Source: a phage
DNA: 64,000 bases
Sequence record: PZ027503.1
Strand: one strand, 5' to 3'
The number at the start of each line of letters is the position of its first letter. The first letter of the stretch is position 1. A model generated the notes under the pieces. The model made no database searches and had not been told where the DNA came from. It worked only from the letters and a program-made list of their open reading frames with translations. Shown piece after piece: positions 1-64,000 of the stretch. Position numbers and translations under genes: made by a program.

Positions 1-16
1 GAAAACGTGGGAAGAA

Positions 17-298
17 ATGGAGAGACATGCGTATAGCATCAATGAAGCTTTAGATCGTAAAGCTTGGTTTATTGAGGCAGTAAAGGCGGCATACCCCCAA
101 TTCTCATTCTGTGATTTCACTGGTGGCCCAGGATACATTACACATACAGCCTCTTTTGAGTTTCCTGGTTCACGTTATAAGGGTAATGTTTATTGGGACT
201 GGGATGAAAATAAACAACCTTCGGCTCAAGACTTCCGTTGCTATGTTTGTCAAGGCGATCAAGAAGCCCTTGACAAATACCTACAAAGTCTGGTATAG
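17..298 (+). CDS. hypothetical protein (93 aa)
   Basis: ORF track; followed by hairpin plus T-run. Confidence 0.5.
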   Translation: MERHAYSINEALDRKAWFIEAVKAAYPQFSFCDFTGGPGYITHTASFEFPGSRYKGNVYWDWDENKQPSAQDFRCYVCQGDQEALDKYLQSLV

Positions 299-315
299 TG
301 CCAGCATCTGAACAA

Positions 316-345
316 AGCCTCCTGTTTCAGGGGGCTTTTCTTTTA
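316..345 (+). terminator. rho-independent terminator
   Basis: stem AGCCTCCTG/CAGGGGGCT followed by TTTTCTTTT. Confidence 0.5.
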
Positions 346-356
346 TAGGAGGGAAT

Positions 357-842
357 ATGTTTCAAGTAAATGTCAATGTGCATAATAGTTACTCTGATTG
401 TGAAACGTGTGGCTATAATTCATCTAATGTTATTCGTATTAGTGGCGATTTAGGAGAAGCTTCTTTTGGAGAAGAAGCAAGTTGCTTTAGTGGTATGGAT
501 GCAGAATGGAATGATATTGCACATTGGTTAGTGAGCAAACTAAAAGAAAAAGAGAAACCATTTCCTACTCTGCTTGATCGTTCTCTTGTGGAAGATGCAG
601 GTAAAGCATACGCAGACTATGCGTATGCAGACGGGAAATATTTGGAAGATGATAAGGCTAACCATTTGCTTTATGTTTACTATGAAGCTGAATCTGCCTA
701 CGATAATTATTACAGCATGTCTAACATCCTACGTCTGTTTGCAGAGTTTGATATTTATTTCGAAGTAGAATTTTCAGAAGATGATACTTACGAGTACAAT
801 TCTTATGATCCATTTGAGGAGGAAGAATGCCAAGACGAGTGA
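357..842 (+). CDS. strongly acidic D/E/Y-rich hypothetical protein (161 aa), coupled to Sir2 gene
   Basis: ORF track; AGGAGG 5 nt upstream; 16-nt overlap with downstream ORF. Confidence 0.6.
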   Translation: MFQVNVNVHNSYSDCETCGYNSSNVIRISGDLGEASFGEEASCFSGMDAEWNDIAHWLVSKLKEKEKPFPTLLDRSLVEDAGKAYADYAYADGKYLEDDKANHLLYVYYEAESAYDNYYSMSNILRLFAEFDIYFEVEFSEDDTYEYNSYDPFEEEECQDE

Positions 843-1642
843 TTTTTGTAAGCGGTGCAGGTTTAAGTGCAGACAGTGGGATTCGAACATTTAGAACAGA
901 CACAGATAGTGGTCGTGCTTTATGGGAAGAATATGATTTAGAAGAGGTCTGCGATATTGGAGCTTTCCAAGCAGGTTATCGTGTTAGAACATCTCCAGAT
1001 CTTCCAGTGGTCGGTGGTGTAGACGAGAACGGTATGGATTTGTATGCCAAAACACACGAATTTTATAACAAAAGACGTGTTGAGCTTAAAGATGTACAAC
1101 CTAATGCTGCACATATTCAAATAGCAAAGTGGTTTAAGGAATATCCTAACCAAATAGTAAACTTGACAACAAACGTTGATGATCTACTAGAGCGAGCAGG
1201 TGTAGACAGAGATTCTGTTATTCACGTACACGGCTATCTTCCTGAAGTAGTTTACCGTATGCATCCTGGAGATTACAAAACACTGGTAGATATTGGTTAC
1301 AATAGTATAAACATAGATGATTATAACTGGGTGAAGCCTAATGTTGTATTTTTTGGTGAGGCTGCACCTTTGTATGCAGATATGGCTCACTTGTTCGATA
1401 CTTTGACCATGCAAGATTTGGTTGTAGTAGTAGGATGTTCAAACCAAGTTATCAATTTTAATTGGGAATTATTTCCTGCACTTAGTATGGGTACAAAAAT
1501 GGTTGTAGTTAACCCTGGAGTTAATTACGAAGAAACACTTCTCTATGAAGATCGTGGAGTTTTTGTTTACCGAGAAAAAGCTGCAACAGCCTTCAGCAAT
1601 GAAGGTTTCATTAAAATGGTCGAAGACCACTTAAACAAATAA
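827..1642 (+). CDS. Sir2-family (sirtuin-like) NAD-dependent enzyme
   Basis: motifs GAGLSADSGIRTFR, TNVDDLLERAG, HVHG, VVFFGE, VVVGCS; no Zn-ribbon cysteines. Confidence 0.8.
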   Translation: MPRRVIFVSGAGLSADSGIRTFRTDTDSGRALWEEYDLEEVCDIGAFQAGYRVRTSPDLPVVGGVDENGMDLYAKTHEFYNKRRVELKDVQPNAAHIQIAKWFKEYPNQIVNLTTNVDDLLERAGVDRDSVIHVHGYLPEVVYRMHPGDYKTLVDIGYNSINIDDYNWVKPNVVFFGEAAPLYADMAHLFDTLTMQDLVVVVGCSNQVINFNWELFPALSMGTKMVVVNPGVNYEETLLYEDRGVFVYREKAATAFSNEGFIKMVEDHLNK

Positions 1643-1649
1643 ACCACTC

Positions 1650-1675
1650 AAGGGGCTTCGGCCCCTTTCTTATTA
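1650..1675 (+). terminator. rho-independent terminator
   Basis: AAGGGGCTTCGGCCCCTT hairpin then TCTTATT. Confidence 0.55.
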
Positions 1676-1685
1676 GGAGAATAAA

Positions 1686-1958
1686 ATGACTGAAGAAATC
1701 CGTGATTACTACCTTGCACATTACGTTTACTACTTTGCCAATGCTACACAAAAAGGGGAAGGTAATCTTTACTTGGCAACAGGACATGGAACAGGCGTTA
1801 GGAAATCAAATATTGATAATGCCTTGGCTCAAGTGGCTGCGGGGCTAGAAGATAAACTTCAAACACCTGTAGTTGTAGTGATGCAAAATATAAGTTACTT
1901 AGCAAGTTGTACTGAAACCGAATTTAACGCGTCTGAGACGCAATCTAACGAAGAATAA
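1686..1958 (+). CDS. hypothetical protein (90 aa)
   Basis: ORF track; AGGAGA RBS. Confidence 0.55.
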   Translation: MTEEIRDYYLAHYVYYFANATQKGEGNLYLATGHGTGVRKSNIDNALAQVAAGLEDKLQTPVVVVMQNISYLASCTETEFNASETQSNEE

Positions 1959-1963
1959 AACAA

Positions 1964-1992
1964 AGGCACCCACTTGGGTGCCTTTTCTATTT
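1964..1992. terminator. bidirectional terminator between convergent units
   Basis: AGGCACCCACTTGGGTGCCT hairpin with T-runs on both strands. Confidence 0.55.
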
Positions 1993-2027
1993 TAGAGCGT
2001 CTCTGTTCGATTTAGGTGGGTTCTAGC

Positions 2028-2258
2028 TTACTTGTGTAGTGCTCTCTCGTATAACTCAATGATCAATTCATCCTCTACTGTAATACGCGCCATTTGATCC
2101 GTCTTAAGTATTGTTGGTTGGTAGTGGTGCATTTCACTATTGATACTACAATCCCATTCGTCATAACCTAAATACTCTCCTACATGGACCTTAACCATAA
2201 AGGGAAACGGGTTATCTACCAAAAATGCCATACAACCTTCTTCGATTTTATTTAACAC
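2028..2258 (-). CDS. hypothetical protein (76 aa, GTG start)
   Basis: ORF track; AGGAGG-like RBS. Confidence 0.5.
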   Translation of the reverse strand: MLNKIEEGCMAFLVDNPFPFMVKVHVGEYLGYDEWDCSINSEMHHYQPTILKTDQMARITVEDELIIELYERALHK

Positions 2259-2285
2259 ACGACCTCCTATTGCTACAGATATGAA

Positions 2286-2307
2286 AAAACCCGCCGAAGC
2301 GGGTTCT
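2286..2307 (-). terminator. intrinsic terminator or attenuator
   Basis: AAACCCGCCGAAGCGGGTT hairpin followed by T6 on minus strand; identical hairpin at 36238. Confidence 0.45.
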
Positions 2308-2349
2308 ATTGCTACGATAGGATCACTATCCTATAGTATTGTTTCTGTG

Positions 2350-2631
2350 TCAAGCCTTAGCGTAGAAAAACTTCTCATATTCAGATTTTGTTACGATTGT
2401 GGGGCAACCTTTTGTTCCATCCTCGATAACAGGGGCTTCTACCATTCTGGTGTTGAATAAGCAATAAGTTCCACGCATGTAAATACCCAGTTTTGTTTCT
2501 ACGATGTGCTCTTTACTTACGCTTGAAAACTTAATCTCACCATCGGAGTCTCTTATAGCAATAAGCGCATGTTCGGGCCAATCTTTTCCTTTTGCTCCTA
2601 AAGCATTATACAATTCTTGAACGAGTTCCAT
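2350..2631 (-). CDS. hypothetical protein (93 aa)
   Basis: ORF track; same-strand tiling. Confidence 0.55.
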   Translation of the reverse strand: MELVQELYNALGAKGKDWPEHALIAIRDSDGEIKFSSVSKEHIVETKLGIYMRGTYCLFNTRMVEAPVIEDGTKGCPTIVTKSEYEKFFYAKA

Positions 2632-2643
2632 GTGACCTCCTTA

Positions 2644-2817
2644 TTAAATAACAAATTTTTCTTCTTCTGGCTTATCGTAATCTGGAGAATAAACATGTGC
2701 GGGATTAAAACCTTTAAAATTTCCGCGACCTTTACGTGGACAGTTGAATGTGCGAGCTTGATGATCCCCAAAAGATTTCCCACAATGCATACATTTAAAA
2801 TCAGTGCGTTTAGTCAT
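2644..2817 (-). CDS. small Cys-rich (CxxC) protein (57 aa)
   Basis: ORF track frame; start moved to internal ATG with AGGAGA RBS. Confidence 0.5.
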   Translation of the reverse strand: MTKRTDFKCMHCGKSFGDHQARTFNCPRKGRGNFKGFNPAHVYSPDYDKPEEEKFVI

Positions 2818-2869
2818 GCCATATCTCCTTTTAAAAGGCTGCACCTATTGAAGATGCAGCTTTGATAGA

Positions 2870-2971
2870 TTATTTAGATGAGTCTAAAATGTCTTTTACT
2901 TTTGCCGTGATAACGTCTTGATATTTGTTAATAAGATAGCCTACAACTACACCTACGATAAATGAAACCAT
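2870..2971 (-). CDS. small hydrophobic peptide (33 aa)
   Basis: hand-translated MVSFIVGVVVGYLINKYQDVITAKVKDILDSSK; AAGGAG RBS; below ORF-track size cutoff. Confidence 0.4.
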   Translation of the reverse strand: MVSFIVGVVVGYLINKYQDVITAKVKDILDSSK

Positions 2972-2980
2972 TATTTCTCC

Positions 2981-3589
2981 TTATTTAAGTGGTGAGAGAA
3001 CAATCTCTCGGTTTTTTAAGAACCAAAGCATGTCATCTTGATCATAATCTGATCCCTCTGTAGTAGAATTTTTGATAGAATCAAAAAACCAACGAGGTAT
3101 ACCAAAACAACTTCCAGATGACTGCATGTCTTTCTGCGACATTTTAAATGTGATTGGAAAATCACAATTATCAATCTCTCGGATATCTGCTGAAGATAAG
3201 ATTGTAACTTCAACCAGTTCGTCGTTAGATGTAGTATCGTTGTCTTCCTGAATAATGTCAAATGCTTTTTGCACATCTTTTGCATCTAATGTTAAACCTG
3301 TGGCTTTCTGAAAAGCCGAAACAAAAATTAGAGCTTCTTCAGAGCAAGGGGCTTCCAGCAAATGAGCCATAATAGGTGACAAGCAAATGTTAAGATCTTT
3401 GTCATACCAACGAACAATCCACACAGGCGTTGCTCCGTTTTGTTTGTCACGAGCCAAAATTGTAACGTGCTGACCTTCTTCTGGTATATGATACCAACCA
3501 GAAAAACCAGGACCTGTAGTAGATTTTTTGACACGTGCTACGTGTCCAACTTCTAAAGGATCTTTACCATCCCAAATCTTCTCTTCCAT
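2981..3589 (-). CDS. hypothetical protein (202 aa)
   Basis: ORF track; AGGAGG RBS. Confidence 0.6.
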   Translation of the reverse strand: MEEKIWDGKDPLEVGHVARVKKSTTGPGFSGWYHIPEEGQHVTILARDKQNGATPVWIVRWYDKDLNICLSPIMAHLLEAPCSEEALIFVSAFQKATGLTLDAKDVQKAFDIIQEDNDTTSNDELVEVTILSSADIREIDNCDFPITFKMSQKDMQSSGSCFGIPRWFFDSIKNSTTEGSDYDQDDMLWFLKNREIVLSPLK

Positions 3590-3597
3590 ATAACCTC

Positions 3598-3861
3598 CTA
3601 AATAACATCTTTGAAATAGTGAATCACTTCAATATTATGGTACAAAGTGCTTCGCTCTTTTGTGTACTCTGTTTTAGTAACAAACACTTTTGCAATACCG
3701 TACTTATGTGCTGGTAGGTTTGGATTGGTTTGCATAATTTCTTTCACTACACTTATAGTTTCGTGCTCGGATTCCCAATAAGTGAAGTAACCCTCACTAT
3801 CAACGATTAAAGACTCGTTTTCAAGATCTACAAAACAGAAAAATATTGACGGATGGCTCAT
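3598..3861 (-). CDS. hypothetical protein (87 aa)
   Basis: ORF track. Confidence 0.55.
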   Translation of the reverse strand: MSHPSIFFCFVDLENESLIVDSEGYFTYWESEHETISVVKEIMQTNPNLPAHKYGIAKVFVTKTEYTKERSTLYHNIEVIHYFKDVI

Positions 3862-4025
3862 TCTTTTTCTTCAACCTTCCTCAAAGCTTTTTGATCGAAT
3901 ATGGCGTGTTGCAATTCCCCGTTTTCATCGAACCAAGTTACTTTACAAGATTCACCATAACTTTCTATTACTGTCATTTGTTTGTTTGCACCTTTAAGAC
4001 AAACCACATCACCTACTTGCATCAT
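3858..4025 (-). CDS. small protein (55 aa) resembling DUF2158/YodC-like family
   Basis: hand-translated MMQVGDVVCLKGANKQMTVIES...; GDVVxLKxGxxxMTV motif; ATGA overlaps both neighbours. Confidence 0.45.
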   Translation of the reverse strand: MMQVGDVVCLKGANKQMTVIESYGESCKVTWFDENGELQHAIFDQKALRKVEEKE

Positions 4026-4471
4026 GATTGAGTTCCTTTTTGTTTTTCAATGGCTGCACGAATTTCTGCTAAAGGCTCTGCTACCAGATCTTCAACTTCT
4101 TGGATTTGTTCATTCATTACGTCACGAACCATTTGAATCCGCTCTTCAAGGGAAACAGCAAGTTCATCTGCATAAGCCATATTAAGAACGTGGTAGAAAT
4201 TTTCTTGTGCACTTAAAGCACCAGATAACAAATAATCCTGATCTTCCTCTGGTAAAAGCATGTGTTGCTCATATTCAGCAAAAGTGTTTTTGTTAATCTC
4301 AAGCAAAGCACCCATCATAACATCATACTGATAATCTTTATGGCCAGGGTTGTTTAAAATAACATCTTCAAAGATATTAAGAAGAATCTTAGTAACAAAA
4401 GCATTGTTTTCGGCACCTTCCATCTGACGGATTACCGTGATTACTTCTTTTTCTTTAGCGTTTTGGCTCAT
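4022..4471 (-). CDS. hypothetical protein (149 aa)
   Basis: ORF track. Confidence 0.6.
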   Translation of the reverse strand: MSQNAKEKEVITVIRQMEGAENNAFVTKILLNIFEDVILNNPGHKDYQYDVMMGALLEINKNTFAEYEQHMLLPEEDQDYLLSGALSAQENFYHVLNMAYADELAVSLEERIQMVRDVMNEQIQEVEDLVAEPLAEIRAAIEKQKGTQS

Positions 4472-4661
4472 AGTGTTTCTCCTCTGATTCTATTTGGATA
4501 TAACCTGTGGTTTTGCACGGGTTACACTCGTAAATTTGACCTACATCCGCCATAACATATCCTGCACCACCACAATAGGGGCAAGGCATAGGAGAACAAG
4601 GTGTGGACGTAGTGATTGTTACGACATTATCAATTTCCAACATTTTCGCCATTATTACCAT
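4455..4661 (-). CDS. small zinc-ribbon-like protein (68 aa)
   Basis: ORF track; CPYCGG...CNPC. Confidence 0.5.
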   Translation of the reverse strand: MVIMAKMLEIDNVVTITTSTPCSPMPCPYCGGAGYVMADVGQIYECNPCKTTGYIQIESEEKHYEPKR

Positions 4662-4903
4662 TCCGCTATTAACGTCAAACCAAGTGCATCGTTAAAACGC
4701 TCAACATTTGAGTATAGGTATGGAGGGGTTATTTGCTCTAAAATTTGTGCTGCTTCCACTTGGTGTTCTATGTTTTGAGAAGTTCGGGCATAAACTAAGA
4801 CACCCATTTTATTCAAAATAAAAACAGAATCAGACCCATCCAGCTTATCAACGGCTGCATACATTTTAGTCATATTTTCTCCTGGATTACCATTCAGCAA
4901 CAA
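4655..4903 (-). CDS. hypothetical protein (82 aa)
   Basis: ORF track. Confidence 0.5.
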   Translation of the reverse strand: MLLNGNPGENMTKMYAAVDKLDGSDSVFILNKMGVLVYARTSQNIEHQVEAAQILEQITPPYLYSNVERFNDALGLTLIAEW

Positions 4904-5102
4904 GACTGGGATTCATTGCAAAAGCTTTGAAAGTTGTTATGTCATGACTAACATTAAAACTAACACCTTTTACTTTCTCCAGTATTTGAACTTTTGTCTC
5001 TCCGTCCCACGGTAGGATGATAACACCATCTCCTGTGATCAACCACCAATGTTTCTCTCCATCTCGTGAATCTTTTGCTTTGTATAGAAAATTGGAACTC
5101 AT
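4887..5102 (-). CDS. hypothetical protein (71 aa)
   Basis: ORF track; GGAGG RBS. Confidence 0.5.
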   Translation of the reverse strand: MSSNFLYKAKDSRDGEKHWWLITGDGVIILPWDGETKVQILEKVKGVSFNVSHDITTFKAFAMNPSLVAEW

Positions 5103-5304
5103 TCTTCCTCCTGTTCGGTATTATTCACCTGTGAGACACAATGTAACACAAGTTTTGTGAGTTTGTCAAGGATCTAATTACATTCTATAGAAGAAGAGGG
5201 TTAATAACCATAGGAATAATCTTACTATAGGTGCAATACTAGTTAAGAGTTAGATTGATAGGTAAGACTTATCTTAAACAGATAATTGATAGGTGAATCA
5301 GCAT

Positions 5305-5361
5305 TGACTTTTTCAAAAAAATATGGTACCCTAAACATATGTTTACGAGCGATAGCGAGTA
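5305..5361 (+). promoter_or_regulatory. conserved element copy 1 (TTGACT...TACCCT...GAGCGATAGCGAGTA)
   Basis: near-identical to 42177-42234; followed by inverted-repeat hairpin 5382-5416. Confidence 0.4.
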
Positions 5362-5462
5362 GTAGATTTCTATATAATAATGTTTCATGTTACTCACGAT
5401 AGTGAGGTATGAAACGTAAGTGAAGGTAGATAAACTATGATCATCTATCTACCATCTATTAA

Positions 5463-5672
5463 TCAATATAGATCTAATGTTAGACTAACAGTTATCCAAC
5501 AAACAATAGCAGTCCATATAACAAGTAATGATCTACAAACTACATCCCATTCAAATACATTGTATGTTAACCATTCTCCCATCACAACAGAAGAACCCAA
5601 CCAACATCCAACAACAACTATAATCCAATAAAAGAATCCTACAGTAGAGTATACAGCAAAAGCTTTTAACAT
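5463..5672 (-). CDS. small membrane protein (69 aa)
   Basis: ORF track; hydrophobic; GGAGG RBS. Confidence 0.5.
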   Translation of the reverse strand: MLKAFAVYSTVGFFYWIIVVVGCWLGSSVVMGEWLTYNVFEWDVVCRSLLVIWTAIVCWITVSLTLDLY

Positions 5673-6085
5673 CTTTCCTCCAGAAGTTGTTCAACAGTTT
5701 GACGAGTATGATTGTCCCAGTAAACCTTAGTGAAGTCAAGAGTTCCTTGTTCGTTTCTCTTAGTTTCGAAGAAGTATCCGCCTTCTCTTTCTACTCTGTC
5801 TCTAATGTGCTCTATAAGGTGCTTTTTACAAGATGCTGATAAACAATAGTCATACTCCCCACGAAGCAATGCTATAGCTGCAAGTCTGTTATCACCAACT
5901 TGAGATATTGTCCAAGAAAGCATACTACCTTTTATACCTAAAGGTGTTTGTCGAATGGAATATCCACCATGCCGACTGATAGAAATTATGGCAAGTGGTT
6001 CTCCTGTTAGGGATCTTCCTAATGCACCTTCTGTTGGACTTCCTTCAATAACACGTTTGAAAAAAGCTTTGATCTTACCTAACAT
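5666..6085 (-). CDS. hypothetical protein (139 aa)
   Basis: ORF track. Confidence 0.55.
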   Translation of the reverse strand: MLGKIKAFFKRVIEGSPTEGALGRSLTGEPLAIISISRHGGYSIRQTPLGIKGSMLSWTISQVGDNRLAAIALLRGEYDYCLSASCKKHLIEHIRDRVEREGGYFFETKRNEQGTLDFTKVYWDNHTRQTVEQLLEERC

Positions 6086-6103
6086 AAGTCCCCCCTTAAA
6101 AAC

Positions 6104-6238
6104 TTACTTGTTTAAAGTATCTCTTACTTGTTCTGCTTGACGTTTAGTAATAAAAGTCCCAACCGAAACGTTAAATTCATTGACTACAGAGAACGATCCA
6201 TCACGATTCTCACGAATATTAAACAATTTCTTACTCAT
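6104..6238 (-). CDS. small protein (44 aa)
   Basis: hand-translated MSKKLFNIRENRDGSFSVVNEF...; GGAGG RBS. Confidence 0.4.
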   Translation of the reverse strand: MSKKLFNIRENRDGSFSVVNEFNVSVGTFITKRQAEQVRDTLNK

Positions 6239-6434
6239 TTCTACCTCCTTCGATGCTTTGTGCCGTACCATCCCAAGCCATTAGAATATTTGCCAATAGT
6301 TCACGAGGCTCTTTAAACCAAACTTCCATTTCATCAAGAATCTCGTCCGTGTCGTAAGTATAACCTGGAACACCAAGTTCGCATTTCTTAAGATAGCTTT
6401 CTAACCAGCGGTGATAATTCTTAACCCCATTCAT
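6231..6434 (-). CDS. hypothetical protein (67 aa)
   Basis: ORF track. Confidence 0.5.
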   Translation of the reverse strand: MNGVKNYHRWLESYLKKCELGVPGYTYDTDEILDEMEVWFKEPRELLANILMAWDGTAQSIEGGRNE

Positions 6435-6759
6435 ACTGTGCTACCTTTTCTTTTACCCAATCTACACGATCTTTATCATAATGTTGAGTGCCAAGGAAAA
6501 GACCATTGTGGAAACTTTCCTCACCGAAAGGATAAATCGGATCTAAACCATCTTCTTCAAATAACATTTTTAGTCTCTGTGATGTAGATTTCTTAGTTTC
6601 TGAGTTGTAGTTTGTGGTTATAAGCCAATCTTCCAAACAACGACACAAACCTTGACGAGAATCCCAAGGAAAAACGCAATCTCCGACAGGAGCTTGTTCA
6701 GCCCATTTCAACCAGCCTTTAAAAAAGTTATACAGTATGTAGTCTTCAGTGTAATACAT
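6421..6759 (-). CDS. paralog family A member (GLC ... RVDWVKEK motif)
   Basis: ORF track frame; start at internal ATG with AAGGAGG RBS; shared motifs with 6 other ORFs. Confidence 0.6.
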   Translation of the reverse strand: MYYTEDYILYNFFKGWLKWAEQAPVGDCVFPWDSRQGLCRCLEDWLITTNYNSETKKSTSQRLKMLFEEDGLDPIYPFGEESFHNGLFLGTQHYDKDRVDWVKEKVAQYEWG

Positions 6760-6810
6760 TAGCGCCTCCTTTACGTATACAATAACACCCCGAAGAACGG
6801 GGTGCAACTG

Positions 6811-7422
6811 TTATTTAATCTGTTTGAAAATTTCGTTTGGAACGGTACCGTTTAAAATACCTTCTACGATCTCCTGTGCAGACGTGTAAGAGAGTCCAAA
6901 AGAAGCTACGCCTAAAATTGCCTCCTTCAAAGGATCTGGCAGGGGTTCAAAATTACCTGCAACAAAGCCACCTGCACAAGCAGCGCCTTCATCATCCCAG
7001 AAAACAACTGCTACATCGTTACCATGCGAAGTTGTGCGATGTGCAATAACTTCAACTTCGGTGCCTTCTTTAGGAACAGAATAAGAACTGTCCCAAGAAT
7101 ATCTTTCCAAATCAGGAACAAAGATAACCTTTTCACCTACTGGTGGCAGTTCACAACGATAGTACCAAGAATTTTTTTCGTTCATTGTTTTATTTTCCTC
7201 CACGTCTTCAAAAGTAACGATCCAATCGTAGCCGTAAGAAAACGGATATTTTAGATCTAAAGAATAAGTTTGACCTAGATCATCCTCAACAAGAACCATC
7301 CTGTCAAAGTTTGCGATGTTAGGATTATGTTTAATGATAGGGTATGTTTCCCCTACAGTAAATTGTCCCAAATGGTAAAGTTCATCTCTCCAAGTAATTT
7401 GGATATGAGTGCATTGAATCAT
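6811..7422 (-). CDS. hypothetical protein (203 aa)
   Basis: ORF track. Confidence 0.6.
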   Translation of the reverse strand: MIQCTHIQITWRDELYHLGQFTVGETYPIIKHNPNIANFDRMVLVEDDLGQTYSLDLKYPFSYGYDWIVTFEDVEENKTMNEKNSWYYRCELPPVGEKVIFVPDLERYSWDSSYSVPKEGTEVEVIAHRTTSHGNDVAVVFWDDEGAACAGGFVAGNFEPLPDPLKEAILGVASFGLSYTSAQEIVEGILNGTVPNEIFKQIK

Positions 7423-7426
7423 AAAA

Positions 7427-7702
7427 TCACCCCCAAGAAATATTTATATATCTTACAATGTTTGCACTGTCTAAAGCCATGTTTGCACCACACCCACGCT
7501 CGCGCCAGTAACTAACAATACCTTCGCAGATACTTTCTTGTATCTTCTTATCACTTGGCATTTCTAGTATAAGACTTGGGTTGTGGATGTTTATGTTATA
7601 ATATCCTTCCTCTGCGGCTTGAGCTACCAACTTACTTACTTTTTCAAAGTACGGGGAATTAGTAGCATCTGCCATTGTTTTTAAGGTTTGTCTATCCATC
7701 AT
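7427..7702 (-). CDS. hypothetical protein (91 aa)
   Basis: ORF track. Confidence 0.55.
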   Translation of the reverse strand: MMDRQTLKTMADATNSPYFEKVSKLVAQAAEEGYYNINIHNPSLILEMPSDKKIQESICEGIVSYWRERGCGANMALDSANIVRYINISWG

Positions 7703-8064
7703 TCTACCTCATCATAGAAGAAATCCAACTCTTGTTCCAGTTGTTTAACTCGATCCTTAACCCACTGTACACGTTTTTCATTAAACATACAACGTTTTTC
7801 CTTACACTCTTGCTCAAAAGATTTTGCTGTGTTAAATGGGAAAGTTGTATCTAAGCCAGCGTTTTCAAAACTGGCTAATTGCATACCATAAACAGAATAT
7901 GCTAAAGAATGCTCTGCCCGAAATTCATCACTTATATACATACGCAGACCTCGGCATAAGCCAACATCAGCGTAACCACTTTCTCTTGGAAAGAGACGGA
8001 GGTGTTCTAACCAATTATTATAGAAATCTAAAAGAATCCTCTTACACTTCAAATCAATTGTCAT
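7699..8064 (-). CDS. paralog family A member (GLC ... RVQWVKDR motif)
   Basis: ORF track frame; start at internal ATG with GAAGGAG RBS. Confidence 0.6.
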   Translation of the reverse strand: MTIDLKCKRILLDFYNNWLEHLRLFPRESGYADVGLCRGLRMYISDEFRAEHSLAYSVYGMQLASFENAGLDTTFPFNTAKSFEQECKEKRCMFNEKRVQWVKDRVKQLEQELDFFYDEVE

Positions 8065-8464
8065 AAAAAGTTTCTCCTTCATCAAACAAGTTGGCAAGAT
8101 TGTTCATGGCAATCTGGGTGGAAAGAAGACAACTGTTTGCAGACACATAAGCACGAGCTATTTTGTAAACATAGACTTTCGTATTACAATTGTCTAGGAT
8201 CGGAAGGCTTTCGTCGATAGCATCTATAACACTAAACATCACATCTAAAACTTTAATGGTGAGTGTTGTATTTGTATCTTCGTAACCTTTTTCAATCAGA
8301 CCTGAATAGAAGGTATAGTCCTCAACAGTTCGTCGTTTAAATTGGCGCATAAAATCGGAACCATCTGTAGCAGAATTGAACAAATTTTCAAAAAATACGT
8401 CCCATCCGGCAAAAAGGGCTGACAGCATGATTAAGTGATCTACAGATTCATTTTCTTGTTTCAT
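8054..8464 (-). CDS. hypothetical protein (136 aa)
   Basis: ORF track. Confidence 0.55.
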   Translation of the reverse strand: MKQENESVDHLIMLSALFAGWDVFFENLFNSATDGSDFMRQFKRRTVEDYTFYSGLIEKGYEDTNTTLTIKVLDVMFSVIDAIDESLPILDNCNTKVYVYKIARAYVSANSCLLSTQIAMNNLANLFDEGETFYDN

Positions 8465-8472
8465 ATCCTCTC

Positions 8473-9144
8473 CTATTTAATGTTAAGTCTGGCACACAAA
8501 CGAGAAACAGTTTTAGCATCCCATTTACCACCACGTGCTGTTGCTATTTTCTTACTGTTGAATTTTTCAGCAATAGTTTTGTAAGGTGTATTTAAATCTC
8601 TAAGGATCTCCAAACGTTCACGGAATGTCTCTGCAAAAGCATCTGCTTTAACAGAGTTGTATTCCATTTTTCCTTTTCTACGCGCAGCGGCAGTTTTAGG
8701 ATTAGCACTGCCTAATAAAACACCTTTGCTTTTTGCTACAGCAAGACCCTTTTTAATACGATCAGCAATACCTCTAACCTCTTGTTCAGCCAGAACAGAC
8801 AGAAGCTGTATAACCATTTTATCTGCATCTGGCATAATGGCTATCTTAACATCAATCATTTCTAGAAGAGTTGCTACGGAGGCGTTGTTACGACCCAAGC
8901 GGTCAACTTTAGCTACCAATAAAGTTGCTCCGGTAGCTTTACACATTTCAACCGCTTTAACCAGTTCCTTACGTTGCTTCCAATCGCCCTTACCCGAATA
9001 GTATTCAGAAAATTGACCAATAACTTCCGCATCAGGCACAGAGTCTAAGAAGTAACGGATATCGTTCTCTTGGCTCTCCATACCATATTGTGCCTCGCCT
9101 TTTTTCTGTTTAGAAAGACGACTGTAAACAACAAACTTTTTCAT
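8473..9144 (-). CDS. serine recombinase (resolvase/invertase family)
   Basis: VYSRLSKQ catalytic-Ser motif, VAKVDRLGRN motif, C-terminal HTH-like segment; AGGAG RBS; sigma70-like promoter upstream. Confidence 0.75.
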   Translation of the reverse strand: MKKFVVYSRLSKQKKGEAQYGMESQENDIRYFLDSVPDAEVIGQFSEYYSGKGDWKQRKELVKAVEMCKATGATLLVAKVDRLGRNNASVATLLEMIDVKIAIMPDADKMVIQLLSVLAEQEVRGIADRIKKGLAVAKSKGVLLGSANPKTAAARRKGKMEYNSVKADAFAETFRERLEILRDLNTPYKTIAEKFNSKKIATARGGKWDAKTVSRLCARLNIK

Positions 9145-9214
9145 AACCACTCCTAAACCATTGCTGTATTCTCACTTTACAAAATGAATAAACACTTGTC
9201 AAGGTATTTATTAT

Positions 9215-9427
9215 TTACAGCCATTCTACTCTTAAGCAGTATTCCTCGACATGTTGTTTACGCTTGTTTTTGTCTATGTAAGTGTATTCAACAAATGTCC
9301 CAAGATAGTCCTTGTCTACATTGTGTGGGCTATTGATTGGACATTTAGTACGACAAACCCGTTGCCACTGACGAAGAATTACGGCTTTGTTTTTAGGATC
9401 AAACGGATGAGGGTAATATACCTTCAT
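9215..9427 (-). CDS. hypothetical protein (70 aa)
   Basis: ORF track. Confidence 0.5.
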   Translation of the reverse strand: MKVYYPHPFDPKNKAVILRQWQRVCRTKCPINSPHNVDKDYLGTFVEYTYIDKNKRKQHVEEYCLRVEWL

Positions 9428-9751
9428 TCACGCCCCCTGTTTTAGTCGAAAAATATTTTGAATAACTAGAGATGTATAGTTATCACCTAGTCCCATAAGT
9501 TCTACTTCCAAGTTTCGAATATCTTCCACCGTAGGAGGATATGTTGGTAAAAATGCTTGAGCATTGCCAGATCCAACCTCATTGCTGTAAGCAGTTGTAA
9601 AATTGTAAGATACAAAACATGAAACACCTTTTTGTCGGTACCCGATTAATCGACGAATACACCAGATAAGAGCCAAACCTATGAGAACACCTCCTAAACC
9701 AGCTAACAAGAAGGATAAGTTCATAATAGCTTCGTTAACAACTGCTTGCAT
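9428..9751 (-). CDS. membrane protein (107 aa)
   Basis: ORF track; N-terminal TM helix. Confidence 0.5.
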   Translation of the reverse strand: MQAVVNEAIMNLSFLLAGLGGVLIGLALIWCIRRLIGYRQKGVSCFVSYNFTTAYSNEVGSGNAQAFLPTYPPTVEDIRNLEVELMGLGDNYTSLVIQNIFRLKQGA

Positions 9752-9761
9752 TCTTTTCTCC

Positions 9762-10061
9762 TTAGTTATGTAAACCCAAATGTGCTACAACTTCTCTACG
9801 ATAAGATAACTGCATAGCGATTTTATAGCCAGGATGAAAACCATTTACATCAATGTCATCAAACCAAACCTCAAACGAACCGTGCTTAAGAGTCATTAAG
9901 TTGATATACCATTCGATAGTATAATGATCGTCAGCAATACCTTCGATGTAAAACTCTCGGCAACAATGAGATAAATCTTCACTTGTTTCACGTTTCCAGT
10001 CTTTGATAGCACCCTTCTCTTTAGCTTTATTCAGAATGTGGATCAGGTCTTCAACTTGCAT
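9762..10061 (-). CDS. hypothetical protein (99 aa)
   Basis: ORF track. Confidence 0.55.
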   Translation of the reverse strand: MQVEDLIHILNKAKEKGAIKDWKRETSEDLSHCCREFYIEGIADDHYTIEWYINLMTLKHGSFEVWFDDIDVNGFHPGYKIAMQLSYRREVVAHLGLHN

Positions 10062-10113
10062 ATTCTCTCCTTTGTGGTTAATCTTTATATTTTAAATATT
10101 GTACCGTCTTCTG

Positions 10114-10527
10114 TCAAATAGTCTCTTTCTCTAAAACAACTCTTTGGATCACAACATCTTCAATGTTTGCCAAACAATGACCCAAAGTCAATCCCGCCTT
10201 GAAAGGTGCTTGTAGTTTGGATTCGGCTTCTACGCGAACAGAATGTTCCGCTCCGCACATGGTGTAATCTACACGGTAAACGTTTAAACCTAAGAACATA
10301 GATTCTTCTTCCTCACAACAAGGATGAAGTTCAGCCCAGTCCCAAGCATCTCCTTCTAAAGCAAATGGAGTATTGTAATTGAAGAAAGTGCAGCGCGGAT
10401 ATTCCCCGTTGAAAGAATCTTTCAGCAGAATATATTTCTTACCGTTTGCATGGAAGAGTTCTCCTTTGATAACTTTACCTACAAGGATATCACTGTTAGT
10501 GGAACGGGTGCAAATAAACTTTTTCAT
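10114..10527 (-). CDS. hypothetical protein (137 aa)
   Basis: ORF track. Confidence 0.55.
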   Translation of the reverse strand: MKKFICTRSTNSDILVGKVIKGELFHANGKKYILLKDSFNGEYPRCTFFNYNTPFALEGDAWDWAELHPCCEEEESMFLGLNVYRVDYTMCGAEHSVRVEAESKLQAPFKAGLTLGHCLANIEDVVIQRVVLEKETI

Positions 10528-10581
10528 GATTTTCTCCTCTCTGTTTCGATGAGATGATTATGACAAAGACAGATCCTTCTG

Positions 10582-10908
10582 TCAACCAATTATTTCTTCT
10601 GCTACACGTTCTTTTACCCAGTTCACACGATCCACATTCAAATGACAACGGCCTTTTTCCGCTTCTAAGGTGTACTTTCCAAAATTACTGTTGAAAGGCA
10701 ACACCATAACCAAACCTTTGAGGTAGAACTGCTCATGCATTTCATCCAGTACAGGTTCGTATCGTTCGCTTTCTCCTATGTCGTAAAAATCATAGAGGTT
10801 CGTGCACAAACCTGTGCAACGGGTGAACGGTTCACCTTCAGGAGCACCAGCTTCCAACCATGCCAAATACGTGCGGTAAAATGTTAATAGCTCTTCGCTC
10901 ATTTCCAC
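10582..10908 (-). CDS. paralog family A member
   Basis: ORF track; FYRTYLAWL, GLC, VDRVNWVKERV motifs. Confidence 0.6.
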   Translation of the reverse strand: MEMSEELLTFYRTYLAWLEAGAPEGEPFTRCTGLCTNLYDFYDIGESERYEPVLDEMHEQFYLKGLVMVLPFNSNFGKYTLEAEKGRCHLNVDRVNWVKERVAEEIIG

Positions 10909-11111
10909 TCTCCTTCGTGATAGTAAACCTCAAAAGAATAGTAAGTGAACATGCTCATTGTAACACCTGCCATTTCTGGATCAAAGGGGGTGTTGTTATA
11001 CATGTCAACTACTGCCTGACCCGCTGCTTTGGCATGTGCTGCTGAATCACAGGCACAAACATCTTTCTCCCACGGAAACTTGCCATCATACTTAAGACGG
11101 ACAATCCACAT
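10899..11111 (-). CDS. hypothetical protein (70 aa)
   Basis: ORF track. Confidence 0.5.
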   Translation of the reverse strand: MWIVRLKYDGKFPWEKDVCACDSAAHAKAAGQAVVDMYNNTPFDPEMAGVTMSMFTYYSFEVYYHEGEWK

Positions 11112-11113
11112 GC

Positions 11114-11341
11114 TTATTCCTCCATCTCAAACCATTCAGGGAACACTTTATGGAAGACACGGGTTGTTTCCAAAAGGAATTCCAATTCTTTTTCCAGATC
11201 TGCGTTCCAATCGTGCACTTTAACATTGATTGCCAATGCACTTGCACGGCGACTCAATTCTTGACAGATTGGATCACGCAGAACTATTGAGTCATAAAAC
11301 TGACAAACAGCCTCAAGTTCATACCAGTTATAATCCGACAT
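11114..11341 (-). CDS. hypothetical protein (75 aa)
   Basis: ORF track. Confidence 0.5.
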   Translation of the reverse strand: MSDYNWYELEAVCQFYDSIVLRDPICQELSRRASALAINVKVHDWNADLEKELEFLLETTRVFHKVFPEWFEMEE

Positions 11342-11667
11342 TATTCATCCTCCTCTGCAATACGATCTCTTACCCAATTAATCCTGTCCACGTTCAGGTG
11401 ACATACCTCTGCATCTGATTCTAAGACATATGCATCGTAGTTCTCATTGAAAGGGAGTTCTTGACTCAACCCTTTGTGGTAAAACTGTGAGTGCATTTCA
11501 TCTGACAAGGTTGTTATAAGAGGATTGTAGCCATCCGCGTGCACATAGTCGAATAAGTTGGCACACAAACCGCAATCCCGCCGAAAAGGTTTACCATCAG
11601 GAGCACCAACATCAATCCACGCTAGATAAATTTTATAAAACTCCATCAACCTTGCACTTGTTTTCAT
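11341..11667 (-). CDS. paralog family A member
   Basis: ORF track; FYKIYLAWI, GLC, VDRINWVRDRI motifs; GAGGTGG RBS. Confidence 0.6.
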   Translation of the reverse strand: MKTSARLMEFYKIYLAWIDVGAPDGKPFRRDCGLCANLFDYVHADGYNPLITTLSDEMHSQFYHKGLSQELPFNENYDAYVLESDAEVCHLNVDRINWVRDRIAEEDE

Positions 11668-11905
11668 TTAGCCACCTCGTTAGTTTTTCTTGCTCTTTGT
11701 TTGCGCGTTCTAAGCTTCTGAACTTTAAACAGAGGGAACGAGAATCCCTACCCATGCACAAGCTTTCATCTAAGCTGTGCTCCCCAACCAACCAAAGAGA
11801 GTATGTTTGAACATCTAACCCATAGTTTCTGTCTTTCCATAATCTCACCCCAAGAACATCAAAAGGCGCTTCCGCGACTAAAGAAAGAAACCGATCTTTA
11901 TTCAT
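11633..11905 (-). CDS. hypothetical protein (90 aa)
   Basis: ORF track; 35-nt overlap with downstream gene. Confidence 0.45.
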   Translation of the reverse strand: MNKDRFLSLVAEAPFDVLGVRLWKDRNYGLDVQTYSLWLVGEHSLDESLCMGRDSRSLCLKFRSLERANKEQEKLTRWLNENKCKVDGVL

Positions 11906-11967
11906 ATTACACCACCTTGCTCACGTTGATAATGTATGTATACCATACATAAAATAAATGTCAAGGC

Positions 11968-12168
11968 TTATCGACACAGATAGTTGTAACGATCTGCTTT
12001 ATCCTCTGCTTCAGCAAAGTCAGCAATCAAGGAAGTTTTGAGTTCTTCCAACTCTTTCACCCAAGAGTCGTAATCGTTCTGTGTTTCTCCAATAGTTTGG
12101 AGAAAACAATCGTCGTAGCCAATAGACATGGCTAACTCGATAATACGTTCCAGTTTTTCTTCCATCAT
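11968..12168 (-). CDS. hypothetical protein (66 aa)
   Basis: ORF track. Confidence 0.5.
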   Translation of the reverse strand: MMEEKLERIIELAMSIGYDDCFLQTIGETQNDYDSWVKELEELKTSLIADFAEAEDKADRYNYLCR

Positions 12169-12527
12169 TTCTCTCCTTCTACAGGCTTCTGTTTAACATA
12201 AAAGTAAGCACCACGAGCAAGATACAAATCATGTTCAATATCGCTCACAGGAAAACCATCTGGATTTTTAAAACCATCTTCTACAGCCAAAATGAGAGAT
12301 CGTAAACTGATAGCTAACAACTCCATTTGATCTTGTAGTTTTCTATTTTCTGCGTAAAGGTTTTTGCATTTTTGTTCTGCATTTTTCCATTGTTCTAATG
12401 CATGATCATAGCGGTGCATAAGAATAGCTTTTTCTTGTTCACGCTTAAAAGTTTCTTCGCAAATGAAACCTGTGCCTAAACCAGTTTCTTCGTCTTTGAC
12501 AAACACTTCAACAAAATCTTTAGACAT
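12165..12527 (-). CDS. hypothetical coiled-coil protein (120 aa)
   Basis: ORF track frame; start at internal ATG with AGGAGA RBS. Confidence 0.55.
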   Translation of the reverse strand: MSKDFVEVFVKDEETGLGTGFICEETFKREQEKAILMHRYDHALEQWKNAEQKCKNLYAENRKLQDQMELLAISLRSLILAVEDGFKNPDGFPVSDIEHDLYLARGAYFYVKQKPVEGEK

Positions 12528-12528
12528 A

Positions 12529-12819
12529 TTATCTCCTATTTGCTTTAGGATACTCCCAACCCTCTGGGAGATCTTCTTTACACATCCACTCAAAAGGCCA
12601 GCGACAATAACTGTGCCATTTTCCATTGAGATACAAACAATCTTCATCTACTGGTCCACAAGGGTTGATAACTACAACACACCCTTTCGCTCGCCAATAT
12701 TGAACTATTTCAGGGTAAAAACAAGAAACGTCGGTCCACTCCCAAATACGTTCATCATTCAGACGGTAGGCTGCTGGTAATGTTTCTTTCATAGTATTAA
12801 ACCTGAGCCAAGGAGTCAC
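12529..12819 (-). CDS. hypothetical protein (96 aa)
   Basis: ORF track. Confidence 0.55.
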   Translation of the reverse strand: MTPWLRFNTMKETLPAAYRLNDERIWEWTDVSCFYPEIVQYWRAKGCVVVINPCGPVDEDCLYLNGKWHSYCRWPFEWMCKEDLPEGWEYPKANRR

Positions 12820-13252
12820 GCCAATTACGGCTATCTCCTTCTCCTAAATACCAGTAATCCGCAGCATTAAAAACTTGATAAGGAATACGCCACGCATAAG
12901 CGAAATCTGGAATCTCCGGTTTATGACTGTAACCATAACGCTCGCCATTCGAATCTGTTGCAATATAATTAACAAATTCAGGAACCTCTAAAGTTTCACC
13001 TTGATACTCTACACGCTTGAAGCCATCTTCCACTTGTTCCTCCCCTTCTACCAGAAGGGCAAGAAGTTTGATGTGAGGGCAAGTGAAATCTTGTCCTGGA
13101 TAACGTGAACGGATATCAGTTAACAATGCGATCACAGCATCCGATAACTCTTTATAATCCTCATATCTTACAAATGTGCCTTCTGTCGGATCATCAGGAC
13201 ATAAACGCCAAACATCGTTGCAGTTTACAGCATAATGTCGCATTTTAGTCAT
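12797..13252 (-). CDS. hypothetical protein (151 aa)
   Basis: ORF track. Confidence 0.55.
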   Translation of the reverse strand: MTKMRHYAVNCNDVWRLCPDDPTEGTFVRYEDYKELSDAVIALLTDIRSRYPGQDFTCPHIKLLALLVEGEEQVEDGFKRVEYQGETLEVPEFVNYIATDSNGERYGYSHKPEIPDFAYAWRIPYQVFNAADYWYLGEGDSRNWRDSLAQV

Positions 13253-13262
13253 AAATACCCCC

Positions 13263-13661
13263 TTATCGTTGCGTACAATCAGCTTCTAGAGTAAGAACAT
13301 TCGTTATTGTTTTATCATTTTTTAGAAATGCAAACCAAGCCAAAGTGTCTCGATACTCTGTGCGCATCATTACTACTTCAGTAGTGCCAATAAACTGTTG
13401 TGAACCGTACATAGCACTACCATCTTTACTTTTTTCTCCTGTGTATTGCAGAATGCCACTCATCAAAGCACCACCTGAATTTTTAAGGATAAAGGAGTTA
13501 TCTTTGTTAATGACAACAGAAGCCATTTTCTTAGGACCAGAAATAACTTCACCTTTCAGATTTTTAACAACCACCTCTGACACACACTCATAAACTTGAG
13601 ACGCATTTGCTGTTCCAAGTGATGCAATGAGTAACAATAAACCTACAATGATCTTTTTCAT
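13263..13661 (-). CDS. secreted protein with signal peptide (132 aa)
   Basis: ORF track; MKKIIVGLLLLIASLGTANA. Confidence 0.6.
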   Translation of the reverse strand: MKKIIVGLLLLIASLGTANASQVYECVSEVVVKNLKGEVISGPKKMASVVINKDNSFILKNSGGALMSGILQYTGEKSKDGSAMYGSQQFIGTTEVVMMRTEYRDTLAWFAFLKNDKTITNVLTLEADCTQR

Positions 13662-13756
13662 ATAAACTCTCCTCTTTATTTACCCGACGCGCCCCTGTTG
13701 GGCGGAAAGGGTTGTACGCAAAATTTTTAGCTCCAATCGTCGGGTGTCCCGACTCC

Positions 13757-13963
13757 TTACGCTTTTAATGTTTTAACAGAATGACAAGCTTTGCAAACCA
13801 TAACCGGAACAAGTTCATCTCCATTATCCGCATAAATCACTGTTTTCTTCATTCTGCCACCACATGAACAATACTCCGTATGATCCACTGGAATATTAAA
13901 TATTCCGTAATCACTTTCATACTGTTTCTTACATATGGACACTGCTTTTGTAAAACAAGACAT
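13757..13963 (-). CDS. small zinc-ribbon-like protein (68 aa)
   Basis: ORF track; CSCGG...CKAC. Confidence 0.5.
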   Translation of the reverse strand: MSCFTKAVSICKKQYESDYGIFNIPVDHTEYCSCGGRMKKTVIYADNGDELVPVMVCKACHSVKTLKA

Positions 13964-13965
13964 AC

Positions 13966-14187
13966 CTACTCCGAAAGAACATTCACTTCATCAGAGAAAA
14001 ATACGTAATCACAACCTTCCCAAACATCTTCTTCAAACCACTCCCATCCCTCAACTTTGGACATTTCTTCTATCGTAACAAAGAATGTTGTCATGTCATC
14101 GCTAACAAGATGTGCTTCAACAACAAAAGGAATCTGAACATTCTCAAAACCAACATAACCCAATACATCGCAAACTCTAATTTTCAT
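13966..14187 (-). CDS. hypothetical protein (73 aa)
   Basis: ORF track. Confidence 0.5.
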   Translation of the reverse strand: MKIRVCDVLGYVGFENVQIPFVVEAHLVSDDMTTFFVTIEEMSKVEGWEWFEEDVWEGCDYVFFSDEVNVLSE

Positions 14188-14188
14188 A

Positions 14189-14389
14189 TTATGCTCCTTT
14201 GTAGATTATGTTGGTGCGTTCACACTCTGCCACCAGCAAGCGATTAGCAATGTTGTCCATAGGAACATCAATCTCTACGCTCCAGGCATTGATATACACT
14301 TCTTCAATCTTTGCTCCAAGCGTTTGTGCGATCAGAGCAACAGCCCCAGCATATTCAAGTTTAATCTCAATTACCATTTTGCACCTCAA
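14189..14389 (-). CDS. hypothetical protein (66 aa)
   Basis: ORF track. Confidence 0.5.
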   Translation of the reverse strand: MRCKMVIEIKLEYAGAVALIAQTLGAKIEEVYINAWSVEIDVPMDNIANRLLVAECERTNIIYKGA

Positions 14390-14391
14390 GG

Positions 14392-14592
14392 TTATTTATC
14401 TTGCTTGTATCTTACAAGGCGATCACACTCTAGGTCAAGAAATTTCTCCGCATTTCGTTCATGTTTGAGCACAATACATTGTTCTTTCCAGTCTGTAGCT
14501 CTTTGCTGCGCTGCTCCTGGGTCAAAATCCCAAAGCCATGCCGCGAAAAGAACTACCATAACAATTACTAAGAAACTAAACACTATTGGCAT
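14392..14592 (-). CDS. small membrane protein (66 aa)
   Basis: ORF track frame; start at internal ATG with AGGAGG RBS; TM helix. Confidence 0.5.
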   Translation of the reverse strand: MPIVFSFLVIVMVVLFAAWLWDFDPGAAQQRATDWKEQCIVLKHERNAEKFLDLECDRLVRYKQDK

Positions 14593-14897
14593 TGCACATC
14601 CTCCTGTGTGGCATGGTCTTTTACCCATTTTATACGGGCAGCATTCAAATGCAATAGCCCGTTTCTTTGTGCAAAATCATATTTAAACCAGTCTCCGTCA
14701 TCAAACGGGTATTCTTCAGACAATCCTGCCTCACGGAATTGCATTTGCATTTCATAATTTAGATCATCATAACCTCCAGTCCAAAGGTAGAGGCAACTAC
14801 ATAATCCTTTATCATGCCAGAAAGGATTATTATCTGGAGCACCAGCTAACAGCCAGTTATGATATGCTTGATAAAATTCTTTAAGTTCTTCTGACAT
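14583..14897 (-). CDS. paralog family A member
   Basis: ORF track; FYQAYHNWL, GLC, ARIKWVKDH motifs. Confidence 0.6.
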   Translation of the reverse strand: MSEELKEFYQAYHNWLLAGAPDNNPFWHDKGLCSCLYLWTGGYDDLNYEMQMQFREAGLSEEYPFDDGDWFKYDFAQRNGLLHLNAARIKWVKDHATQEDVQCQ

Positions 14898-15074
14898 TTA
14901 ACCTCCTGTGTACAGGGTTGAAAGATACACAGCAAACGCATTCTCGGCTGTTTTCACCTCCTCTTCAAGATCTTCACGCTCTGCTGGCGTTAATGCATTC
15001 CGCACAGCAGCGTCTGCTTCTCGGATTTTTCTTACTAAACGTGAAACATCTTTCAATTGTTGAAAAGTAGCCAT
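14898..15074 (-). CDS. small protein (58 aa)
   Basis: hand-translated MATFQQLKDVSRLVRKIREADAAV...; AGGAGA RBS. Confidence 0.4.
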   Translation of the reverse strand: MATFQQLKDVSRLVRKIREADAAVRNALTPAEREDLEEEVKTAENAFAVYLSTLYTGG

Positions 15075-15088
15075 AATTTTCTCCTGTT

Positions 15089-15448
15089 TTAGTGAGTATC
15101 ACGCCATTCGGCAATCTCTTCGGCTAAACGATCACAAGAATCGAAAGCCACTTTACCTTCACCAGGGTAGTTCCAGAAGACACCCCGTGAATCTGTAATG
15201 TTTATATGATACTTGTCCCACATCTCTTTTGCAAGTGGTCGATCAACATATCCTTCAAAATATATTTCAGTTTCTGCTGAATATGGAGTGTAATCACTGG
15301 CAGCAAAAGCATCCTGGAAGATCACCATCACGTTACGTGTTGTGCTTGGGTACATCAATTGGTGAAATTTCAACAACCTTCCGTTGATCCTAACAACATC
15401 TCCTTCAAACAAGGAGATATCTTTTACTTTACGAAATTCTCCGCTCAT
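15089..15448 (-). CDS. hypothetical protein (119 aa)
   Basis: ORF track. Confidence 0.55.
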   Translation of the reverse strand: MSGEFRKVKDISLFEGDVVRINGRLLKFHQLMYPSTTRNVMVIFQDAFAASDYTPYSAETEIYFEGYVDRPLAKEMWDKYHINITDSRGVFWNYPGEGKVAFDSCDRLAEEIAEWRDTH

Positions 15449-15457
15449 TTTACCCCC

Positions 15458-15649
15458 TTAATACACATCTCCTACAAACCAGATTTCTGGATCGCCATAC
15501 TGATCCTTCTCGTAAGATTTATAGACATTACAGCAATATTTCAAAACACCATCGACAAAGATTGTTGATCTTTCTTCTGGAATCTCTGTGATTTCACCTT
15601 TACGGGTTTCGAAGATGGTATCACCATTTTCAATTAGTCTGATTTTCAT
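15458..15649 (-). CDS. hypothetical protein (63 aa)
   Basis: ORF track. Confidence 0.5.
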   Translation of the reverse strand: MKIRLIENGDTIFETRKGEITEIPEERSTIFVDGVLKYCCNVYKSYEKDQYGDPEIWFVGDVY

Positions 15650-15848
15650 ATCGTACTTCCTTCAATGCGAGTAATGCATTCACCAGATTATCAACACCTT
15701 GATCATCCAGTGCAATAACATCAAAGTTAAACCCTGTATCAGTTGGGACTTTACGTTTTATGGTGTAATAGTCTCCTTCATGACGTTCAACATCCGCGTA
15801 TGGGTAACTGCTGTTTGGATCATGTTTTACGCGAATAGATGTTTTCAT
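15630..15848 (-). CDS. hypothetical protein (72 aa)
   Basis: ORF track. Confidence 0.5.
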   Translation of the reverse strand: MKTSIRVKHDPNSSYPYADVERHEGDYYTIKRKVPTDTGFNFDVIALDDQGVDNLVNALLALKEVRYENQTN

Positions 15849-16318
15849 GTTTTGTTCTCCTCTTTAATTGCAACACGGAACTTATTAGCTTCTCTCACCT
15901 GGTGCATGAAGTCTTTCTTCTTCATAATCCAGATGGACATTTCATCCAGTTCTTCTGGGTGAATCTGAAGATTACGGCGATCAGACAGGAACCAAGTTTT
16001 CTCCCACCAGAAGCGTTGATCCTCCTCTTCGTGATATTTATATGTCTCTTTTTCTTCTTCTGTGAGAAGTTTGAATCGGTTTTTCGCTTCGTACCTCATT
16101 GGGGTATGAAAAGGAATGCCATTATCACCATTATACACCGCAGACGTACCCAGACAATAACCAGTTTCTGCGTCGATCATTTGGTAGTGAAACTCACACT
16201 CCAGTTCAACATACTCTAAATCCCCATAAAAATCACTAATCAAGAAAGCAATGTAAGTTTCACCGTGTTCGGGAACAAATTCTTGCTTTGTCAACATCTC
16301 CAGTTTCAAACCTGCCAT
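15845..16318 (-). CDS. hypothetical protein (157 aa)
   Basis: ORF track. Confidence 0.55.
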   Translation of the reverse strand: MAGLKLEMLTKQEFVPEHGETYIAFLISDFYGDLEYVELECEFHYQMIDAETGYCLGTSAVYNGDNGIPFHTPMRYEAKNRFKLLTEEEKETYKYHEEEDQRFWWEKTWFLSDRRNLQIHPEELDEMSIWIMKKKDFMHQVREANKFRVAIKEENKT

Positions 16319-16330
16319 TGCTTTTTCCTT

Positions 16331-16582
16331 TTAGTCAAACCAGTTGTATTCAGAAGGGTAACGAGCGTAGTTTGGCTTGTACCCCAGCCTTTTCATCTTA
16401 ACAGACATACGAGTGAAGCCAAAGGTTGTTTTGCCCTTAGACATAAACTTCTTCCCACTCTTCATTGGCTTCTTAGGGTCTTTGATCGTCTGGTGTAACG
16501 CTCGCGCAAGCCATAAAGTGTATGCGCTCGGCACTTGATTAACTTTCATCTTGTTACCTTTCATCATTTCACCTCGGACCAA
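16331..16582 (-). CDS. small basic protein (83 aa)
   Basis: ORF track; K/R-rich. Confidence 0.5.
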   Translation of the reverse strand: MVRGEMMKGNKMKVNQVPSAYTLWLARALHQTIKDPKKPMKSGKKFMSKGKTTFGFTRMSVKMKRLGYKPNYARYPSEYNWFD

Positions 16583-16863
16583 TCAATAGTGATCCACTCA
16601 TATGCTCCGTTTAGGTCCATTTCTTTATAAACAACAAGCCCACGCTCACGAAGAATTGCTACTGCTTCATCCATCCACTTCACCTGATTGTAGATCTGCT
16701 CTGGGTGGGTGGGAGAATTATTCAGACCAAAATCAGATGGCGTGAAATTTCTTGAAGAGTTTCCCGCTCGTGCTTCAGCAAAACATGTCTCGATCACTTC
16801 TTCAACAGGGAAGTTGAAGGAAGCTTCTTTTGCAATACGGCGTAACTGTTCGGTCAGATTCAT
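16564..16863 (-). CDS. hypothetical protein (99 aa)
   Basis: ORF track. Confidence 0.55.
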   Translation of the reverse strand: MNLTEQLRRIAKEASFNFPVEEVIETCFAEARAGNSSRNFTPSDFGLNNSPTHPEQIYNQVKWMDEAVAILRERGLVVYKEMDLNGAYEWITIDWSEVK

Positions 16864-16890
16864 CTTATTCTCCTTTCGTTGTGCGAAACA

Positions 16891-17328
16891 TTACAGCAGA
16901 TCTAATGCTTTCAACTCTTCTTTCAATGATTCAGGCAGGTCACATTCAATGTCAATCAGAGATAACAAGTGACCAACAATGCCTTCCAGATGTTGATACT
17001 CACTATAACTTATAAATTCAGAATTGTAAACAGAAACATCCTTAGTTTCTTTCACAACTTCCCCCGCAGACACGCACATAAAAAAGTTACGCTCTCCGCG
17101 AGCTAACAATATCTCCCAACTCCTGAACGGATACTGTCCAGCTTCAATAATATCCCCGCTGTCCAATAAAGTCAATGAGCAAACAGACCCTGATTCACTA
17201 ACATCTTCGACGCGGAAACAAGACCCTTCAATCAAAGCTGCCATTTTGAAATTTTCATCAGAGATCATAGAGAAAGCTTCACATGCAGCTTTACTTTTGA
17301 AACAGTAAACAGCATTAACTTTAAACAT
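16891..17328 (-). CDS. paralog family B member
   Basis: ORF track; MFKVNAVYCF N-terminus shared with two neighbours. Confidence 0.55.
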   Translation of the reverse strand: MFKVNAVYCFKSKAACEAFSMISDENFKMAALIEGSCFRVEDVSESGSVCSLTLLDSGDIIEAGQYPFRSWEILLARGERNFFMCVSAGEVVKETKDVSVYNSEFISYSEYQHLEGIVGHLLSLIDIECDLPESLKEELKALDLL

Positions 17329-17340
17329 AACATTCCCCTT

Positions 17341-17796
17341 TTAAACAAAAGATACGCCGATGGTAGCAACAACCAAACGTTTATAAACTTCAACCTCTTC
17401 TGTAGGATTAGCCATTTTATGCTCTGCTGCTTCTTTCAAAGCTTCTTCATAACTTTCAAATCCAGAAATACAGGTGTCATCAGTCATTACAACATACCAC
17501 TCTTCTTTTGTTGTATCAACAGGTTCTTCTTGGGGTTTTCCACGACCACCACGAATACCACCGTCAACAAAATAATCTATATGAGCAGAATTGATTATGT
17601 AACGATCCCCATCACTAGCAGTGATAATACCGTCTCTCCCTATCACAACAATTGACAAGATATTACCATTTGCATCAGTGCTCAACACCTCGAAAAAATT
17701 CTCTCCAATGATAGCAGCCATACTGTTATCAAAGGTAGAATATAATTGCATATAATCTTCATCCTGGAAACGGTAGACATGACCTTCTTTGAACAT
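17341..17796 (-). CDS. paralog family B member
   Basis: ORF track; MFKEGHVYRF; C-terminal domain shared with 17802-18257. Confidence 0.55.
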   Translation of the reverse strand: MFKEGHVYRFQDEDYMQLYSTFDNSMAAIIGENFFEVLSTDANGNILSIVVIGRDGIITASDGDRYIINSAHIDYFVDGGIRGGRGKPQEEPVDTTKEEWYVVMTDDTCISGFESYEEALKEAAEHKMANPTEEVEVYKRLVVATIGVSFV

Positions 17797-17801
17797 TGGC
17801 T

Positions 17802-18257
17802 TTACTCCTTATCAATAGTGATTGTGGCGTTTGCTACTGCAACACGAGCGTAAATCTCAACCGTCTTCGACGGATAATCCTTCTTAGCTTTTGTAGCGAC
17901 TTCAGAAGCTTTTTCAAAACTAGAACAAACATCTACACACTCTGATCCTACGATCACAACATGCCATTGTGGTTCTGCTTTACCCATTGTTTCCTCCTTT
18001 ACTTCTTCAAAATATTTAAATTCTTCGTTATCAATCAAATAAGTATACGAATTAAACCCTGGGGTAACACCTGCTGTATAGAGGGTACCATTGATATAAA
18101 ACTCAAGAACATGACCATACTTATCATCTGTATTCATAACTTTGAAAACTTCGTTTCCAATTGCTTGACAAACAGCAATATTTGCTTTGTCCTGTGTTGC
18201 CATAGCTCCTTGGTCAGCAACGCTTTTGAATTTATAAGTAAACCCTACTTTAAACAC
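17802..18257 (-). CDS. paralog family B member (GTG start)
   Basis: ORF track frame; start moved to GTG after AAGGAG RBS giving (M)FKVGFTYKF. Confidence 0.5.
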   Translation of the reverse strand: MFKVGFTYKFKSVADQGAMATQDKANIAVCQAIGNEVFKVMNTDDKYGHVLEFYINGTLYTAGVTPGFNSYTYLIDNEEFKYFEEVKEETMGKAEPQWHVVIVGSECVDVCSSFEKASEVATKAKKDYPSKTVEIYARVAVANATITIDKE

Positions 18258-18444
18258 GATGTGCTCCTTCTTGTTCAAGAGTAAAAGGAATGATTTCACC
18301 GTAGCTGTATCGCATAGCATCCACTTCTTCTTCTGCACGTTGTGCTAGTTCTAATGTTGCACAGATTTTGTAAGGGACAGTGCTGCATTGGCTCCAGCCT
18401 GGGGTATTCTTTGTTACTAAATATACAGTAGTTCCTTTATTCAT
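18250..18444 (-). CDS. hypothetical protein (64 aa)
   Basis: ORF track. Confidence 0.5.
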   Translation of the reverse strand: MNKGTTVYLVTKNTPGWSQCSTVPYKICATLELAQRAEEEVDAMRYSYGEIIPFTLEQEGAHRV

Positions 18445-18898
18445 AACTTTCTCCTCCTAGTTCATCATACCATTTCAAAGCGTCTTTTGGAAGCATACCA
18501 AAATCTTCTTTCAGTTCTTTTTCAATCTCTTCTTGCATTTCCATCAGCGTTTTCAGTTGACGGACTTTTTTGTGCATAGCCACATTCCTTTCATTAAGGT
18601 TTGTCACTACATTATTTGCACGACTCGGTGGAAATGACAAAGGTTTCACGGGAAGATAATCTTCGATATTATCTAGTGCGTTACGAAAATTATGATCCAA
18701 GAAACGCACATCTACACGATTGTAATCAGCAGCTACAACAGTGAACACTTTAAACGGCACGTTGGATAAAGTATGTTGCACACAGACAGTACCCATATTA
18801 CCTTCAATTTTACTGGTAACTTCCAGCAAACCTGTATGAGCACTAACATAATCGTGAACACATTGCACATAAGCTGCCAGTATAGTGAATTGTCTCAT
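18437..18898 (-). CDS. hypothetical protein (153 aa)
   Basis: ORF track. Confidence 0.55.
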   Translation of the reverse strand: MRQFTILAAYVQCVHDYVSAHTGLLEVTSKIEGNMGTVCVQHTLSNVPFKVFTVVAADYNRVDVRFLDHNFRNALDNIEDYLPVKPLSFPPSRANNVVTNLNERNVAMHKKVRQLKTLMEMQEEIEKELKEDFGMLPKDALKWYDELGGESYE

Positions 18899-19143
18899 TT
18901 TCTACCTCCCCATAATGCTAACATTTTATTGAAAATGGAAACGCGTCGTGCGCGAGATGCCATATCATAGTTCATTCTTTCCGTCTCTGCAAGAAATTGA
19001 TCTACTGTAATCAACGCTTCTGTTTTCTCTTTCAGAGTTTGCATATTCATCCATTCACATTCGGAGTACCAATTATCGAAATACAAACTATCAAGAAGAT
19101 CCATTGCTGCTTCGTTCTGTTGTGGTGTGATCATTGCACACAA
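18895..19143 (-). CDS. hypothetical protein (82 aa)
   Basis: ORF track. Confidence 0.5.
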   Translation of the reverse strand: MCAMITPQQNEAAMDLLDSLYFDNWYSECEWMNMQTLKEKTEALITVDQFLAETERMNYDMASRARRVSIFNKMLALWGGRK

Positions 19144-19146
19144 CCT

Positions 19147-19377
19147 TTAATAGACAATTTCATATTCGTGAGGAAAGAAAACATAATCTTCCCCTTCTCG
19201 TGCATCTATCTCGTCCCAAAACCACTCCTGCACTTCCATCATCTTCGAGAATCGCACATGAGCAAGCCCACTGTATTCCACTGTAGCTTCCAACACAAGT
19301 GGAAATTTTGCATGTGCCAATCCTTTATAACCACCATCATTCTCAATACGAATTTTCATACGTTTCATGTTATGCAT
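19147..19377 (-). CDS. hypothetical protein (76 aa)
   Basis: ORF track. Confidence 0.5.
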   Translation of the reverse strand: MHNMKRMKIRIENDGGYKGLAHAKFPLVLEATVEYSGLAHVRFSKMMEVQEWFWDEIDAREGEDYVFFPHEYEIVY

Positions 19378-19579
19378 CTTTCATATTCTCCACGAAGTGA
19401 CGAGCAACAGGATTCCCGTGGAAATATTCATTGATGAAATCGATCACACACGTTTCACTGCCTGTCACAACGGACGGTGCGAAGTTTCGGAACTGCACGA
19501 GTACACGACTTGCATTAGCAAGGGTGTGCACACGATCAGTGTTAGCTAAATACAAGGATACAGTTTTCATATTTGACAT
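19370..19579 (-). CDS. hypothetical protein (69 aa)
   Basis: ORF track. Confidence 0.5.
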   Translation of the reverse strand: MSNMKTVSLYLANTDRVHTLANASRVLVQFRNFAPSVVTGSETCVIDFINEYFHGNPVARHFVENMKDA

Positions 19580-19638
19580 TTCAATCTCCTCATTGGCTAT
19601 CTGTTATGTGCGGTATGCAAACCACTATACAGACATTT

Positions 19639-20022
19639 TTATTCAATGCAAGCATTATTTGCATCTTCAATGCGATCTTTCACCCATTGAAGACGTAACG
19701 TGTTGGTATGACACGCCAAGTTTATACACTCTGAAAGGTAATCCATGCAATCTGCATTGAACGGAAGATTGTAGTCCAGCCCTGCACATGTAAATTGTTT
19801 CCTCATTTCATATTTCAAACGGTCTAACAAACTATCCCGCCATCTTCTATCTTCTTCTCTAGTTGTCTCACCAACAAAATCATCTACATAATCTACCAGA
19901 CAACCACATAAGCCACTCGTTGTGCGATTCATTGCAGGATAGTTGGCAATCCATGCTTTATAGAAGCGAAGCAATGTTGCACTACTCAACGGAATATTAT
20001 TTGTCATTTTTCTCTCCTTCAT
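19639..20022 (-). CDS. paralog family A member
   Basis: ORF track; FYKAWI, GLC, RLQWVKDRI motifs. Confidence 0.55.
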   Translation of the reverse strand: MKERKMTNNIPLSSATLLRFYKAWIANYPAMNRTTSGLCGCLVDYVDDFVGETTREEDRRWRDSLLDRLKYEMRKQFTCAGLDYNLPFNADCMDYLSECINLACHTNTLRLQWVKDRIEDANNACIE

Positions 20023-20341
20023 AATCCTGAATTCTATCTAACACCCATTGTATACGATGTTTGTTTTTATGGCAAATATGTTTTTTATGTTCGAAGGTGT
20101 ATTCTTCATAACCACCTTCATTAAACGGGAAATTGTAATCTAGTCCTGCACTAATAAACTGTGATTTCATCTCCTGTTGTAGACGAGGTAACAGTTCATC
20201 AGGGTATGTTCCCTCTACATACTTAATCAAACATATGCACAAACCACTCGTTGTGTGACCTTCTACCTCACCAGTAAGCCAAGCTTTGTAAAACTTCATT
20301 AGACGTAAGCTACTCAACGGAACATTTCTACTCTCTTGCAT
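19997..20341 (-). CDS. paralog family A member
   Basis: ORF track; FYKAWL, GLC, RIQWVLDRI motifs. Confidence 0.55.
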   Translation of the reverse strand: MQESRNVPLSSLRLMKFYKAWLTGEVEGHTTSGLCICLIKYVEGTYPDELLPRLQQEMKSQFISAGLDYNFPFNEGGYEEYTFEHKKHICHKNKHRIQWVLDRIQDYEGEKNDK

Positions 20342-20680
20342 GATAATCTCCTCTCATTCTTAGCCATCTTTCATGGCAATCATCAATCACCAACATCATA
20401 CGATCAATCTTAGGGAATTACAATCGAATTATCATAGGGGATTCCTATCAATTATCCCATATATACCGATTATTTTTGACACCCCACTCTTGTATAAAAA
20501 GTAACCCAAAATATCTACGGGGAGAGATTATTTCGGGACACCCTGTTTCATGGCAATCATGGCAAGAATATCTAATAGAATCAATATGATATGGCAAAAA
20601 TCATGGCGCATACGTAAGAAGTGCTTAACGCGAACTTTCGGGCCGTCAGGTCCACGCAGCGACAATTCCCAAATATCATG

Positions 20681-20703
20681 CGAATGAGAATAATTATCAT
20701 TCG
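20681..20703. promoter_or_regulatory. operator-like palindrome CGAATGA-N9-TCATTCG
   Basis: inverted repeat seen in sequence; related motifs at 20863, 33553, 33625. Confidence 0.4.
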
Positions 20704-21117
20704 TATTCAATGACTTATGCAAGGCTCATGCCAACATAGCGACAAGGTGGGCCACTTGATTATAAATCACACAAACACTTATTTATCAATAGGTTGGCAA
20801 CTTCATCATATGACGGAACAATGTCAACTAATCCCGCTCATAACAGACAGACTATTATTTATATGAGAATGATTATTATTTAAACGTTTATTAACATAAA
20901 ACCAGAATAAATCAAGAATTTTCTGATTTTATTTACGTTTAAGAGAAGATGCTCAACATCCTACCGGATCGCCGTTGGCAATCCTGCGGATATTTACGCC
21001 CCCATGATTAAGGTTTATCTCTTTTCTTAGTGCTCAACATTCCCGCCCGTGGCGGTAACATTTCGCCCCCAAAATTATTGACTTTTATTCTATTATGTGC
21101 ATAGTGTGCAATGTATC

Positions 21118-21136
21118 GGAATGATGATAATCATCC
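21118..21136. promoter_or_regulatory. Fur-box-like palindrome (AATGATGATAATCATC)
   Basis: close match to TGATAATCATT core of enterobacterial Fur boxes. Confidence 0.35.
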
Positions 21137-21928
21137 TCCCATTGCCCCCAATAATTATTGCCATGCTAATGATCTCATATTGTAATTATTACAATGATTA
21201 TTGTTATTGCGCTAATGTTATGATCTTGGTAATTACATATAATGCTAATAATAAGCCAGCGCAATGAGTGTAAGCGTAATTACGCTTGCAATTATTGCAA
21301 GCTACGCAATAACAAGAAATAACCGTCACCGATGGTTATGATTGTTGGGGTGTAGTTGGCTTATTATTAGCTCGCTATGTGTCCGGCATAGCGTGCTAAT
21401 GATGATCCTGGGAATGATTCGTTTTGTAATGATTTCATTCAGTCACTATTATGGCAATAGTTATTATTTTAATGGTTTCGTTTGTTATTGTTCGTTAGTT
21501 GGTTGTTTTGTCGTGTTATCGTTATTTTGCTTAGTATTCATCATGGTTTGATTGTTTGTCGTTATCAATCATCTTGCTATTATTCCTTTGATTATGATTA
21601 GTTTGCTTATTGTTTTATGTTGTTTGTTGGTTAGTTGTTGCGAACTATTATCAACATTATAATTATGCGCTTATATTGCATAGATAATCATGGGTAGATG
21701 ATAATGGTTATCATTGCACTAGAAAGGAGGTAGAAGGGTGTTTTTGATGGTTTGTTGTTGGTTGTTGATCGATTTTAACCGCTATAAATGGCTCTCTAAC
21801 AGCCTGTTACCCTGGGAGGTATGGTTATTCGTTTAATGGTTGATTAGCTCGATACCGCGATTTATTCAATTTTGTTCTGTGTCGGTTTTTCATAGGCGAA
21901 AGCTATCAACATTGTTCGGGCAAAAAGA

Positions 21929-21949
21929 AAGGGCGCTTGGTGCGCCCTT
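21929..21949 (-). terminator. terminator at distal end of island
   Basis: AAGGGCGCTTGGTGCGCCCTT hairpin flanked by T-runs. Confidence 0.5.
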
Positions 21950-21962
21950 GTTTTGTTGTCAA

Positions 21963-22382
21963 TTATAACGCTTCATAGATTGAGTAGATCCGGTTTGCCA
22001 GGTCATTACGAAAGCGGAATTTTTCATCACGTTTGATCATCAGATCCTTAAAACCGCATTCTTTCAGTGCTTCATTAACTTTACTGCGGCATACTTTCAT
22101 ATTGTCCTGCGCGTCACCAATAAACTTGTTACTATGATGCATTGCTTTGATCTCTTCTTCCAGGACCAGGGCAACTACACGGATCGGATCAAGCTGATAC
22201 GCGGTAACATCCATGCGGCATTGTAAACGGCTTTTAACGTCTGCCACCGGATATACTGCAACCTCTTCCCCGTCAACGTTCACAATAACCAATTTACCAT
22301 CGATTTCGAAGCCTTTAGCGGCGCTACCGTGACAAAAAGCGTTGTCGAAGGAGTAAGCTGGATTATTTGATTTAATGTTCAT
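21963..22382 (-). CDS. hypothetical protein (139 aa)
   Basis: ORF track; promoter TTGACA inside hairpin at 22440-22470. Confidence 0.6.
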   Translation of the reverse strand: MNIKSNNPAYSFDNAFCHGSAAKGFEIDGKLVIVNVDGEEVAVYPVADVKSRLQCRMDVTAYQLDPIRVVALVLEEEIKAMHHSNKFIGDAQDNMKVCRSKVNEALKECGFKDLMIKRDEKFRFRNDLANRIYSIYEAL

Positions 22383-22492
22383 GGTGTTGTCCTTTGTTTC
22401 GTTTCGTTGTTTGCTGCCAGTGAGTTAAATATAATATAACGCCGATCCCCTGTCAATAGGGGATAGCGCATTATTTACATTTCTTTACGTTA

Positions 22493-22513
22493 AAGGGCGC
22501 TTAGTGCGCCCCT
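22493..22513 (-). terminator. stem-loop, weak terminator
   Basis: AAGGGCGCTTAGTGCGCCCCTT hairpin after stop at 22523. Confidence 0.4.
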
Positions 22514-22522
22514 TGTACAATC

Positions 22523-22891
22523 TTACTTTGTGCGGTTGTGAACGTTATCGCGTTCAACCATCAGGGCAAGGCGGATCAGTTGATCAGTTGTATCGCGTAA
22601 ATTGTCGGGCCATGTTTTACTGTTCCAGCTATCCATGTTTGATTGTATATAGGTTTCAATGGCTTGATCCATATTATCAAACAAGTTTTCCTCCAGGCTC
22701 TCGGCTGTTTCACACTGGAAAGCATTAGCGACACTATTAATCAATAAGCAAGCCAGTAAATCAGCATTACGCCAATTTTTACGGATAGTTTCATCTGTCA
22801 GATAACCAACGAGATTAACCTTTGCGCCAGTGGTTGACGTTGCGATCACTTCTTGTGCTTTTTCAAGTGCTTTAATTGCTGATTTGCTCAT
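22523..22891 (-). CDS. hypothetical protein (122 aa)
   Basis: ORF track frame; start at internal ATG with AGAGGAAAA RBS downstream of cassette. Confidence 0.55.
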   Translation of the reverse strand: MSKSAIKALEKAQEVIATSTTGAKVNLVGYLTDETIRKNWRNADLLACLLINSVANAFQCETAESLEENLFDNMDQAIETYIQSNMDSWNSKTWPDNLRDTTDQLIRLALMVERDNVHNRTK

Positions 22892-22906
22892 TTTATTTTC
22901 CTCTTT

Positions 22907-22969
22907 GTGGGCTTGCTGTATTGCTCGCCCTACGTGATAAATAATAATGTAAGCGTGATCCGGTGTCAA
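22907..22969 (-). promoter_or_regulatory. promoter plus degenerate 5' stem-loop cassette
   Basis: minus-strand TTGACA-N17-TATTAT then CCCTACGTGATA block. Confidence 0.45.
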
Positions 22970-23144
22970 TAGGTAGCATTGTAAAGATTTGATAGTTTAT
23001 TCCTTTGATGTTTTGTTGTTTGATAGATGTTAGCTATCAATATATGGCGGGGTCGTCCGGTGATTATCTTCCCCTGCTCCCAGGTGCCGCCCGTTCAATA
23101 AGTATAACAAAAAACAGGACAAAAACAAGCCCTGTTTATTTATC

Positions 23145-23264
23145 TTAAAACCAGTTGCCAACCGTTTCCAATAGGTCACTGACTACCAGGACAACATTGA
23201 TCAGCACATATTTAATCAGGAAGGGGATTAGCGCCAGCGCCGCTACTATGATCCCCATTGTCAT
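23145..23264 (-). CDS. membrane micro-protein (39 aa)
   Basis: hand-translated MTMGIIVAALALIPFLIKYVLINVVLVV...; GAGAAAGG RBS. Confidence 0.35.
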   Translation of the reverse strand: MTMGIIVAALALIPFLIKYVLINVVLVVSDLLETVGNWF

Positions 23265-23275
23265 GATTACCTTTC

Positions 23276-23566
23276 TCATTGTTGGCGGTTTACGTAAGCT
23301 TTACCGTTTACGGTCATCTGTATGGCTTCAAGGTCTGGATCTTCCTTAAGGTCGCGTGCAAGCTCACCGCAGCGGATACCCTCGAATCCGTAGTATTCTG
23401 TTTCCCCGTCCTTAAAAGTTTTAGCGGCAAGGCATAGGCGATAATTAACGCCGATCCGGTTTACCGCGTTGATATCGGTTAACGCGATGGATTCAGGCAA
23501 ATCATTAGCCATTACAGGCGCGTTAATACCAACAACCAGGGCAACTACTGCGATCATCTTTTTCAT
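23276..23566 (-). CDS. secreted protein with signal peptide (96 aa)
   Basis: ORF track; MKKMIAVVALVVGINAPVMA; hairpin 23597-23612 upstream. Confidence 0.6.
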   Translation of the reverse strand: MKKMIAVVALVVGINAPVMANDLPESIALTDINAVNRIGVNYRLCLAAKTFKDGETEYYGFEGIRCGELARDLKEDPDLEAIQMTVNGKAYVNRQQ

Positions 23567-23621
23567 GCTTTCTAGCCTCTTCCTATTGCGTTTAATGGGG
23601 CGTTACCGCCCCGCTTATGGT

Positions 23622-23858
23622 TTATTGATTGATGTTATAATGAAAATTATTTTCTTCAATAGCTTTTAAAATAAAAGCCGTGATCGCTTTCGTGTCTACT
23701 TGTTCGAACGTATCGGAATAGCACCAATAATGATCATCCCCTACTTTCGGCGGGTAAACCTGGACAAGGAGATCGCCACCTGGTTGATCTATAAGCTCAA
23801 CATGTAAGCCGGATGATTCAGCGGTTTTAACGGCGTTTAATACTGTTGCAATACTCAT
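23622..23858 (-). CDS. hypothetical protein (78 aa)
   Basis: ORF track; hairpin 23879-23894 upstream of RBS. Confidence 0.55.
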   Translation of the reverse strand: MSIATVLNAVKTAESSGLHVELIDQPGGDLLVQVYPPKVGDDHYWCYSDTFEQVDTKAITAFILKAIEENNFHYNINQ

Positions 23859-23902
23859 AATCTTTTCCTTTCTGATGTGGGGCGTTGCCGCCCCTTTGTT
23901 GA

Positions 23903-24202
23903 TTAGATCGCTGTTTCCAGTAGTTCGGCTAACGTCTTACCGCCTGATAGTTGGTCTAACGTTTGCTCTTCTGGCAAGAAATTAGCTGATATTAATCCGA
24001 CTTGATTCCCTTTGTGCCAATTGGCTTGACGGATGATTCCATCCTTTAAAGATTTTACCGCCATTGTGCAACCGTCGCCAAATGATTCATTTTTATGATC
24101 CATTACTTCATAAGCGCCCAGCTTGCTGCTGTTAGGCACCATCAACGCGAATACATCACCAACAACCAGTTTTTCTACGGTAACAATAGCGATAGTTTCC
24201 AT
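23903..24202 (-). CDS. hypothetical protein (99 aa)
   Basis: ORF track. Confidence 0.55.
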   Translation of the reverse strand: METIAIVTVEKLVVGDVFALMVPNSSKLGAYEVMDHKNESFGDGCTMAVKSLKDGIIRQANWHKGNQVGLISANFLPEEQTLDQLSGGKTLAELLETAI

Positions 24203-24219
24203 TTTACTTTCCTCATTAT

Positions 24220-24278
24220 CGGCGGCACCATTGCCGCCCTACGCATTAAATATAAGTTATCTAAGAGATTAGATCAAG
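24220..24278 (-). promoter_or_regulatory. promoter plus 5' stem-loop cassette
   Basis: hairpin GGCGGCACCATTGCCGCC 24221-24238; minus-strand TTGATC-N17-TATATT. Confidence 0.55.
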
Positions 24279-24280
24279 GA

Positions 24281-24472
24281 TTATTTTGTAAAGATTACAG
24301 CTTCATCAAAATTTTCAACATAGTAAGCAAGCTCCTCATTTGCTGCAACCATTCCTAAAAGTTGGCTATAAGATAAACCTTTGATCCCTTCCTCGTTGTT
24401 TAATGCTTCGATGATTTCATCAACGGGCGCAAAAAACATGTTATTCGATTCCAGGTAGGAGATGGTTTTCAT
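24281..24472 (-). CDS. hypothetical protein (63 aa)
   Basis: ORF track. Confidence 0.5.
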   Translation of the reverse strand: MKTISYLESNNMFFAPVDEIIEALNNEEGIKGLSYSQLLGMVAANEELAYYVENFDEAVIFTK

Positions 24473-24492
24473 AATGTTTACCTTTTTCGGGG

Positions 24493-24549
24493 AGCGGCAC
24501 CATTGCCGCCCTACGTGGTAAATATTAGCACACTGGCGATCTGTGTCAA
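24493..24549 (-). promoter_or_regulatory. promoter plus 5' stem-loop cassette
   Basis: hairpin GCGGCACCATTGCCGC 24494-24509; TTGACA-N16-TAATAT on minus strand. Confidence 0.6.
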
Positions 24550-24555
24550 TACTTT

Positions 24556-24942
24556 TTATTCAATATAAATCAAATTATCTTCACCAATGTAAGCCGACAC
24601 GTTCGGCATAAACTTAGCTGCATTGGTTAGGCGGTTCGCCGTGTTAGTGGTGTATATTTCAGGGCGATCCCAAAAGCCTACGCCGTGACTGTTACGGGTA
24701 AAATGTAAATCATTCCCGATCTGGTTGGCTGTTGCGCCGTCGCTCATTGCCTCAGAGATAGCGGCAAGATTAGCATTAATAAAGGCTGTTACATCCTGGG
24801 CGATCCGTTGATCCGCACTAGGAGAAAAATCATAATCGTCTAAGTTATCAATAAAATTACCTTCATAATCCCTTGCTGATTCAGCAAAAATAAAGGCTTC
24901 TTTATAGCCGTTGATGATTTCAATAATGATTTCTGTTTTCAT
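24556..24942 (-). CDS. hypothetical protein (128 aa)
   Basis: ORF track. Confidence 0.55.
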   Translation of the reverse strand: MKTEIIIEIINGYKEAFIFAESARDYEGNFIDNLDDYDFSPSADQRIAQDVTAFINANLAAISEAMSDGATANQIGNDLHFTRNSHGVGFWDRPEIYTTNTANRLTNAAKFMPNVSAYIGEDNLIYIE

Positions 24943-25154
24943 GCTGTACGCTCGACAATAATAATAGTTTGCGGGATCTCGTTTTCTACTACTAACAAGG
25001 CTTTTTTCTGTGTGATAGATATTTTAACACGTTGTAAAGTAGCGGTAAAATCTTTCATTTCATTATGCGCGGATTTAGTACAATGCCAGATCTCAGGTTT
25101 ACCAACTTGCAAGCCGCGTAAAAATTCCGTTTTACCTGTCTTATTCGTGATCAT
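24939..25154 (-). CDS. hypothetical protein (71 aa)
   Basis: ORF track frame; start at ATG 25154 with AAGGTG RBS. Confidence 0.5.
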   Translation of the reverse strand: MITNKTGKTEFLRGLQVGKPEIWHCTKSAHNEMKDFTATLQRVKISITQKKALLVVENEIPQTIIIVERTA

Positions 25155-25164
25155 TTGTTTCACC

Positions 25165-25269
25165 TTAACCGATACCGTGGGAAGATAGGATCATATTAGC
25201 CATAGTTGCAACTACTCCAACCGATAACGCCAGGCCAACCACTGCAACCGTGAAAATTTTCTCTAACAT
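25165..25269 (-). CDS. membrane micro-protein (34 aa)
   Basis: hand-translated MLEKIFTVAVVGLALSVGVVATMANMILSSHGIG; follows cassette. Confidence 0.35.
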   Translation of the reverse strand: MLEKIFTVAVVGLALSVGVVATMANMILSSHGIG

Positions 25270-25286
25270 GATTCTACCCTCATTAA

Positions 25287-25349
25287 TGGGCGTTGCACCA
25301 TTGCCCCGCCCTACGTAATACACTTTACCAGATAACAAACCATTGTCAA
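25287..25349 (-). promoter_or_regulatory. promoter plus 5' stem-loop cassette (variant)
   Basis: hairpin 25288-25311; TTGACA at 25343-25349 (minus). Confidence 0.5.
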
Positions 25350-25407
25350 GGTTTATTTACTACATCTTTTAAGCTGTATTTTTAAAATACAGCTTTCAGG
25401 CTGTCAA

Positions 25408-25578
25408 TTACTCTTCATCGTCGCCGTTATAGTATTCAATGCCGTTTTCATCGGTTACGGTGATGTTAACGCCACCGATAGCAACACGATCACGGGCAAA
25501 CGTCATAGCTTCGTTTAAATCTTCAGACCAAAAAATATTGTGACCTTTGCGCGATACATAAAACATAGTTGGGATCAT
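25408..25578 (-). CDS. hypothetical protein (56 aa)
   Basis: ORF track frame; start at internal ATG after cassette and AGAAGAGAAA RBS. Confidence 0.5.
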   Translation of the reverse strand: MIPTMFYVSRKGHNIFWSEDLNEAMTFARDRVAIGGVNITVTDENGIEYYNGDDEE

Positions 25579-25600
25579 GATTTGTTTCTCTTCTGTTGTG

Positions 25601-25662
25601 AGCGGTGGACCATTCCGCCGCTCTATGTAATAAACTTTACTACGTTGTTTGCCTACTGTCAA
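25601..25662 (-). promoter_or_regulatory. promoter plus 5' stem-loop cassette
   Basis: hairpin GCGGTGGACCATTCCGCCGC; TTGACA 25657-25662 (minus). Confidence 0.55.
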
Positions 25663-25663
25663 A

Positions 25664-25948
25664 TTATTTTTTAATGTTTTGCCCTACAAAATTGATCACT
25701 TCCTTAAGCTGTCTCTCTGTCATGATCGTACCTGGTAACTCTTCTTTAATTTCTTCCGGTAAATAAATATTACCGCGCCAGGTTAACAAACAACCGTTTT
25801 GATCTTCGCAGATAGAATAAGAAAACATCCACTCGCAATCATTCTCAAGCTCCCAAAAACACAAAAAGTCTTCTTTCCCTAAGTTTTCAACGGTTAAACA
25901 TAATCCGCGACGTGCTGCATAATTAGTTAGGCTTTTTGTGATTTTCAT
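25664..25948 (-). CDS. hypothetical protein (94 aa)
   Basis: ORF track frame; start at internal ATG downstream of hairpin. Confidence 0.55.
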   Translation of the reverse strand: MKITKSLTNYAARRGLCLTVENLGKEDFLCFWELENDCEWMFSYSICEDQNGCLLTWRGNIYLPEEIKEELPGTIMTERQLKEVINFVGQNIKK

Positions 25949-25970
25949 GATTTTTCTCTCTTCTGTTGTG

Positions 25971-26027
25971 AGCGGCACCATTGCCGCCCTACAAGATACA
26001 TATTATCAGACTACGCGGACTTGTCAA
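25971..26027 (-). promoter_or_regulatory. promoter plus 5' stem-loop cassette
   Basis: hairpin GCGGCACCATTGCCGC 25972-25987; TTGACA 26021-26027 (minus). Confidence 0.6.
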
Positions 26028-26028
26028 A

Positions 26029-26139
26029 CTATTTTTTCTTTTTCTTTGCTTCCAACCGTCTAAGGTTACGGCTTGACTTATTGCGCAAGGCGCTTAGATC
26101 GTCGTACCCTTTCCATGCTTGCATATCTTTCGGATTCAT
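26029..26139 (-). CDS. small basic protein (36 aa)
   Basis: ORF track frame; start at internal ATG with GGGGGATAAC RBS; K-rich C-terminus. Confidence 0.35.
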   Translation of the reverse strand: MNPKDMQAWKGYDDLSALRNKSSRNLRRLEAKKKKK

Positions 26140-26149
26140 GTTATCCCCC

Positions 26150-26428
26150 TTAACGATTATAAACATTATGGATGGCTTCAAAGGCAAGATGACCATAAGC
26201 CGCCAAATCGGGATTGATCCAAGCGTTATCCAACATCGTTTCAAGGACTGTGGAATCATCGTATAAAGCATCATAGAAATCTGCACGGATGATCGTTTCA
26301 ATGTCGTCCGGTGTTAGTTTGTCGTTCAACTTGCACACTGTTTCAACGTCAACACCAATTTTCCAATTTTGTAAATTAGTGGTTAACATTGTTTTCATTT
26401 CTTCGGTTGTTAATTTAACGATGGTCAT
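26150..26428 (-). CDS. hypothetical protein (92 aa)
   Basis: ORF track; cassette upstream. Confidence 0.55.
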   Translation of the reverse strand: MTIVKLTTEEMKTMLTTNLQNWKIGVDVETVCKLNDKLTPDDIETIIRADFYDALYDDSTVLETMLDNAWINPDLAAYGHLAFEAIHNVYNR

Positions 26429-26451
26429 GATTTTTTCTCTCTTCTGTTAGG

Positions 26452-26507
26452 CGGGGCGCTTGTCGCCCCTATGTGATACATCTTATCAGGTTGATTCAGC
26501 TTGTCAA
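26452..26507 (-). promoter_or_regulatory. promoter plus 5' stem-loop cassette
   Basis: hairpin GGGGCGCTTGTCGCCCC; TTGACA-N16-TAAGAT (minus). Confidence 0.6.
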
Positions 26508-26508
26508 A

Positions 26509-26670
26509 CTATTTGTTAGCCGGATTATATGCCAGGACCGCGCCGCTTGCTTTCACGCTTTCCGCTTCATAGTTGCGCAGATCGTTTTCTGTAAGATTGA
26601 GCGCGATCACTTCCTCAATCTCAACACCAGCGGCAATGGCGATCTCTTTGATAATGTCTGCTGTTTTCAT
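26509..26670 (-). CDS. hypothetical protein (53 aa)
   Basis: ORF track frame; start at internal ATG (MKTADIIKEI). Confidence 0.5.
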   Translation of the reverse strand: MKTADIIKEIAIAAGVEIEEVIALNLTENDLRNYEAESVKASGAVLAYNPANK

Positions 26671-26680
26671 GGTATGTACC

Positions 26681-26800
26681 TTATAAGATGATTGATAAGA
26701 TAGTGACAACGAAAGCGATTATACTGATGGCAAATGTCATCTTTTTACCTTCGGATACTGCCGGATTTTCTACCGTGTATTCTACTGTGTACTTGCTCAT
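26681..26800 (-). CDS. membrane-anchored micro-protein (39 aa)
   Basis: hand-translated MSKYTVEYTVENPAVSEGKKMTFAISIIAFVVTILSIIL. Confidence 0.35.
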   Translation of the reverse strand: MSKYTVEYTVENPAVSEGKKMTFAISIIAFVVTILSIIL

Positions 26801-26822
26801 CGTGTAATCCTCTCGTTTGCTT

Positions 26823-26880
26823 TGGGAACTATTCCCGCCGCCCTATGAATTAAATATACACTATCTCAAAATGATTGCAA
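26823..26880 (-). promoter_or_regulatory. promoter plus 5' stem-loop cassette (short stem)
   Basis: hairpin GGGAACTATTCCC; TTGCAA at 26875-26880 (minus). Confidence 0.5.
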
Positions 26881-26898
26881 GCCTTTTTCTAAATTATT

Positions 26899-27183
26899 TT
26901 ATGCAGTAAACAAACCATCATTTACAACGGCGGCGATGATCTCCCGTGCCATTGATTCAGGGAAAGGGGCGCTATAGTCCTGGCTTGTCTCATCGGTATC
27001 GGTGATCCAATGATAAGCTAACGAGTAAAAGCCTTTACTAACTGTTTTCAGTGAGATGATGATCACTCGGTCAAGCTTATTGGTGAATGTTGCCGTTAAT
27101 GTGTCACCCTCCTGCGTCATGTTGGACAAGTAAGCGGGATCATTAATCAGGGAAAACATTAGCACGGTGTTAGCTTTACTCAT
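26899..27183 (-). CDS. hypothetical protein (94 aa)
   Basis: ORF track frame; start at internal ATG with GAGGATG RBS. Confidence 0.55.
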   Translation of the reverse strand: MSKANTVLMFSLINDPAYLSNMTQEGDTLTATFTNKLDRVIIISLKTVSKGFYSLAYHWITDTDETSQDYSAPFPESMAREIIAAVVNDGLFTA

Positions 27184-27203
27184 GATTGCATCCTCAAAGG
27201 GGG

Positions 27204-27260
27204 CGCGGCACCATTGCCGCCCTACACGATAACTATAACACAATATAAAACAGGATCAAC
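27204..27260 (-). promoter_or_regulatory. promoter plus 5' stem-loop cassette
   Basis: hairpin GCGGCACCATTGCCGC 27205-27220; TTGATC-N16-TATAGT (minus). Confidence 0.55.
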
Positions 27261-27462
27261 CTTTATTTTTCCACGGTGTCAGCTTGTTAATCATTGGTGA
27301 TAAATAGCGTTTACCAACGTAAAACAGCACGCCAACTGATGCAACGGCGGCGACCTCATGCATAGCCGACGGGAAACGGGTATCATAATAAGATCCAATA
27401 ATAGCAATAGCGGCAACGGCTGCAACGTCGATAATGATTTTTTCTTGTTTTGCGGTGATCAT
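27256..27462 (-). CDS. small membrane protein (68 aa)
   Basis: ORF track; hydrophobic. Confidence 0.5.
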   Translation of the reverse strand: MITAKQEKIIIDVAAVAAIAIIGSYYDTRFPSAMHEVAAVASVGVLFYVGKRYLSPMINKLTPWKNKG

Positions 27463-27481
27463 AATATTTACCTTTTTGTAT

Positions 27482-27541
27482 GGTGGGGAACTATTCCCCG
27501 CCTGATGTAATACAGTTTAACAGGTCCGGTTATGGTGTCAA
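27482..27541 (-). promoter_or_regulatory. promoter plus 5' stem-loop cassette
   Basis: hairpin GGTGGGGAACTATTCCCCGCC; TTGACA 27536-27541 (minus). Confidence 0.55.
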
Positions 27542-27547
27542 CCACTT

Positions 27548-27733
27548 TTAAAGATATTTTATGTTAATGATGTTTTCAGGTTTTACCTTGTTATGATGTG
27601 CATCAACATAGATCAAACCATCGTCAGAAAAGCCCAGGATCACGCCCTGCGCAATAAAACCGTATTCGTCACGGTAACGCACGGCTATTTTTAATGTTGC
27701 GCTGTAGGCTGTTTTAAGCTCGTTTAAAGTCAT
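27548..27733 (-). CDS. hypothetical protein (61 aa)
   Basis: ORF track; GAGGAT RBS. Confidence 0.5.
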   Translation of the reverse strand: MTLNELKTAYSATLKIAVRYRDEYGFIAQGVILGFSDDGLIYVDAHHNKVKPENIINIKYL

Positions 27734-27753
27734 TTTTGTTTATCCTCTACATG

Positions 27754-27774
27754 TAAAAAGAAAGGGCGCTTGGT
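27754..27774 (-). terminator. intra-island terminator
   Basis: AAGGGCGCTTGGTGCGCCCTT hairpin followed by CTTTTTAC on minus strand. Confidence 0.45.
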
Positions 27775-27788
27775 GCGCCCTTGTTATG

Positions 27789-27935
27789 TTAATCCTCTAA
27801 ATCCATCCAATTATATTTGTCACTCTTCCCGCGCTTTGTTTTATTGCGCTTGTCGCCTTTGCGGATCACTTCCTCGTTCCAGGCCTTGCGGATCTTGGAA
27901 GATTGAATTTTTTCTGCGCGATTAGATGTATTCAT
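27789..27935 (-). CDS. small basic protein (48 aa)
   Basis: hand-translated MNTSNRAEKIQSSKIRKAWNEEVIRKGDKRNKTKRGKSDKYNWMDLED; AGAGGAAACA RBS. Confidence 0.4.
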   Translation of the reverse strand: MNTSNRAEKIQSSKIRKAWNEEVIRKGDKRNKTKRGKSDKYNWMDLED

Positions 27936-27954
27936 TTTGTTTCCTCTTTATATG

Positions 27955-28008
27955 AGCGGCACTATTGCCGCTATATTGTTAATTTAAACTGTTTTGTAAA
28001 ATTGTCAA
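27955..28008 (-). promoter_or_regulatory. promoter plus 5' stem-loop cassette
   Basis: hairpin GCGGCACTATTGCCGC 27956-27971; TTGACA 28002-28008 (minus). Confidence 0.55.
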
Positions 28009-28014
28009 GGTTTA

Positions 28015-28368
28015 TCATTCATAAGAGCAAGCAAGGATCACGCCTGCAATATAAAGCCAATAATTTTCCCTTTCTCGTTGGATTTTATCATCGCTGCTAT
28101 TCTCTTTAATGTATCCCCAGGATGTTAACAACCGATCTACTTCCCAATACTCGAAAGCTATATTAATATTTGACGGTAAACCTTGTAACCATGATGCTAT
28201 TGCTCTGATAATGTTATGATCGTAACGTTTTTGATTATCGGTGTACCAATATTCAGATTTAAAACAGCGCATCAATTCCGCGATCTTCTCTTTCTCTTCT
28301 GTGATGCCATACTCGCTATAATCAATTGAGGCCAGAATATAAAGTTTAATTGCATTTTGTGCTTTCAT
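28015..28368 (-). CDS. hypothetical protein (117 aa)
   Basis: ORF track. Confidence 0.55.
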   Translation of the reverse strand: MKAQNAIKLYILASIDYSEYGITEEKEKIAELMRCFKSEYWYTDNQKRYDHNIIRAIASWLQGLPSNINIAFEYWEVDRLLTSWGYIKENSSDDKIQRERENYWLYIAGVILACSYE

Positions 28369-28387
28369 GGTGTCTCTCTTCTGTTGT

Positions 28388-28445
28388 TGGCGGCACCATT
28401 GCCGCCCTATGTGTTACATCTTACCGGATTTTTAAAACTTGTCAA
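28388..28445 (-). promoter_or_regulatory. promoter plus 5' stem-loop cassette
   Basis: hairpin GGCGGCACCATTGCCGCC 28389-28406; TTGACA 28439-28445 (minus). Confidence 0.6.
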
Positions 28446-28667
28446 TCATTTTTCTACTATCATTTGATACCCTGTTTCCAGGTTAGTAAACACCGTGATC
28501 CCGTCCTGGCGTTCACTCATTAGCATACAAGGCGCTAACATCCTTTCTACTGCCTTGCACTCATTGTAAACGGCGGTTATGTCTCCTGCGGCCTTGTCTT
28601 CTGTGGTGAATGTATCGTTTACGTAAACCTGACCAGCGACAACGGCGACAATAGCGAAAGTGATCAT
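28446..28667 (-). CDS. hypothetical protein (73 aa)
   Basis: ORF track; MITFA N-terminus shared with next small ORF. Confidence 0.5.
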   Translation of the reverse strand: MITFAIVAVVAGQVYVNDTFTTEDKAAGDITAVYNECKAVERMLAPCMLMSERQDGITVFTNLETGYQMIVEK

Positions 28668-28700
28668 GGTGTTTCCTTGTTAGTAGTGGTTTCTCTTCTC

Positions 28701-28726
28701 TATAGCGCCCATTGTAAGGCGCTATA
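28701..28726 (-). promoter_or_regulatory. variant 5' stem-loop (TATAGCGCC/GGCGCTATA)
   Basis: inverted repeat immediately upstream of RBS of 28446-28667. Confidence 0.4.
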
Positions 28727-28734
28727 ACGAAAAG

Positions 28735-28908
28735 TCAACGATTATTTTTAAGGCTTAAAGTACCTAACTTGTCAGCATGACGCAGACCAGGGAAGATCCA
28801 TTTGCCTGATTCATCTTTTACAGGTGCTTTAAACGTAGCGCCCAGGTTGGCGGCGTTAATTTTACGGGCAACGTTGCGAGCGGCTTCACGGGTAGCGAAA
28901 GTGATCAT
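28735..28908 (-). CDS. small protein (57 aa)
   Basis: hand-translated MITFATREAARNVARKINAANLGATFKAPVKDESGKWIFPGL... Confidence 0.4.
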   Translation of the reverse strand: MITFATREAARNVARKINAANLGATFKAPVKDESGKWIFPGLRHADKLGTLSLKNNR

Positions 28909-28932
28909 GGTGTTTTCCTCTTCTCTTTGTTA

Positions 28933-28994
28933 GGCGGTGGACCATTCCGCCGCCTTGATGTAATACAGTTTACTTTATTTTTGCAGTATTGCAA
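28933..28994 (-). promoter_or_regulatory. promoter plus 5' stem-loop cassette
   Basis: hairpin GGCGGTGGACCATTCCGCCGCC; TTGCAA 28989-28994 (minus). Confidence 0.45.
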
Positions 28995-29000
28995 GCGGTT

Positions 29001-29213
29001 TTATGAAATAATCGTCAAAGTAAAATTGTAATCACCTGATTGATACAATACTTTATCACCGAACGTTCCAACACGTTTAACATTGCAATATATACCCATA
29101 ACACTTTTTACATCTTTGATATTCTTCACGCCTGTAATATCTTTATTAAAATGATCGTGATCAGAAAATAAAACTTGACTTGCATTTTTTAACAGTGTGC
29201 GGATATTAGCCAT
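29001..29213 (-). CDS. hypothetical protein (70 aa)
   Basis: ORF track. Confidence 0.5.
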   Translation of the reverse strand: MANIRTLLKNASQVLFSDHDHFNKDITGVKNIKDVKSVMGIYCNVKRVGTFGDKVLYQSGDYNFTLTIIS

Positions 29214-29237
29214 CGTAATAATCTCTCTTCTGTTGTG

Positions 29238-29294
29238 AGCGGCACCATTGCCGCCCTACGTAATATAGTTTACTCTTTTTCTTTCCCGTGTCAA
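29238..29294 (-). promoter_or_regulatory. promoter plus 5' stem-loop cassette
   Basis: hairpin GCGGCACCATTGCCGC 29239-29254; TTGACA 29289-29294 (minus). Confidence 0.6.
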
Positions 29295-29303
29295 CAATCT
29301 TTT

Positions 29304-29531
29304 TCAGATTAATTCATCCAGGCATAACAGGCGATCAACGTTGAGATCGGTTAGGCTGATGGTTGGCACCTGGTAGGATTCGATGTACTCGACGCTTGCA
29401 TATTCCCCAAAATTAGCAATAGCCCACTTATTCAAGATCTCACATACATCATTAATCTTTTTGTTTGTTACGACTGCAATAACCTGGGAAGTGCCAACGG
29501 TGCCGGATACGCGAACAATATTGATAGCCAT
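29304..29531 (-). CDS. hypothetical protein (75 aa)
   Basis: ORF track. Confidence 0.5.
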   Translation of the reverse strand: MAINIVRVSGTVGTSQVIAVVTNKKINDVCEILNKWAIANFGEYASVEYIESYQVPTISLTDLNVDRLLCLDELI

Positions 29532-29551
29532 AATCTTTAATCTCTCTGTTT

Positions 29552-29612
29552 TGGCGGGAAACCACTTCCCGCCCTATGTGATACATCTTACACTAATTTT
29601 AAACGTTGTCAA
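29552..29612 (-). promoter_or_regulatory. promoter plus 5' stem-loop cassette
   Basis: hairpin GGCGGGAAACCACTTCCCGCC; TTGACA-N-TAAGAT (minus). Confidence 0.6.
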
Positions 29613-29621
29613 CTGTTTTTA

Positions 29622-29861
29622 TTACATTCCAACCATCGCGGCACGGATCGCAGTAGTGCTATATTTGAAACCGTCTGGCGTTTTATCTTGTCCAGTTTGT
29701 TCCAGAAAAAGCATCATATCCCGCGCCGCATCATTACGATTAGCATTAGCGTTAATAAAATCTTGGGCCAACCGGTATAACGATTCATCGTTATTAATCC
29801 AAAGGCTTACATTCCAATGAGTTTTGTTTTTGTGACCGTTGTACATTTTAGATTTAGCCAT
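29622..29861 (-). CDS. hypothetical protein (79 aa)
   Basis: ORF track. Confidence 0.5.
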   Translation of the reverse strand: MAKSKMYNGHKNKTHWNVSLWINNDESLYRLAQDFINANANRNDAARDMMLFLEQTGQDKTPDGFKYSTTAIRAAMVGM

Positions 29862-29884
29862 GATTTTTCTCTCTTTTTCAGTGA

Positions 29885-29944
29885 GGCGGGAAGTGTTCCC
29901 GCTCTCTATGTAATACAGTTTACTCTTTTTATTCGTGCTGTCAA
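29885..29944 (-). promoter_or_regulatory. promoter plus 5' stem-loop cassette
   Basis: hairpin GCGGGAAGTGTTCCCGC 29886-29902; TTGACA 29939-29944 (minus). Confidence 0.55.
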
Positions 29945-29950
29945 TGCTTT

Positions 29951-30316
29951 TTATAAATCTTTTTTACGTTTTACATCGCTCGCATGACTGTATACAGTGA
30001 TCCCATTGTCACGGCAAAAACGGGAAAGGTAGGCATAATTTGAAAACTCTTTACCTTCCAGGTTGATAACCTTGCTAAACTCTTCTAGGGCAACGGTATC
30101 AAAATGATCACCATAGCCATATTGAAACGGAACGTTAACCACCTCGATCAGTTTACCGCCGATCTCAACGTCAACCATTAAAGAGAAATATGTGTTACCG
30201 TAGGACCGTTGAAACCAGCGACGGGCGCTAATGTGCACCGCTTCAATGCTGGATAATTCAATTTTAGCCGTGTTAGCCAGGGTAGCATAAGCGGAAACAT
30301 TGATATTAATAGCCAT
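29951..30316 (-). CDS. hypothetical protein (121 aa)
   Basis: ORF track. Confidence 0.55.
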   Translation of the reverse strand: MAININVSAYATLANTAKIELSSIEAVHISARRWFQRSYGNTYFSLMVDVEIGGKLIEVVNVPFQYGYGDHFDTVALEEFSKVINLEGKEFSNYAYLSRFCRDNGITVYSHASDVKRKKDL

Positions 30317-30341
30317 GATGATAATCTCTCTTTTTGGTTAG

Positions 30342-30394
30342 TGGGAAGTATTCCCGATAAAAGTTATTATGCTTATACTATCACTCATTGTCAA
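30342..30394 (-). promoter_or_regulatory. promoter plus 5' stem-loop cassette (short stem)
   Basis: hairpin GGGAAGTATTCCC; TTGACA 30389-30394 (minus). Confidence 0.5.
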
Positions 30395-30413
30395 TAGTAT
30401 AAGACTAAAACTT

Positions 30414-30593
30414 TTAACGATAATCGTTATAGGCTTTATTGACCTGGCGAATGTAACATTCGAAAGCAAGATCAATGTATTCGTATTCACGCACATAATC
30501 ACCATAGGTCACTACATACATTTTTAAAGTTTCCTCATAAGCCAGGAGGATCGAATCTAAACCTATAATCTCAGTTTTTGCAATGATAGCCAT
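30414..30593 (-). CDS. small protein (59 aa)
   Basis: hand-translated MAIIAKTEIIGLDSILLAYEETLKMYVVTYGDYVREYEYIDLAFECYIRQVNKAYNDYR. Confidence 0.4.
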   Translation of the reverse strand: MAIIAKTEIIGLDSILLAYEETLKMYVVTYGDYVREYEYIDLAFECYIRQVNKAYNDYR

Positions 30594-30612
30594 GATGTTA
30601 ACCTTTTATTGT

Positions 30613-30670
30613 TGGCGGCACCATTGCCGCCCTACGTGATAAACTATACCAGAAGTTTAAACAGTGTCAA
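30613..30670 (-). promoter_or_regulatory. promoter plus 5' stem-loop cassette
   Basis: hairpin GGCGGCACCATTGCCGCC 30614-30631; TTGACA 30665-30670 (minus). Confidence 0.6.
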
Positions 30671-30676
30671 CCGTTT

Positions 30677-31039
30677 TTATTCGTAAATTTTACCGCTTTC
30701 GGCCCATACCATAACGCGGCGCATACTATCCCAAGTGTTTTGATCCAGGTTTAAGCCGTGCAACTCTTCGGTACTTCCCAGACCAGGTACCGCTTTGTTG
30801 TAAGTCGCATATAAGCGCCCTTGATACTCATACGCCAGAGTAAGATCCGTTTGAATCATCTTTTTAAGCATAGCATTAAGCATCATATTAGCGGCATGTT
30901 GATCACGTTTTAGCGGTAACATATCAATAAGGGCGCGATAAGCTGAAACATGGATATCAACCGTTTCACGTGGTAAATTTTTCATATCATCGCGGAAAGA
31001 TACCAGATTAAATATGATAGTATTGATTTGCTTGCTCAT
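30677..31039 (-). CDS. hypothetical protein (120 aa)
   Basis: ORF track. Confidence 0.55.
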   Translation of the reverse strand: MSKQINTIIFNLVSFRDDMKNLPRETVDIHVSAYRALIDMLPLKRDQHAANMMLNAMLKKMIQTDLTLAYEYQGRLYATYNKAVPGLGSTEELHGLNLDQNTWDSMRRVMVWAESGKIYE

Positions 31040-31059
31040 TGTGTTACCCTTTTTTGTTT

Positions 31060-31121
31060 TGGCGGGGAAGTATTCCGCCGCCCTATGTGATACATCTTAT
31101 CAGATTAAAAAACGTTGTCAA
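31060..31121 (-). promoter_or_regulatory. promoter plus 5' stem-loop cassette
   Basis: hairpin GGCGGGGAAGTATTCCGCCGCC; TTGACA-N-TAAGAT (minus). Confidence 0.6.
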
Positions 31122-31129
31122 GAATATTT

Positions 31130-31225
31130 TTAGAAAATAATATCCGCTACTACAACCCAAAATGGAACGGCTAGAATGATAGCGTTAATCGTTCCAACCG
31201 TCAAGCTATTTTCTTTATTAATCAT
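31130..31225 (-). CDS. membrane micro-protein (31 aa)
   Basis: hand-translated MINKENSLTVGTINAIILAVPFWVVVADIIF; sits between two cassettes. Confidence 0.3.
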   Translation of the reverse strand: MINKENSLTVGTINAIILAVPFWVVVADIIF

Positions 31226-31253
31226 TGTAAGCCTCTTGCATAATTTCACTATG

Positions 31254-31311
31254 AGCGGCACCATTGCCGCCCTACGTGGTAAATATTATGCCAGTGGCGG
31301 CGATATGTCAA
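31254..31311 (-). promoter_or_regulatory. promoter plus 5' stem-loop cassette
   Basis: hairpin GCGGCACCATTGCCGC 31255-31270; TTGACA 31306-31311 (minus). Confidence 0.6.
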
Positions 31312-31865
31312 AGACTATTTTCAAAGTTTTCTAGTGCGATCCTTTTTTCTTCCTCTGTCGGCTGATAATCAGGAAAAGCATCAACACACAACAACGGCGG
31401 GATCTCTTCGTACTCTTCCTCTTCCGTTGTCTCCTCGTCTTCCTCCTGGGCTATGGCTGCAATTTTGGCTAATTTTCTTTCGGCTTGAATCAATTTACCA
31501 TCAAGTACGTTTTTTGCCATGTTGTAAGCGGTCCAGGTGATGCGCTTACTTTCCAACGCTTCATCAAGCGCCGCTATCTTGCTGGGGTATTCATCCAGGA
31601 CACGAAAAGCCGGATCAATTTTGTACAAAGGATTATCTTTCGCGCCGTCGCTTGCATCTTCCGCACTGGATAAATCAGCGTTACCATTTGCCAGCCAGCC
31701 AGGGCGCACATAACGCGCTTTTACGTTGCCGTTACTACGTGCTAATCTGTTACCTATTTGCTCACCGCTATATCCCGTGGATTCATCGATAAGATGATCG
31801 GGAATGATGCGCGGATCATCTGCTTCATGTTTTACCCAAGACTGGATCACATATTCGCGGCCCAT
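31308..31865 (-). CDS. hypothetical protein with acidic C-terminus (185 aa)
   Basis: ORF track frame; start at ATG 31865 with AAGGTGG RBS. Confidence 0.6.
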   Translation of the reverse strand: MGREYVIQSWVKHEADDPRIIPDHLIDESTGYSGEQIGNRLARSNGNVKARYVRPGWLANGNADLSSAEDASDGAKDNPLYKIDPAFRVLDEYPSKIAALDEALESKRITWTAYNMAKNVLDGKLIQAERKLAKIAAIAQEEDEETTEEEEYEEIPPLLCVDAFPDYQPTEEEKRIALENFENSL

Positions 31866-31866
31866 A

Positions 31867-32124
31867 TTAACCACCTTTTTTCAACAATTGGCATACTTTA
31901 AAAAGACTTGCTGAATCCTTGCAAGGGTAGAAAGATGTACGATAATCACGTACGCCAACCTTGCGGATCTCGATGTTCTCGCATGTTGTTTGATCAAAGA
32001 TATTTATTTCATCACGCCCCCTTATATAAACATAGTGGGGATGTATTAACGCATATTTTGCTAATCTGTAAAAAGCGTTATCTTTGAACGCGATCACGTG
32101 ACCTTTTAATTTGATGTAAAACAT
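31867..32124 (-). CDS. hypothetical protein (85 aa)
   Basis: ORF track. Confidence 0.5.
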   Translation of the reverse strand: MFYIKLKGHVIAFKDNAFYRLAKYALIHPHYVYIRGRDEINIFDQTTCENIEIRKVGVRDYRTSFYPCKDSASLFKVCQLLKKGG

Positions 32125-32141
32125 TCTACCACCTTACAAAT

Positions 32142-32197
32142 AGCGGGAACTATTCCCGCTTTATGTAACATATTAACAAATTATTCGTTAATGTCAA
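32142..32197 (-). promoter_or_regulatory. promoter plus 5' stem-loop cassette
   Basis: hairpin AGCGGGAACTATTCCCGCT; TTGACA 32192-32197 (minus). Confidence 0.55.
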
Positions 32198-32200
32198 GCC

Positions 32201-32473
32201 TTAAAGCAAAAACGCTACATCTTGCGCTTTTAGTGTAGTATCAACCATTTTCGGGCTTTTATAATCAACAAAGCGCGCGGTTTTTTCAATAGCGAAACCG
32301 AGATAATCTTGCTTGTTGAAATTACACTCTTTCTTAAATGTTTCCCGTGCAATGGCAATCGCTGCGTCCAGGGATAAACGCCCGTCAATATTGATATTAG
32401 CGAAAGATCCGCCACCGCTCATAGGTTTACCAGTTGTGCCAGCTACGATCATTGTTGCGCTATATGATGCCAT
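32201..32473 (-). CDS. hypothetical protein (90 aa)
   Basis: ORF track. Confidence 0.55.
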   Translation of the reverse strand: MASYSATMIVAGTTGKPMSGGGSFANINIDGRLSLDAAIAIARETFKKECNFNKQDYLGFAIEKTARFVDYKSPKMVDTTLKAQDVAFLL

Positions 32474-32497
32474 GATGATAATCTCTCTTCTGTTACG

Positions 32498-32557
32498 AGC
32501 GGGAAACCACTTCCCGCCCTATGTGATACATCTTATCAGGTTGTTGTTTGTTGTCAA
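32498..32557 (-). promoter_or_regulatory. promoter plus 5' stem-loop cassette
   Basis: hairpin GCGGGAAACCACTTCCCGC; TTGACA-N-TAAGAT (minus). Confidence 0.6.
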
Positions 32558-32563
32558 TACTTT

Positions 32564-32761
32564 TTATTCTATCCCTGCAATTTGATTAACGCGCTTGCAT
32601 TTTGTAGCGTGCTGGTCTTCTGTAATGACTCCCATTTCTAACAGGGAATCAATGAAAGATAAAACCGTTTCATGATCATCCTGGGGATGACTGAACTCAG
32701 TAAAACCGTTTACCACGACGCTGATTTGTCCTGCTTTCGCCACAATGTGCAATGTTGCCAT
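32564..32761 (-). CDS. hypothetical protein (65 aa), first gene of island
   Basis: ORF track; GGAG RBS. Confidence 0.5.
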   Translation of the reverse strand: MATLHIVAKAGQISVVVNGFTEFSHPQDDHETVLSFIDSLLEMGVITEDQHATKCKRVNQIAGIE

Positions 32762-33036
32762 GATTTTAACTCCAGGTGATGAATGATGTTTTTTGTTGGT
32801 GGACGGTGGATTATGGAGATCCTCACCTTTGCCCGTCCTGCATTGCGCCCCTCCTGTTGTTTATTGTCGTTGTGCCGCGCCCCCCTCGACAAGATGAATA
32901 CTACGCCACCAGGTGAGGAACGTCAACCACTTTTTCAATCTTTTTTATTTTCTTTTTTGCTTGCTGTATATGAAGGAAACGGCTATCATCTTTCTACCGC
33001 GCCAACCAGGGCGCACAACAAAGAAAGGGCGATACC

Positions 33037-33303
33037 ATGACAAATACTACATTACACCTTATGCACTCATTGGGCTGGCAAGGCGGCACGGTGCACCAGG
33101 TAGCAAGCGCAACGGGCTTAAAGGTTGAAACAGTTCTCAACCTGGGCGATCATAAGGTGGAAGAGATAGATCATTTTGATTCGTTCGCTGATGGTTATTT
33201 ATGGGCTTGCAGTGGCGGCGGGGAAAGCAAGATACCGCCAGGGGAGCGGGGTAATATGTATTTTTGGTTAGGTGTCCTATCCTGGCAAGAAGATAAAAAA
33301 TAA
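33037..33303 (+). CDS. hypothetical protein (88 aa)
   Basis: ORF track; isolated rightward ORF in hub, weak RBS. Confidence 0.35.
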   Translation: MTNTTLHLMHSLGWQGGTVHQVASATGLKVETVLNLGDHKVEEIDHFDSFADGYLWACSGGGESKIPPGERGNMYFWLGVLSWQEDKK

Positions 33304-33552
33304 TCTTGACAAGCCCAGGGATCGGGCTTATACTGTTTTACATACAGAAGAGGAAGCGCCACCCCACGGCGTAAAGGCGGGGCTAACATACCAGGGCGCT
33401 GGTTGGAAGGTTGATCGCCGGTAGGCTGGGCGCTATATATTTGTAAAGAAATGTAAAGATAAAATAATCGCTTGCTTTCCTGGCTGGATCTGTTATTCTT
33501 ATTACATGGCGAGGGGACACGGGAGCGCGAGACAAACACCACCCCTGCGCGT

Positions 33553-33670
33553 CATTCTCTAGATGAGAATGATTATCATTCACCTTATTAAATAAGAATC
33601 AATCTCATTTATAAACTTAAATGCGAATCATTATCATTTGCATTTCCATATGAGAACTCTTCTCATTCTC
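33553..33670. promoter_or_regulatory. cluster of operator-like palindromes (TCATTCTC/GAGAATGA, GAATGATTATCATTC, GAATCATTATCATT)
   Basis: overlapping inverted repeats seen in sequence; same motif family as 20681 and 20863. Confidence 0.45.
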
Positions 33671-33686
33671 ACCTGCATAAATTTTT

Positions 33687-33863
33687 GTAAACTTTAAATT
33701 TTGCTTTTGTACTTTCATTTTTGTAAAAGCAAAAAAACTTTAAATACTGTGGGCGCGCAAAATTTTTAAAATTTTCCTTGACTTTTGAGTTTTGTTTTGT
33801 ATCTAACATTTTAAGATAATTTTCCTAAACTTTAAATTTTGGTTTTCAACTTTCACTTTTGTA
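33687..33863. repeat. two 39-bp direct repeats (35/39 identical) plus partial copies, iteron-like
   Basis: AAACTTTAAATTTTGCTTTTGTACTTTCATTTTTGTAAA at 33687 and 33825; AT-rich. Confidence 0.5.
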
Positions 33864-34024
33864 AATTCTTAAAAAGTTTAAATAATTTGAGGGATTTTTG
33901 AGATAATGGATAGTGGGAATTTGATATAACCTTTAATCTTATTAGTAGACCTTCAGGAACCCACTTAGATCGAATCCTAGTGATGCAAACTGAAAAAGAT
34001 AAGGGTTTGTATAGGACAAAATAA

Positions 34025-34055
34025 CAGGCTCTCTACGGTGCTGTAGGAGCCTTAT
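34025..34055. terminator. bidirectional terminator
   Basis: GGCTCTCTACGGTGCTGTAGGAGCC hairpin with T-rich flanks. Confidence 0.5.
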
Positions 34056-34107
34056 TTCTATGCTACAAAGTGACACCTTTGTTCTAAAAATGAAAAAAGT
34101 TAAAATA

Positions 34108-34650
34108 TCACAAATATCGTCTTTGCGGTATTTTGTCTGGGAAAAGTATTTCGATCAGTTTATTATGATATTTACCTAAAAGATTCTGCCCTTTCCAGGT
34201 GGCAGGGTTTAGCACCCCTGGTTCATACATCCCCATTCCAATTCCGTAAACCTTATCGTAGGGGCTTGCTTCAACAAACGTTTTGTATTGGTAAAGGTGT
34301 AAGTCTGCATACAAATCTGGATTCTGTACATATTTCAAGCATAAACCTCGCATAACAATACGCTCACGGTTCTCTTCCCATACGTTGTTATCAAAATCCG
34401 ACACTGCCCTACCCATACGTTTGTAATAAGCTTGGATCTTCTCATCTTTCCGTATCAAACTATGAGTCAGAATAGCCTGTGCAGTGTTGTGATCATTAAA
34501 AAGCAAAGCTTTACGCCACATCATGTATTGTTCGACACAATTAAATGTCTGATTGTAACCTGGTTCGGTTTCTGTAAAGGGTGCAATATACCAATTACTA
34601 AAAACATCTTTATGTGAAAAGAAGAATACATAATCATCAGTTATTCGCAT
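34108..34650 (-). CDS. NADAR (YbiA-like) domain protein
   Basis: FFFSHKDVFSNWYIAPF and CVEQYMMWRKALLF motifs typical of YbiA/NADAR. Confidence 0.75.
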   Translation of the reverse strand: MRITDDYVFFFSHKDVFSNWYIAPFTETEPGYNQTFNCVEQYMMWRKALLFNDHNTAQAILTHSLIRKDEKIQAYYKRMGRAVSDFDNNVWEENRERIVMRGLCLKYVQNPDLYADLHLYQYKTFVEASPYDKVYGIGMGMYEPGVLNPATWKGQNLLGKYHNKLIEILFPDKIPQRRYL

Positions 34651-34861
34651 TTTTCATACTCTCCAAAATTTCACGTTGCCCTTGCTGATAGGCTTTCATC
34701 AGAACTACTTTAAGGTTTGTCTCCAAGAGGTCTTCATTGTAATTATACCGCTCCACAACATATGTCAATTCATCATAAAGATCAAGAACGGGGTAGAATA
34801 CAGGGTTATCTGCTAAACGTGCCATAATTTCTCCTTTGTTAGTCCATCCACCAGTAGCCAT
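34637..34861 (-). CDS. hypothetical protein (74 aa)
   Basis: ORF track. Confidence 0.5.
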   Translation of the reverse strand: MATGGWTNKGEIMARLADNPVFYPVLDLYDELTYVVERYNYNEDLLETNLKVVLMKAYQQGQREILESMKNANN

Positions 34862-35204
34862 AAACTGCGTCTGCGTCGATGAGTTTGTGTTTGTTGTTTC
34901 GCATGTAGTCTAAGATAAGTAGACGTTTATTGTATCTGGAGAGATTATGACCCTCTTTTCCGCCATAGTCAAAATATTTTGCAAGATCTTTGCACTCAAA
35001 CAAAATTAGTTCGGGAGTTTCTTCACACTGGTCTGTCTGGTACACTTGACGAATGATCATGTATACATCATCGTCTTCCGCTAAATGCTCTACTGGTCCA
35101 CATCCAGCAGGAACAAATTCATAGTCCCATCTGATCAGATGTTTCTCTACTGCTTCAAAGAAGTCCATTCTTTCGTTGCGCATAATTTGAACGTCAACTA
35201 ACAT
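34839..35204 (-). CDS. hypothetical protein (121 aa)
   Basis: ORF track. Confidence 0.55.
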   Translation of the reverse strand: MLVDVQIMRNERMDFFEAVEKHLIRWDYEFVPAGCGPVEHLAEDDDVYMIIRQVYQTDQCEETPELILFECKDLAKYFDYGGKEGHNLSRYNKRLLILDYMRNNKHKLIDADAVYGYWWMD

Positions 35205-36205
35205 GTTTCCTCCTGTAATATTCCACCATAAAGTTTATAAATGTTTTGTATTGATGCCAGACAAGATAGCTCCACTGTTTCTGTGTAGCCGTCTGGCATA
35301 GCATATTTGCTCACTGCTTCTGTGTCTAACACCTTTTTGCAATACTTTTCTGAATTTTTGCACTGCTTCACAGTGGGGAACTGCCACACTTGAACTTGTC
35401 TCATAGTAAACACATTGCGGCTATTCTGTTCTTTGATACGGCGATCACTACTATTGGCAATACCAAACTTCAGTGCACAAAGAATACCATCTTCATCATA
35501 AATATGATTAATGTAACATTGTTGTTGGTTTTGGCCCCCGCACTGCGGACACCCACTCCCCTTATGTAGCAAACCATCTGCACGCCCTATCTGTTCCCCG
35601 TGCTCCTTACATCCATATTTAAACTTACCCATTGTTGAAGGTTTACCGATCCATCCTACCCATATATATCCTCTCCTTTCTACTTCCTTTCTTGTTCTAT
35701 AGGTGGTCTGATCCTCTGTGTATTTGTAACTTGTAGAACAGCGGCAAGGGAGACACCCACGTTTAAGATGACTTCCGGTAGCATAGAATTTACCATCACA
35801 CACCCCAGCTTCCACATATTCATCATGAGAGCAAACAGGACATTCAACCATCCATACTATATCACACCCTTTACGTTCCCCTGTATTGGTGAAAATAGTG
35901 CCTTCCTTAAATTTACCTACCTTCATAAAATCTTGTATGTGTTGCTGGTCTGGAATAGTGATAGCTTTGCTTCTCTTTTTCGAACGTTCCCTGTAGGCGC
36001 ACTTAGGACAACCTCGACCATCTTTAAAACTGTGAAACGTTGTAGTATTCCATTCATGACCATGCTCACAACGATTGATCATCTTCGTATGCACACCTTT
36101 ATCTTCTCCATACGTGCCGAGAATGGTAATCCCTTTAGCCTCAGCTATCGGCTTACATTCTTCCATATATGTTTCAATACTCTTCTTTACTGGCATATCT
36201 AACAA
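35198..36205 (-). CDS. protein with three zinc-ribbon repeats and C-terminal GIY-YIG/T5orf172-like segment (possible nuclease)
   Basis: three CxxHG...GxGCPxC repeats; C-terminal HIY...KFGIANSSDRRIKEQN. Confidence 0.5.
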   Translation of the reverse strand: MLDMPVKKSIETYMEECKPIAEAKGITILGTYGEDKGVHTKMINRCEHGHEWNTTTFHSFKDGRGCPKCAYRERSKKRSKAITIPDQQHIQDFMKVGKFKEGTIFTNTGERKGCDIVWMVECPVCSHDEYVEAGVCDGKFYATGSHLKRGCLPCRCSTSYKYTEDQTTYRTRKEVERRGYIWVGWIGKPSTMGKFKYGCKEHGEQIGRADGLLHKGSGCPQCGGQNQQQCYINHIYDEDGILCALKFGIANSSDRRIKEQNSRNVFTMRQVQVWQFPTVKQCKNSEKYCKKVLDTEAVSKYAMPDGYTETVELSCLASIQNIYKLYGGILQEETC

Positions 36206-36237
36206 TTCTCTTCCTATTAAACTGAAATCAATATAAC

Positions 36238-36257
36238 AAAACCCGCCGAAGCGGGTT
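36238..36257 (-). terminator. intrinsic terminator or attenuator
   Basis: AAACCCGCCGAAGCGGGTTT hairpin, identical stem to 2286-2307. Confidence 0.45.
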
Positions 36258-36274
36258 TAGCTATTTGTGCTGTA

Positions 36275-37414
36275 TCAGAATACGCTACCCAGTGTGGTAG
36301 ATCGCTGCGTTACAGGCTCCAGCACCACTCGCAGAGTGTTTCCTGGTGTAGTGCTCATCACCAGGATCTTACCACCTTCAATCAGATCACAAGTTAGACC
36401 ATCAGCAGTTGCACATAGATCAATATGTGGGTCGCCATCTTCGTCTAGGATAACATAACTATTGGTTTCCATTGCTTCCACTTCATCATCTTTCAAGCTT
36501 TGTAGATAGATGTTCAAGGAACAAGCACCCGACAAAAACTTAGTAGGGGTAAAGTCGTGCCAGTTATTGATCCAATTCACCTTCAAGGTTTTACCATTAG
36601 CTACAATAGAAGCCACATTCCATTTAGCATCATTGCCTAAAGAAATACCCATCATTTCAAGACATTCTTTAAAAGTCATTTTTGGATAGAAATTCAATTC
36701 TTCTACAATGCCTTGAATAACATCGAAAGACAACTCTGTGCTAACATCCCATAAACGTTGGAAGTTATCTACGTGTTTTTTATTTACCAAGTTCTTATCC
36801 AAGTAATCTAACATAGTTTCACTAGACAGTTTATCGTAATTGAAACTGTAGTAGATACGACTAGGACGGTTTACAAAATATTCCGAGATATAGCCACTAT
36901 TTTTAGTGAGGATGTAAAGTTTATTCCCACTTCCTGTTCCATCCAACAAGGTCAACAGTGCTTCCTGATCTTCTTTCTTAGCGTACACTTTATCAAATTC
37001 GTCAAATAAAACAACAGCACGATCTGTAATTTTACTCATAAATTCTAAGAAGCCAGCATCTGTGTAAGGCTGTGTAACCAAAATGGTTGGAATACCTAAA
37101 CCTTCTGTGGACATTAGAGACATGCTAATCAGTTTAGCTAACATCGTCTTACCACTGCCTTTTGTCCCTGTCAGTAACACCCCAGTATTTTTACCTTCTT
37201 TACTACGACGAGCAAATGTTTTAATAACATGTGCGGCGCGATCTTTAGTTTCCCCATAAAGAGTGTTCGGAAGAGAGAAACTTTCGCCACGCACTAAAGA
37301 GTAGTTACCGTGCGGATCGCAGTTGACAACCCAAACTCCAGCAGGAAGTTTATTAGCTTCAACACCATATTCCTTATTTACAACAGCCACATCTCCAAAA
37401 ATAGTGTATTTCAT
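36275..37414 (-). CDS. P-loop NTPase (AAA-type ATPase)
   Basis: Walker A LLTGTKGSGKT; Walker B AVVLFDEFDK. Confidence 0.7.
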   Translation of the reverse strand: MKYTIFGDVAVVNKEYGVEANKLPAGVWVVNCDPHGNYSLVRGESFSLPNTLYGETKDRAAHVIKTFARRSKEGKNTGVLLTGTKGSGKTMLAKLISMSLMSTEGLGIPTILVTQPYTDAGFLEFMSKITDRAVVLFDEFDKVYAKKEDQEALLTLLDGTGSGNKLYILTKNSGYISEYFVNRPSRIYYSFNYDKLSSETMLDYLDKNLVNKKHVDNFQRLWDVSTELSFDVIQGIVEELNFYPKMTFKECLEMMGISLGNDAKWNVASIVANGKTLKVNWINNWHDFTPTKFLSGACSLNIYLQSLKDDEVEAMETNSYVILDEDGDPHIDLCATADGLTCDLIEGGKILVMSTTPGNTLRVVLEPVTQRSTTLGSVF

Positions 37415-37770
37415 TAGAACGTTTCTCCTTTTAAAATAATTACTGTAAACTTTGCAGTTTTTTCACTCTTAATATTCTTGATTAATAAGTACTCTCCTCC
37501 AGGGGCATCTTTGTATTGTTTAATAGCTACTATTTCATTTTTGCAAGTAGCTATAATCGAATAAAAAGGACGTTCCGTGTTATCTTCTTTTCCTGTATAT
37601 GCCTCAACATCTTGGCACTCTTCTAGAACACCATTTCCAGGTGTATAGTAAAATTTGTTGCCTGTGATCACAACATCTTTACCAATATCTGTTTTAACTG
37701 CTACAAATTTTTGAGCGTAAGTGGTGAAGCTTACGGTAGCCAGCAATGTGGCTAAGATTAATTTTTTCAT
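37414..37770 (-). CDS. secreted protein with signal peptide (118 aa)
   Basis: ORF track frame; start at ATG with GGAGGG RBS; MKKLILATLLATVSFTTYA. Confidence 0.6.
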   Translation of the reverse strand: MKKLILATLLATVSFTTYAQKFVAVKTDIGKDVVITGNKFYYTPGNGVLEECQDVEAYTGKEDNTERPFYSIIATCKNEIVAIKQYKDAPGGEYLLIKNIKSEKTAKFTVIILKGETF

Positions 37771-37781
37771 AAACTTCCCTC

Positions 37782-37946
37782 CTATTCCCACAACATACAA
37801 ATCGCAGCGACAAACATATTAGCAATAGCTGCACCAAGAACTATAAACATCGCCAGTTCAGAACAATATTCACCAACCAGAGGGGATACTATTGCACAGA
37901 GTAGTCCCAATGTCAAACACAAGTTGATGATGAAGTTTAAAATCAT
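37782..37946 (-). CDS. membrane micro-protein (54 aa)
   Basis: hand-translated MILNFIINLCLTLGLLCAIVSPLVGEYCSELAMFIVLGAAIANMFVAAICMLWE; AAGGAG RBS. Confidence 0.4.
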   Translation of the reverse strand: MILNFIINLCLTLGLLCAIVSPLVGEYCSELAMFIVLGAAIANMFVAAICMLWE

Positions 37947-37955
37947 ATTCTCTCC

Positions 37956-38147
37956 TTACAACCAACCCTTTGCCTGGTAGCCTTTAGAAAATCCATTTTC
38001 CCATTCTTCGAATTCCTTTTTGTGTGTCATTGGACAGTATGGATTTACTTTATTAAACATACCAAACTTGAACCCTGCGGTATACCCTTTCTTAAAAGCT
38101 ATTGATTCTAAAGAGATCATATTCTTTCTCCTCTTAGAACTCGACAA
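37956..38147 (-). CDS. hypothetical protein (63 aa)
   Basis: ORF track. Confidence 0.5.
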   Translation of the reverse strand: MSSSKRRKNMISLESIAFKKGYTAGFKFGMFNKVNPYCPMTHKKEFEEWENGFSKGYQAKGWL

Positions 38148-38385
38148 TGATTTTGTCTAAGTGTTCTGCTTCAACTTGGGATAATGTTAACACCTGCACC
38201 AAACCTCTGTCAATGCCTAATTTGATCACTTGCAAATAATCACCGAAAAGATCAGAGATTTCAATCTGGTGTTCAGTAACCACCACGACCTCGTTACCCT
38301 TGGTATACTCTCTCCAGATTCGTCCACACTTGTAAATGAAATCTTTCTGGTCTTCACTGATCATCTTAGGCTTAACGCTTAACAT
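38134..38385 (-). CDS. hypothetical protein (83 aa)
   Basis: ORF track. Confidence 0.5.
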   Translation of the reverse strand: MLSVKPKMISEDQKDFIYKCGRIWREYTKGNEVVVVTEHQIEISDLFGDYLQVIKLGIDRGLVQVLTLSQVEAEHLDKIIVEF

Positions 38386-38741
38386 TACATACTCCCGTAT
38401 TCTGGTTCAATATTATGTTTACGACAAATGGTATCCCAACGTTCATTACCAAAACTTCTTCCATGTAGAGCGTTAAATGCGAAATGCTCTGCCAACCACA
38501 ATACTACATCATCAGGATCTGTGTCAAGAGGAATTCTAAACTCTCGATCATAACGCATACGCAGAATAAAATCCTTATCATCTTCAAGGAGATACATGTG
38601 ACTTTTAGCCCGTGATGCCAAATCAAAGAAAGGAGGCTCATCTTTCCAAACGTGACGCTCAACTTCAACACCATGATCAACTACCAGAGTAGCGATTACC
38701 TCTCTCATTTCTTTACTAAACATATTACCTCCATTAACCAA
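38385..38741 (-). CDS. hypothetical protein (118 aa)
   Basis: ORF track. Confidence 0.55.
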   Translation of the reverse strand: MVNGGNMFSKEMREVIATLVVDHGVEVERHVWKDEPPFFDLASRAKSHMYLLEDDKDFILRMRYDREFRIPLDTDPDDVVLWLAEHFAFNALHGRSFGNERWDTICRKHNIEPEYGSM

Positions 38742-38922
38742 TTAGTTCAACCGATTTGCAAATGTAAATCCAAACTGGAGTGAGCATAAGAGCTATACCG
38801 AATGCACAATTCCACTTAATTCCCATTTCCTCTATTAGAGACATGATTAAGCCAACAGCACTAATAATCAGATAGATCCCTAAGAAAGCCATTGTGAAGA
38901 ATTCAGACATATTTAGCTCCAA
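38734..38922 (-). CDS. small membrane protein (62 aa)
   Basis: ORF track; two TM helices. Confidence 0.5.
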   Translation of the reverse strand: MELNMSEFFTMAFLGIYLIISAVGLIMSLIEEMGIKWNCAFGIALMLTPVWIYICKSVELIG

Positions 38923-39269
38923 AGATTATCAAAATAACTAGCGAATAAAAGACGGCCCTCTAACCGTGCCTTCCTTTGATCTTCAGCATACACGATTTCT
39001 GGATTACCACTATCAATAAAAGCATTCTCCATCTTTTCTAAAATATTTAACCACTCTCTTCTACCTGTCTCCTCTTCTTCATCTGTATACGGCGCACTTC
39101 TATTTGGATACAAAACACGCATCAGTTTAGTGGGGATCATGACAAACGTGCTATTGTTTGCCTTCTCACGGAAGGCTTTAATTCCTGCATAGATTACCTT
39201 CCCCAAAGCTGCATCCAAATCCATCAGGTCACTTTCTTCTATTTGAATTTCATCGTGTACAATTTTCAT
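38913..39269 (-). CDS. hypothetical protein (118 aa)
   Basis: ORF track. Confidence 0.55.
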   Translation of the reverse strand: MKIVHDEIQIEESDLMDLDAALGKVIYAGIKAFREKANNSTFVMIPTKLMRVLYPNRSAPYTDEEEETGRREWLNILEKMENAFIDSGNPEIVYAEDQRKARLEGRLLFASYFDNLWS

Positions 39270-39553
39270 CGTGCCTTCTCCCGATCTGCATCTAATTTCA
39301 ACAAGAAAGCTGTATACTCTTCCGAACCTTGGTGTAAAAACATGTGATAAGAGCTTACCAGTTTCTTCGTTGTCGTATAACGTTCCATTTCCCCAACAAC
39401 ACCTCCACCTAGTGTGTAGAGCACAATACCTTCAACTCCAACATAGGTTACTACTTCAACCAAGTCTGTGTTATCCCAATAGTAGTTAGGTGACACAATA
39501 AGATCGCCAACTGCCAGTTTAATGTTTGCTACTTCATCTTGTGAATAATACAT
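39266..39553 (-). CDS. hypothetical protein (95 aa)
   Basis: ORF track frame; start at internal ATG with GAGAGGAGAA RBS. Confidence 0.55.
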   Translation of the reverse strand: MYYSQDEVANIKLAVGDLIVSPNYYWDNTDLVEVVTYVGVEGIVLYTLGGGVVGEMERYTTTKKLVSSYHMFLHQGSEEYTAFLLKLDADREKAR

Positions 39554-39590
39554 TTGGTTCTCCTCTCTTAATTGATGGAAATAGTATACC

Positions 39591-40082
39591 TTACCACATA
39601 ATCTCGCGCAACTCTTTTTCTTCTTTAAAATTACGCAAGTTTTCCAGTGCACGGTTTAGGTCTTCTTCCGTCTCTGCTTTCTGGACTTTTTCCATCATTT
39701 TCGCAACAATATTTTTCTTAACTTGCAAATCTGGAACAGGCATACGTTTTTCCATTTCATAAACTTCTCGTTTATGACGTTCCTCCATCTCTGCTTTTTC
39801 TTTTACCCAATCCGCCTCGTCCATTGCACCTTTGCAGACACAAGTGTAACCTTTAATAGTATAATCACCATGTTCAATACCAGGTTGAAGAGCTAAGGCT
39901 TCATTACCACAATACGCGCACAACGGACGACCTGGCATTTTCAAAGTTTTGGTAGCCTTAGCGCCACATTGACTATCCCAGCTTGTTTTATAACTGGAAC
40001 CGTTGTCTCCGTGAGAACGACCAACCAAGAAGTTACGGAAGAAACCCATAGCACGTTCGTCAATGTAATCAGGGTAAGCCAT
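39591..40082 (-). CDS. Cys-rich protein with coiled-coil C-terminus (163 aa)
   Basis: ORF track; CAYCG...CVCKG. Confidence 0.55.
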   Translation of the reverse strand: MAYPDYIDERAMGFFRNFLVGRSHGDNGSSYKTSWDSQCGAKATKTLKMPGRPLCAYCGNEALALQPGIEHGDYTIKGYTCVCKGAMDEADWVKEKAEMEERHKREVYEMEKRMPVPDLQVKKNIVAKMMEKVQKAETEEDLNRALENLRNFKEEKELREIMW

Positions 40083-40094
40083 TATATTCTCCTT

Positions 40095-40388
40095 TCACAT
40101 TAAGACACGTTTTGTGTCGATGGGTGCATTATCAAACATGTTAAGAACATTGTCAAGCAGTTTTACTAATTCGTTTGTAATTTGTTCCTTTGAACGGGAG
40201 GAAGTGAGCACTTTGCTTTCACCAACAATATGCATAACTTTTATAGGAGCGTCTAAAATGATGTTGTGCTGACGATCCTCTTCAAAAGAAGCCAACCATT
40301 TCTCATTGTTACCGTGCAAGGCTATAATCACACCAAAACCGTTAATTGTTTCAGAAATATTCTTAGTTGCTAAAGTAATGTTCATCAT
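40095..40388 (-). CDS. hypothetical protein (97 aa)
   Basis: ORF track. Confidence 0.55.
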   Translation of the reverse strand: MMNITLATKNISETINGFGVIIALHGNNEKWLASFEEDRQHNIILDAPIKVMHIVGESKVLTSSRSKEQITNELVKLLDNVLNMFDNAPIDTKRVLM

Positions 40389-40443
40389 CTACCTCTCTTG
40401 TTAATGTTCATACATGATACCTGAAAATAATTTCAGATCAAGT

Positions 40444-40471
40444 GTTGACATGCTTTTTAGTCCTGTTAAGA
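40444..40471 (+). promoter_or_regulatory. sigma70-like promoter for rightward operon
   Basis: TTGACA-N16-TAAGAT, then GAGGAG RBS and ATG 40503. Confidence 0.55.
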
Positions 40472-40502
40472 TCAACTCATACAAAACGAGAGGAGAAAAC
40501 AA

Positions 40503-40931
40503 ATGCAAAACATGACTTGGACCGAAGCTAAAGAAGCGATGCAGAATGGCAAACGTGTGAAGCACGAATACTTCTGTAGTGATGAGTGGTTTGAGATGCA
40601 ATACGGTGTTATTCTGGATGAGCATGGCTACAATATGTCAAACTGGTTCCGAGGGGAAGCTTGGCAGGAACAGGGTTGGTTTGTAATTGAAAAAGAAGAC
40701 AGTAAGGAAGAAGGCGTGTTGTCTAATGTAGAACGCGAGATGAGGGAAACAAAGATACCTGCTTTGGATTTTGTATACCTGGAAGAACTTGTGGCAGCAT
40801 CTTTTGTAGCAGGAAACCTTTGGAATACACCTGTTAGCCGACTGGAGAACCAAAATAACCCGTCTGCTCGTAATCACAAGCTTTATAAGGGTAAAGGTCA
40901 CAACAAATTAAAGAAAGGAAAGAAGAAATGA
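40503..40931 (+). CDS. protein with DUF2829-like (Tad2-like) N-terminal domain and basic tail
   Basis: WTEAKEAMQNGKRVKHEYF...WFRGEAWQEQGWFVIE pattern; function call tentative. Confidence 0.45.
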   Translation: MQNMTWTEAKEAMQNGKRVKHEYFCSDEWFEMQYGVILDEHGYNMSNWFRGEAWQEQGWFVIEKEDSKEEGVLSNVEREMRETKIPALDFVYLEELVAASFVAGNLWNTPVSRLENQNNPSARNHKLYKGKGHNKLKKGKKK

Positions 40932-41074
40932 TCTACAAAAACAAGTTCACTGGTTGTCTCCGTAAATTTATCGATAAGAAAGGGTATGTTTCTCTTGACA
41001 ACGGGGCTACATGGATAGAGAATGGTGCTTCAGAACAATTGATTAAAGCTTTGCCTTACTACGAGGAGGTTTAA
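40928..41074 (+). CDS. small protein (48 aa)
   Basis: hand-translated MIYKNKFTGCLRKFIDKKGYVSLDNGATWIENGASEQLIKALPYYEEV; ATGA overlap upstream. Confidence 0.4.
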   Translation: MIYKNKFTGCLRKFIDKKGYVSLDNGATWIENGASEQLIKALPYYEEV

Positions 41075-41398
41075 ATGTCAAACAGCCTGTTTAGCGTGTC
41101 AATTGCACCACGTGTCAACATCCGTTGTCAGTTTGTTACTTTACCTGGTGTAACGCATATCACATTAGAATACGATCCTCGTTCACGAGAGAACCCAATT
41201 ACAGGTAAGATTGATTCAGCCTACGGCGACTTCCTGATGGATCACCAAGCGATCTTATGTTGTGTGCAACGCTTACAGGCAGGGTCTTTATACATCTTTA
41301 AGAAAACGGTGTTCCAAGAGATTGCTCAAGCAGTTGAAAGTGGTATGGAGACTCTTAACGCTATGATTGAAGCAGCCAACAAGAAGGAGGTTTTATGA
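41075..41398 (+). CDS. hypothetical protein (107 aa)
   Basis: ORF track. Confidence 0.55.
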   Translation: MSNSLFSVSIAPRVNIRCQFVTLPGVTHITLEYDPRSRENPITGKIDSAYGDFLMDHQAILCCVQRLQAGSLYIFKKTVFQEIAQAVESGMETLNAMIEAANKKEVL

Positions 41399-41655
41399 CA
41401 CTTTATCACGTAACTACAGAAGGCGACTGTGAAGGCCGCACTACAAAAGATTTGGGGTATGTTGAAGCAGATTCACCTGAACATGCTATCAAATACCTGC
41501 ATTCCATCGGGAAGTATGCGGGTTATGAGTATACTATCTACGAGGTTGAAATTATTAACCTTATACAAGTGGCAACTCCTATGGCAGAGTTGAAACATCT
41601 TAAGGCAAAAGTAAGACCTGGTATAGTGTCCGATTACAAAGGGGAAGTAAAGTGA
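41395..41655 (+). CDS. hypothetical protein (86 aa)
   Basis: ORF track. Confidence 0.55.
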   Translation: MTLYHVTTEGDCEGRTTKDLGYVEADSPEHAIKYLHSIGKYAGYEYTIYEVEIINLIQVATPMAELKHLKAKVRPGIVSDYKGEVK

Positions 41656-41864
41656 GTGGATGGATTAAAGTATCTGGTACTGAGGATGTTCCTATCGGAG
41701 AGTGGCTTGTAATCATGGCAAACGGCAAGAAGGGATTCTGTGAGGTTAACAAAACACGCAATGGCACGATAGCTGTTATCAATGGTCATTTTTATTTTGA
41801 CTTGGCACCTGTGATCGCATACCATGAACTACCAACATATGAAGAGGAGATTAACAATGGCTAA
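41652..41864 (+). CDS. hypothetical protein (70 aa)
   Basis: ORF track. Confidence 0.5.
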   Translation: MSGWIKVSGTEDVPIGEWLVIMANGKKGFCEVNKTRNGTIAVINGHFYFDLAPVIAYHELPTYEEEINNG

Positions 41865-41866
41865 CA

Positions 41867-42180
41867 AAGAACCACATGTATATACTGCACTGGTAAAACA
41901 TTTGAACAAAGAACGTAACAGGATCATTGCAGATTATCGTAAATTTAAACGTAGTAGTCTAAATCGTAAATACATGCCACATGCAGCTTTTGACGCTACA
42001 CGTGCAGTATTTCGTGCAAAGATTGCGGAAATGGATAATCTGCTTAAGCTTGCACGATTATCTATTCATGCATCCAAAGTAACAGGAGTCACTCACTTCT
42101 TTGACTTCGATACTAAAGCACTATATGCACCAGAAGCAGGTGAACAATTGATTTATCTACTTACCAAAAATAAGTGTTGA
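41867..42180 (+). CDS. hypothetical protein (104 aa)
   Basis: ORF track frame; start at ATG after GAGGAG RBS. Confidence 0.55.
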
Positions 42181-42234
42181 CTTTTTTCAAAAAATATGCT
42201 ACCCTAACCCCGAAGGGTCGAGCGATAGCGAGTA
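42177..42234 (+). promoter_or_regulatory. conserved element copy 2 (TTGACT...TACCCT...GAGCGATAGCGAGTA)
   Basis: near-identical to 5305-5361; followed by ~115-nt inverted-repeat-rich leader. Confidence 0.4.
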
Positions 42235-42349
42235 TAGATTATGTAATAGATTAATCTCTATCGTTAGATGTTCGAAGAACAGAGATTTAAGTACTTGTTC
42301 TTATCGGTAGATGATCGTAAGATCAAGAACAATAATAGGAGAGTGTGTT

Positions 42350-42547
42350 ATGTTAGTCAGTGAAATACTACCTGACTCTAATGGTAATCAGATCACTGTT
42401 GATTGGTTTCCTGGTACTGGTACACTAGATCTAACTGCTGAATGGTCTGGTGATATTTATGGAGAAGGTGTATTATCATTGTCTACAGAACAAATGATCA
42501 TCCTTCGTGACTTCTTAATTAGTTTAGATCTAGGAGAAAACAAATGA
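42350..42547 (+). CDS. hypothetical protein (65 aa)
   Basis: ORF track frame; start at ATG with AGGAGAG RBS. Confidence 0.5.
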   Translation: MLVSEILPDSNGNQITVDWFPGTGTLDLTAEWSGDIYGEGVLSLSTEQMIILRDFLISLDLGENK

Positions 42548-42813
42548 GTAAAACTTCTGTCGAGTTTATCGAGAAATCCCCTGTTCCAAAGTTATACCGT
42601 TTATCTGAAATTGAACCTATGTCTGTTTTCTACTACTACGATTCAGAAGTAAGTGAACAAGAACGGGACTACTACTTAGCTACAGATACAGGTGCAGTGT
42701 GCTTAACAGGTTCTCGTGCAGGAGAATACATTGTGACTAGTCGTTTTAATGAAGCAGATTACTGTTGGGCTAAGGTTGAAACTAAGATTGTCATCAACAT
42801 CACTAATCATTAA
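42544..42813 (+). CDS. hypothetical protein (89 aa)
   Basis: ORF track. Confidence 0.55.
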   Translation: MSKTSVEFIEKSPVPKLYRLSEIEPMSVFYYYDSEVSEQERDYYLATDTGAVCLTGSRAGEYIVTSRFNEADYCWAKVETKIVINITNH

Positions 42814-42835
42814 GACTAATCTGACAAAGAGTTAC

Positions 42836-42865
42836 TTGACATGTGCAAAGCTCTTTGTGTAGAAT
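42836..42865 (+). promoter_or_regulatory. sigma70-like promoter
   Basis: TTGACA-N18-TAGAAT upstream of AAGGAG RBS. Confidence 0.45.
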
Positions 42866-42895
42866 AAAGATTCACTTACTAAGGAGATTTTATAA

Positions 42896-43093
42896 ATGGC
42901 TACAAAGAAACAGAAAATGAAATGTCTTACTCTCACTGAACTGGGTCAAGCTTCCAACTGCGTTACTGTTGGTAAGATTTATTCTACAGTTTTTGATAAA
43001 GACAACAACAGTTTTACTTTCAAAGATGATAACGGAAACCCTCAAGTTGGAATCTACCCTTCCTGTGCTTTTGGTACTTGGGAAAAAGTGTAA
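42896..43093 (+). CDS. hypothetical protein (65 aa)
   Basis: ORF track. Confidence 0.5.
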   Translation: MATKKQKMKCLTLTELGQASNCVTVGKIYSTVFDKDNNSFTFKDDNGNPQVGIYPSCAFGTWEKV

Positions 43094-43136
43094 CTAATTA
43101 GAGGGTATACTTGTAAACAAGATTAAGGAGGCATTT

Positions 43137-43310
43137 ATGGGAGATAAACAAAGTAACATCCGTTACGCGCTTTATGGAAGAATGGGTGCAGATTGTGAAT
43201 GGATGCTTCTGTCGCAACGTATACCCTCTTACAAAGAGGCTCTTGAAAAAAGAGACTATTATAAACAAACATGGCGTTTTGTCATTTGTAAACACTATTT
43301 GGAGGCGTGA
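43137..43310 (+). CDS. small protein (57 aa)
   Basis: hand-translated MGDKQSNIRYALYGRMGADCEWMLLSQRIPSYKEALEKRDYYKQTWRFVICKHYLEA; AAGGAGG RBS. Confidence 0.45.
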   Translation: MGDKQSNIRYALYGRMGADCEWMLLSQRIPSYKEALEKRDYYKQTWRFVICKHYLEA

Positions 43311-43618
43311 TGAGTACATTATCATTAGCAGTTACGGTGCACCAGTATTACGAAGAAGCTGTAAAAGATTCAGAAAACCCATCTACATTGGTGTTTGAAG
43401 ATCGGACTGGTCTTAAATGGGTAGAATCTGGGGATGAACTCTACTTTTGGTATCCACAAGGTTGCACAAGTAATTCTAATTTGTATAGTTATGAACTGGA
43501 GTATCGTGCGCCTGTAGACGAAGATGACAATTACATCATGTATTATGTTAATAATGGTTGCGGTGAAACGTTTAATGTAGTATTCTCTAAAGCCTTGAAG
43601 TCCGACGAGGAGATGTAA
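43310..43618 (+). CDS. paralog family C member (102 aa)
   Basis: ORF track; TLSLAV...EDD.(F/Y)IM(F/Y) shared with next ORF. Confidence 0.55.
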   Translation: MSTLSLAVTVHQYYEEAVKDSENPSTLVFEDRTGLKWVESGDELYFWYPQGCTSNSNLYSYELEYRAPVDEDDNYIMYYVNNGCGETFNVVFSKALKSDEEM

Positions 43619-43923
43619 TGCGGCACAATACGACTTTAAGTTTGGCAGTTGCAGCCCACACGCTGTACAATGATTCTGTGAAGGATGAGTTGTCGCCTGT
43701 GAGTTTAGCTTTCTATCTGATAGATAGGGATTGGATGTTCTCTGGTGAGGATGAAATCTACTACGTAAATTCACGCGGTTTTATTGAAAGTTTTGAACTT
43801 GAACATCGCGCACCAACAGCAGAAGATGATCGTTTTATTATGTTCTGTGTAAATGATGGTTACGGAGAGGTGTATGACGTAGTATTCTTCAAAAACCGAC
43901 AGAAGACTGAAGAGGAATTCTAA
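43618..43923 (+). CDS. paralog family C member (101 aa)
   Basis: ORF track; tandem duplicate of 43310-43618. Confidence 0.55.
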   Translation: MRHNTTLSLAVAAHTLYNDSVKDELSPVSLAFYLIDRDWMFSGEDEIYYVNSRGFIESFELEHRAPTAEDDRFIMFCVNDGYGEVYDVVFFKNRQKTEEEF

Positions 43924-44286
43924 ATGAAAAGGCTACTTTGTATCCTGATGTTGATGATTGCCACCAATGCTACAGCCGCCCGTGATGGTTTCAAGATTGG
44001 GGTGGAAGGTAGCCAATTCTTCACTTGGTATGGTGGTGAAGCTGTCTACCAGGTGGATGATAAAAAGTATAACTGCAAGTTTGATCGTATAGATCGTGGA
44101 GTGGATAATTGGGGTGACGCTTACAAAGCCACAGGTTTCTATTGCACAAAAGATTTATATATTACAGTCAAAGAACCACAAGACAATAGAAAGGTGTTGT
44201 TCATTGTGGTAAACCCTGCTAAATTTGAAGAACGTAAAGCTTACTATGCAGATATGTTCATTGAATACAAAAAGGAGGAAAAATGA
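43924..44286 (+). CDS. secreted protein with signal peptide (120 aa)
   Basis: ORF track; MKRLLCILMLMIATNATA. Confidence 0.6.
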   Translation: MKRLLCILMLMIATNATAARDGFKIGVEGSQFFTWYGGEAVYQVDDKKYNCKFDRIDRGVDNWGDAYKATGFYCTKDLYITVKEPQDNRKVLFIVVNPAKFEERKAYYADMFIEYKKEEK

Positions 44287-44645
44287 GAGAAACAATCGTA
44301 GATGTTGTTATTAATGGTCAACGTTATGTGCCTGTTGTAGAGAAAGCTGAACCAGATGCTTTAGATGTTGTTTTTGAAGACGATGATCTTGGCACTGTTA
44401 CTGTGCGTGAATATTTCAGACGACTGCTCTCTACGCTTTGGGAAGAAGAAGATAGTTTCAGTGGAAAACGCCCTTTCGGTAACTCTTGCTGGCAGTTCGA
44501 TTTGATTATTGGTTTGATCGATGCTGGGTACCTGGAAGGTAAAGTTTATCGTGACGAAGATGGTGGTATAGAAGATACCGACTATGATCGGGAAGAAGCA
44601 GATAAACTCATCCAGGGTCTGATCGCACGTATGTGTTTAGGTTAA
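44283..44645 (+). CDS. hypothetical acidic protein (120 aa)
   Basis: ORF track. Confidence 0.55.
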   Translation: MRETIVDVVINGQRYVPVVEKAEPDALDVVFEDDDLGTVTVREYFRRLLSTLWEEEDSFSGKRPFGNSCWQFDLIIGLIDAGYLEGKVYRDEDGGIEDTDYDREEADKLIQGLIARMCLG

Positions 44646-44646
44646 T

Positions 44647-45015
44647 ATGAAGGTATTAAACTTTTACCATTTAGGCAAAACAATCCCAGAAGGTGCTGTT
44701 TATATTGGTAGAGCAATGCCACACATGGGATTAAAAGCCTCTAAGTTTGCAAACCCTTTTAAGTTAAAAGATGATGAACCACGAGGATCAACTATACAAA
44801 GGTATAAAGAGTGGTTGTGGGAGCAAATTCGTTGTGGTAAGATCACTCTTGAAGATTTATTAGAGTTAGAAGGGAAAGATTTAGTTTGCTTCTGCTCACC
44901 TCAACCTTGTCATGGAGATGTATTGGTAGCAGCCGTAGCTTGGGCTAGAAAAGAGTGGGACAAAAGGCATCCTACTTATGTAGACAATTATTGGATTTGG
45001 GAGGAGAATTTTTGA
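44647..45015 (+). CDS. conserved protein with CFCSPQPCHGD motif (possibly DUF4326-like)
   Basis: ORF track; family assignment from memory only. Confidence 0.5.
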   Translation: MKVLNFYHLGKTIPEGAVYIGRAMPHMGLKASKFANPFKLKDDEPRGSTIQRYKEWLWEQIRCGKITLEDLLELEGKDLVCFCSPQPCHGDVLVAAVAWARKEWDKRHPTYVDNYWIWEENF

Positions 45016-45365
45016 AAAATATTATTGATGTAGATGTGTTTGGTATCACAGCACTACAAGACAAACAAGCAACATTATACTACCATAAAAAAGAGGACCA
45101 AGCTTACATCTACATCGGGGCAGAAAAGTTTGGTGTCGGAGATATGGTTTTAAATGTTGAAGGAGATCTTCCTTTAGAACAAAAGTTGAAAGTTTTTCGT
45201 TTCACAGGAGATGTTAAACTAGACGGCGTTATCGCAATCCTACAAGAAGACCATTATTATATGGTAACTTTCGTTACTCCTGCTTTCTCTGGCCTTAATG
45301 GAGAAGACGCTCTTAATGATGTTATTATCTTAAAGATTGGTAATGCTCTAAACGATGTAAACTAA
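45012..45365 (+). CDS. hypothetical protein (~117 aa, TTG start uncertain)
   Basis: ORF track frame; GGAGGAG RBS then TTG. Confidence 0.45.
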   Translation: MKNIIDVDVFGITALQDKQATLYYHKKEDQAYIYIGAEKFGVGDMVLNVEGDLPLEQKLKVFRFTGDVKLDGVIAILQEDHYYMVTFVTPAFSGLNGEDALNDVIILKIGNALNDVN

Positions 45366-45378
45366 AGGGGGAGTGAGT

Positions 45379-45888
45379 ATGTTTTTTGATGCAAATTCTC
45401 TTTTTGTATCTACAGCAGGGCAGTCTGCTGTTAATGCAGAATTTGAGGAAAGAGAAGAATGGATTGATAATCACAACTACGATCCAAGTAATTTAAACTG
45501 GTGCAGTTTGGATGTTGGTAATCTTAGTAGAGATAATGCACTTAGAGCATACTACTCTGTATATACTGTTGACAATCTTTATCAATACTACGTGTTTCGT
45601 AGTCTTATTGTTAATCTTAATTTAGCTGGACGTTTAAAGAACAATAAGGCATTCACATTGGGACATTATATTCCCTTCCGTAAAGGTGGTGTGCATTTTC
45701 CATGTAATTGGATCATTCAAACACGAAAAGAAAACAGTTTAGCAGGAGACACCATGCCAAGATTTAAAGATAAGTGGACATGGGAAAAACAAATGGGGTA
45801 CATTAATGCACATTTGCCACCTAATCTAAAAGAACCTTACGCCAGCAGAGCTAAGGAAATGATGAGGATTGTCAAGAGTTTTTATTAA
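45379..45888 (+). CDS. hypothetical protein (169 aa)
   Basis: ORF track frame; ATG after AAGGGGGAG. Confidence 0.55.
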   Translation: MFFDANSLFVSTAGQSAVNAEFEEREEWIDNHNYDPSNLNWCSLDVGNLSRDNALRAYYSVYTVDNLYQYYVFRSLIVNLNLAGRLKNNKAFTLGHYIPFRKGGVHFPCNWIIQTRKENSLAGDTMPRFKDKWTWEKQMGYINAHLPPNLKEPYASRAKEMMRIVKSFY

Positions 45889-45902
45889 GAGAGGAGAAAT
45901 AC

Positions 45903-47495
45903 GTGTCTACACAATTGAGTTTTACACCTACCGAGGAACAATACGCTATTGAAAGCGGGTATAAAGAAAATCGTTTCGTTACAATTCAAGCTAAATCTGG
46001 ATCAGGTAAAACGTCAACACTGTATATGTTGGCTAATGGCACAAATGATAGTATTCTATACTTGGCGTTTAACAAAAGTATGGCAGAGGAAGCTCGACGT
46101 AAAATGCCGCCTAACGTTATGTGCCGAACGCTACATTCAATCTGTTACCAGCGTCTTCCACAAAACCTTCGACACAAATTGTCTCGTCCAGAAGGTCAAT
46201 ATGTTAACGTAGCTGGAACTGGTAGTGAGATTGCCAAAAAATTCAAGATTCAGAACTTGATTGATAAGAATGGTAAAGTGCTACTGACTCGTGCAATGAT
46301 CGGGTTAATGGTAAAACAAACTTTAGCTAAATATGAGTTTTCTGACGATGAACATATTGGACATAAACATTTTCCTAAAGTGCATATGTCAGATCTTAAA
46401 CGTAAGAACATCAACGAACAAAAACTTATTAACGAAGTTGTTAAATATGCGAAGCAACTTTGGCGTGAGCGTATTGATCCTAAATCAGAAACCATTATGA
46501 CTCATGACACCTATGTGAAACTCTTTGAATTGAGCAAAGAAGACTTAGGATATGATATTATTTTTGGAGATGAATTCCAGGATGTTAACCCTGCATTCCT
46601 GTCTATCCTTCGCAATGCTAAATCGGCTAAACGTATTGTTGTTGTGGGTGATGAATTTCAGAGTATTTATCAGTTCCGTGGAAGCCAGAACATGATGAAG
46701 CAAACGGCTACATATGGGGTTGAGTTGCCTCTGACAGCTTGTTTTCGCTTTGGTCCTAAAGTTGCGGACATTGCTAATGCGATCCTTTCTGATCGCTCAC
46801 CTCTGAAGCATCCGCTGGTAGGCAAAGGTTATGATACTGTCACTGGAAGTTTTCATTCTGATGTGGTAGATTATAGTAAACCTTACACCATTATTTTCCG
46901 TAAGAATTTGACTCTGTTGCTCGAAGCTATGGACCGAATCGCTAACGGAGAAGAGATTATTATTAACGTAGATACCAAAGATTTCATTTCTATGGTTGAT
47001 AGTGTTAATGCTTTACGTAGAGGTGATTTGGACAAAGTTAAGCATGAGACAGTTCTCCCTTACACTTCTTGGGAAGAATTTGTAGAGTGTGCAGAATCAG
47101 ATCCTGATGCAAAACGACTTTTAAACATTGTTGTTTCTGGTAAAGCTAATAATATTGCATACACTTTACGTATGCACCGTAACTCTCCAACGGCTAAAGT
47201 TACTTTAACTACAGCCCACAAATCAAAAGGTTTGGAATGGGATCAGGTTATTGTTGCAAATGACTTTCCTTCTAATTATGATAAGAAGGGTGAGTGGGTA
47301 GGTCTTGAAGAATCAGAACGAAATCTTCTGTATGTTGCACATACACGTTGTATTAAATGTCTACAATGGAACCGAACTGTTCAAGAGATTTTAGACATGC
47401 ATCGTTTAGGTAAGAGCACGGCTCCTGTGTCTGAAGAAGATAAGCTTATAGCTGCCCTTGCTCGTAAGATTAATCAAATCAGAGAGGATCGTTAA
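45903..47495 (+). CDS. UvrD/Rep-type superfamily 1 DNA helicase
   Basis: motif I AKSGSGKTS, motif II FGDEFQDV, motif III VVVGDEFQSIYQFRGS, motif VI TTAHKSKGLEWDQV; GTG start with GAGGAG RBS. Confidence 0.8.
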   Translation: MSTQLSFTPTEEQYAIESGYKENRFVTIQAKSGSGKTSTLYMLANGTNDSILYLAFNKSMAEEARRKMPPNVMCRTLHSICYQRLPQNLRHKLSRPEGQYVNVAGTGSEIAKKFKIQNLIDKNGKVLLTRAMIGLMVKQTLAKYEFSDDEHIGHKHFPKVHMSDLKRKNINEQKLINEVVKYAKQLWRERIDPKSETIMTHDTYVKLFELSKEDLGYDIIFGDEFQDVNPAFLSILRNAKSAKRIVVVGDEFQSIYQFRGSQNMMKQTATYGVELPLTACFRFGPKVADIANAILSDRSPLKHPLVGKGYDTVTGSFHSDVVDYSKPYTIIFRKNLTLLLEAMDRIANGEEIIINVDTKDFISMVDSVNALRRGDLDKVKHETVLPYTSWEEFVECAESDPDAKRLLNIVVSGKANNIAYTLRMHRNSPTAKVTLTTAHKSKGLEWDQVIVANDFPSNYDKKGEWVGLEESERNLLYVAHTRCIKCLQWNRTVQEILDMHRLGKSTAPVSEEDKLIAALARKINQIREDR

Positions 47496-47747
47496 ATGGC
47501 AGGGTATCACATAACAGACATTAAGAAACAACCTTATGGCAGCATAGAAAAGATTAAAGAGGAAGTAGAAGAACTTTTTGATGCTGTTGAACAGGATTGC
47601 AAAATAATGCAACTTGTTGAATTATCAGATATTATAGGTGCTGTTGAGGGAGTTTTAGAACAACAGTTCCCAGATATGACTTTACAAGACTTAATCATTA
47701 TGTCCAACATTACTAAACGCGCTTTCCGCACAGGAGGAAGATCATGA
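47496..47747 (+). CDS. MazG-like nucleotide pyrophosphohydrolase domain protein
   Basis: EEVEELFDAV ... ELSDIIGAV pattern. Confidence 0.45.
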   Translation: MAGYHITDIKKQPYGSIEKIKEEVEELFDAVEQDCKIMQLVELSDIIGAVEGVLEQQFPDMTLQDLIIMSNITKRAFRTGGRS

Positions 47748-48298
47748 ACGTAGCTGTTATTGCTCAAGCTATTGATTACTACGGGCGATTTGCGGAGATG
47801 TTGGAAGTCCCTTATCTTGTAGATGCGGATATCCTTGCATATACATTACCAGAAGGTAAAGAGGATCGCCCCTTGGGGCATCCTAATGGTAAGTTCTACG
47901 TAGCCAGTGCAGAGCAGTCTTTCCTCCAGATGGAGAAAGATGGGTTTGAATTTTCAACAGATCATCCTTATATGGCTCTAACACCTTGCTACCGAACAGA
48001 AGAAGAGTTGGATGATGCTCATTTTAACATTTTCTTAAAGTTGGAAATTATTGAGTTTTATCCAGGAGCGTCCGTCAAAGAATATGCCGAAACTATGCGC
48101 TATTTCTTTTGGACGTATTACAAAGTTCAAACTCAAATCATAGAGACAGATATTGGTCTTGACGTGGAAGATATGTATGGGTTAGAATTAGGTTCGTTTG
48201 GGATGAGAACTTCTCCACAAGGTCATCCATATTTATACGCCACTGGTATCGCAGAGCCTAGGGCATCTATTGCAATAAAACGAGGAGGGTTATTATGA
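47744..48298 (+). CDS. hypothetical protein (184 aa)
   Basis: ORF track. Confidence 0.55.
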   Translation: MNVAVIAQAIDYYGRFAEMLEVPYLVDADILAYTLPEGKEDRPLGHPNGKFYVASAEQSFLQMEKDGFEFSTDHPYMALTPCYRTEEELDDAHFNIFLKLEIIEFYPGASVKEYAETMRYFFWTYYKVQTQIIETDIGLDVEDMYGLELGSFGMRTSPQGHPYLYATGIAEPRASIAIKRGGLL

Positions 48299-49641
48299 AT
48301 GTATATGCACATAAGCAAGATTTGGTAACAGCGGCAAACAATCGGGGCTTGTTCGATAGGCTTTGCAAAGCTATTGAGATTGCATATGGTTGGACTAAAG
48401 AGACAGATCCTAAACTTACAGGACAATATGCTCTTTTACACGGTTGCACAAATTTTCCATACATCTGTCACACAGTCGGGACCGATGAATTTACTGGAGA
48501 GCCGACAGTAGGAGATAATGAACTACGTTTTACAGGAGATGCAATGCTAGATTTAATTTTTAAGAAAACTAAAATGCTAAAAATTGAAGATGTTTACACA
48601 GACACTAGTAACCTTTCTGAAGAAGAAATTGGAGAAATGATTACTACTTTCAATAATACAACAGGGAAGAGTTTTTGGACTAAAAGCGATGCTTCCCGTC
48701 TTAAACGAGTAGACCCTGCTATTCCAGAAGACGGTAAGAAGTATCGAAAAGTTATCTTTTACGATAAAATGGCAGGTCTGGATGCTCTACATCTTGAGTG
48801 TGGAAGCCTTGTGCCTCCGGCTGTTAGAGAACATGAATTTGCAGTTGAGGTTGAAGCACAGGAGTTTAAAGATATGTTTTATACTAAGCATGTAAGAAAA
48901 GTGGAAGATGTGGAACAACAAAAAGAGACTTTTGAACCAGAAGACACAGAGCCTACCTATATTCCTAATACAGGTATTCAACCTTGTGAGGACTTTGTTC
49001 AAGTCCGTTACAAAAATGGTGTTTTAGAAGTATGCAAAGCCAACCACTTCGAATGGGAGAAATACGACAGTGAATGGCAGATTGAAGAATATTTTGTTCT
49101 CCCAAGAACAGCAAAATACCAAGCCCACATCGGAGGTAGACGCCCTTGTGATGGTCCTGTTAATGTCCTTTTTCGAAATGGGGACAAAGGAAAAGGTTTG
49201 GCAGAGACGTTTTATTGGAGCCACTCTGGAGATGGGTCAGATATTGTAGGTTATATTCAACTTAACCCGTCTCCACGTTACCGCAAGCGTCGTCAGAAGC
49301 CGCCAGTAGGTAAGAAGAGTGTCGTTCGTGTCCTTTACACTACACAGCAGACATACACATTTAAAAATGTGGTAGACGTGCAAGTGACCGAGGAGCGAGT
49401 TTATATCCAATATGATCGTGAAGTTACAGAGGGTATTAAAGAATCGGTTACTACCGAAATTGAAAATAAGCTTGTTATGGCAATCATTGTGGAAGAAAGT
49501 AAAGTAGAGAACGGTAAAGCCTACATTGTTCGTGATAGCTTCTTGCGTAACATTGATGGAACTTGGGATTATAATGGACACGATGGGACCGCTGTAAAGA
49601 ACGGTAAGATCATGGGAAGACAATTCCTCTCCAAACGATAA
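48295..49641 (+). CDS. hypothetical protein (448 aa)
   Basis: ORF track; no recognised motif. Confidence 0.6.
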   Translation: MNVYAHKQDLVTAANNRGLFDRLCKAIEIAYGWTKETDPKLTGQYALLHGCTNFPYICHTVGTDEFTGEPTVGDNELRFTGDAMLDLIFKKTKMLKIEDVYTDTSNLSEEEIGEMITTFNNTTGKSFWTKSDASRLKRVDPAIPEDGKKYRKVIFYDKMAGLDALHLECGSLVPPAVREHEFAVEVEAQEFKDMFYTKHVRKVEDVEQQKETFEPEDTEPTYIPNTGIQPCEDFVQVRYKNGVLEVCKANHFEWEKYDSEWQIEEYFVLPRTAKYQAHIGGRRPCDGPVNVLFRNGDKGKGLAETFYWSHSGDGSDIVGYIQLNPSPRYRKRRQKPPVGKKSVVRVLYTTQQTYTFKNVVDVQVTEERVYIQYDREVTEGIKESVTTEIENKLVMAIIVEESKVENGKAYIVRDSFLRNIDGTWDYNGHDGTAVKNGKIMGRQFLSKR

Positions 49642-49647
49642 AACTTA

Positions 49648-49675
49648 AAGGCGCACTTTGCGCCTTTTTTGATTT
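49648..49675 (+). terminator. rho-independent terminator
   Basis: AAGGCGCACTTTGCGCCTT hairpin then TTTTTGATTTT. Confidence 0.6.
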
Positions 49676-49741
49676 TCCTCAAAGCTTTTTTCGGTTGGAA
49701 GAGGTAGAATAATAGTTCTACTCACAAAATAAGGATTAATA

Positions 49742-51556
49742 ATGAAAGATTTGTACCAAGATGTTTTTTCTTTTTTAGATCGCACTTCAGAAACATACAC
49801 TAGAGAGAATGCAAACAAACCTTCCCACCTCGTTAACACGCACAGGGATCTCTTGGCGGGGATTTTAAGCAAACATATGGCAATGACACAGATACTGCCA
49901 AAAAACTTGTCAGAATGGCATACAGAAGGTTTTGGACATATTCACGACTTGGATTATCTACTCTCTCCTCTTACAAACTGTTGTCTTGTTAATTATCAAG
50001 ATATGTTAGAGAATGGTTTTAAGATCGGAGCCGCACAGATAGAAAAACCAAAATCTATTGGGGTAGCTACTACAGTGCTAACTCAAATCATTCAAGCTGT
50101 TGCCTCCAGTCAGTATGGAGGTCAAACGTGTGCGCACATTGATAAAGGTCTTAGTCCTTATGTTGAAGCTAGTTTCCTTAAAAACATGGAGATAACCAAA
50201 CGTCGCTACGGTTGTTATGCAAGGAAAGAAGCCCTGGAAATGACCGAACAAGATGTATATGATGCTATGCAAACTCTCTTGTATCAGGTTAATACTTTAA
50301 TGAGTGTTAATGGACAATCTCCTTTTATTACAATCAGTATGGGTCTGGATACCTCTGTTTTTGGCAGAATGATCACAGCTAACTATCTTAAAGTGCATAG
50401 TAACGGTCTAGGCAAAGATCATGTAACACCTGTATTCCCTAAAGTTATTTTCTTTTTACAAGAAGGTGTTAACATGAAACCTAATGATCCTAACTATGAC
50501 CTTAAGCAACAAGCTTTGGCATGTTGTGCTGATCGTATTTATCCAGACTTTATTTCTGTTCCTTTGAACAAAGAAGTTACGGGATCAGCAGATGGTACTG
50601 TTACGAGTATGGGTTGTCGTTCCTTTTTGTCGTACTATGCCACCGAGCAAGGAGAAAAATATGATGGACGATTCAACCTTGGAGTAGTTTCTATCAACTT
50701 GCCTCTGATTGCTGCGGAAGCGAGAAGTAAAGGAGAATCTTTCACCGATCTTCTTAATAAACATATGGAGATAGCCTACGATGCTCACATGCTACGTGTA
50801 AACCGTATCAGACATACCAAAGCATCTGAAAACCCTATTCTTTTCATGGAAGGGGCTTTAGCGCGTTTAAATGCCAACGATGAAATTGGTGTTTTGTTTG
50901 AAGGTGGTTATGCTTCTATTAGTATTGGTTATGTAGGTCTTGCCGAAGCTTTGGAAATCCTTTATCCAGAAGAAAAAGATAAAAAGGAACTTGGTAAAAA
51001 CATTCTGCAACATATGAAAGATGTGTGTGCTGTGTTTAAAGAACGATCTAATTTGGCGTTTAGTCTCTATGGAACTCCAGCAGAATCTTTGTGCTATAAG
51101 TTTGCAACAGCTTTAAATGAAAAATACCCAGGTTTGGTAGAAAGAGACTATCTTACCAACTCTTTTCACCAACCTGTATGGTTGGTAACAAATCCTTTTG
51201 AAAAATGGGATTATGAAGCAGGTTTTGCACAGATTAGCAATGGTGGTAACATAAGTTATGTCGAAACACCAAACTTAAAGAATAACTTAGAAGCTTTGGA
51301 GACTTTAGTAGACTACGCTTATGAACATATTCACTATTTTGGTATTAATCAGCCCGTGGATCAATGCTTTAAGTGTGGTTTTCATGGAGAATTTAAGGCA
51401 ACGGCTAAAGGGTTTGAGTGTCCTGATTGTGGCAATCATGAAGAAGAAACTATTTCTGTAGTTAGACGTGTATCAGGGTATCTTTCTGCCCCTAATTCAC
51501 GGCCTTACAACAAAGGTAAAATGCAGGAAGTTTTGCAAAGGGAGAAACATCTTTGA
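49742..51556 (+). CDS. nrdD: anaerobic ribonucleoside-triphosphate reductase (class III RNR)
   Basis: 604 aa; C-terminal Zn ribbon CFKCG...CPDCG and glycyl-radical motif RRVSGYL. Confidence 0.85.
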   Translation: MKDLYQDVFSFLDRTSETYTRENANKPSHLVNTHRDLLAGILSKHMAMTQILPKNLSEWHTEGFGHIHDLDYLLSPLTNCCLVNYQDMLENGFKIGAAQIEKPKSIGVATTVLTQIIQAVASSQYGGQTCAHIDKGLSPYVEASFLKNMEITKRRYGCYARKEALEMTEQDVYDAMQTLLYQVNTLMSVNGQSPFITISMGLDTSVFGRMITANYLKVHSNGLGKDHVTPVFPKVIFFLQEGVNMKPNDPNYDLKQQALACCADRIYPDFISVPLNKEVTGSADGTVTSMGCRSFLSYYATEQGEKYDGRFNLGVVSINLPLIAAEARSKGESFTDLLNKHMEIAYDAHMLRVNRIRHTKASENPILFMEGALARLNANDEIGVLFEGGYASISIGYVGLAEALEILYPEEKDKKELGKNILQHMKDVCAVFKERSNLAFSLYGTPAESLCYKFATALNEKYPGLVERDYLTNSFHQPVWLVTNPFEKWDYEAGFAQISNGGNISYVETPNLKNNLEALETLVDYAYEHIHYFGINQPVDQCFKCGFHGEFKATAKGFECPDCGNHEEETISVVRRVSGYLSAPNSRPYNKGKMQEVLQREKHL

Positions 51557-52023
51557 ATTTTGCAGGATATGAACCTGTAGATCTTATTAATGGTGAGGGA
51601 GTTAGGTGCTCCCTCTGGGTTAGTGGTTGTAGCCACGGTTGTCGTGGCTGTTTTAACCAAAAAGCCTGGTCTTATTCTTATGGGAAACCGTTTACTCACG
51701 AAAATGTAGAGCAAGTTTTAAAAGATTTGTCAAGACCGTTTGTAAAAGGTTTAACAATTTTAGGAGGAGAGCCATTAGATCCGCAGAATATTTACAATGT
51801 TAAAAACCTTATAGAAAAGGTGAGAGACGTTTATGGGTCAAGCAAAGATATAATGGTGTATACAGGATATACTTTTGAGGAAGTGCCTTTGTATATTAAA
51901 AATCTTGTTGACATTATTGTAGACGGAAAGTATGAAATAAACAATCCAACTACAAAACCTTTCAGAGGGTCAGATAATCAAAGATTATGGACCAAAACGG
52001 CAAGTGGTTGGCAGTCAGATTAA
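51553..52023 (+). CDS. nrdG: anaerobic RNR activating radical-SAM enzyme
   Basis: CSHGCRGC (Cx3Cx2C) motif; ATGA-coupled to nrdD. Confidence 0.85.
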   Translation: MNFAGYEPVDLINGEGVRCSLWVSGCSHGCRGCFNQKAWSYSYGKPFTHENVEQVLKDLSRPFVKGLTILGGEPLDPQNIYNVKNLIEKVRDVYGSSKDIMVYTGYTFEEVPLYIKNLVDIIVDGKYEINNPTTKPFRGSDNQRLWTKTASGWQSD

Positions 52024-52036
52024 CTTAGGAGGTTTC

Positions 52037-52228
52037 ATGGTTACATATTTTGCTGTAGGAGATAGAGTAGGGACGGCAGGAGAACTTTTGAAGAACAGTG
52101 ATCGGGACGTTAAGGACATTCTTGCAACCCTTGTGGATATTTTACAAAGAAAAGAGTTGCTTTCTGATCGAGATGTTGCTAAATTACTTGATATCGGAGG
52201 AGATGAACTTCAAAGACTTCCATTTTAA
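52037..52228 (+). CDS. hypothetical protein (63 aa)
   Basis: ORF track frame; ATG after TTAGGAGG. Confidence 0.45.
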   Translation: MVTYFAVGDRVGTAGELLKNSDRDVKDILATLVDILQRKELLSDRDVAKLLDIGGDELQRLPF

Positions 52229-52243
52229 GTGAGGAGATAAGTA

Positions 52244-52849
52244 ATGCAACATAGTGTAGTAGTCAACATGCCGAATAGTGGGGATAAATCTTTTGGTGCC
52301 CCTGCTAAAAAAGTGTGGAAAGCCCATTTTCATCTTACTTTATCTAACGTTAGTTCTGAAGAGTTGATGAAAGCAGCTAAGATTATTGGTGCCAAATGCA
52401 CAACAATTGATTTACATCGGGATACAAAGTCTCAACGTGATCGTATGTTAACAAAGTATCAAAGCGATCTCGACACTACTTTAATGTTGCAGTGTGTAGA
52501 AAAACTTGAGAAGGCAGGTTTCAATGTTGTTCGTTACAAACTGGAACGAATGTTTAAACATGTTGCCTGTGTTCTTTTCATGGATCTAAGCAAAGAAAAT
52601 TATGGAGAAGTTCACATTAAGACTTCAGCAAGTGATCCCGAAGTAGAAACAAACTTCTTCCGTATTTCTTCTAATGCTGAAGAAATTGATTACCGATTTT
52701 ATAATGCTCGCTTATATTCCGCAGAAGATAAGTTGCGTTTCAATGAAGCGTATGAGATGCTCTTGAACAGTGGGATACAGATAAAAGGCTACCACATAGA
52801 ACAAGTGGTAGTGGACAGTAATCTTAATTTAGACGCATGGTGGGCTTAA
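52244..52849 (+). CDS. hypothetical protein (201 aa)
   Basis: ORF track. Confidence 0.55.
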   Translation: MQHSVVVNMPNSGDKSFGAPAKKVWKAHFHLTLSNVSSEELMKAAKIIGAKCTTIDLHRDTKSQRDRMLTKYQSDLDTTLMLQCVEKLEKAGFNVVRYKLERMFKHVACVLFMDLSKENYGEVHIKTSASDPEVETNFFRISSNAEEIDYRFYNARLYSAEDKLRFNEAYEMLLNSGIQIKGYHIEQVVVDSNLNLDAWWA

Positions 52850-52850
52850 T

Positions 52851-53507
52851 ATGACTATTAAACATATCTCTTTTGATGTATGGAACACACTGATCACAGC
52901 AAACTCCAATTACGCAGATATGCGAGCCTGGACTATCGCAAAATATGGAGATATTACGGAAGTGGAAGCAAGAGCAGCTTATAAGAAGATCAAAAAGGAA
53001 CTGGATAATGCAGCACTTCAAGGCAAAGCTGAGTGTGCAGCATACGCCTGGGAAAGACTTGGTTCTGAACTTGGGATAACCCCTTGGAAGTCTGCAAAGC
53101 TTCGTTTCGAGTGTGAACAGTGGTTCCTTAAGTTTCCACCACACGTAGCCGTGGATCTGCCGATGTACTTGCTGTATCTTTCGGGGCGTTATGATTTGAG
53201 TATTAAGAGCAATACCAACTTCATATCAGGGGATATCCTGCGTCGTGCTTGTAAGTTTGATAGTTGGAATTGTTTTGAGTTCACCCATTTCTCGGATGAA
53301 GCTTTACTTTGTAAACCAGATCCGCGATTCTTTGCTCGCACGCTCACGTATTCTCCGATCCCTCTGTTAGGGCACGAAGTATTGCACGTAGGCGATAGTG
53401 AAGAATATGATGGAAAATGTGTTGACTTAGGATTTAACTTCTGTCATATTAAGAACCCTAACGACTTACTAGAGAAACTTAAAAGAGGAGAAATTGTAAA
53501 TGCGTAA
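52851..53507 (+). CDS. HAD-superfamily hydrolase
   Basis: motif I FDVWNTLI, motif III CKPDPRFF, motif IV HVGDSEEYD. Confidence 0.65.
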   Translation: MTIKHISFDVWNTLITANSNYADMRAWTIAKYGDITEVEARAAYKKIKKELDNAALQGKAECAAYAWERLGSELGITPWKSAKLRFECEQWFLKFPPHVAVDLPMYLLYLSGRYDLSIKSNTNFISGDILRRACKFDSWNCFEFTHFSDEALLCKPDPRFFARTLTYSPIPLLGHEVLHVGDSEEYDGKCVDLGFNFCHIKNPNDLLEKLKRGEIVNA

Positions 53508-54327
53508 TCAAACTCAAATTTTTGCAAATAAATTTGATGACCTGGAAACTGCTACTTTTGATATTAAAGATTATTCAAAATTGAAATTTGGTAGTAACCA
53601 GGCTGCGCGTCGTATGGGTAAAGAATTGGCACTTCAGTTTTTTGCTCAAGTGGCAATGGAACATATTGGGGAACAATTTGTTATCATCCCTTCTCCTTAC
53701 AACCATGTGCATAATGCTGCAACAATGATGACAGATCATTTTATTAATTACTTTAATATGTTGCAATCACAATATGATCAAGGTCGTTCAGCAGAACTGG
53801 ATATTATTCATCGTAAAGTTAGCTATATCAACGATTATGGTTTCTTGGATAAAGCTAGTCGTAAGAAACTTATTGATGGGGATACATTCTACTGCAACAA
53901 AGAATTCTGGGGTGATAAGAAGCTTGTGTTTATTGATGATGTAAATATCACTGGAACTCATGAAGACAAACTGATTGAGATCCTTGATGAAAATCAAGTT
54001 AAAAATGATGTTTACTTCTTGTATTTTGCAAAATATGAAGGTAATCAAGCAGATACCGAAGCTAAACTGAATTTTAACTACATTAAGACACCAGAAGCGT
54101 TTGTTAAAATGATTAATGAAGAACGTGATGCACAGTGCCTTGTTCGTCCTATTAAGTATCTTATGGGCCAAAATCACGAAGACTTCAAAATCATTCTTAG
54201 CCAATTGCCACACTACTATGTAGAGCAACTTTTCTTCGGATGCTTGGGAGAAGGTTACAACCGAATTTCAAAGTATGCTGAAAACTTTGAATTCTTGGAT
54301 CGTTACACAAAACAACACATTCTGTAA
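53500..54327 (+). CDS. phosphoribosyltransferase (type I PRTase fold) family protein
   Basis: PRPP-binding loop LVFIDDVNITGTH. Confidence 0.65.
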   Translation: MRNQTQIFANKFDDLETATFDIKDYSKLKFGSNQAARRMGKELALQFFAQVAMEHIGEQFVIIPSPYNHVHNAATMMTDHFINYFNMLQSQYDQGRSAELDIIHRKVSYINDYGFLDKASRKKLIDGDTFYCNKEFWGDKKLVFIDDVNITGTHEDKLIEILDENQVKNDVYFLYFAKYEGNQADTEAKLNFNYIKTPEAFVKMINEERDAQCLVRPIKYLMGQNHEDFKIILSQLPHYYVEQLFFGCLGEGYNRISKYAENFEFLDRYTKQHIL

Positions 54328-54339
54328 TAAGGAGCTAAA

Positions 54340-54813
54340 ATGCTTAAAATGAAAACAGGTAATCTTATTGATGCCGCTAAAGCAGGTGAAGTAACTGTTA
54401 TTGCTCATTGTTGCAACTGTATGTGTAATATGGGGGCAGGTATTGCCCCACAAATCAAACAAGCATTTCCTTACGCATATGCAGCAGACTTAGACACAAT
54501 GGCTGGTGATCAAAGTAAACTAGGTTGTTTTAGTTTAGGGGTGCCAGACGAACAATCAGACCCTTTGGTATATAATCTATACGGGCAATACCGTTACGGA
54601 TACAATGCTAAAGGTCGTCAGTTGGACTATGATGCACTTTACGATGCACTAATAGCTATGGCTAATGATTTGCTTCTCCGTGACCAAAAATGTAAGATCG
54701 GCTTACCTATGATTGGCGCTGGATATGCTGGAGGTAATTGGGCTATCATCCAAGTGATGATTGAAGAAACTTTAGTAAAAACAGGTCACGATGTGACTAT
54801 TTATAAACTTTAA
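54340..54813 (+). CDS. macro-domain protein (ADP-ribose binding/processing)
   Basis: VIAHCCNCMCNMGAGIA and KIGLPMIGAGYAGG motifs. Confidence 0.7.
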   Translation: MLKMKTGNLIDAAKAGEVTVIAHCCNCMCNMGAGIAPQIKQAFPYAYAADLDTMAGDQSKLGCFSLGVPDEQSDPLVYNLYGQYRYGYNAKGRQLDYDALYDALIAMANDLLLRDQKCKIGLPMIGAGYAGGNWAIIQVMIEETLVKTGHDVTIYKL

Positions 54814-54825
54814 GAGGAGATTAGT

Positions 54826-55047
54826 ATGGGTGTTTTTGCAGGTATTGTTGCAGTGGTAAGCTTTTTTGTTATTGCTTTTATGCTTAGTTTGATTCCAGCT
54901 TGGTTACTGTTGCTGGCTTACAACTATGTTGCTGAAGTTATGGGTCATGCAGATATCACTGTCCCAGTAACCTTCTGGACCGTGGTTTGTGTTTCGTTTA
55001 TTCTGGCTGTATTACGAGGAATCTTTTCCTCTCATTCAACAAAATAA
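54826..55047 (+). CDS. small membrane protein (73 aa)
   Basis: ORF track; two TM helices. Confidence 0.5.
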   Translation: MGVFAGIVAVVSFFVIAFMLSLIPAWLLLLAYNYVAEVMGHADITVPVTFWTVVCVSFILAVLRGIFSSHSTK

Positions 55048-55050
55048 GTG

Positions 55051-55109
55051 TTGACATAGTTCTTAAAAAGAGTAAGATATATCACATGAAGCGGGGAATA
55101 GTTCCCCGC
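55051..55109 (+). promoter_or_regulatory. promoter plus 5' stem-loop cassette (same family as island cassettes, plus orientation)
   Basis: TTGACA-N16-TAAGAT, then hairpin GCGGGGAATAGTTCCCCGC, then GAGAGGAG RBS. Confidence 0.6.
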
Positions 55110-55126
55110 AAAGAGAGGAGAAAAGA

Positions 55127-56101
55127 ATGCAACTTGGTTTCCCAATTATTGATGTAGTTGTTTTAGTTGGTATTTTAGCATTGTCTATTGGTATCGATTT
55201 CTTTGGTCATAAAGAGAATAAAGAAATTGGAATTAAATCTGCTTTGCTTTGGTCTGTTTTTTGGATTGCTTTAGCTTTAGGATATTACGCATTCATTTGG
55301 GTAGAACATGGTAAAGAGTTTGCCGCGCTTTTCCTAAGTGGCTATGTGTTGGAAAAGAGTCTTTCTGTAGATAACCTGATGGTGTTCATGGCGATTTTTG
55401 CAAGCTTTGGAATTAAGAGCACACATCTCCAACATAAGATTCTACTTTGGGGGATTGCAGGAGCCATTGTCTTCCGAGGTATTTTTGTTGCAGCAGGGAC
55501 CGCTTTGTTTAACCTTCATTGGTCGGTCCAAGTGTTGTTCGGTTTGATTGTAGCTTGGTCTGCCGTGGCTATCATCAAAGGTGGTGACGAAGAAGAGGAT
55601 ATTGATTACTCTAAACATTGGGCTGTTCGTTTAGTAGGTAAAGTTCTGCCTGTGCACAATGCACTAGATGGTGAAAAGTTCATTACCATTAAGAATGGTA
55701 TTAAATATGCAACTCCTGCTCTTCTTTGTGTGTTTGTTATTGAGCTTACAGATATTGTCTTCTCTTTTGATTCAGTTCCGGCTGTGATCGGTGTGACACA
55801 AGAACCTCTGCTAGTTTATTCTGCAATGCTGATGGCTGTTCTTGGTTTACGTGCACTTTTCTTTGTGTTAAGTGTAGCTGTGAAATATCTGGTTCACTTA
55901 GAGAAAGCTGTTGCTGTGGTTCTGGTGTTTGTCGGTGCTAAACTTATGTATCACCCGTTCGGTGAAACACTTCATGCCAAGTGGTCATTCCTCCCGCATG
56001 ATATTTCCCCTAACGTAAGTCTGATGATTGTTCTAGGCACATTAGCTCTTGGTGTTATTGCAAGCTTTATCTTCCCTGAAAAAGAAGAAGCTGCTATTTA
56101 A
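55127..56101 (+). CDS. TerC-family integral membrane protein
   Basis: multi-TM; duplicated signature VLEKSLSVDNLMVF and IELTDIVFSFDSVPAV. Confidence 0.8.
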   Translation: MQLGFPIIDVVVLVGILALSIGIDFFGHKENKEIGIKSALLWSVFWIALALGYYAFIWVEHGKEFAALFLSGYVLEKSLSVDNLMVFMAIFASFGIKSTHLQHKILLWGIAGAIVFRGIFVAAGTALFNLHWSVQVLFGLIVAWSAVAIIKGGDEEEDIDYSKHWAVRLVGKVLPVHNALDGEKFITIKNGIKYATPALLCVFVIELTDIVFSFDSVPAVIGVTQEPLLVYSAMLMAVLGLRALFFVLSVAVKYLVHLEKAVAVVLVFVGAKLMYHPFGETLHAKWSFLPHDISPNVSLMIVLGTLALGVIASFIFPEKEEAAI

Positions 56102-56107
56102 TAGATG

Positions 56108-56130
56108 AGCCTCCTTCGGGAGGCTATTTT
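56108..56130 (+). terminator. rho-independent terminator
   Basis: AGCCTCCTTCGGGAGGCT hairpin then ATTTTAT. Confidence 0.6.
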
Positions 56131-56143
56131 ATAGGAGAGACTT

Positions 56144-56494
56144 ATGAATAATTTTGATGAAATTCAAGAACTTGTTTGGGATTTGCCTGGTGATGTGGAT
56201 TACATTTCAGATTATCTTTCAAAAGTTTACCCTGGGGTAAGCGTTATGATTGTGACCAAAGATCCGATTAATTTGCCTCCTAATGTGGTAGCTTGTTGTG
56301 GAAGTGGTTCAGGAGAAGTAGAGCCTGTATCTCGTTGGGAATTAACTAAAGCTGTTTCAAAACGAAACGGTGAAGTTTTGAATATTGATATTGAACAAAT
56401 ATGGACTTCTCCAGCAGCCAAATGGAATGATCCGAATGGTTGGGATTTGTTCTTCTGGGATAATGAAACTGATGATGAGGTATTTTTAAAATGA
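56144..56494 (+). CDS. hypothetical protein (116 aa)
   Basis: ORF track. Confidence 0.55.
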   Translation: MNNFDEIQELVWDLPGDVDYISDYLSKVYPGVSVMIVTKDPINLPPNVVACCGSGSGEVEPVSRWELTKAVSKRNGEVLNIDIEQIWTSPAAKWNDPNGWDLFFWDNETDDEVFLK

Positions 56495-56736
56495 AATACT
56501 TGTTGGTTGTGTTTGAAAATATCTGTTTTGCAATAGGGTTGTTTGTTGTAATTTTTGTATTGACAAGCGTAATCAACGGCAGTAAAGTGAGTTTATACCG
56601 AGATGGAGAGCAACTTTATTGCTTCTCTGGAGATTTCAAACACAGATGTATTAATAGCCAAAACGAGGAAAGCAAATATGAAAAAACTAGCCCTGATTTT
56701 AATTGGTTGTATCTTTTTAACAGCTTGCGAGGATGA
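56491..56736 (+). CDS. small membrane protein (81 aa)
   Basis: ORF track; overlaps start of next gene, end uncertain. Confidence 0.4.
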   Translation: MKYLLVVFENICFAIGLFVVIFVLTSVINGSKVSLYRDGEQLYCFSGDFKHRCINSQNEESKYEKTSPDFNWLYLFNSLRG

Positions 56737-57115
56737 AACAAATCCTGCACAATACCAACAACCTCCTCAACAATACGCTCAACAAAGATCTGACGGAGAT
56801 ACAACTATTATCAACAATGGTGGCGGTTCTAGTAGTAGCGGTGTTGGTGAGTTTGCTACAGGTATGTTGTTAGGGCATATGATGAGTGGCGGTAGTAATC
56901 GTAGCAGTGGGGATTATAACGATAACAGAACGATTATTAATAAGCATTATAATACACCTAAACCGAAAACTAATTTTTATGGTAAGCCTAAACAAGAGAT
57001 AAAAACTTATGAAAAGCCGAGACAAACTTTTAAAACAAATAGTAGCTATACAACTCGTAAATCTTACAATAGCCCTTTAAGTAAAAAGAGTTCATCTCGT
57101 AGCAAGCGACGTTAA
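56678..57115 (+). CDS. lipoprotein (145 aa), Q/P/G/S-rich
   Basis: ORF track frame; start MKKLALILIGCIFLTAC (lipobox) after GAGGAAAG RBS. Confidence 0.55.
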   Translation: MKKLALILIGCIFLTACEDETNPAQYQQPPQQYAQQRSDGDTTIINNGGGSSSSGVGEFATGMLLGHMMSGGSNRSSGDYNDNRTIINKHYNTPKPKTNFYGKPKQEIKTYEKPRQTFKTNSSYTTRKSYNSPLSKKSSSRSKRR

Positions 57116-57129
57116 TAAGGAGAAAAACA

Positions 57130-57723
57130 ATGACAATTTCTATCCGTACTTCCATTACAGGTGTTAAAAGTTTGCCTAATGCTTTGCAAATTACACGCGC
57201 TTTGAGGGATACGTTCTCTGCTGTGGATGAGCATAAGATGCTCGATAATCTCTCAAATTGGCCCTATTTTCATTATTTTAAAAATGAAGACGACGAGTTT
57301 ATAGATGCTGTTTCTTATGGTTATGATTTCGGTAAGGAGGTTTCTCCTGAAGAATTTGTAGCTACGGTATTTCCAAATGGTTTTCCTACTCGCAATAAGC
57401 GTAAAAAAGGACCAAAAAACAAGAAACGTGCTACTAATAAAGCTACCATTTTCTTTACTGATGGGACACAGTATACGATTAAAGATTTTGAAGAAGTATC
57501 TTATACAGCAGGTGGGAATCTTTCTTTCTACACCATCAAAAAACAAAACTATACGTTCAGCCATGTTTCTAACATGATTGAAATGTTAGTAGAAGATATT
57601 GAAAGCGTGGCTGTGTTAGGTATGCATAAAAGCTTTTTAATTACAAATATTTCAGATTTCAGTGCAAGTTTATCTGGCCCTGATTTTGAAGCCACGACCA
57701 CGCATTTCGCTTTTAAGGTGTAA
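57130..57723 (+). CDS. hypothetical protein (197 aa)
   Basis: ORF track. Confidence 0.55.
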   Translation: MTISIRTSITGVKSLPNALQITRALRDTFSAVDEHKMLDNLSNWPYFHYFKNEDDEFIDAVSYGYDFGKEVSPEEFVATVFPNGFPTRNKRKKGPKNKKRATNKATIFFTDGTQYTIKDFEEVSYTAGGNLSFYTIKKQNYTFSHVSNMIEMLVEDIESVAVLGMHKSFLITNISDFSASLSGPDFEATTTHFAFKV

Positions 57724-57725
57724 GT

Positions 57726-58316
57726 ATGCATACCGAGAGAGACTTGCAACTCTTGTGGTGGGAAGTGATGCAGGAAATAAAAGAAGATTTTCCTGTTTAC
57801 TACAACATGTTACGTGAAGCAGGATATAAAGCTTGTGTTAGAAACAAAGTGAATAACTCTTTCGGTTGGTGCAACTACCGAGATAAAATTGTTGTTGTAA
57901 ATTGGCACTTGCATAAGAACTCTACAAGAGATATGATCGTGGATACAATGAAGCACGAAATTGCTCACGCTATTGATGGTTGTATGGGTAAGTTTAGTAG
58001 GCACGGTGCTCATTGGCAAAAACTGGCAGCAGAGTTAGGGGCTAATCCTAAAGCCACTTCCAAAGAGCCGTTGAACCACGAGTATAAATATGTTCTTGTT
58101 CTGGTAGATAGGTTTGCGACAAGATGTGTTAGAGGTTATAATCGTAAACCTAATCGCATGTACCCAGGCAAGCAACCTAACATGTGGTTGAAATCAGATA
58201 AAGAAGGAACTGAAGGAAAATTATGGTTGTATAAATGGGATGATTGGGTTAAAGTAGCTAAAGAGTACGGTGTTTCACCATATATAAGAGATGCAGAAGA
58301 GGAGAATGAAGAATGA
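57726..58316 (+). CDS. SprT-like zinc metalloprotease domain protein
   Basis: HEIAHAIDG ... HGAHW motifs. Confidence 0.6.
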   Translation: MHTERDLQLLWWEVMQEIKEDFPVYYNMLREAGYKACVRNKVNNSFGWCNYRDKIVVVNWHLHKNSTRDMIVDTMKHEIAHAIDGCMGKFSRHGAHWQKLAAELGANPKATSKEPLNHEYKYVLVLVDRFATRCVRGYNRKPNRMYPGKQPNMWLKSDKEGTEGKLWLYKWDDWVKVAKEYGVSPYIRDAEEENEE

Positions 58317-59425
58317 CAAGTCCATTTTTAAAAGTAGCTACTGGTGGTCAGAAGAAGTCTGAAATGAGTGTATTCGCTGCAACAACAGATGCAAGTAAAT
58401 CTGTATTCGCTCCAAGCGTGTTAGATGCCAGTCCTGTTTATGCACCAGCGGCACCGCAAGAAGTTCCAGTTTTGCCTTCTATGACCCGACAAGAGATTGA
58501 AGAGATTGGGGCAGAGGCAGGAACAACCTTGCGTTCCTTGAATGCCGAGGTGTTAAAACATCAACGTAGTAATCAAGGCGATCAGATGAGTGAACGACTT
58601 ACAGCTTTGATTAAACAGGCAAAACAACTTGATCCAAACTCTATTAAACAAAGCAAGGGTATTACTAAACTCATTAAAAAAGTTATGGGTATGAAAGAAG
58701 ACCTGTTCGGGGAGTTTGATAATGTTAATAACCGTATTGAAGAGTTGGTAAAGAACCTTCAAATGGATATTCGCAAAGAAGAAGATTCCTTGGTATATCT
58801 TGAAAAGCTACATCAAGCTATTGGACAATATGCTGCAAGTTTGAACCGAGATATGCAGCTTCTAACAGCAACCTATGAAAAAGAAGAACAAGCTTTGGCT
58901 GCTCTTCCAGAAGATGCAGTAGAACAGCGACAAGTGATCCGAGATACTTTGGATCTTCTGGAGATTCGTATTGCAGATTTAAAAGCATTGCGCCTACTGT
59001 GTGTCCAAATGGGACCGCGTGTACAAGGTATGCAAAAAGTTTCTGCAAGCTTAATGCGATCTGCGCGTAACATAGTAAATAATGTTATTCCTGCTTACTC
59101 TGCTAACTTCTCAATGTATATCGAGAGCTTACGTCAAATGAAAGCAGCAGAGACGCAGAATAACGTTCTTGATGAATTTAACCTGGCAATTAAACTGGGT
59201 AGCGATCTTGCCACACAGAATCAGATCGAAGCAGCAGCACTGGCTAACCGTCAAGTGTTGGATATTGAAACTCTGCGTCACGATCAGGAAAACTTGGTTA
59301 AGATGCTGGAAGAAACTAACCGCATCAATACGGAAGCCCGTGCTGCTCGTGTTGATTATATTAATGAAGTTCAATCTCTGGAAGACGGGATGGTAGCTGC
59401 TGTGAAACGAGGGCTTGGTAAATGA
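58313..59425 (+). CDS. alpha-helical/coiled-coil protein (370 aa), possibly TelA-like
   Basis: ORF track; TelA suggestion from size and Ter context only. Confidence 0.5.
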   Translation: MTSPFLKVATGGQKKSEMSVFAATTDASKSVFAPSVLDASPVYAPAAPQEVPVLPSMTRQEIEEIGAEAGTTLRSLNAEVLKHQRSNQGDQMSERLTALIKQAKQLDPNSIKQSKGITKLIKKVMGMKEDLFGEFDNVNNRIEELVKNLQMDIRKEEDSLVYLEKLHQAIGQYAASLNRDMQLLTATYEKEEQALAALPEDAVEQRQVIRDTLDLLEIRIADLKALRLLCVQMGPRVQGMQKVSASLMRSARNIVNNVIPAYSANFSMYIESLRQMKAAETQNNVLDEFNLAIKLGSDLATQNQIEAAALANRQVLDIETLRHDQENLVKMLEETNRINTEARAARVDYINEVQSLEDGMVAAVKRGLGK

Positions 59426-59619
59426 GAATCCGTATCTATATAATTGATGAAGACATTGGTGTCCGTTATGATGACGAAAAACGATTCGCACCGATGGGAG
59501 GCATATATCCCCCAAGTGTTCTAGCAGTTTGTCGTGATTGTTATATTTATGAAGGTTGTCGTAACTTCCGTAAATTCGAACTCCTTGCAGATATTGACTT
59601 CAATGAGGAGGAGGAGTAA
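59422..59619 (+). CDS. hypothetical protein (65 aa)
   Basis: ORF track. Confidence 0.5.
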   Translation: MRIRIYIIDEDIGVRYDDEKRFAPMGGIYPPSVLAVCRDCYIYEGCRNFRKFELLADIDFNEEEE

Positions 59620-59791
59620 TGAAAATATTACGGGTGAATATTGAAACTGCTTGGTGTGGATGCAATGAGGTTGTGGATATCGAAATTGAAGATGATATGT
59701 CTCAAGAGGATATAGAAGATCTTGCACACGAAACCTTTCAGGATTATTGTAATTACGGGTTCCATATTTTAGAGGAGGAAGAAGATGTATA
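59619..59791 (+). CDS. small acidic protein (57 aa)
   Basis: hand-translated MKILRVNIETAWCGCNEVVDIEIEDDMSQEDIEDLAHETFQDYCNYGFHILEEEEDV. Confidence 0.4.
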
Positions 59792-60183
59792 ATCCAACAG
59801 GTATTCTTTTAAAACTTACAGTAACAGACCCTACTCTTTTCACTAATTTGGCAAGTGGTGAAGTTTATGAAGTAATGAAAGATGATGACGGTTGGTGTTA
59901 TCTTTGTGGCTACTTCCTCTGTGATGCAGAAGAGTTAGAATCCATTATAACTAAAGGTTTTTATGAAGAACCAGGGTTCCGTGTGGAAACTACGCAGAAA
60001 CCTGATACCATTACGTTGACTCGACAGGAACTGATCACAATCATTGAAGATGCTTTTATAGATGGCTGGAATACACAAGATAATGACTGGGGTGGACCCG
60101 AAGCTTTTCTGGAACATCATAAAGCTTATGGAGAATTTTGTGAAACCACTGTAGCTCTTGATAATCTGAAGGAGGGTTTGTAA
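59785..60183 (+). CDS. hypothetical protein (132 aa)
   Basis: ORF track. Confidence 0.55.
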   Translation: MYNPTGILLKLTVTDPTLFTNLASGEVYEVMKDDDGWCYLCGYFLCDAEELESIITKGFYEEPGFRVETTQKPDTITLTRQELITIIEDAFIDGWNTQDNDWGGPEAFLEHHKAYGEFCETTVALDNLKEGL

Positions 60184-60746
60184 TGGGTTGTTTTAGCTTT
60201 TTGTGCAAAGAATCGGGCAAAGCTGCCCTTTCTACTTCTTTCGACGGATCACCTTGCTACCTCTTTCTTTTGAAGGACGGTGTTGTTATTGAAGAGATGT
60301 ATGGCAACTATGATAGTTATGGTTGTGTTTTCTCTGGAAAGGAGGATGAAAATGGTGTTCGTGAACGATTTGAATGGGCTATGGATTGGAGTAAGGTTTG
60401 TGATTTGATGCATTCCTCAAATCCAAGGGACGGTATCGCTATGGTGCTGGAAGAGTACTTTACAGGTGAAATCCCTACAGAACAATCTGACGGAGATCCT
60501 AACCAAGGTTGGGGTGATGGTGAAGAAGATCCAGATTGTTTTTTCAGCACAGAAAAGAATAAGTTTAAACGTGTTGACAACCCTTATCACAAAGTGCATA
60601 ATACTCTCATTGAAACAGAAGATGACAAGATGGAAATTGAAGAAGATGATCCTCTTGTAACACTTCCTATAAGTGAGTTACAAAAGATCACTAAGGAAGC
60701 TTACGATTTGGGCTTCAAAATTGGTAGAGGAGGTATGCGTGTTTAG
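60183..60746 (+). CDS. hypothetical protein (187 aa)
   Basis: ORF track. Confidence 0.55.
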   Translation: MGCFSFLCKESGKAALSTSFDGSPCYLFLLKDGVVIEEMYGNYDSYGCVFSGKEDENGVRERFEWAMDWSKVCDLMHSSNPRDGIAMVLEEYFTGEIPTEQSDGDPNQGWGDGEEDPDCFFSTEKNKFKRVDNPYHKVHNTLIETEDDKMEIEEDDPLVTLPISELQKITKEAYDLGFKIGRGGMRV

Positions 60747-61017
60747 ATTCAATATTCAAGAAGAAAAAAGTCAGGATTTACCTATTGCTTTCGAAGATCT
60801 TGACGTAGGGGCCACATTCATGTATTATGATGCCTATGAAGACGCAGGGTTGGATACCTACCGTAACTTGGTGTTCATTAAAAATTCCACAAACAGTGCG
60901 ATTTGTATTAATGGATCACTAGCACAACGAGGCTATACTCATTGCATCCCACCAGATACAAATATGGTGGAAGTAGATTTAGAAGTTACCAATATTACAC
61001 TTAAGAAGGAGAAATAA
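60739..61017 (+). CDS. paralog family D member (92 aa, GTG start)
   Basis: ORF track frame; start set by alignment to 62039 paralog and GGAGG RBS. Confidence 0.45.
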   Translation: MFRFNIQEEKSQDLPIAFEDLDVGATFMYYDAYEDAGLDTYRNLVFIKNSTNSAICINGSLAQRGYTHCIPPDTNMVEVDLEVTNITLKKEK

Positions 61018-61018
61018 T

Positions 61019-61813
61019 ATGTCCGAGAAAATCAGCCTGAAAAAACGTCAAGAAAACCTTGCTTTCTCTCTGAAAAAGAATAAGAACCTGAATGAAGGTA
61101 AGATTGTTCTTCGTGTAGCATGTGCTCTAGATATTTCTGGTAGTATGCATGGTCTATATTCTAGTGGGGTAGTGAGTGATTTTGTAGGTAAACTGCTTCC
61201 TTTTGGTATGCTGTTCGACGATAATCAACAAATTGATATGTGGGCCTTCAATACGAGTTCCCAAGAGCTTACTCCAGCAACAGCAGACGTTTACGATGAC
61301 TATGTTGGTAAATGTATGCGCAATGTTCGTATCGGAGGTGGAACAAATTACGCCCCTGTAATGGCAGATATCTACGATGAGTATTTTGGCACTGTTACCA
61401 AATATATTACCACTAAACAAGTGGTACAAGAGGAGGCTCCAAAGAAAGGCTTCTTTAATCGTCTGCTTGGTAAAACTGAAACAGTGTCTGTAGAGCGTGA
61501 AAAAGTTGTAGCTGTATCTGAACCAGGTGCTGACGTTACCCCTGGTGTTGTATTCTTCCAGACGGATGGTGAGAATGGTGATCCTAGTGCTGTTCGTCGT
61601 CTTATTGAAGAGAATAAGAATAAACCTATTTATTGGTTCATGGTTGGCGTTGGTAATGAGAAGTTTGGCTTCCTGAAAGAACTGGCAAATGCTTATGATA
61701 ATGTTGGTTTTATTGGCATTAAAGATTTAGACTTGACAGATTCAGAGCTTTATGACAAACTTTTATCTGAAGAGTTCGGAGAGTGGGTTGTTAAAGTAGG
61801 TGCTAAAAAATGA
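61019..61813 (+). CDS. vWA-domain protein with KISLKK N-terminus
   Basis: MIDAS-like DISGSM motif. Confidence 0.65.
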   Translation: MSEKISLKKRQENLAFSLKKNKNLNEGKIVLRVACALDISGSMHGLYSSGVVSDFVGKLLPFGMLFDDNQQIDMWAFNTSSQELTPATADVYDDYVGKCMRNVRIGGGTNYAPVMADIYDEYFGTVTKYITTKQVVQEEAPKKGFFNRLLGKTETVSVEREKVVAVSEPGADVTPGVVFFQTDGENGDPSAVRRLIEENKNKPIYWFMVGVGNEKFGFLKELANAYDNVGFIGIKDLDLTDSELYDKLLSEEFGEWVVKVGAKK

Positions 61814-62058
61814 TCGACAAGCTTGCCTCTCAAGTCGTAGAAAATTATTGGCGCGAGAGAGAAGCTTTCATTATGCGCAGTCTCAAAGAGTATTTCATTG
61901 GGACTGTGCGAATGGAAGATATTGTAAGTAGAGTAGAGATTCATGTATGGCCCGATTATGAAGAATGGGTTGACAAAGAAAATGAAAATGCTATAATTCT
62001 TCGTATATACAAACCGGAGATAACATTAGGAGGAAGAAGTGTTAAACTTCGAAATTGA
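61810..62058 (+). CDS. hypothetical protein (82 aa)
   Basis: ORF track. Confidence 0.5.
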   Translation: MIDKLASQVVENYWREREAFIMRSLKEYFIGTVRMEDIVSRVEIHVWPDYEEWVDKENENAIILRIYKPEITLGGRSVKLRN

Positions 62059-62308
62059 TGAGCAAAAAGTAAATAAACGATGCCTTACCATTAAAGATTT
62101 GGATGTAGGAGATACTTTCGTCTATGAAAATGCATTTGATGAAAATGGTTTAGACCTTAGTGAAATCATTGTTTATTTAAAAGTAGACGATGGGGAGAAT
62201 GATTATTCCGCTGTAGAACTAAACCATCATGCACAATTAGTATCAATCCAAAACACATCTAAGCTTTTGGAAGTAGAATTGACTGTAACTGGTATTACAC
62301 TTAAATAA
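62039..62308 (+). CDS. paralog family D member (89 aa, GTG start)
   Basis: ORF track; LDVGDTF(V/M)Y motif shared with 60739. Confidence 0.5.
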   Translation: MLNFEIDEQKVNKRCLTIKDLDVGDTFVYENAFDENGLDLSEIIVYLKVDDGENDYSAVELNHHAQLVSIQNTSKLLEVELTVTGITLK

Positions 62309-62323
62309 TAGAGGAGACAAAAG

Positions 62324-62926
62324 ATGACTGATAAAATTTCCCTGAAAAAAGGCTCTAGCGAAAAAATTTCCCTGAAGAAAGTTGCTCCGGCTCTGAAAGA
62401 ACTGCGCCTGGAATTCTCTTGGAAATCTGATTCTAAACTGGATCTGGATGTAAGTGCACTGGTTTGTCGTCATAATGCCGCTGGCAATCCTGAAATGCTG
62501 TCTGCACGTCATCTGGTTTGCTACGCTAACAAGTTTGATCCTGAACGTTCTACCTTCGCTGGTGACGATGTTCGTGATGGGACTGGCAGCATGGAGCAGA
62601 TTGATATTACTCTGGCTAAAATTTCTCCTGATGCACAAGAGATTGCCTTTGTTCTGACCATTGATGATGATACAGGTCTGAAACGTTTTGGTCATGCTTC
62701 TGAAGGTATGCTTAAAATCTTTGACTCCGAACGCAATGTGGAAATTCTGGATTTTGACTTCCTGGCTCCTGAAGTAGCTGGTAACACAATCTGCCACGTG
62801 GCTTCCTTGGTTCGTGAAGATGGGGAATGGAAGCTGAAAGCATATGGTGTAGGTAAAGCTGGTCTGGATATTTGCGATGTGGTGATGGCCTTCGGTGGTA
62901 AAAAAGAATGGTATGAATGTCCATAA
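62324..62926 (+). CDS. TerD-family protein
   Basis: 200 aa; duplicated KISLKK N-terminus, LDLDVSALV, EIAFVLTID, C-terminal GEWKLKAYGVG. Confidence 0.7.
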   Translation: MTDKISLKKGSSEKISLKKVAPALKELRLEFSWKSDSKLDLDVSALVCRHNAAGNPEMLSARHLVCYANKFDPERSTFAGDDVRDGTGSMEQIDITLAKISPDAQEIAFVLTIDDDTGLKRFGHASEGMLKIFDSERNVEILDFDFLAPEVAGNTICHVASLVREDGEWKLKAYGVGKAGLDICDVVMAFGGKKEWYECP

Positions 62927-62944
62927 TAATTAACAAATGATTTT

Positions 62945-62964
62945 GAGGGGGAGAAATCCCCCTC
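62945..62964 (+). terminator. probable terminator hairpin
   Basis: GAGGGGGAGAAATCCCCCTC; weak T-run. Confidence 0.4.
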
Positions 62965-62993
62965 TTGCAATAAAGCCTCTATCGTGTTATACT
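62965..62993 (+). promoter_or_regulatory. sigma70-like promoter
   Basis: TTGCAA-N17-TATACT upstream of AAAGGAGG RBS. Confidence 0.45.
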
Positions 62994-63025
62994 AGAAATT
63001 CGTTAACTTAAAAAGGAGGCAAAAT

Positions 63026-63547
63026 TTGCTGATAAAAAACTTTGTAACAGTTGCGTTACTATCCTTAACTGCTTTTACATTTACACCTGTTGTGGCGAAA
63101 GCCGAAGCTGCAAACGTAAAAACCGCTAAAGTAGTTCACAAATGTACAAAGCAATATAATGATAAAATTCTATTAGCTTGTGCAATTTACGCAGAAGGTC
63201 GAGGTCTGGGTAAAAAAGGAATGAATGCCGTTGGGAATGTGGTAATCAACAGAAGAAATGATACCTACTTCCCTAACACAGTCAGAGGAGTCTTGTTCCA
63301 GAAAGGGCAATTCTCATATGCGAAAACTTTTAACGTAACAGAGAAAGATAAGTGGCAAGAAGCAAAAGCAATAGCGGAGCGTTTACTTTATTTAGAGAAA
63401 CATTTTCCTGAATTGCGGTCTGTTTTAGATGTTACTAAAGGTGCTCTATACTTCAAGAAACGGAATATAAGGACACACTGGGAACGTGATATGCGTCTTG
63501 TTTATCGAGATAAAGTGCATGGTTTCTATCTACCAAAGGGGAGTTAA
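63026..63547 (+). CDS. secreted SleB-like cell-wall hydrolase (TTG start)
   Basis: signal peptide; AIYAEGRG ... AVGNVVINR ... VRGVLFQKGQFS motifs. Confidence 0.65.
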   Translation: MLIKNFVTVALLSLTAFTFTPVVAKAEAANVKTAKVVHKCTKQYNDKILLACAIYAEGRGLGKKGMNAVGNVVINRRNDTYFPNTVRGVLFQKGQFSYAKTFNVTEKDKWQEAKAIAERLLYLEKHFPELRSVLDVTKGALYFKKRNIRTHWERDMRLVYRDKVHGFYLPKGS

Positions 63548-63548
63548 A

Positions 63549-63833
63549 ATGCAAGAAGATAATACTGTTGTTGTAGCAAGTTACCTGGTTGTCGGTCTTA
63601 CTGAAGAGGATGTATACTACACCCGTAAGCATTTAGAAGCATATGCTACTTTGTTTATGGAAGATGAAAAGGATGTAGATAAATATAGCATTGACATGAT
63701 CAACGACAGTATTTATCCTTGTATGGTTCTTAAAGTAGATGCTGTATTGTGGGAGCGTTTTGCAAGGACTCATGATGCTGTAGAATGCTCCGCAGTAATG
63801 TCTCAAAACAATATTTTAGGGGAGATTCACTGA
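63549..63833 (+). CDS. hypothetical protein (94 aa)
   Basis: ORF track frame; ATG after AAGGGGAG. Confidence 0.55.
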   Translation: MQEDNTVVVASYLVVGLTEEDVYYTRKHLEAYATLFMEDEKDVDKYSIDMINDSIYPCMVLKVDAVLWERFARTHDAVECSAVMSQNNILGEIH

Positions 63834-64000
63834 TGGGAGAAGTCATTGAAGTCAATTTTCGCACTAAACAGAAAGTGCAAAAATATGTCGTTATTAAAAA
63901 CATTTGCGTTGTCTGCTTCAATACAGTAATATACGACTCACGACGCGGAGAAAACGAAAATGAACCTTACATTGAAATTTCTAAGAACAAAGGTCAATGT
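63833..64000 (+). CDS. hypothetical protein, 3' end beyond window
   Basis: open frame from ATG 63833 to window edge. Confidence 0.4.
   Translation, partial: MGEVIEVNFRTKQKVQKYVVIKNICVVCFNTVIYDSRRGENENEPYIEISKNKGQC

Follow-up and report, generated by a model that had tools for sequence, protein, structure and literature searches.

The ter genes of R478 inhibit phages and protect against pore-forming colicins, effects that depend on terC, terD, and terZ (Whelan 1995, as cited in PMC12054061). In Klebsiella pneumoniae, deletion of terC led to larger plaques and to reduced growth under phage attack (PMC12054061). Clusters of TerC, TerD, TerF, and TelA have been described in phages, with a proposed role in superinfection exclusion (Iyer et al. 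2021 and other papers), and Ter genes of a coral-symbiont phage are expressed early in infection (bioRxiv 10.1101/2025.10.29.685362). The ideas that the original prediction offered for the locus studied here (envelope or metal remodelling, superinfection exclusion, and anti-defence) are those already put forward in the literature on phage Ter clusters (PMC7824862). The cluster itself is also known, as the GenBank records of phi92 and SKA64 annotate these genes. What is new here is the core gene order across at least five diverged lineages, with SprT, HAD–PRTase_3, and macro as variable add-ons; the HAD–PRTase_3 pair as a separable two-gene cassette; a monocistronic terC that shares its promoter and leader hairpin with a distant small-gene cluster; and a small SH3-like protein that accompanies vWA and TerD and is duplicated in this phage.

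The window that we analysed (64,000 nucleotides of record PZ027503.1) is 99.5% identical to Escherichia phage ETEC-TG and belongs to Phapecoctavirus (phAPEC8 type, lytic on E. coli). This is a genus of strictly lytic myoviruses, so the genome was rightly described as virulent-phage-like. Searches with Pfam and NCBIfam profiles uphold every Ter-family assignment, and these genes do lie within 8 kb on one strand (Table 1). TerC contains both of the motifs by which it was recognized (SLSVDN and DSVPA), scores above the cut-off of the NCBIfam TerC/Alx model TIGR03718 (319 vs. 246 bits), and shares 48-50% identity with TerC proteins of plasmids, one of them encoded within a terZABCDEF operon. The TerD protein matches the solved structure of Klebsiella TerD (2KXT, 1.5e-15) as well as 3IBZ (~1e-15), and its nearest members of the classical operon are TerE and TerD. 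The 370-aa helical protein that was thought to be a possible TelA is now firmly placed in that family, and the SprT-like metalloprotease has the expected HEIAH motif.

Table 1. Features of the Ter region and its flanks (positions in the window).
Feature	Position	Strand	Evidence or remarks
g201	52244..52849	+	Directly 5' of HAD gene; PADLOC "AbiEi" models 5e-13
Atypical HAD-fold protein	52851..53507	+	Pfam Hydrolase 21 bits, below cut-off 26
PRTase_3 (ComF-like phosphoribosyltransferase)	53500..54327	+	PF15610, E=1e-41
Macro-domain protein (DarG-like or Poa1p-like)	54340..54813	+	Pfam Macro 22.4 bits vs. cut-off 22
Small hydrophobic protein, 73 aa	54826..55047	+	PHROG 16065; kept in phi92, L013
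terC sigma-70-type promoter	55051..55078	+	TTGACA-16-TAAGAT
terC leader motif and GC hairpin	55080..55109	+	Motif 55080-55094; stem 55091-55098 with 55102-55109
TerC/Alx-subfamily integral membrane protein	55127..56101	+	PF03741, E=3e-40
Intrinsic-terminator-like hairpin 3' of terC	56108..56125	+	AGCCTCC-TTCG-GGAGGCT then ATTTTAT
g116	56144..56494	+	PHROG 27498; homolog in L013
g81, small protein with N-terminal hydrophobic segment	56491..56736	+	Homologs in phi92, L013
Predicted lipoprotein	56678..57115	+	Signal sequence, lipobox LTAC; PHROGs 21570, 32479
g197	57130..57723	+	Variable N-terminus, basic linker KRxKGxK...K, conserved beta-rich C-terminal half
SprT-like zinc metalloprotease	57726..58316	+	PF10263, E=4e-9, 36.7 bits vs. 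cut-off 25.6
TelA-family helical protein	58313..59425	+	PF05816, E=3e-33, residues 59-361
g65, g132, g187 (small/medium ORFs, TelA to vWA unit)	59422..60746	+	PHROGs 14200, 14928
Sigma-70-like promoter 5' of SH3-like copy 1 and vWA	60574..60602	+	TTGACA-17-CATAAT, 11/12
Small SH3-like protein, copy 1	60739..61017	+	PHROG 11278; directly 5' of vWA gene
Standalone TerF-type vWA protein	61019..61813	+	PF10138 (vWA-TerF-like), E=2e-37; ~50 aa insert
g82	61810..62058	+	No homolog among compared loci
Extended -10 sigma-70 promoter 5' of SH3-like copy 2 and terD	61970..61997	+	TTGACA-16-TG-TATAAT, 12/12
Small SH3-like protein, copy 2	62039..62308	+	PHROG 11278; directly 5' of terD
TerD-domain protein	62324..62926	+	PF02342, E=3e-28
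SleB-like cell-wall hydrolase, Sec-type signal peptide	63026..63547	+	PF07486, E=2e-17

The alignment of the vWA protein with the C-terminal half of TerF (9e-21) covers the DxSGS, GGTN, and TDG motifs, and the MIDAS residues of the protein (DxSGS...T...D) are intact. The KISLKK N-terminus that it was said to have in common with TerD is real, but the shared segment is short (pairwise E = 0.013). In the vWA protein, it aligns with the interdomain segment of a classical TerF (residues 182-205), and we rejected the idea that it is a remnant of a TerD N-terminus.

The Ter-type set had been called complete, and it is not. Profile searches of the window found a single TerD-domain protein and no TerB, no TerD+vWA fusion, and no ATP-grasp, C-C lyase, StiP/PELOTA, PRTase_2, or TerY-kinase-phosphatase. 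All of these, along with extra TerD proteins, are present in the classical ter locus that we analysed, except for TerY-kinase-phosphatase, which we did not find there. The acidic Ca2+ loop of TerD has diverged, with several acidic residues lost (GDDVRDGTGSMEQ vs. GDNRTGEGDGDDE), and no PADLOC model matches any of the four Ter core proteins (TerC, TelA, vWA, and TerD). It is highly improbable that the module is a classical auxiliary gene that confers tellurite or xenobiotic resistance on the host during infection. The family names point that way, and phage genome papers have suggested it (PMC11256456; bioRxiv 10.1101/2025.10.29.685362), but tellurite is scarce in the gut and in sewage, a strictly lytic phage carries the module, TerB and the other TerD paralogs of the classical determinant are missing, and tellurite resistance has been judged unlikely for such partial sets (PMC9796965).

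The four core genes are nevertheless a conserved unit. The order TerC or DUF475 ... TelA ... vWA, TerD is kept in at least five diverged Stephanstirmvirinae-like lineages, namely phi92, Klebsiella phage 05F01, and three metagenomic relatives (TelA only 47-48% identical). The genes are thus syntenic, not scattered, in related phages, and their clustering is not due to chance. Tight TelA-vWA-TerC-TerD clusters are also found in the unrelated genera Otagovirus and Bertelyvirus. In 05F01 and the compared loci L012 and L013, the TerC slot is occupied by the related family DUF475, which argues that a membrane partner from the TerC clan is required. Relative to phi92, dN/dS is at most 0.25 for every gene tested, and the amino acid identities of TelA and TerD (79-81%, with TelA at 79%) exceed that of NrdG (69%). 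The module is inherited vertically and is under purifying selection. A word-indexed search for TelA homologs returned only 33 clusters, with identities of at least 44%; two of them are named, both as phages, and no bacterial name occurs among them.

Several small proteins travel with this core. The predicted lipoprotein, which also has a Gly/Ser-rich segment and a basic tail (we took its start as in the SKA64 annotation), is kept in phi92, 05F01, L012, and L013. A relative of g197 adjoins or is near TelA in all of the diverged relatives compared; this family has 9 protein clusters, none with a bacterial name and the sole named one from a phage, and its AlphaFold model has a pLDDT of 37. The SH3-like family comprises 23 clusters, again with no bacterial names and with two named as phages. 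Both g132 and g187 are kept in phi92. SprT and macro, in contrast to these conserved partners, are variable neighbours. The SprT-like gene, which ends in a 4-nt overlap with the start of TelA, is found in 05F01 and L013/L014 but is absent from phi92 and L012 (and was not detected in L015, whose contig is truncated). L012 has a Band_7/HflK-like membrane scaffold in its variable slot.

The genes upstream of terC were expected to extend the likeness to bacterial Ter neighbourhoods. No sequence similarity could be detected, however, between the HAD and PRTase_3 proteins and their counterparts (HAD and PRTase_2) in the biosynthetic arm of the classical ter plasmid locus. Of the three adjacent genes that were named, only PRTase_3 has a strong match, with an invariant PRPP loop (FIDDVxITGTHE); HAD is below the Pfam cut-off and macro is at it. 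NCBIfam HAD-IA models match the HAD protein only below threshold. In five diverged phages its motif I reads S[FL]DVWNT, which places Trp at the Asp+2 position; motifs II-IV are retained. The HAD stop overlaps the PRTase_3 start by 8 nt, and the HAD gene always precedes PRTase_3 in XaC1, Rhizobium TM30, Brevundimonas Papperlapapp, and a Fibrobacterota MAG contig. In other phages, this pair is found at a distance from Ter genes or in stretches that lack them. The macro-domain protein matches DarG in PADLOC (4e-10) and, well below the cut-off, in NCBIfam (35 vs. 250 bits); it has homologs in phi92, L013, and phiPsa300 (there beside NadV). The 73-aa hydrophobic protein probably has two transmembrane segments. 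No Pfam or NCBIfam model matches g201, but a HMMER search gave 79 representative homologs with invariant motifs HxHxT, RxKxE, ExHxK, and FxNxR. As judged from these relatives, some of which are fused to NUDIX, HD_4, or Ham1, the domain probably acts on nucleotides. Among the compared loci it occurs only in Phapecoctavirus (it is absent from phi92, 05F01, and L012-L015).

We propose that g201, HAD, PRTase_3, and macro form a separable cassette for a nucleotide or ADP-ribose derivative; a link with the Ter proteins is possible, though our explanation does not need one. If there were such a link, HAD-PRTase_3 with g201 and macro would make or trim a nucleoside-like or ADP-ribose-like molecule, and TerD, vWA, or TelA would detect it and switch a membrane response. 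The Ter system of Acinetobacter phage ME3 was reported with PRTase and HAD "signal biosynthesis" genes (PMC7824862), all four cassette genes lie directly 5' of terC in Phapecoctavirus (and three do in phi92), and the strong PRTase_3 match with its intact PRPP loop and the fusions of g201-like domains to nucleotide hydrolases are consistent with this chemistry. We consider it distinctly unlikely, as 05F01, L012, and L013 keep the Ter core without the HAD-PRTase_3 pair, and the pair is 36 kb away from the Ter genes in Papperlapapp and among nucleotide and RNA-repair genes in TM30 and Xanthomonas phage XaC1. Also, the HAD lacks the Asp+2 general acid, and the classical biosynthetic arm is dissimilar.

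The terC gene has its own regulatory elements. The -35 element of its promoter (GTTGAC) is kept in phi92 and 05F01, and the ASO2A record annotates a promoter at this site. The leader hairpin, directly 5' of the ribosome-binding site, has a folding energy of -14.6 kcal/mol, and compensatory changes are seen in its phi92 and 05F01 counterparts. No T-run follows the stem, so the hairpin does not qualify as an intrinsic terminator. The ASO2A record does annotate a terminator after terC, at the same place as our terminator-like hairpin. Judging from these elements, terC is a monocistronic unit with its own promoter, leader hairpin, and terminator. The leader motif TATCACATAGGGCGG has 17 copies in the window (0.79 expected), and the terC copy is the only one on the + strand. 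The other 16 copies of the promoter and leader cassette are all within a small-gene cluster at 22.9-32.5 kb, which we take to be early genes of the phage. As for the other two promoters, both hexamers of the one ahead of vWA are identical in phi92, although its 11/12 match is not significant alone, and the gap ahead of terD in phi92 contains a TTGACT-17-TAAAAT promoter.

The early-looking promoters would also suit a role in counter-defence, in which the module stabilises the inner membrane against depolarising or perforating abortive-infection effectors of the host, so that the phage cycle completes. The membrane theme of the module (TerC, TelA, small transmembrane proteins, a lipoprotein, and Band_7 in one relative) fits this. 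The likeness of the adjacent macro domain to the antitoxin domain of DarG raises the possibility that anti-defence genes accumulate in this region. The idea is drawn by analogy and no protein matches a known anti-defence family, so we think it unlikely.

We are more inclined, though still doubtful, to consider cation homeostasis or metalation with no role in exclusion. TerC/Alx would export Mn2+ (possibly Zn2+ or Ca2+) and TerD and vWA would buffer or sense divalent cations, so that metal pools fit phage enzymes or exported phage proteins are loaded with metal. The phage TerC belongs with the TerC/Alx "metal homeostasis" subfamily by its score, and the intact MIDAS site agrees with this, but the terC leader has no Mn riboswitch, the acidic loop of TerD is degenerate, and no metal role is known for TelA. 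The conserved neighbours include a lipoprotein and a Sec-exported hydrolase, which fits metalation; a SleB-type hydrolase is not known to require a metal, however, which counts against it. TerC proteins load exoenzymes with metal at the Sec translocon and are exporters of Mn (PMC10550928, PMC12096827), and K. pneumoniae terC contributes to Mn and Zn resistance (PMC12054061).

The hydrolase gene is immediately 3' of terD in every Stephanstirmvirinae-like relative examined, and its product has a cleavable-looking signal peptide, so Ter proteins might guard lysis timing by keeping the membrane energised and the exported hydrolase inactive until programmed lysis. This is very unlikely: common descent explains the adjacency, the Ter clusters of Otagovirus and Bertelyvirus lack the hydrolase, the ASO2A record has a terminator annotated between terD and the hydrolase gene, and the main endolysin may be another protein. 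The hydrolase is not counted here among the Ter components.

The best explanation is that this region is a phage version of the Ter "hub", with TerC, TelA, a TerF-type vWA protein, and one TerD. We lean tentatively towards an early envelope-conditioning or exclusion complex as its most likely function. Against exclusion, the missing TerB and extra TerD paralogs belong to the bacterial phage-inhibition determinant, the Ca2+ loop of TerD has lost several acidic residues, no PADLOC model matches the core proteins, and exclusion may be of little benefit to a lytic phage with a short latent period. In the envelope-conditioning complex, a TerC/Alx inner-membrane cation transporter, a helical TelA, a vWA protein with a metal-binding MIDAS, and a TerD beta-sandwich would be joined by lineage-specific small partners (the SH3-like protein, the lipoprotein, small membrane proteins, and g197). 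From the promoter sequences, we infer that host RNA polymerase would transcribe the Ter genes soon after infection. Their products would then assemble at the cytoplasmic membrane and change its ionic and physical state. The most likely benefit to the phage is that the infected cell would become refractory to DNA injection by competing phages and to colicin-type pore formers; the second likely benefit is that the membrane would retain its integrity until programmed lysis.

Profile searches confirmed TerC, TerD, vWA, SprT-like and TelA proteins where the original prediction had placed them, with all five genes on one strand (see the table). The SprT-like protein scores well above the Pfam cut-off but far under the cut-off of the NCBIfam SprT equivalog (21 vs. 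175). The upstream genes had been called PRTase, HAD and macro: the first is strongly supported, as PRTase_3 (E = 1e-41), the HAD match is weak, and the macro match is borderline. Stop and start codons overlap in HAD/PRTase_3, SprT/TelA, TelA/g65 and vWA/g82 (g65 and g82 are ORFs of the window). When compared by sequence with the PDB, TelA and the vWA protein had no matches, and none of the four core Ter proteins (TerC, TelA, vWA and TerD) matched a PADLOC defence model. For g197, an ORF just upstream of the SprT-like gene, the AlphaFold model had too low a confidence to use (pLDDT 37).

Features of the Ter region and of comparison loci (L-numbers; L012 and L013 are metagenomic relatives)
Feature	Sequence	Coordinates	Strand	Details
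TATCACATAGGGCGG leader motif, 16 copies	window	22925-32528	-	in a cluster of small ORFs
Two ORFs (184 aa and 448 aa)	window	47744-49641	+	between UvrD helicase and NrdD
g201	window	52244-52849	+	201 aa, no Pfam family
HAD	window	52851-53507	+	
HAD homolog	L002	3455-4111		
HAD homolog	L008	5333-6001		
HAD homolog	L009	4540-5232		
HAD homolog	L010	5342-6004		
Macro protein	window	54340-54813	+	157 aa, macro domain only
Macro homolog, Pseudomonas phage phiPsa300	L004	4879-5388		E = 1e-29
terC promoter	window	55051-55078	+	TTGACA-16-TAAGAT
TATCACATAGGGCGG leader motif, 17th copy	window	55080-55094	+	before terC
terC leader hairpin	window	55091-55109	+	compensatory changes in phi92 and 05F01
TerC	window	55127-56101	+	PF03741, E = 3e-40; TIGR03718 (TerC/Alx subfamily), 319 bits vs. 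cut-off 246
Terminator-like hairpin after terC	window	56108-56125	+	
DUF475	L003	4531-5595		
DUF475	L012	2666-3730		
DUF475	L013	5893-6957		
Band_7/HflK-HflC-like membrane scaffold	L012 (SRR10097270)	4332-5213		between the TerC/DUF475 gene and TelA
g197	window	57130-57723	+	
SprT-like	window	57726-58316	+	PF10263, E = 4e-9, 36.7 bits vs. cut-off 25.6; HEIAH in translation
TelA	window	58313-59425	+	PF05816, E = 3e-33, 115.7 bits vs. cut-off 30
Promoter site, 11/12	window	60574		before first SH3-like gene and vWA; hexamers unchanged in phi92
SH3-like protein, first copy	window	60739-61017		before vWA
TerF-type vWA	window	61019-61813	+	PF10138, E = 2e-37; 264 aa
Sigma-70 promoter, perfect 12/12, extended -10	window	61970-61997		before second SH3-like gene and terD
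SH3-like protein, second copy	window	62039-62308		before terD
TerD	window	62324-62926	+	PF02342, E = 3e-28; solved structures 2KXT (Klebsiella TerD), 1.5e-15, and 3IBZ, 3e-14
SleB-like hydrolase	window	63026-63547	+	"endolysin" in relatives

Escherichia phage ETEC-TG is 99.5% identical to the window across the whole of 52000-64000, and 65 phage records hold at least 80% of that segment. Of the 134 matching records, 63 are at least 95% identical; those with names are phAPEC8-type phages (genus Phapecoctavirus, subfamily Stephanstirmvirinae), and among the matches listed, thirty Phapecoctavirus-type genomes are all at least 96.6% identical. Another 67 records, including phi92-type Justusliebigvirus and Klebsiella phages, are at 60-80% identity. 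These phages are lytic myoviruses of ~150 kb. In the window, the Ter region lies within a long plus-strand arm (UvrD helicase, NrdD/NrdG, Ter region, SleB-like hydrolase, glycosyltransferases, primase-helicase). Four records that are labelled as Campylobacter phages (MG065650, MG065689, MG065656 and MG065645; B15, A110a, C3 and A145) match E. coli Phapecoctavirus or Justusliebigvirus at the level of genuine members. B15 is 98.3% identical over the 12-kb segment (52000-64000), and TelA from A110a is 78.5% identical, as is phi92's. These four records are probably mislabelled or from contaminated preparations.

Two further observations concern the rest of the window. No tRNA genes or Rfam families reached threshold anywhere in 1-64000, and Phapecoctavirus members are reported to have about 13 tRNAs, so the tRNA genes must sit outside the window. 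The two ORFs between the UvrD helicase and NrdD are labelled "seryl-tRNA synthetase" and "class III ribonucleotide reductase" in one record; neither has a Pfam or NCBIfam match, and the labels find no support in our searches.

The Ter locus is already in the public record. The SKA64 record labels the same genes TerC, SprT-like, TelA, vWA-TerF-like, TerD, HAD, PRTase and macro. The phi92 record has a "tellurite resistance" protein, a "membrane bound tellurium resistance protein" and a "stress protein", and a Phapecoctavirus genome paper merely lists "tellurite resistance"; plain tellurite resistance is one of the rival explanations for the module. Iyer et al. 2021 (PMC7824862) described phage Ter operons, included PRTase and HAD among them as "signal biosynthesis" genes, and proposed a role in competition with superinfecting phages, so the hypothesis is in print as well. 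The same four families (TerC, TerD, TerF-vWA and TelA) were reported in Klebsiella phage phiKp34 (PMC8386662) and Pseudomonas phage PhiPsa374 (PMC9796965), and one or more Ter-family genes were reported in P. syringae phages and in Endozoicomonas phages. A literature search found no published functional test of any phage Ter cluster. The original prediction was right in what it observed and in part of how it interpreted it, and the finding was already public.

In the published operons (PMC7824862, PMC8386662, PMC9796965), as here, the four families are clustered on one strand of a lytic phage, some with PRTase and HAD, and the proposed function is likewise the exclusion of competing phages. 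The Stephanstirmvirinae cluster differs from these: it is spread over ~8 kb and interleaved with lineage-specific genes for SH3-like proteins, a lipoprotein, g197, and SprT or Band_7, and its terC has an early-type cassette of its own.

We searched the proteins of the window against the ORFs of related loci. The phi92 locus (Justusliebigvirus; gp172-gp187) and the phAPEC8-type loci in GenBank are orthologous gene for gene. The order in phi92 is HAD, PRTase_3, macro, small membrane protein, TerC, small protein, lipoprotein, g197-like, TelA, g132, g187, SH3-like, vWA, TerD and SleB (g132 and g187 are ORFs of the window); the differences are not substantial, in that relative to phi92, Phapecoctavirus has in addition g201, g116, SprT, g82 and the second SH3-like copy. 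In Klebsiella phage 05F01 and three metagenomic relatives, TelA is 41-48% identical to the window's, and the order is TerC or DUF475, a variable stretch, g197-like, TelA, a gap, vWA, SH3-like (in most), TerD and SleB-like hydrolase. DUF475, which belongs to the same clan as TerC/Alx, fills the TerC slot in 05F01, L012 and L013: here a related family has displaced TerC/Alx, while the rest of the module is conserved. In the variable stretch, some lineages encode a SprT-like protease, and L012 encodes a Band_7/HflK-like protein. Among the related loci, HAD-PRTase_3 is found only in Phapecoctavirus and phi92-type phages, and macro is found in these and in L013. In Otagovirus and Bertelyvirus, TelA, vWA, TerC and TerD form tight clusters. 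The jumbo phages Asteriusvirus and Alcyoneusvirus have TelA, and the window's TerC, TerD and vWA have no match there within 10 kb of it. The comparison bears out a cluster of four Ter genes that is syntenic in related phages, and it defines the conserved core as a TerC-clan protein together with TelA, vWA and TerD; SprT, macro and HAD-PRTase_3 are add-ons.

The core is under purifying constraint by the measures we have: relative to phi92, dN/dS was at most 0.25 for every gene tested (these are rough values, as dS is saturated), and TelA and TerD are 79% and 81% identical to their phi92 counterparts, more than NrdG (69%). The versions of TelA and TerD in other phages are strongly diverged (about 22-29% identity). 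A word-indexed homolog search with TelA gave just 33 clusters, each with at least 44% identity; none was bacterial by name, and the two named ones were both phages. As judged from these comparisons, the phage TelA forms an isolated clade, and the SH3-like family and g197 show the same restriction to these phages. A recent acquisition of terC from E. coli was considered and rejected, as there were zero nucleotide matches in 5,426 E. coli genomes.

One rival explanation is a signal-coupled system that uses the HAD-PRTase_3 cassette. PRTase_3 (PF15610, ComF-like) is a secure assignment (143.6 bits vs. a cut-off of 28.7), with an invariant PRPP loop (DDVxITGTHE). The HAD protein is under its Pfam cut-off. 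Its motif I is DVWNT, rather than DxDx[TV], in five diverged phages, so it lacks the Asp+2 general acid, and the HAD that is paired with PRTase_3 may differ from ordinary phosphatases. At every locus that we inspected, HAD and PRTase_3 sit side by side, in most cases with an overlap, including the loci of Xanthomonas phage XaC1, Rhizobium phage TM30, Brevundimonas phage Papperlapapp and a Fibrobacterota MAG contig. In Papperlapapp, the pair lies about 36 kb from the Ter genes; in XaC1 and TM30, its neighbors are genes for RNA repair and nucleotide metabolism, and a weak TerD-like match in XaC1 lies about 165 kb from the pair. Scanning a genome collection with the PRTase_3 alignment returned phage-like contigs only. 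We conclude that HAD-PRTase_3 is a separable cassette, at best optionally coupled to the Ter proteins.

Two other neighbors may also act on nucleotides. The macro protein resembles the macro domain of the antitoxin DarG, a DNA ADP-ribosyl glycohydrolase, in that it matches PADLOC's DarG model (4e-10), but it does not reach the DarG equivalog (NCBIfam, 35 bits vs. a cut-off of 250, N-terminus only) and is without the C-terminal DarT-binding domain. Its homolog in phiPsa300 is beside a nicotinamide phosphoribosyltransferase and a Prs-like gene, a setting that is suggestive of ADP-ribose or NAD metabolism more than of Ter function. The g201 protein (relatives are about 170-200 aa) has the family-wide invariant motifs HxHxT, RxKxE, ExHxK, SxN and FxNxR, and other proteins carry its domain in fusions with the nucleotide hydrolases NUDIX, HD_4 and Ham1; nucleotide processing is its probable role. 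It is also matched at 5e-13 by PADLOC "AbiEi" models, for which we have no explanation. The idea that g201 is a canonical 2H phosphoesterase was unsupported: the second motif is HxK, not Hx[ST], and it has no PDB or Pfam match.

The original prediction also held that the phage carries a complete Ter-type set that reproduces much of the bacterial gene neighborhood. Both statements go too far. As a classical locus, we used an Enterobacter roggenkampii plasmid (NZ_CP096189), with terW, DUF4236, C-C lyase, StiP/PELOTA, HAD, PRTase_2/TRSP and ATPgrasp_Ter in its first arm, and terZ, A, B, C, D, E, an unnamed gene and terF in its second. Plasmid TerC proteins are 48-50% identical to the phage's (48% for this plasmid). 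However, TerB, which the plasmid locus has, gave no Pfam match in the plus-strand ORFs from 45.4 to 63.8 kb. The phage has a single TerD-domain ORF, as against five in the plasmid locus (counting TerF), and so is without the paralogs TerZ, TerA and TerE. The biosynthetic arm is absent too, as PRTase_2/TRSP, StiP-PELOTA, ATPgrasp_Ter, the C-C lyase and the canonical HAD (motif I DLDDT) have no family member in the window, and the phage's own HAD and PRTase_3 have no phmmer match at E ≤ 1 among the plasmid locus's proteins.

Among the proteins that are shared with classical terZABCDEF (IncHI2-type and other enterobacterial plasmids, R478 type), TerE and TerD are the nearest relatives of the phage TerD. 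The loop of the phage TerD retains DLD and GD(D), but relative to the Ca2+-loop reference (GDN.TG.GDGDDE), the acidic run of Klebsiella TerD, GDGDDE, is GTGSMEQ here and GTGDFE in relatives, so Ca2+ binding by the phage TerD is uncertain. In classical TerF, a TerD domain is fused to a vWA domain, whereas the phage vWA protein stands alone and is related to the C-terminal half of TerF, with alignment confined to TerF residues 182-408 and with the MIDAS residues (DxSGS, GGTN and TDG) shared. Its N-terminus, K[IV]SLxKRxExLxxSLKK, is kept in all relatives and has a weak likeness to the N-terminus of TerD (pairwise E = 0.013). We rejected the idea that it is the remnant of a deleted TerD domain: this KISLKK segment matches TerF residues 182-205, which lie between the two domains of TerF, so it belongs to the vWA module. 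Conversely, TelA is present in the phage module and not in the classical operon. TelA-family proteins (above the Pfam cut-off) are in common with kilA-telA-telB (klaABC) of RK2 and with TelA/YaaN-type proteins, but the RK2-type partners KlaA and TelB were not detected in the phage.

TerC itself falls in the Alx subfamily, with E. coli Alx and B. subtilis MeeF/MeeY, which are manganese exporters and metalation factors. A rival explanation draws on that role, namely that the module serves cation homeostasis or metalation. A yybP-ykoY Mn2+ riboswitch upstream of terC was considered and rejected, as no Rfam family reached its gathering score in the whole window. The leader also has no T-run after its hairpin, and its motif comes from a promoter-leader family with 17 copies. 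From the -10 element to the start codon, there are only about 48 nt, with one hairpin. Instead of the riboswitch, the phage terC has a promoter and hairpin cassette.

The motif in this cassette, TATCACATAGGGCGG, occurs 17 times in the window vs. 0.79 expected, with 16 minus-strand copies between 22.9 and 32.5 kb. In a promoter scan, 14 of these 16 were preceded by a TTGACA-type promoter, and every copy forms a hairpin ahead of a ribosome-binding site. The layout is a TTGACA-N17-TAAGAT-type promoter, TATCACATAGGGCGG, a GC hairpin and the ribosome-binding site. Such cassettes resemble the "promoter-early stem-loop" cassettes of T4-type phages. On sequence grounds, we read them as early-gene cassettes, which would make terC an early gene. 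The signals flanking terC coincide with a promoter and terminators annotated in the ASO2A record, and terC is predicted from these signals to be a transcription unit of its own. The three promoters, those before terC, the first SH3-like gene and the second, predict transcription starts at about 55085, 60609 and 62004. Farther downstream, phi92 has a promoter before its terD as well (TTGACT-17-TAAAAT). As a class, promoter-like sites are not enriched in the region (55 found vs. 47 ± 7 expected), and we give weight only to the perfect 12/12 site and the TATCACATAGGGCGG cassette.

Our data establish a membrane-themed Ter core that is conserved, under selection and equipped with host-type promoters. 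Among the explanations, we tentatively favor one in which its products would form an early membrane-associated complex. This complex would protect infected cells from DNA entry by a second phage and from pore-forming colicins, and it would stabilize the membrane until lysis. This is a real possibility, though we would not bet on it. It draws on the phenotypes of bacterial ter genes (Whelan 1995, as cited in PMC12054061), on terC deletion data (PMC12054061), and on the published proposal for phages (PMC7824862). Another rival, counter-defence against membrane-killing abortive systems, would also place the module's action at the membrane. A further rival is a lysis-timing guard tied to a Sec-exported hydrolase. 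The SleB-like protein downstream of terD starts with a cleavable-looking Sec signal peptide (MLIKNFVTVALLSLTAFTFTPVVAKA followed by EA, with the apparent cleavage site between them), which suggests that it is exported before lysis.

A possible parallel to the proposed membrane complex is found in T4, whose Imm and Sp are early-expressed, membrane-located proteins that guard the infected cell against later-arriving phages. The likeness would be of mechanism only: there is no sequence or fold relationship, and the Ter module is a multi-protein set that was borrowed from a bacterial stress system. A bolder reading, which we consider unlikely, is that this is a distinct, phage-evolved system for guarding the envelope and not merely a borrowed partial Ter operon. 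A TerC-clan transporter expressed from an early promoter-hairpin cassette, the TelA/vWA/TerD core, and phage-only partners (the SH3-like adaptor, the lipoprotein, g197 with its basic linker, and the SprT-like protease or Band_7 scaffold) would then form a new machine for superinfection exclusion or against abortive infection.

Ter proteins have resisted a functional and mechanistic explanation for about 30 years, despite their links to resistance to tellurite, colicins and phages. A compact, conserved Ter set in a lytic coliphage is a convenient genetic entry point. E. coli K-12 is the recorded host of many such phages, among them PaulScherrer and other BASEL collection members, which should make deletions and exclusion assays easy. 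To the published proposal, our computational analysis adds details that mainly help in designing such an experiment: it defines the core set, separates the HAD-PRTase_3 cassette from it, identifies the early-type cassette of terC, and contrasts the module with a classical ter locus. If the phage does have its own system for guarding the envelope, then it could become a tractable model for showing what Ter proteins do.

Follow-up and report, generated by a model that had tools for sequence, protein, structure and literature searches.

Ter clusters occur widely in bacteria, on plasmids, and in phages, and their mechanism is obscure; a Ter complex has been proposed to form under the membrane. In bacteria, TerF-like proteins combine a TerD domain with a C-terminal vWA domain, which Pfam describes as the "vWA found in TerF C terminus" (PF10138). 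Phage clusters of TerC, TerD, a TerF-type vWA protein, and TelA have already been published for Caulobacter jumbo phages, Pseudomonas phage PhiPsa374, and Klebsiella phage PhiKp34, and a role in membrane-linked stress handling or superinfection exclusion has been proposed for them (PMC7824862, PMC9796965, PMC8386662).

The stretch analyzed here, 64,000 nucleotides (64 kb) of phage DNA that we call the window, is from a phAPEC8-like coliphage (Phapecoctavirus). It is 99.7% identical to phage dw-ec, and 65 records cover at least 80% of the query. A Pfam scan from 55 to 64 kb, where the window ends 450 bp past the hydrolase gene, identified at 55 to 63.5 kb a phage Ter-like cluster of TerC, an SprT-like protein, TelA, a TerF-type vWA protein, TerD, and a cell-wall hydrolase (Table 1). 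None of smallA, smallB, vWA, TerD, TelA, TerC, orf82, or the 187-aa ORF matched a model in PADLOC-DB 2.0. The explanation that we favor, at a probability of roughly 0.7, is a joint one. The region would be the distal end of an abbreviated, tellurite-resistance-like Ter module for membrane stress carried by the phage, TerC ... TelA ... vWA(TerF-type)-TerD, and the two small ORFs within it would be old paralogs from a rare, phage-restricted family, PHROG 11278, that is an accessory of the vWA-TerD pair.

Table 1. Features of the Ter-like region, in coordinates of the window
Feature	Position	Strand	Description and match
Upstream Ter-like context	55127..59425	+	TerC/SprT-like/TelA; Pfam
TerC	55127-56101	+	Pfam PF03741, 3e-40
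SprT-like	57726-58316	+	Pfam PF10263, 4e-9
TelA	58313-59425	+	Pfam PF05816, 3e-33
187-aa ORF	60183..60746	+	Conserved hypothetical; PHROG 14928; stop overlaps smallA start
smallA	60739..61017	+	92 aa, acidic (pI 4.4), small beta-barrel (predicted), directly upstream of vWA; PHROG 11278, E=4e-51
vWA	61019..61813	+	TerF-type, 264 aa; PF10138, E=1.6e-37
orf82	61810..62058	+	82 aa, between vWA and smallB; PHROG 22387
Sigma-70 promoter (predicted)	61970..61997	+	Perfect consensus, TTGACA-16 nt-TATAAT, extended-10 TG; 12/12 match
smallB	62039..62308	+	89 aa, acidic (pI 4.3), directly upstream of TerD; PHROG 11278, E=7e-45
TerD	62324..62926	+	TerD-domain protein, 200 aa; PF02342, E=3.2e-28, residues 5-179
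Hairpin	62945..62964	+	GC-rich, 8 bp, after TerD; GAGGGGGA-GAAA-UCCCCCUC
Cell-wall hydrolase (Hydrolase_2)	63026..63547	+	PF07486, E=1.9e-17

The two small ORFs were originally described as paralogs with shared motifs, and the coordinates and motifs given for them are correct. The proteins align over their full length (32/93 identities, 34%; BLASTP E=2e-14) and have in common the motifs DLDVG(A/D)TF(M/V)Y and (V/L)EV(D/E)L(E/T)VT(N/G)ITLK. Both match end to end the profile of PHROG 11278, a phage family of unknown function (smallA, 1-92 of 92, E=4.2e-51; smallB, 1-89 of 92, E=7e-45); no third copy is present in the window. Each gene has a GTG start, with the ribosome-binding site GAGGAGG upstream of smallA and AGGAGG upstream of smallB. 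The AF2 model of smallA (pLDDT 84.6) resembles an SH3-like barrel, and its top match in BFVD is the phAPEC8 ortholog of smallB (TM 0.81-0.83); the fold predicted for the family, acidic proteins of approximately 90 aa, is probably an SH3-like small beta-barrel. Neither Pfam nor PADLOC has a family for these proteins, and permissive searches of Pfam and PDB sequences with the small family returned noise only.

The family is rare and found in phages only, with 22 clusters among 5.8 billion proteins and, by exhaustive HMMER search, 20 representatives among 1.84 billion; one of these, P0096, is a 1191-aa repeat protein with a marginal match (E=5e-5) and is doubtful, probably spurious, as a member. 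Gene order was compared in the window and 21 fetched loci, three of them from IMG/VR. A family member is carried by 20 sources (19 loci and the window), and in all 20 the small gene adjoins vWA and/or TerD, so that, as far as gene neighborhood goes, the link between the small protein and the module, one part of the original prediction, stands. The commonest order, vWA-small-TerD, occurs in nine metagenomic loci (L009-L013 and L018-L021; eight loci plus one contig starting at the small gene), and smallB shares the slot of their single copy. Two loci (L014 and L015) have a tandem pair, vWA-small-small-TerD; four have small-vWA-TerD; and five, including the window and one contig truncated at vWA, have small-vWA-orf82-small-TerD. 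Among the loci compared, orf82 is seen only in these last, two-copy loci of the Phapecoctavirus type (the window, L003, L008, L016, and L017). Its ATG overlaps the vWA stop codon (ATGA), and the idea that it is a remnant of the 187-aa ORF, and hence of a larger duplicated block, was rejected (BLASTP E=0.047). In phi92 and phiWec190, too, the A copy has an ortholog of the 187-aa ORF upstream. Two related phage loci (L004 and L005) have vWA-TerD and no family member. The small ORFs beside vWA/TerD in these two loci are homologous to each other and were rejected as remote family members (hhalign probability, ≤0.2%; HMMER E=0.6); that they form a second family in the same slot is a weak idea, since their third member (L022) lies away from Ter genes. 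The L004 contig also carries a PRTase_3 gene approximately 4 kb downstream.

These arrangements also speak to how many genes were duplicated. TerD is carried by phi92, 05F01, and eleven metagenomic loci, along with vWA wherever the contig reaches it. The small gene is single in phi92, 05F01, and nine of the metagenomic loci and forms a tandem pair between vWA and TerD in the other two. Because phi92-like and 05F01 phages and the nine metagenomic loci (one contig starting at the small gene) have vWA and TerD with one small gene, only the small gene was duplicated. A neighbor-joining (NJ) tree places the A-position copies, those of phi92 and 05F01 among them, in one group (bootstrap, 0.74) and the B copies in another (0.61). 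The deep nodes are unresolved (A plus B versus the rest, 0.38), and the sequence of duplication and loss is therefore argued from parsimony. On that argument, vWA-small-TerD, as the commonest order, would be ancestral; copy B would still occupy the original slot, and copy A would be a relocated duplicate. The small gene alone may have been duplicated in an ancestor of the Stephanstirmvirinae, after which copy A would have been placed before vWA, its last codons coming to supply the vWA ribosome-binding site, and copy B would have stayed before TerD. Phapecoctavirus would have kept both copies and gained orf82, and phi92-like and 05F01-like phages would have lost copy B.

In the window, smallA overlaps the stop of the 187-aa ORF with its first 8 nt and ends 1 nt short of the vWA ATG, and the vWA Shine-Dalgarno sequence sits in its C-terminal KEK codons (AAG GAG AAA), the -EK tail being a feature of the A type. 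The predicted sigma-70 promoter lies inside orf82 and ends 41 nt upstream of smallB; perfect sites of this kind number 2 in the 64 kb, versus 0.08 expected. It is kept at the same place in phiWec190-type phages, where the small proteins are only 45-53% identical. Since orf82 carries it, smallB and TerD can be transcribed as a unit of their own, and in Phapecoctavirus this conserved, predicted promoter could drive both. The hairpin after TerD (-17.2 kcal/mol for a 59-nt stretch; z=-3.2) is a possible end of that unit; it has no clear U tract, so that terminator function is inferred. Functionally, the small barrel might bind vWA and/or TerD within the proposed sub-membrane Ter complex, as an adaptor or regulatory subunit expressed together with them; we infer this partnership from gene neighborhood only.

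Neighborhood can also be inherited. All family loci come from related phages with a common vWA-TerD-hydrolase synteny (Hydrolase_2 lies downstream of TerD in every locus that is long enough, directly so in most), and adjacency could therefore be partly inherited rather than selected. Conceivably, then, the small ORFs are real genes without a functional relation to their neighbors, a kind of filler whose duplication was neutral or served another role. Such a reading would account for the confinement of the family to one clade with the vWA-TerD-Hydrolase_2 order and for the lack of members in L004, in L005, and with the bacterial TerF-type vWA homologs examined. It also agrees with the lack of any known domain or assigned function and with a generic small-barrel fold that is common among uncharacterized small phage proteins. 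Codon usage points in the same direction: CTG serves for 17 of the 19 Leu codons of TerD and for none of the 12 of smallB, which argues against equal, stoichiometric expression. However, adjacency to vWA/TerD survives at least three rearrangements (the move upstream of vWA, the tandem duplication in L014/L015, and the insertion of orf82), whereas the gene content between TelA and vWA is completely replaced among loci. At every locus, moreover, the small gene overlaps or almost touches vWA or TerD at a start or stop codon. More than 60 sequenced Phapecoctavirus genomes have kept both copies intact, and identity is 95-99% in the sequenced phage records (at least 53 for smallA and 65 for smallB). 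We consider the filler reading unlikely on balance, while giving it real weight.

A stronger form of the accessory reading holds that phage vWA and TerD form a complex with the PHROG 11278 barrel as its obligate third subunit and that, after duplication, the two Phapecoctavirus paralogs became specialized for vWA (A) and TerD (B); smallA would be translationally coupled to vWA, and smallB would share a promoter with TerD. The barrel might, for instance, present an acidic loop to the MIDAS site of vWA and link it to Ca2+-bound TerD. The vWA protein, which scores 130.1 bits against PF10138 (gathering cut-off, 29.4), has an intact MIDAS site (D38-x-S40-x-S42, T109, and D183); among 37 homologs, D38, S42, T109, and D183 are invariant and S40 nearly so. 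Its AF2 model (pLDDT 91.9) has the Rossmann-like vWA fold, with integrin I-domains and copine/RGLG vWA domains among its Foldseek matches (E about 1e-6). TerD scores 98.9 bits against PF02342 (gathering cut-off, 25.3), and its acidic motif GDDVRDGTGSMEQ, a candidate for Ca2+ binding, aligns with GDNRTGEGDGDDES of the solved Klebsiella pneumoniae TerD (2kxt) at the level of the motif. The Asp of the GLD loop in the small family is mostly conserved; since 3 of 20 members have another residue there, its role as a universal MIDAS ligand is speculation, and we did not retain it. If true, the third-subunit reading would mean that a protein-protein adaptor had been defined in a Ter system for the first time, and it would give a way into what phage Ter modules do, but we regard it as doubtful.

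The resemblance between the N termini of vWA and TerD requires separate comment. As originally predicted, both start M-x-x-KISLKK, and the peptide is doubled in TerD, whose N terminus (MTDKISLKKGSSEKISLKK) includes KISLKK-G-SSE-KISLKK. By sequence, this start is the canonical TerD N terminus and part of the domain: the closest solved relatives, 2kxt and 3ibz, align from residue 5, and ISLKKGSSEKISLKK aligns to VSLSKGG-NVSLSK of 2kxt and to 3ibz. The vWA protein starts MSEKISLKK, and its N-terminal motif (KISLKKRQENLAFSLKK) is predicted by AF2 to be largely alpha-helix (residues 7-20, LKKRQENLAFSLKK; amphipathic; pLDDT 82-94). The strict pattern [ILVM]x[ILVM]xK ... [ILVM]x[ILVM]xK starts 51 of 62 TerF-type vWA homologs, and the motif occurs in TerD-vWA fusions, in phages without the small gene, and in a protein of the bacterium Neobacillus; the vWA of the window, identical to P0023, falls just outside the pattern because of the Phe in AFSLKK. 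Possibly, the [hydrophobic]-S-L-x-K ... [hydrophobic]-S-L-x-K element of both families is a shared functional tag, such as a peptide by which both dock onto one partner, either the small barrel or TerC/TelA, its likeness being functional and not a product of duplication. Consistent with a tag, the motif is conserved at the N terminus of both families in bacteria and phages, two such elements stand in the linker before the vWA domain of TerD-vWA fusions (P0081 and P0084), and the two families act in the same system (PMC7824862). The sequence is short, however, and of low complexity (Lys/Ser/Leu), and the conformations probably differ, the vWA element being a largely helical, amphipathic prediction and the TerD element lying within a domain with a Gly turn. 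Moreover, the motif is present where the small family is absent and thus cannot be specific to it. We think a common tag improbable; the KISLKK starts are a canonical TerD N terminus on one side and a largely helical (predicted) vWA motif on the other, unconnected with the duplication.

The part of the original prediction that fell was that a two-gene unit had been duplicated as a block, its second gene then diverging into vWA and TerD. Each small paralog does immediately precede a gene starting M-(S/T)-(E/D)-KISLKK, and the junction DNA is alike (ATTACACTTAA ... GGAGA ... ATG ... AAAAT...CCTGAAAAAA), but conserved ITLK codons, the Shine-Dalgarno sequence, and the conserved peptide explain this likeness, and the Ser codons of ISLKK differ (AGC versus TCC), so that no recent DNA copy is shared. 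The downstream genes are from different Pfam families (PF10138 and PF02342) with different folds; their similarity is confined to the first approximately 25 residues (BLASTP E=0.013), and the models and Pfam assignments exclude a homologous core. Since KISLKK-type starts are ancestral to each family, occurring in bacterial and phage homologs without an upstream small gene, and since phi92 and 05F01 have both KISLKK genes with one small gene and nine other loci have vWA-small-TerD, the block duplication is already refuted, and we give it next to no chance. The case holds a caution for reading sequence: an N-terminal hexapeptide after two paralogs mimicked a block duplication and was really two family signatures that resemble each other.

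In conclusion, the favored reading, a small accessory family attached to the vWA-TerD pair, sets this cluster beside the described ones with some differences. It has the same four Ter components as the clusters of the Caulobacter jumbo phages, PhiPsa374, and PhiKp34, likewise in one co-oriented cluster of a virulent phage, and homologous vWA genes occur in those phage groups. The reports on those clusters make no mention of a small accessory gene (PMC7824862, PMC9796965, PMC8386662). PHROG 11278 itself has no annotation, to which the present analysis adds the link to vWA/TerD and the fold prediction; SH3-like small beta-barrels for comparison are the ribosomal L2 C-domain, FeoA, the DtxR/IdeR C-terminal domain, and KOW and Tudor domains. 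A small protein that has stayed attached to vWA-TerD through several rearrangements and has been duplicated at least twice may be a cheap entry point to phage Ter function, although the practical stakes are modest. Bacterial TerF-like proteins have the same vWA subfamily and MIDAS site, their vWA core is likewise preceded by the N-terminal L-x-K helix motif, and TerD and vWA are functionally coupled there as in the phage. Unlike in the bacterial fusion, however, the phage TerD and vWA are separate genes in reversed order (vWA, then TerD), with a small barrel gene between or before them. Beyond the published phage clusters, the one described here also has an SprT-like protease and a cell-wall hydrolase, and it has two PHROG 11278 small-barrel genes wedged against vWA and TerD.

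The small genes lying upstream of vWA (smallA) and of TerD (smallB) are paralogs, as the original prediction had it, being 34% identical over their full length (E=2e-14) and both matching PHROG 11278 end to end. Each encodes an acidic protein (pI 4.3-4.4) predicted to form a small barrel of five strands and one short helix, and the best viral structural match of the smallA AF2 model (pLDDT 84.6) was the phAPEC8 ortholog of smallB (TM 0.81-0.83). A longer mechanical ORF for smallA, from 60673, finds no support in orthologs. The family HMM revealed no third copy in the 64-kb window; tblastn hits of 95-99% identity were obtained for both copies, A in 53 records and B in 65.

The N-termini that led to the proposal of a duplicated two-gene cassette, small gene plus KISLKK-start gene, are also as predicted (MSEKISLKK in vWA, MTDKISLKKGSSEKISLKK in TerD), but the cassette itself is not borne out. 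vWA and TerD are members of unrelated families and show no similarity past the first ~25 residues. The fold modelled for vWA by AF2 (pLDDT 91.9) resembles those of integrin I-domains and of copine-type vWA domains, with an invariant MIDAS site (D38-x-S40-x-S42 ... T109 ... D183; S40 nearly so), whereas TerD can be aligned end to end with the solved TerD structures 2kxt and 3ibz. KISLKK is a family signature in vWA and in TerD separately. In TerD it lies inside the Pfam domain match, which begins at residue 5, and is aligned to VSLSKGG-NVSLSK of Klebsiella TerD. Among 62 vWA-family homologs, 51 carry an N-terminal [ILVM]x[ILVM]xK ... [ILVM]x[ILVM]xK motif and the remainder near-variants; among the 51 are proteins of other phages, a Neobacillus protein, and TerD-vWA fusions, where the motif is placed before the vWA core. 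Residues 7-20 of the N-terminal segment are alpha-helical in our vWA model, so this N terminus is not a copy of that of TerD. The ISLKK serine codons differ between the two genes (AGC and TCC), and the DNA likeness at the junctions comes down to the ITLK codons and the peptide, both conserved, plus a Shine-Dalgarno sequence. The question is settled by phi92-like phages (L001, L006, L007) and Klebsiella phage 05F01 (L002), in which one small gene precedes vWA, with TerD next in line, and the vWA and TerD proteins already have KISLKK-type starts. The cassette model is therefore wrong, and a larger duplicated block was likewise rejected because orf82, the 82-aa ORF between vWA and smallB, and the 187-aa ORF preceding smallA are not related. 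Separately, the vWA model has a long two-stranded beta arm inserted in the domain at residues ~125-169 (strands 125-141 and 153-169), which contains a conserved GF..(K/R)L.GK motif and around which the Pfam match is split.

Gene orders were read from contigs of distant family members, with genes labelled by HMMs. The small gene directly adjoins vWA and/or TerD in all 20 sources (19 loci and the window), usually with overlapping frames or 10-35 nt apart, while the gene content of the TelA-to-vWA interval is completely different among these loci. The order is vWA-small-TerD in eight loci (L010, L011, L012, L013, L018, L019, L020, L021), small-TerD at a contig start in L009, small-vWA-TerD in L001, L002, L006, and L007, and small-vWA-orf82-small-TerD in the window, L003, L008, and L016, plus L017, which is cut at vWA. 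An independent tandem duplication (vWA-small-small-TerD) is present in a distant metagenomic phage lineage (L014 1180-1725; L015 257-802); this duplication is old too, since its copies fail to cluster with each other in the tree (bootstrap 0.02).

In a neighbour-joining tree, the copies upstream of vWA, among them the phi92 and 05F01 genes, group together (bootstrap 0.74), apart from a group of the TerD-proximal Phapecoctavirus copies (0.61); support at deeper nodes drops to 0.38, too low to resolve them. The most parsimonious history for the small-gene family would have vWA-small-TerD as the ancestral order, with the small gene alone duplicated on the Stephanstirmvirinae stem and copy A put upstream of vWA. 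The lineages of phi92 and 05F01 would then have lost copy B; Phapecoctavirus has retained both copies.

Two loci (L004, L005) have vWA and TerD without a family member. They carry a second, unrelated family of 110-116 aa (L004 5653-5985, L005 6744-7094; 27% identity, E=5e-10). One phage has its member ahead of vWA and the other has it in the vWA-TerD interval, places that mimic both PHROG 11278 positions; a third member (L022) has no Ter genes nearby.

Features of the window, with the junction to the next gene
Feature	Position	Strand	Basis or sequence	Junction
Second perfect sigma-70 site	34742-34768	-	TTGACA-N15-TATAAT	
TerC	55127-56101		Pfam	
170-aa ORF	56603-57115	+		
SprT-like protein	57726-58316		Pfam	
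TelA	58313-59425		Pfam	
187-aa ORF	60183-60746		PHROG 14928	GTGTTTAG overlap
smallA	60739-61017		GTG start after GAGGAGG	1-nt gap
TerF-type vWA protein	61019-61813		Pfam	ATGA overlap
orf82	61810-62058			20-nt overlap
Perfect consensus sigma-70 promoter, inside orf82	61970-61997	+	TTGACA-16 nt-TATAAT, extended-10 TG	
smallB	62039-62308		GTG start after AGGAGG	15-nt gap
TerD	62324-62926		Pfam	
GC-rich hairpin, downstream of TerD	62945-62964			
Hydrolase_2 cell-wall hydrolase	63026-63547		Pfam	

From the 187-aa ORF through TerD, consecutive genes overlap or nearly abut. All A-type small proteins end in -(K/E/G)EK. Their tail codons, AAG GAG AAA TAA, double as the vWA Shine-Dalgarno sequence, with one base between the stop and the vWA ATG; this double use accounts for the sole systematic difference in length between the A and B types. 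The promoter within orf82 ends 41 nt upstream of smallB and is one of two perfect sigma-70 sites in the window (0.08 expected). Its conservation extends to divergent lineages of Phapecoctavirus (L003 7229-7256, L008 4229-4256); phiWec190-type phages retain both hexamers with a different spacer and different encoded residues, and in the phi92 vWA-TerD gap there is a promoter-like site, TTGACT-17 nt-TAAAAT, that is weaker. With the orf82 promoter and the hairpin, smallB and TerD can form their own transcription unit. The other perfect site is contained in, or adjoins, small ORFs of the minus strand (34637-34861, 34108-34650).

The linkage of the small gene to TerD and to the MIDAS-bearing vWA gene is tight and persistent, and a partner role for its product, as originally predicted, is plausible. 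We put at roughly 50-60% a functional link in which the small barrel would act as adaptor or regulator, binding vWA and/or TerD within a phage Ter assembly; duplication may have let copies A and B specialise. The main rival is that the small genes are lineage-specific passengers whose adjacency to vWA and TerD is inherited. A simple 1:1 complex is argued against by leucine codon usage: CTG serves 17 of 19 Leu codons in TerD and none of 12 in smallB (8 of 21 in vWA; 0-3 in the small ORFs around them), suggesting much higher translation of TerD. TerD also has the highest GC (0.44) among genes tabulated at 55-63.5 kb, and both features point to selection for very high expression or to a different origin. 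Far less probable than the adaptor or regulator role is that of MIDAS ligand, the best candidate residue, the GLD-loop Asp, being replaced in 3 of 20 members.

The family is rare, with 22 clusters in 5.8 billion proteins and 20 representatives in 1.84 billion (exhaustive HMMER scan), all of 54-93 aa except one doubtful match. This 1191-aa repeat protein (P0096), with an Ig/fibronectin-like repeat pattern, was matched in eight stretches (E=5e-5), probably spuriously through compositional or beta-strand similarity. Pfam, PADLOC, and PDB-sequence searches gave no match. The family is catalogued but unannotated, and our literature search found no paper tying a small barrel protein to vWA or TerD.

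Over the 3 kb around smallA-vWA-smallB-TerD, identity is 99.7% with Escherichia phage dw-ec and 98-99% with phAPEC8, tuntematon, ESCO13, and dozens more Phapecoctavirus genomes (Stephanstirmvirinae). Several near-identical Phapecoctavirus/Justusliebigvirus genomes are labelled Campylobacter, Acinetobacter, or Pseudomonas phages (MG065650, MG065639, MG065656, OP562383, OR584014); at 97-99% identity to coliphages, these host labels look doubtful. The small genes sit within a co-oriented Ter-like cluster. Between its TerC and SprT-like genes, the 170-aa ORF contains a lipoprotein-like signal (MKKLALILIGCIFLTAC) after an internal Met and ends in a basic tail rich in Ser, Gly, and Asn; it may encode a phage lipoprotein. 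For phage Ter sets, superinfection exclusion or stress tolerance has been proposed without experimental proof, and sets of TerC, TerD, TerF-vWA, and TelA on phages have been described previously (PMC7824862, PMC8386662, PMC9796965); the cluster is an already-known kind of phage cargo.
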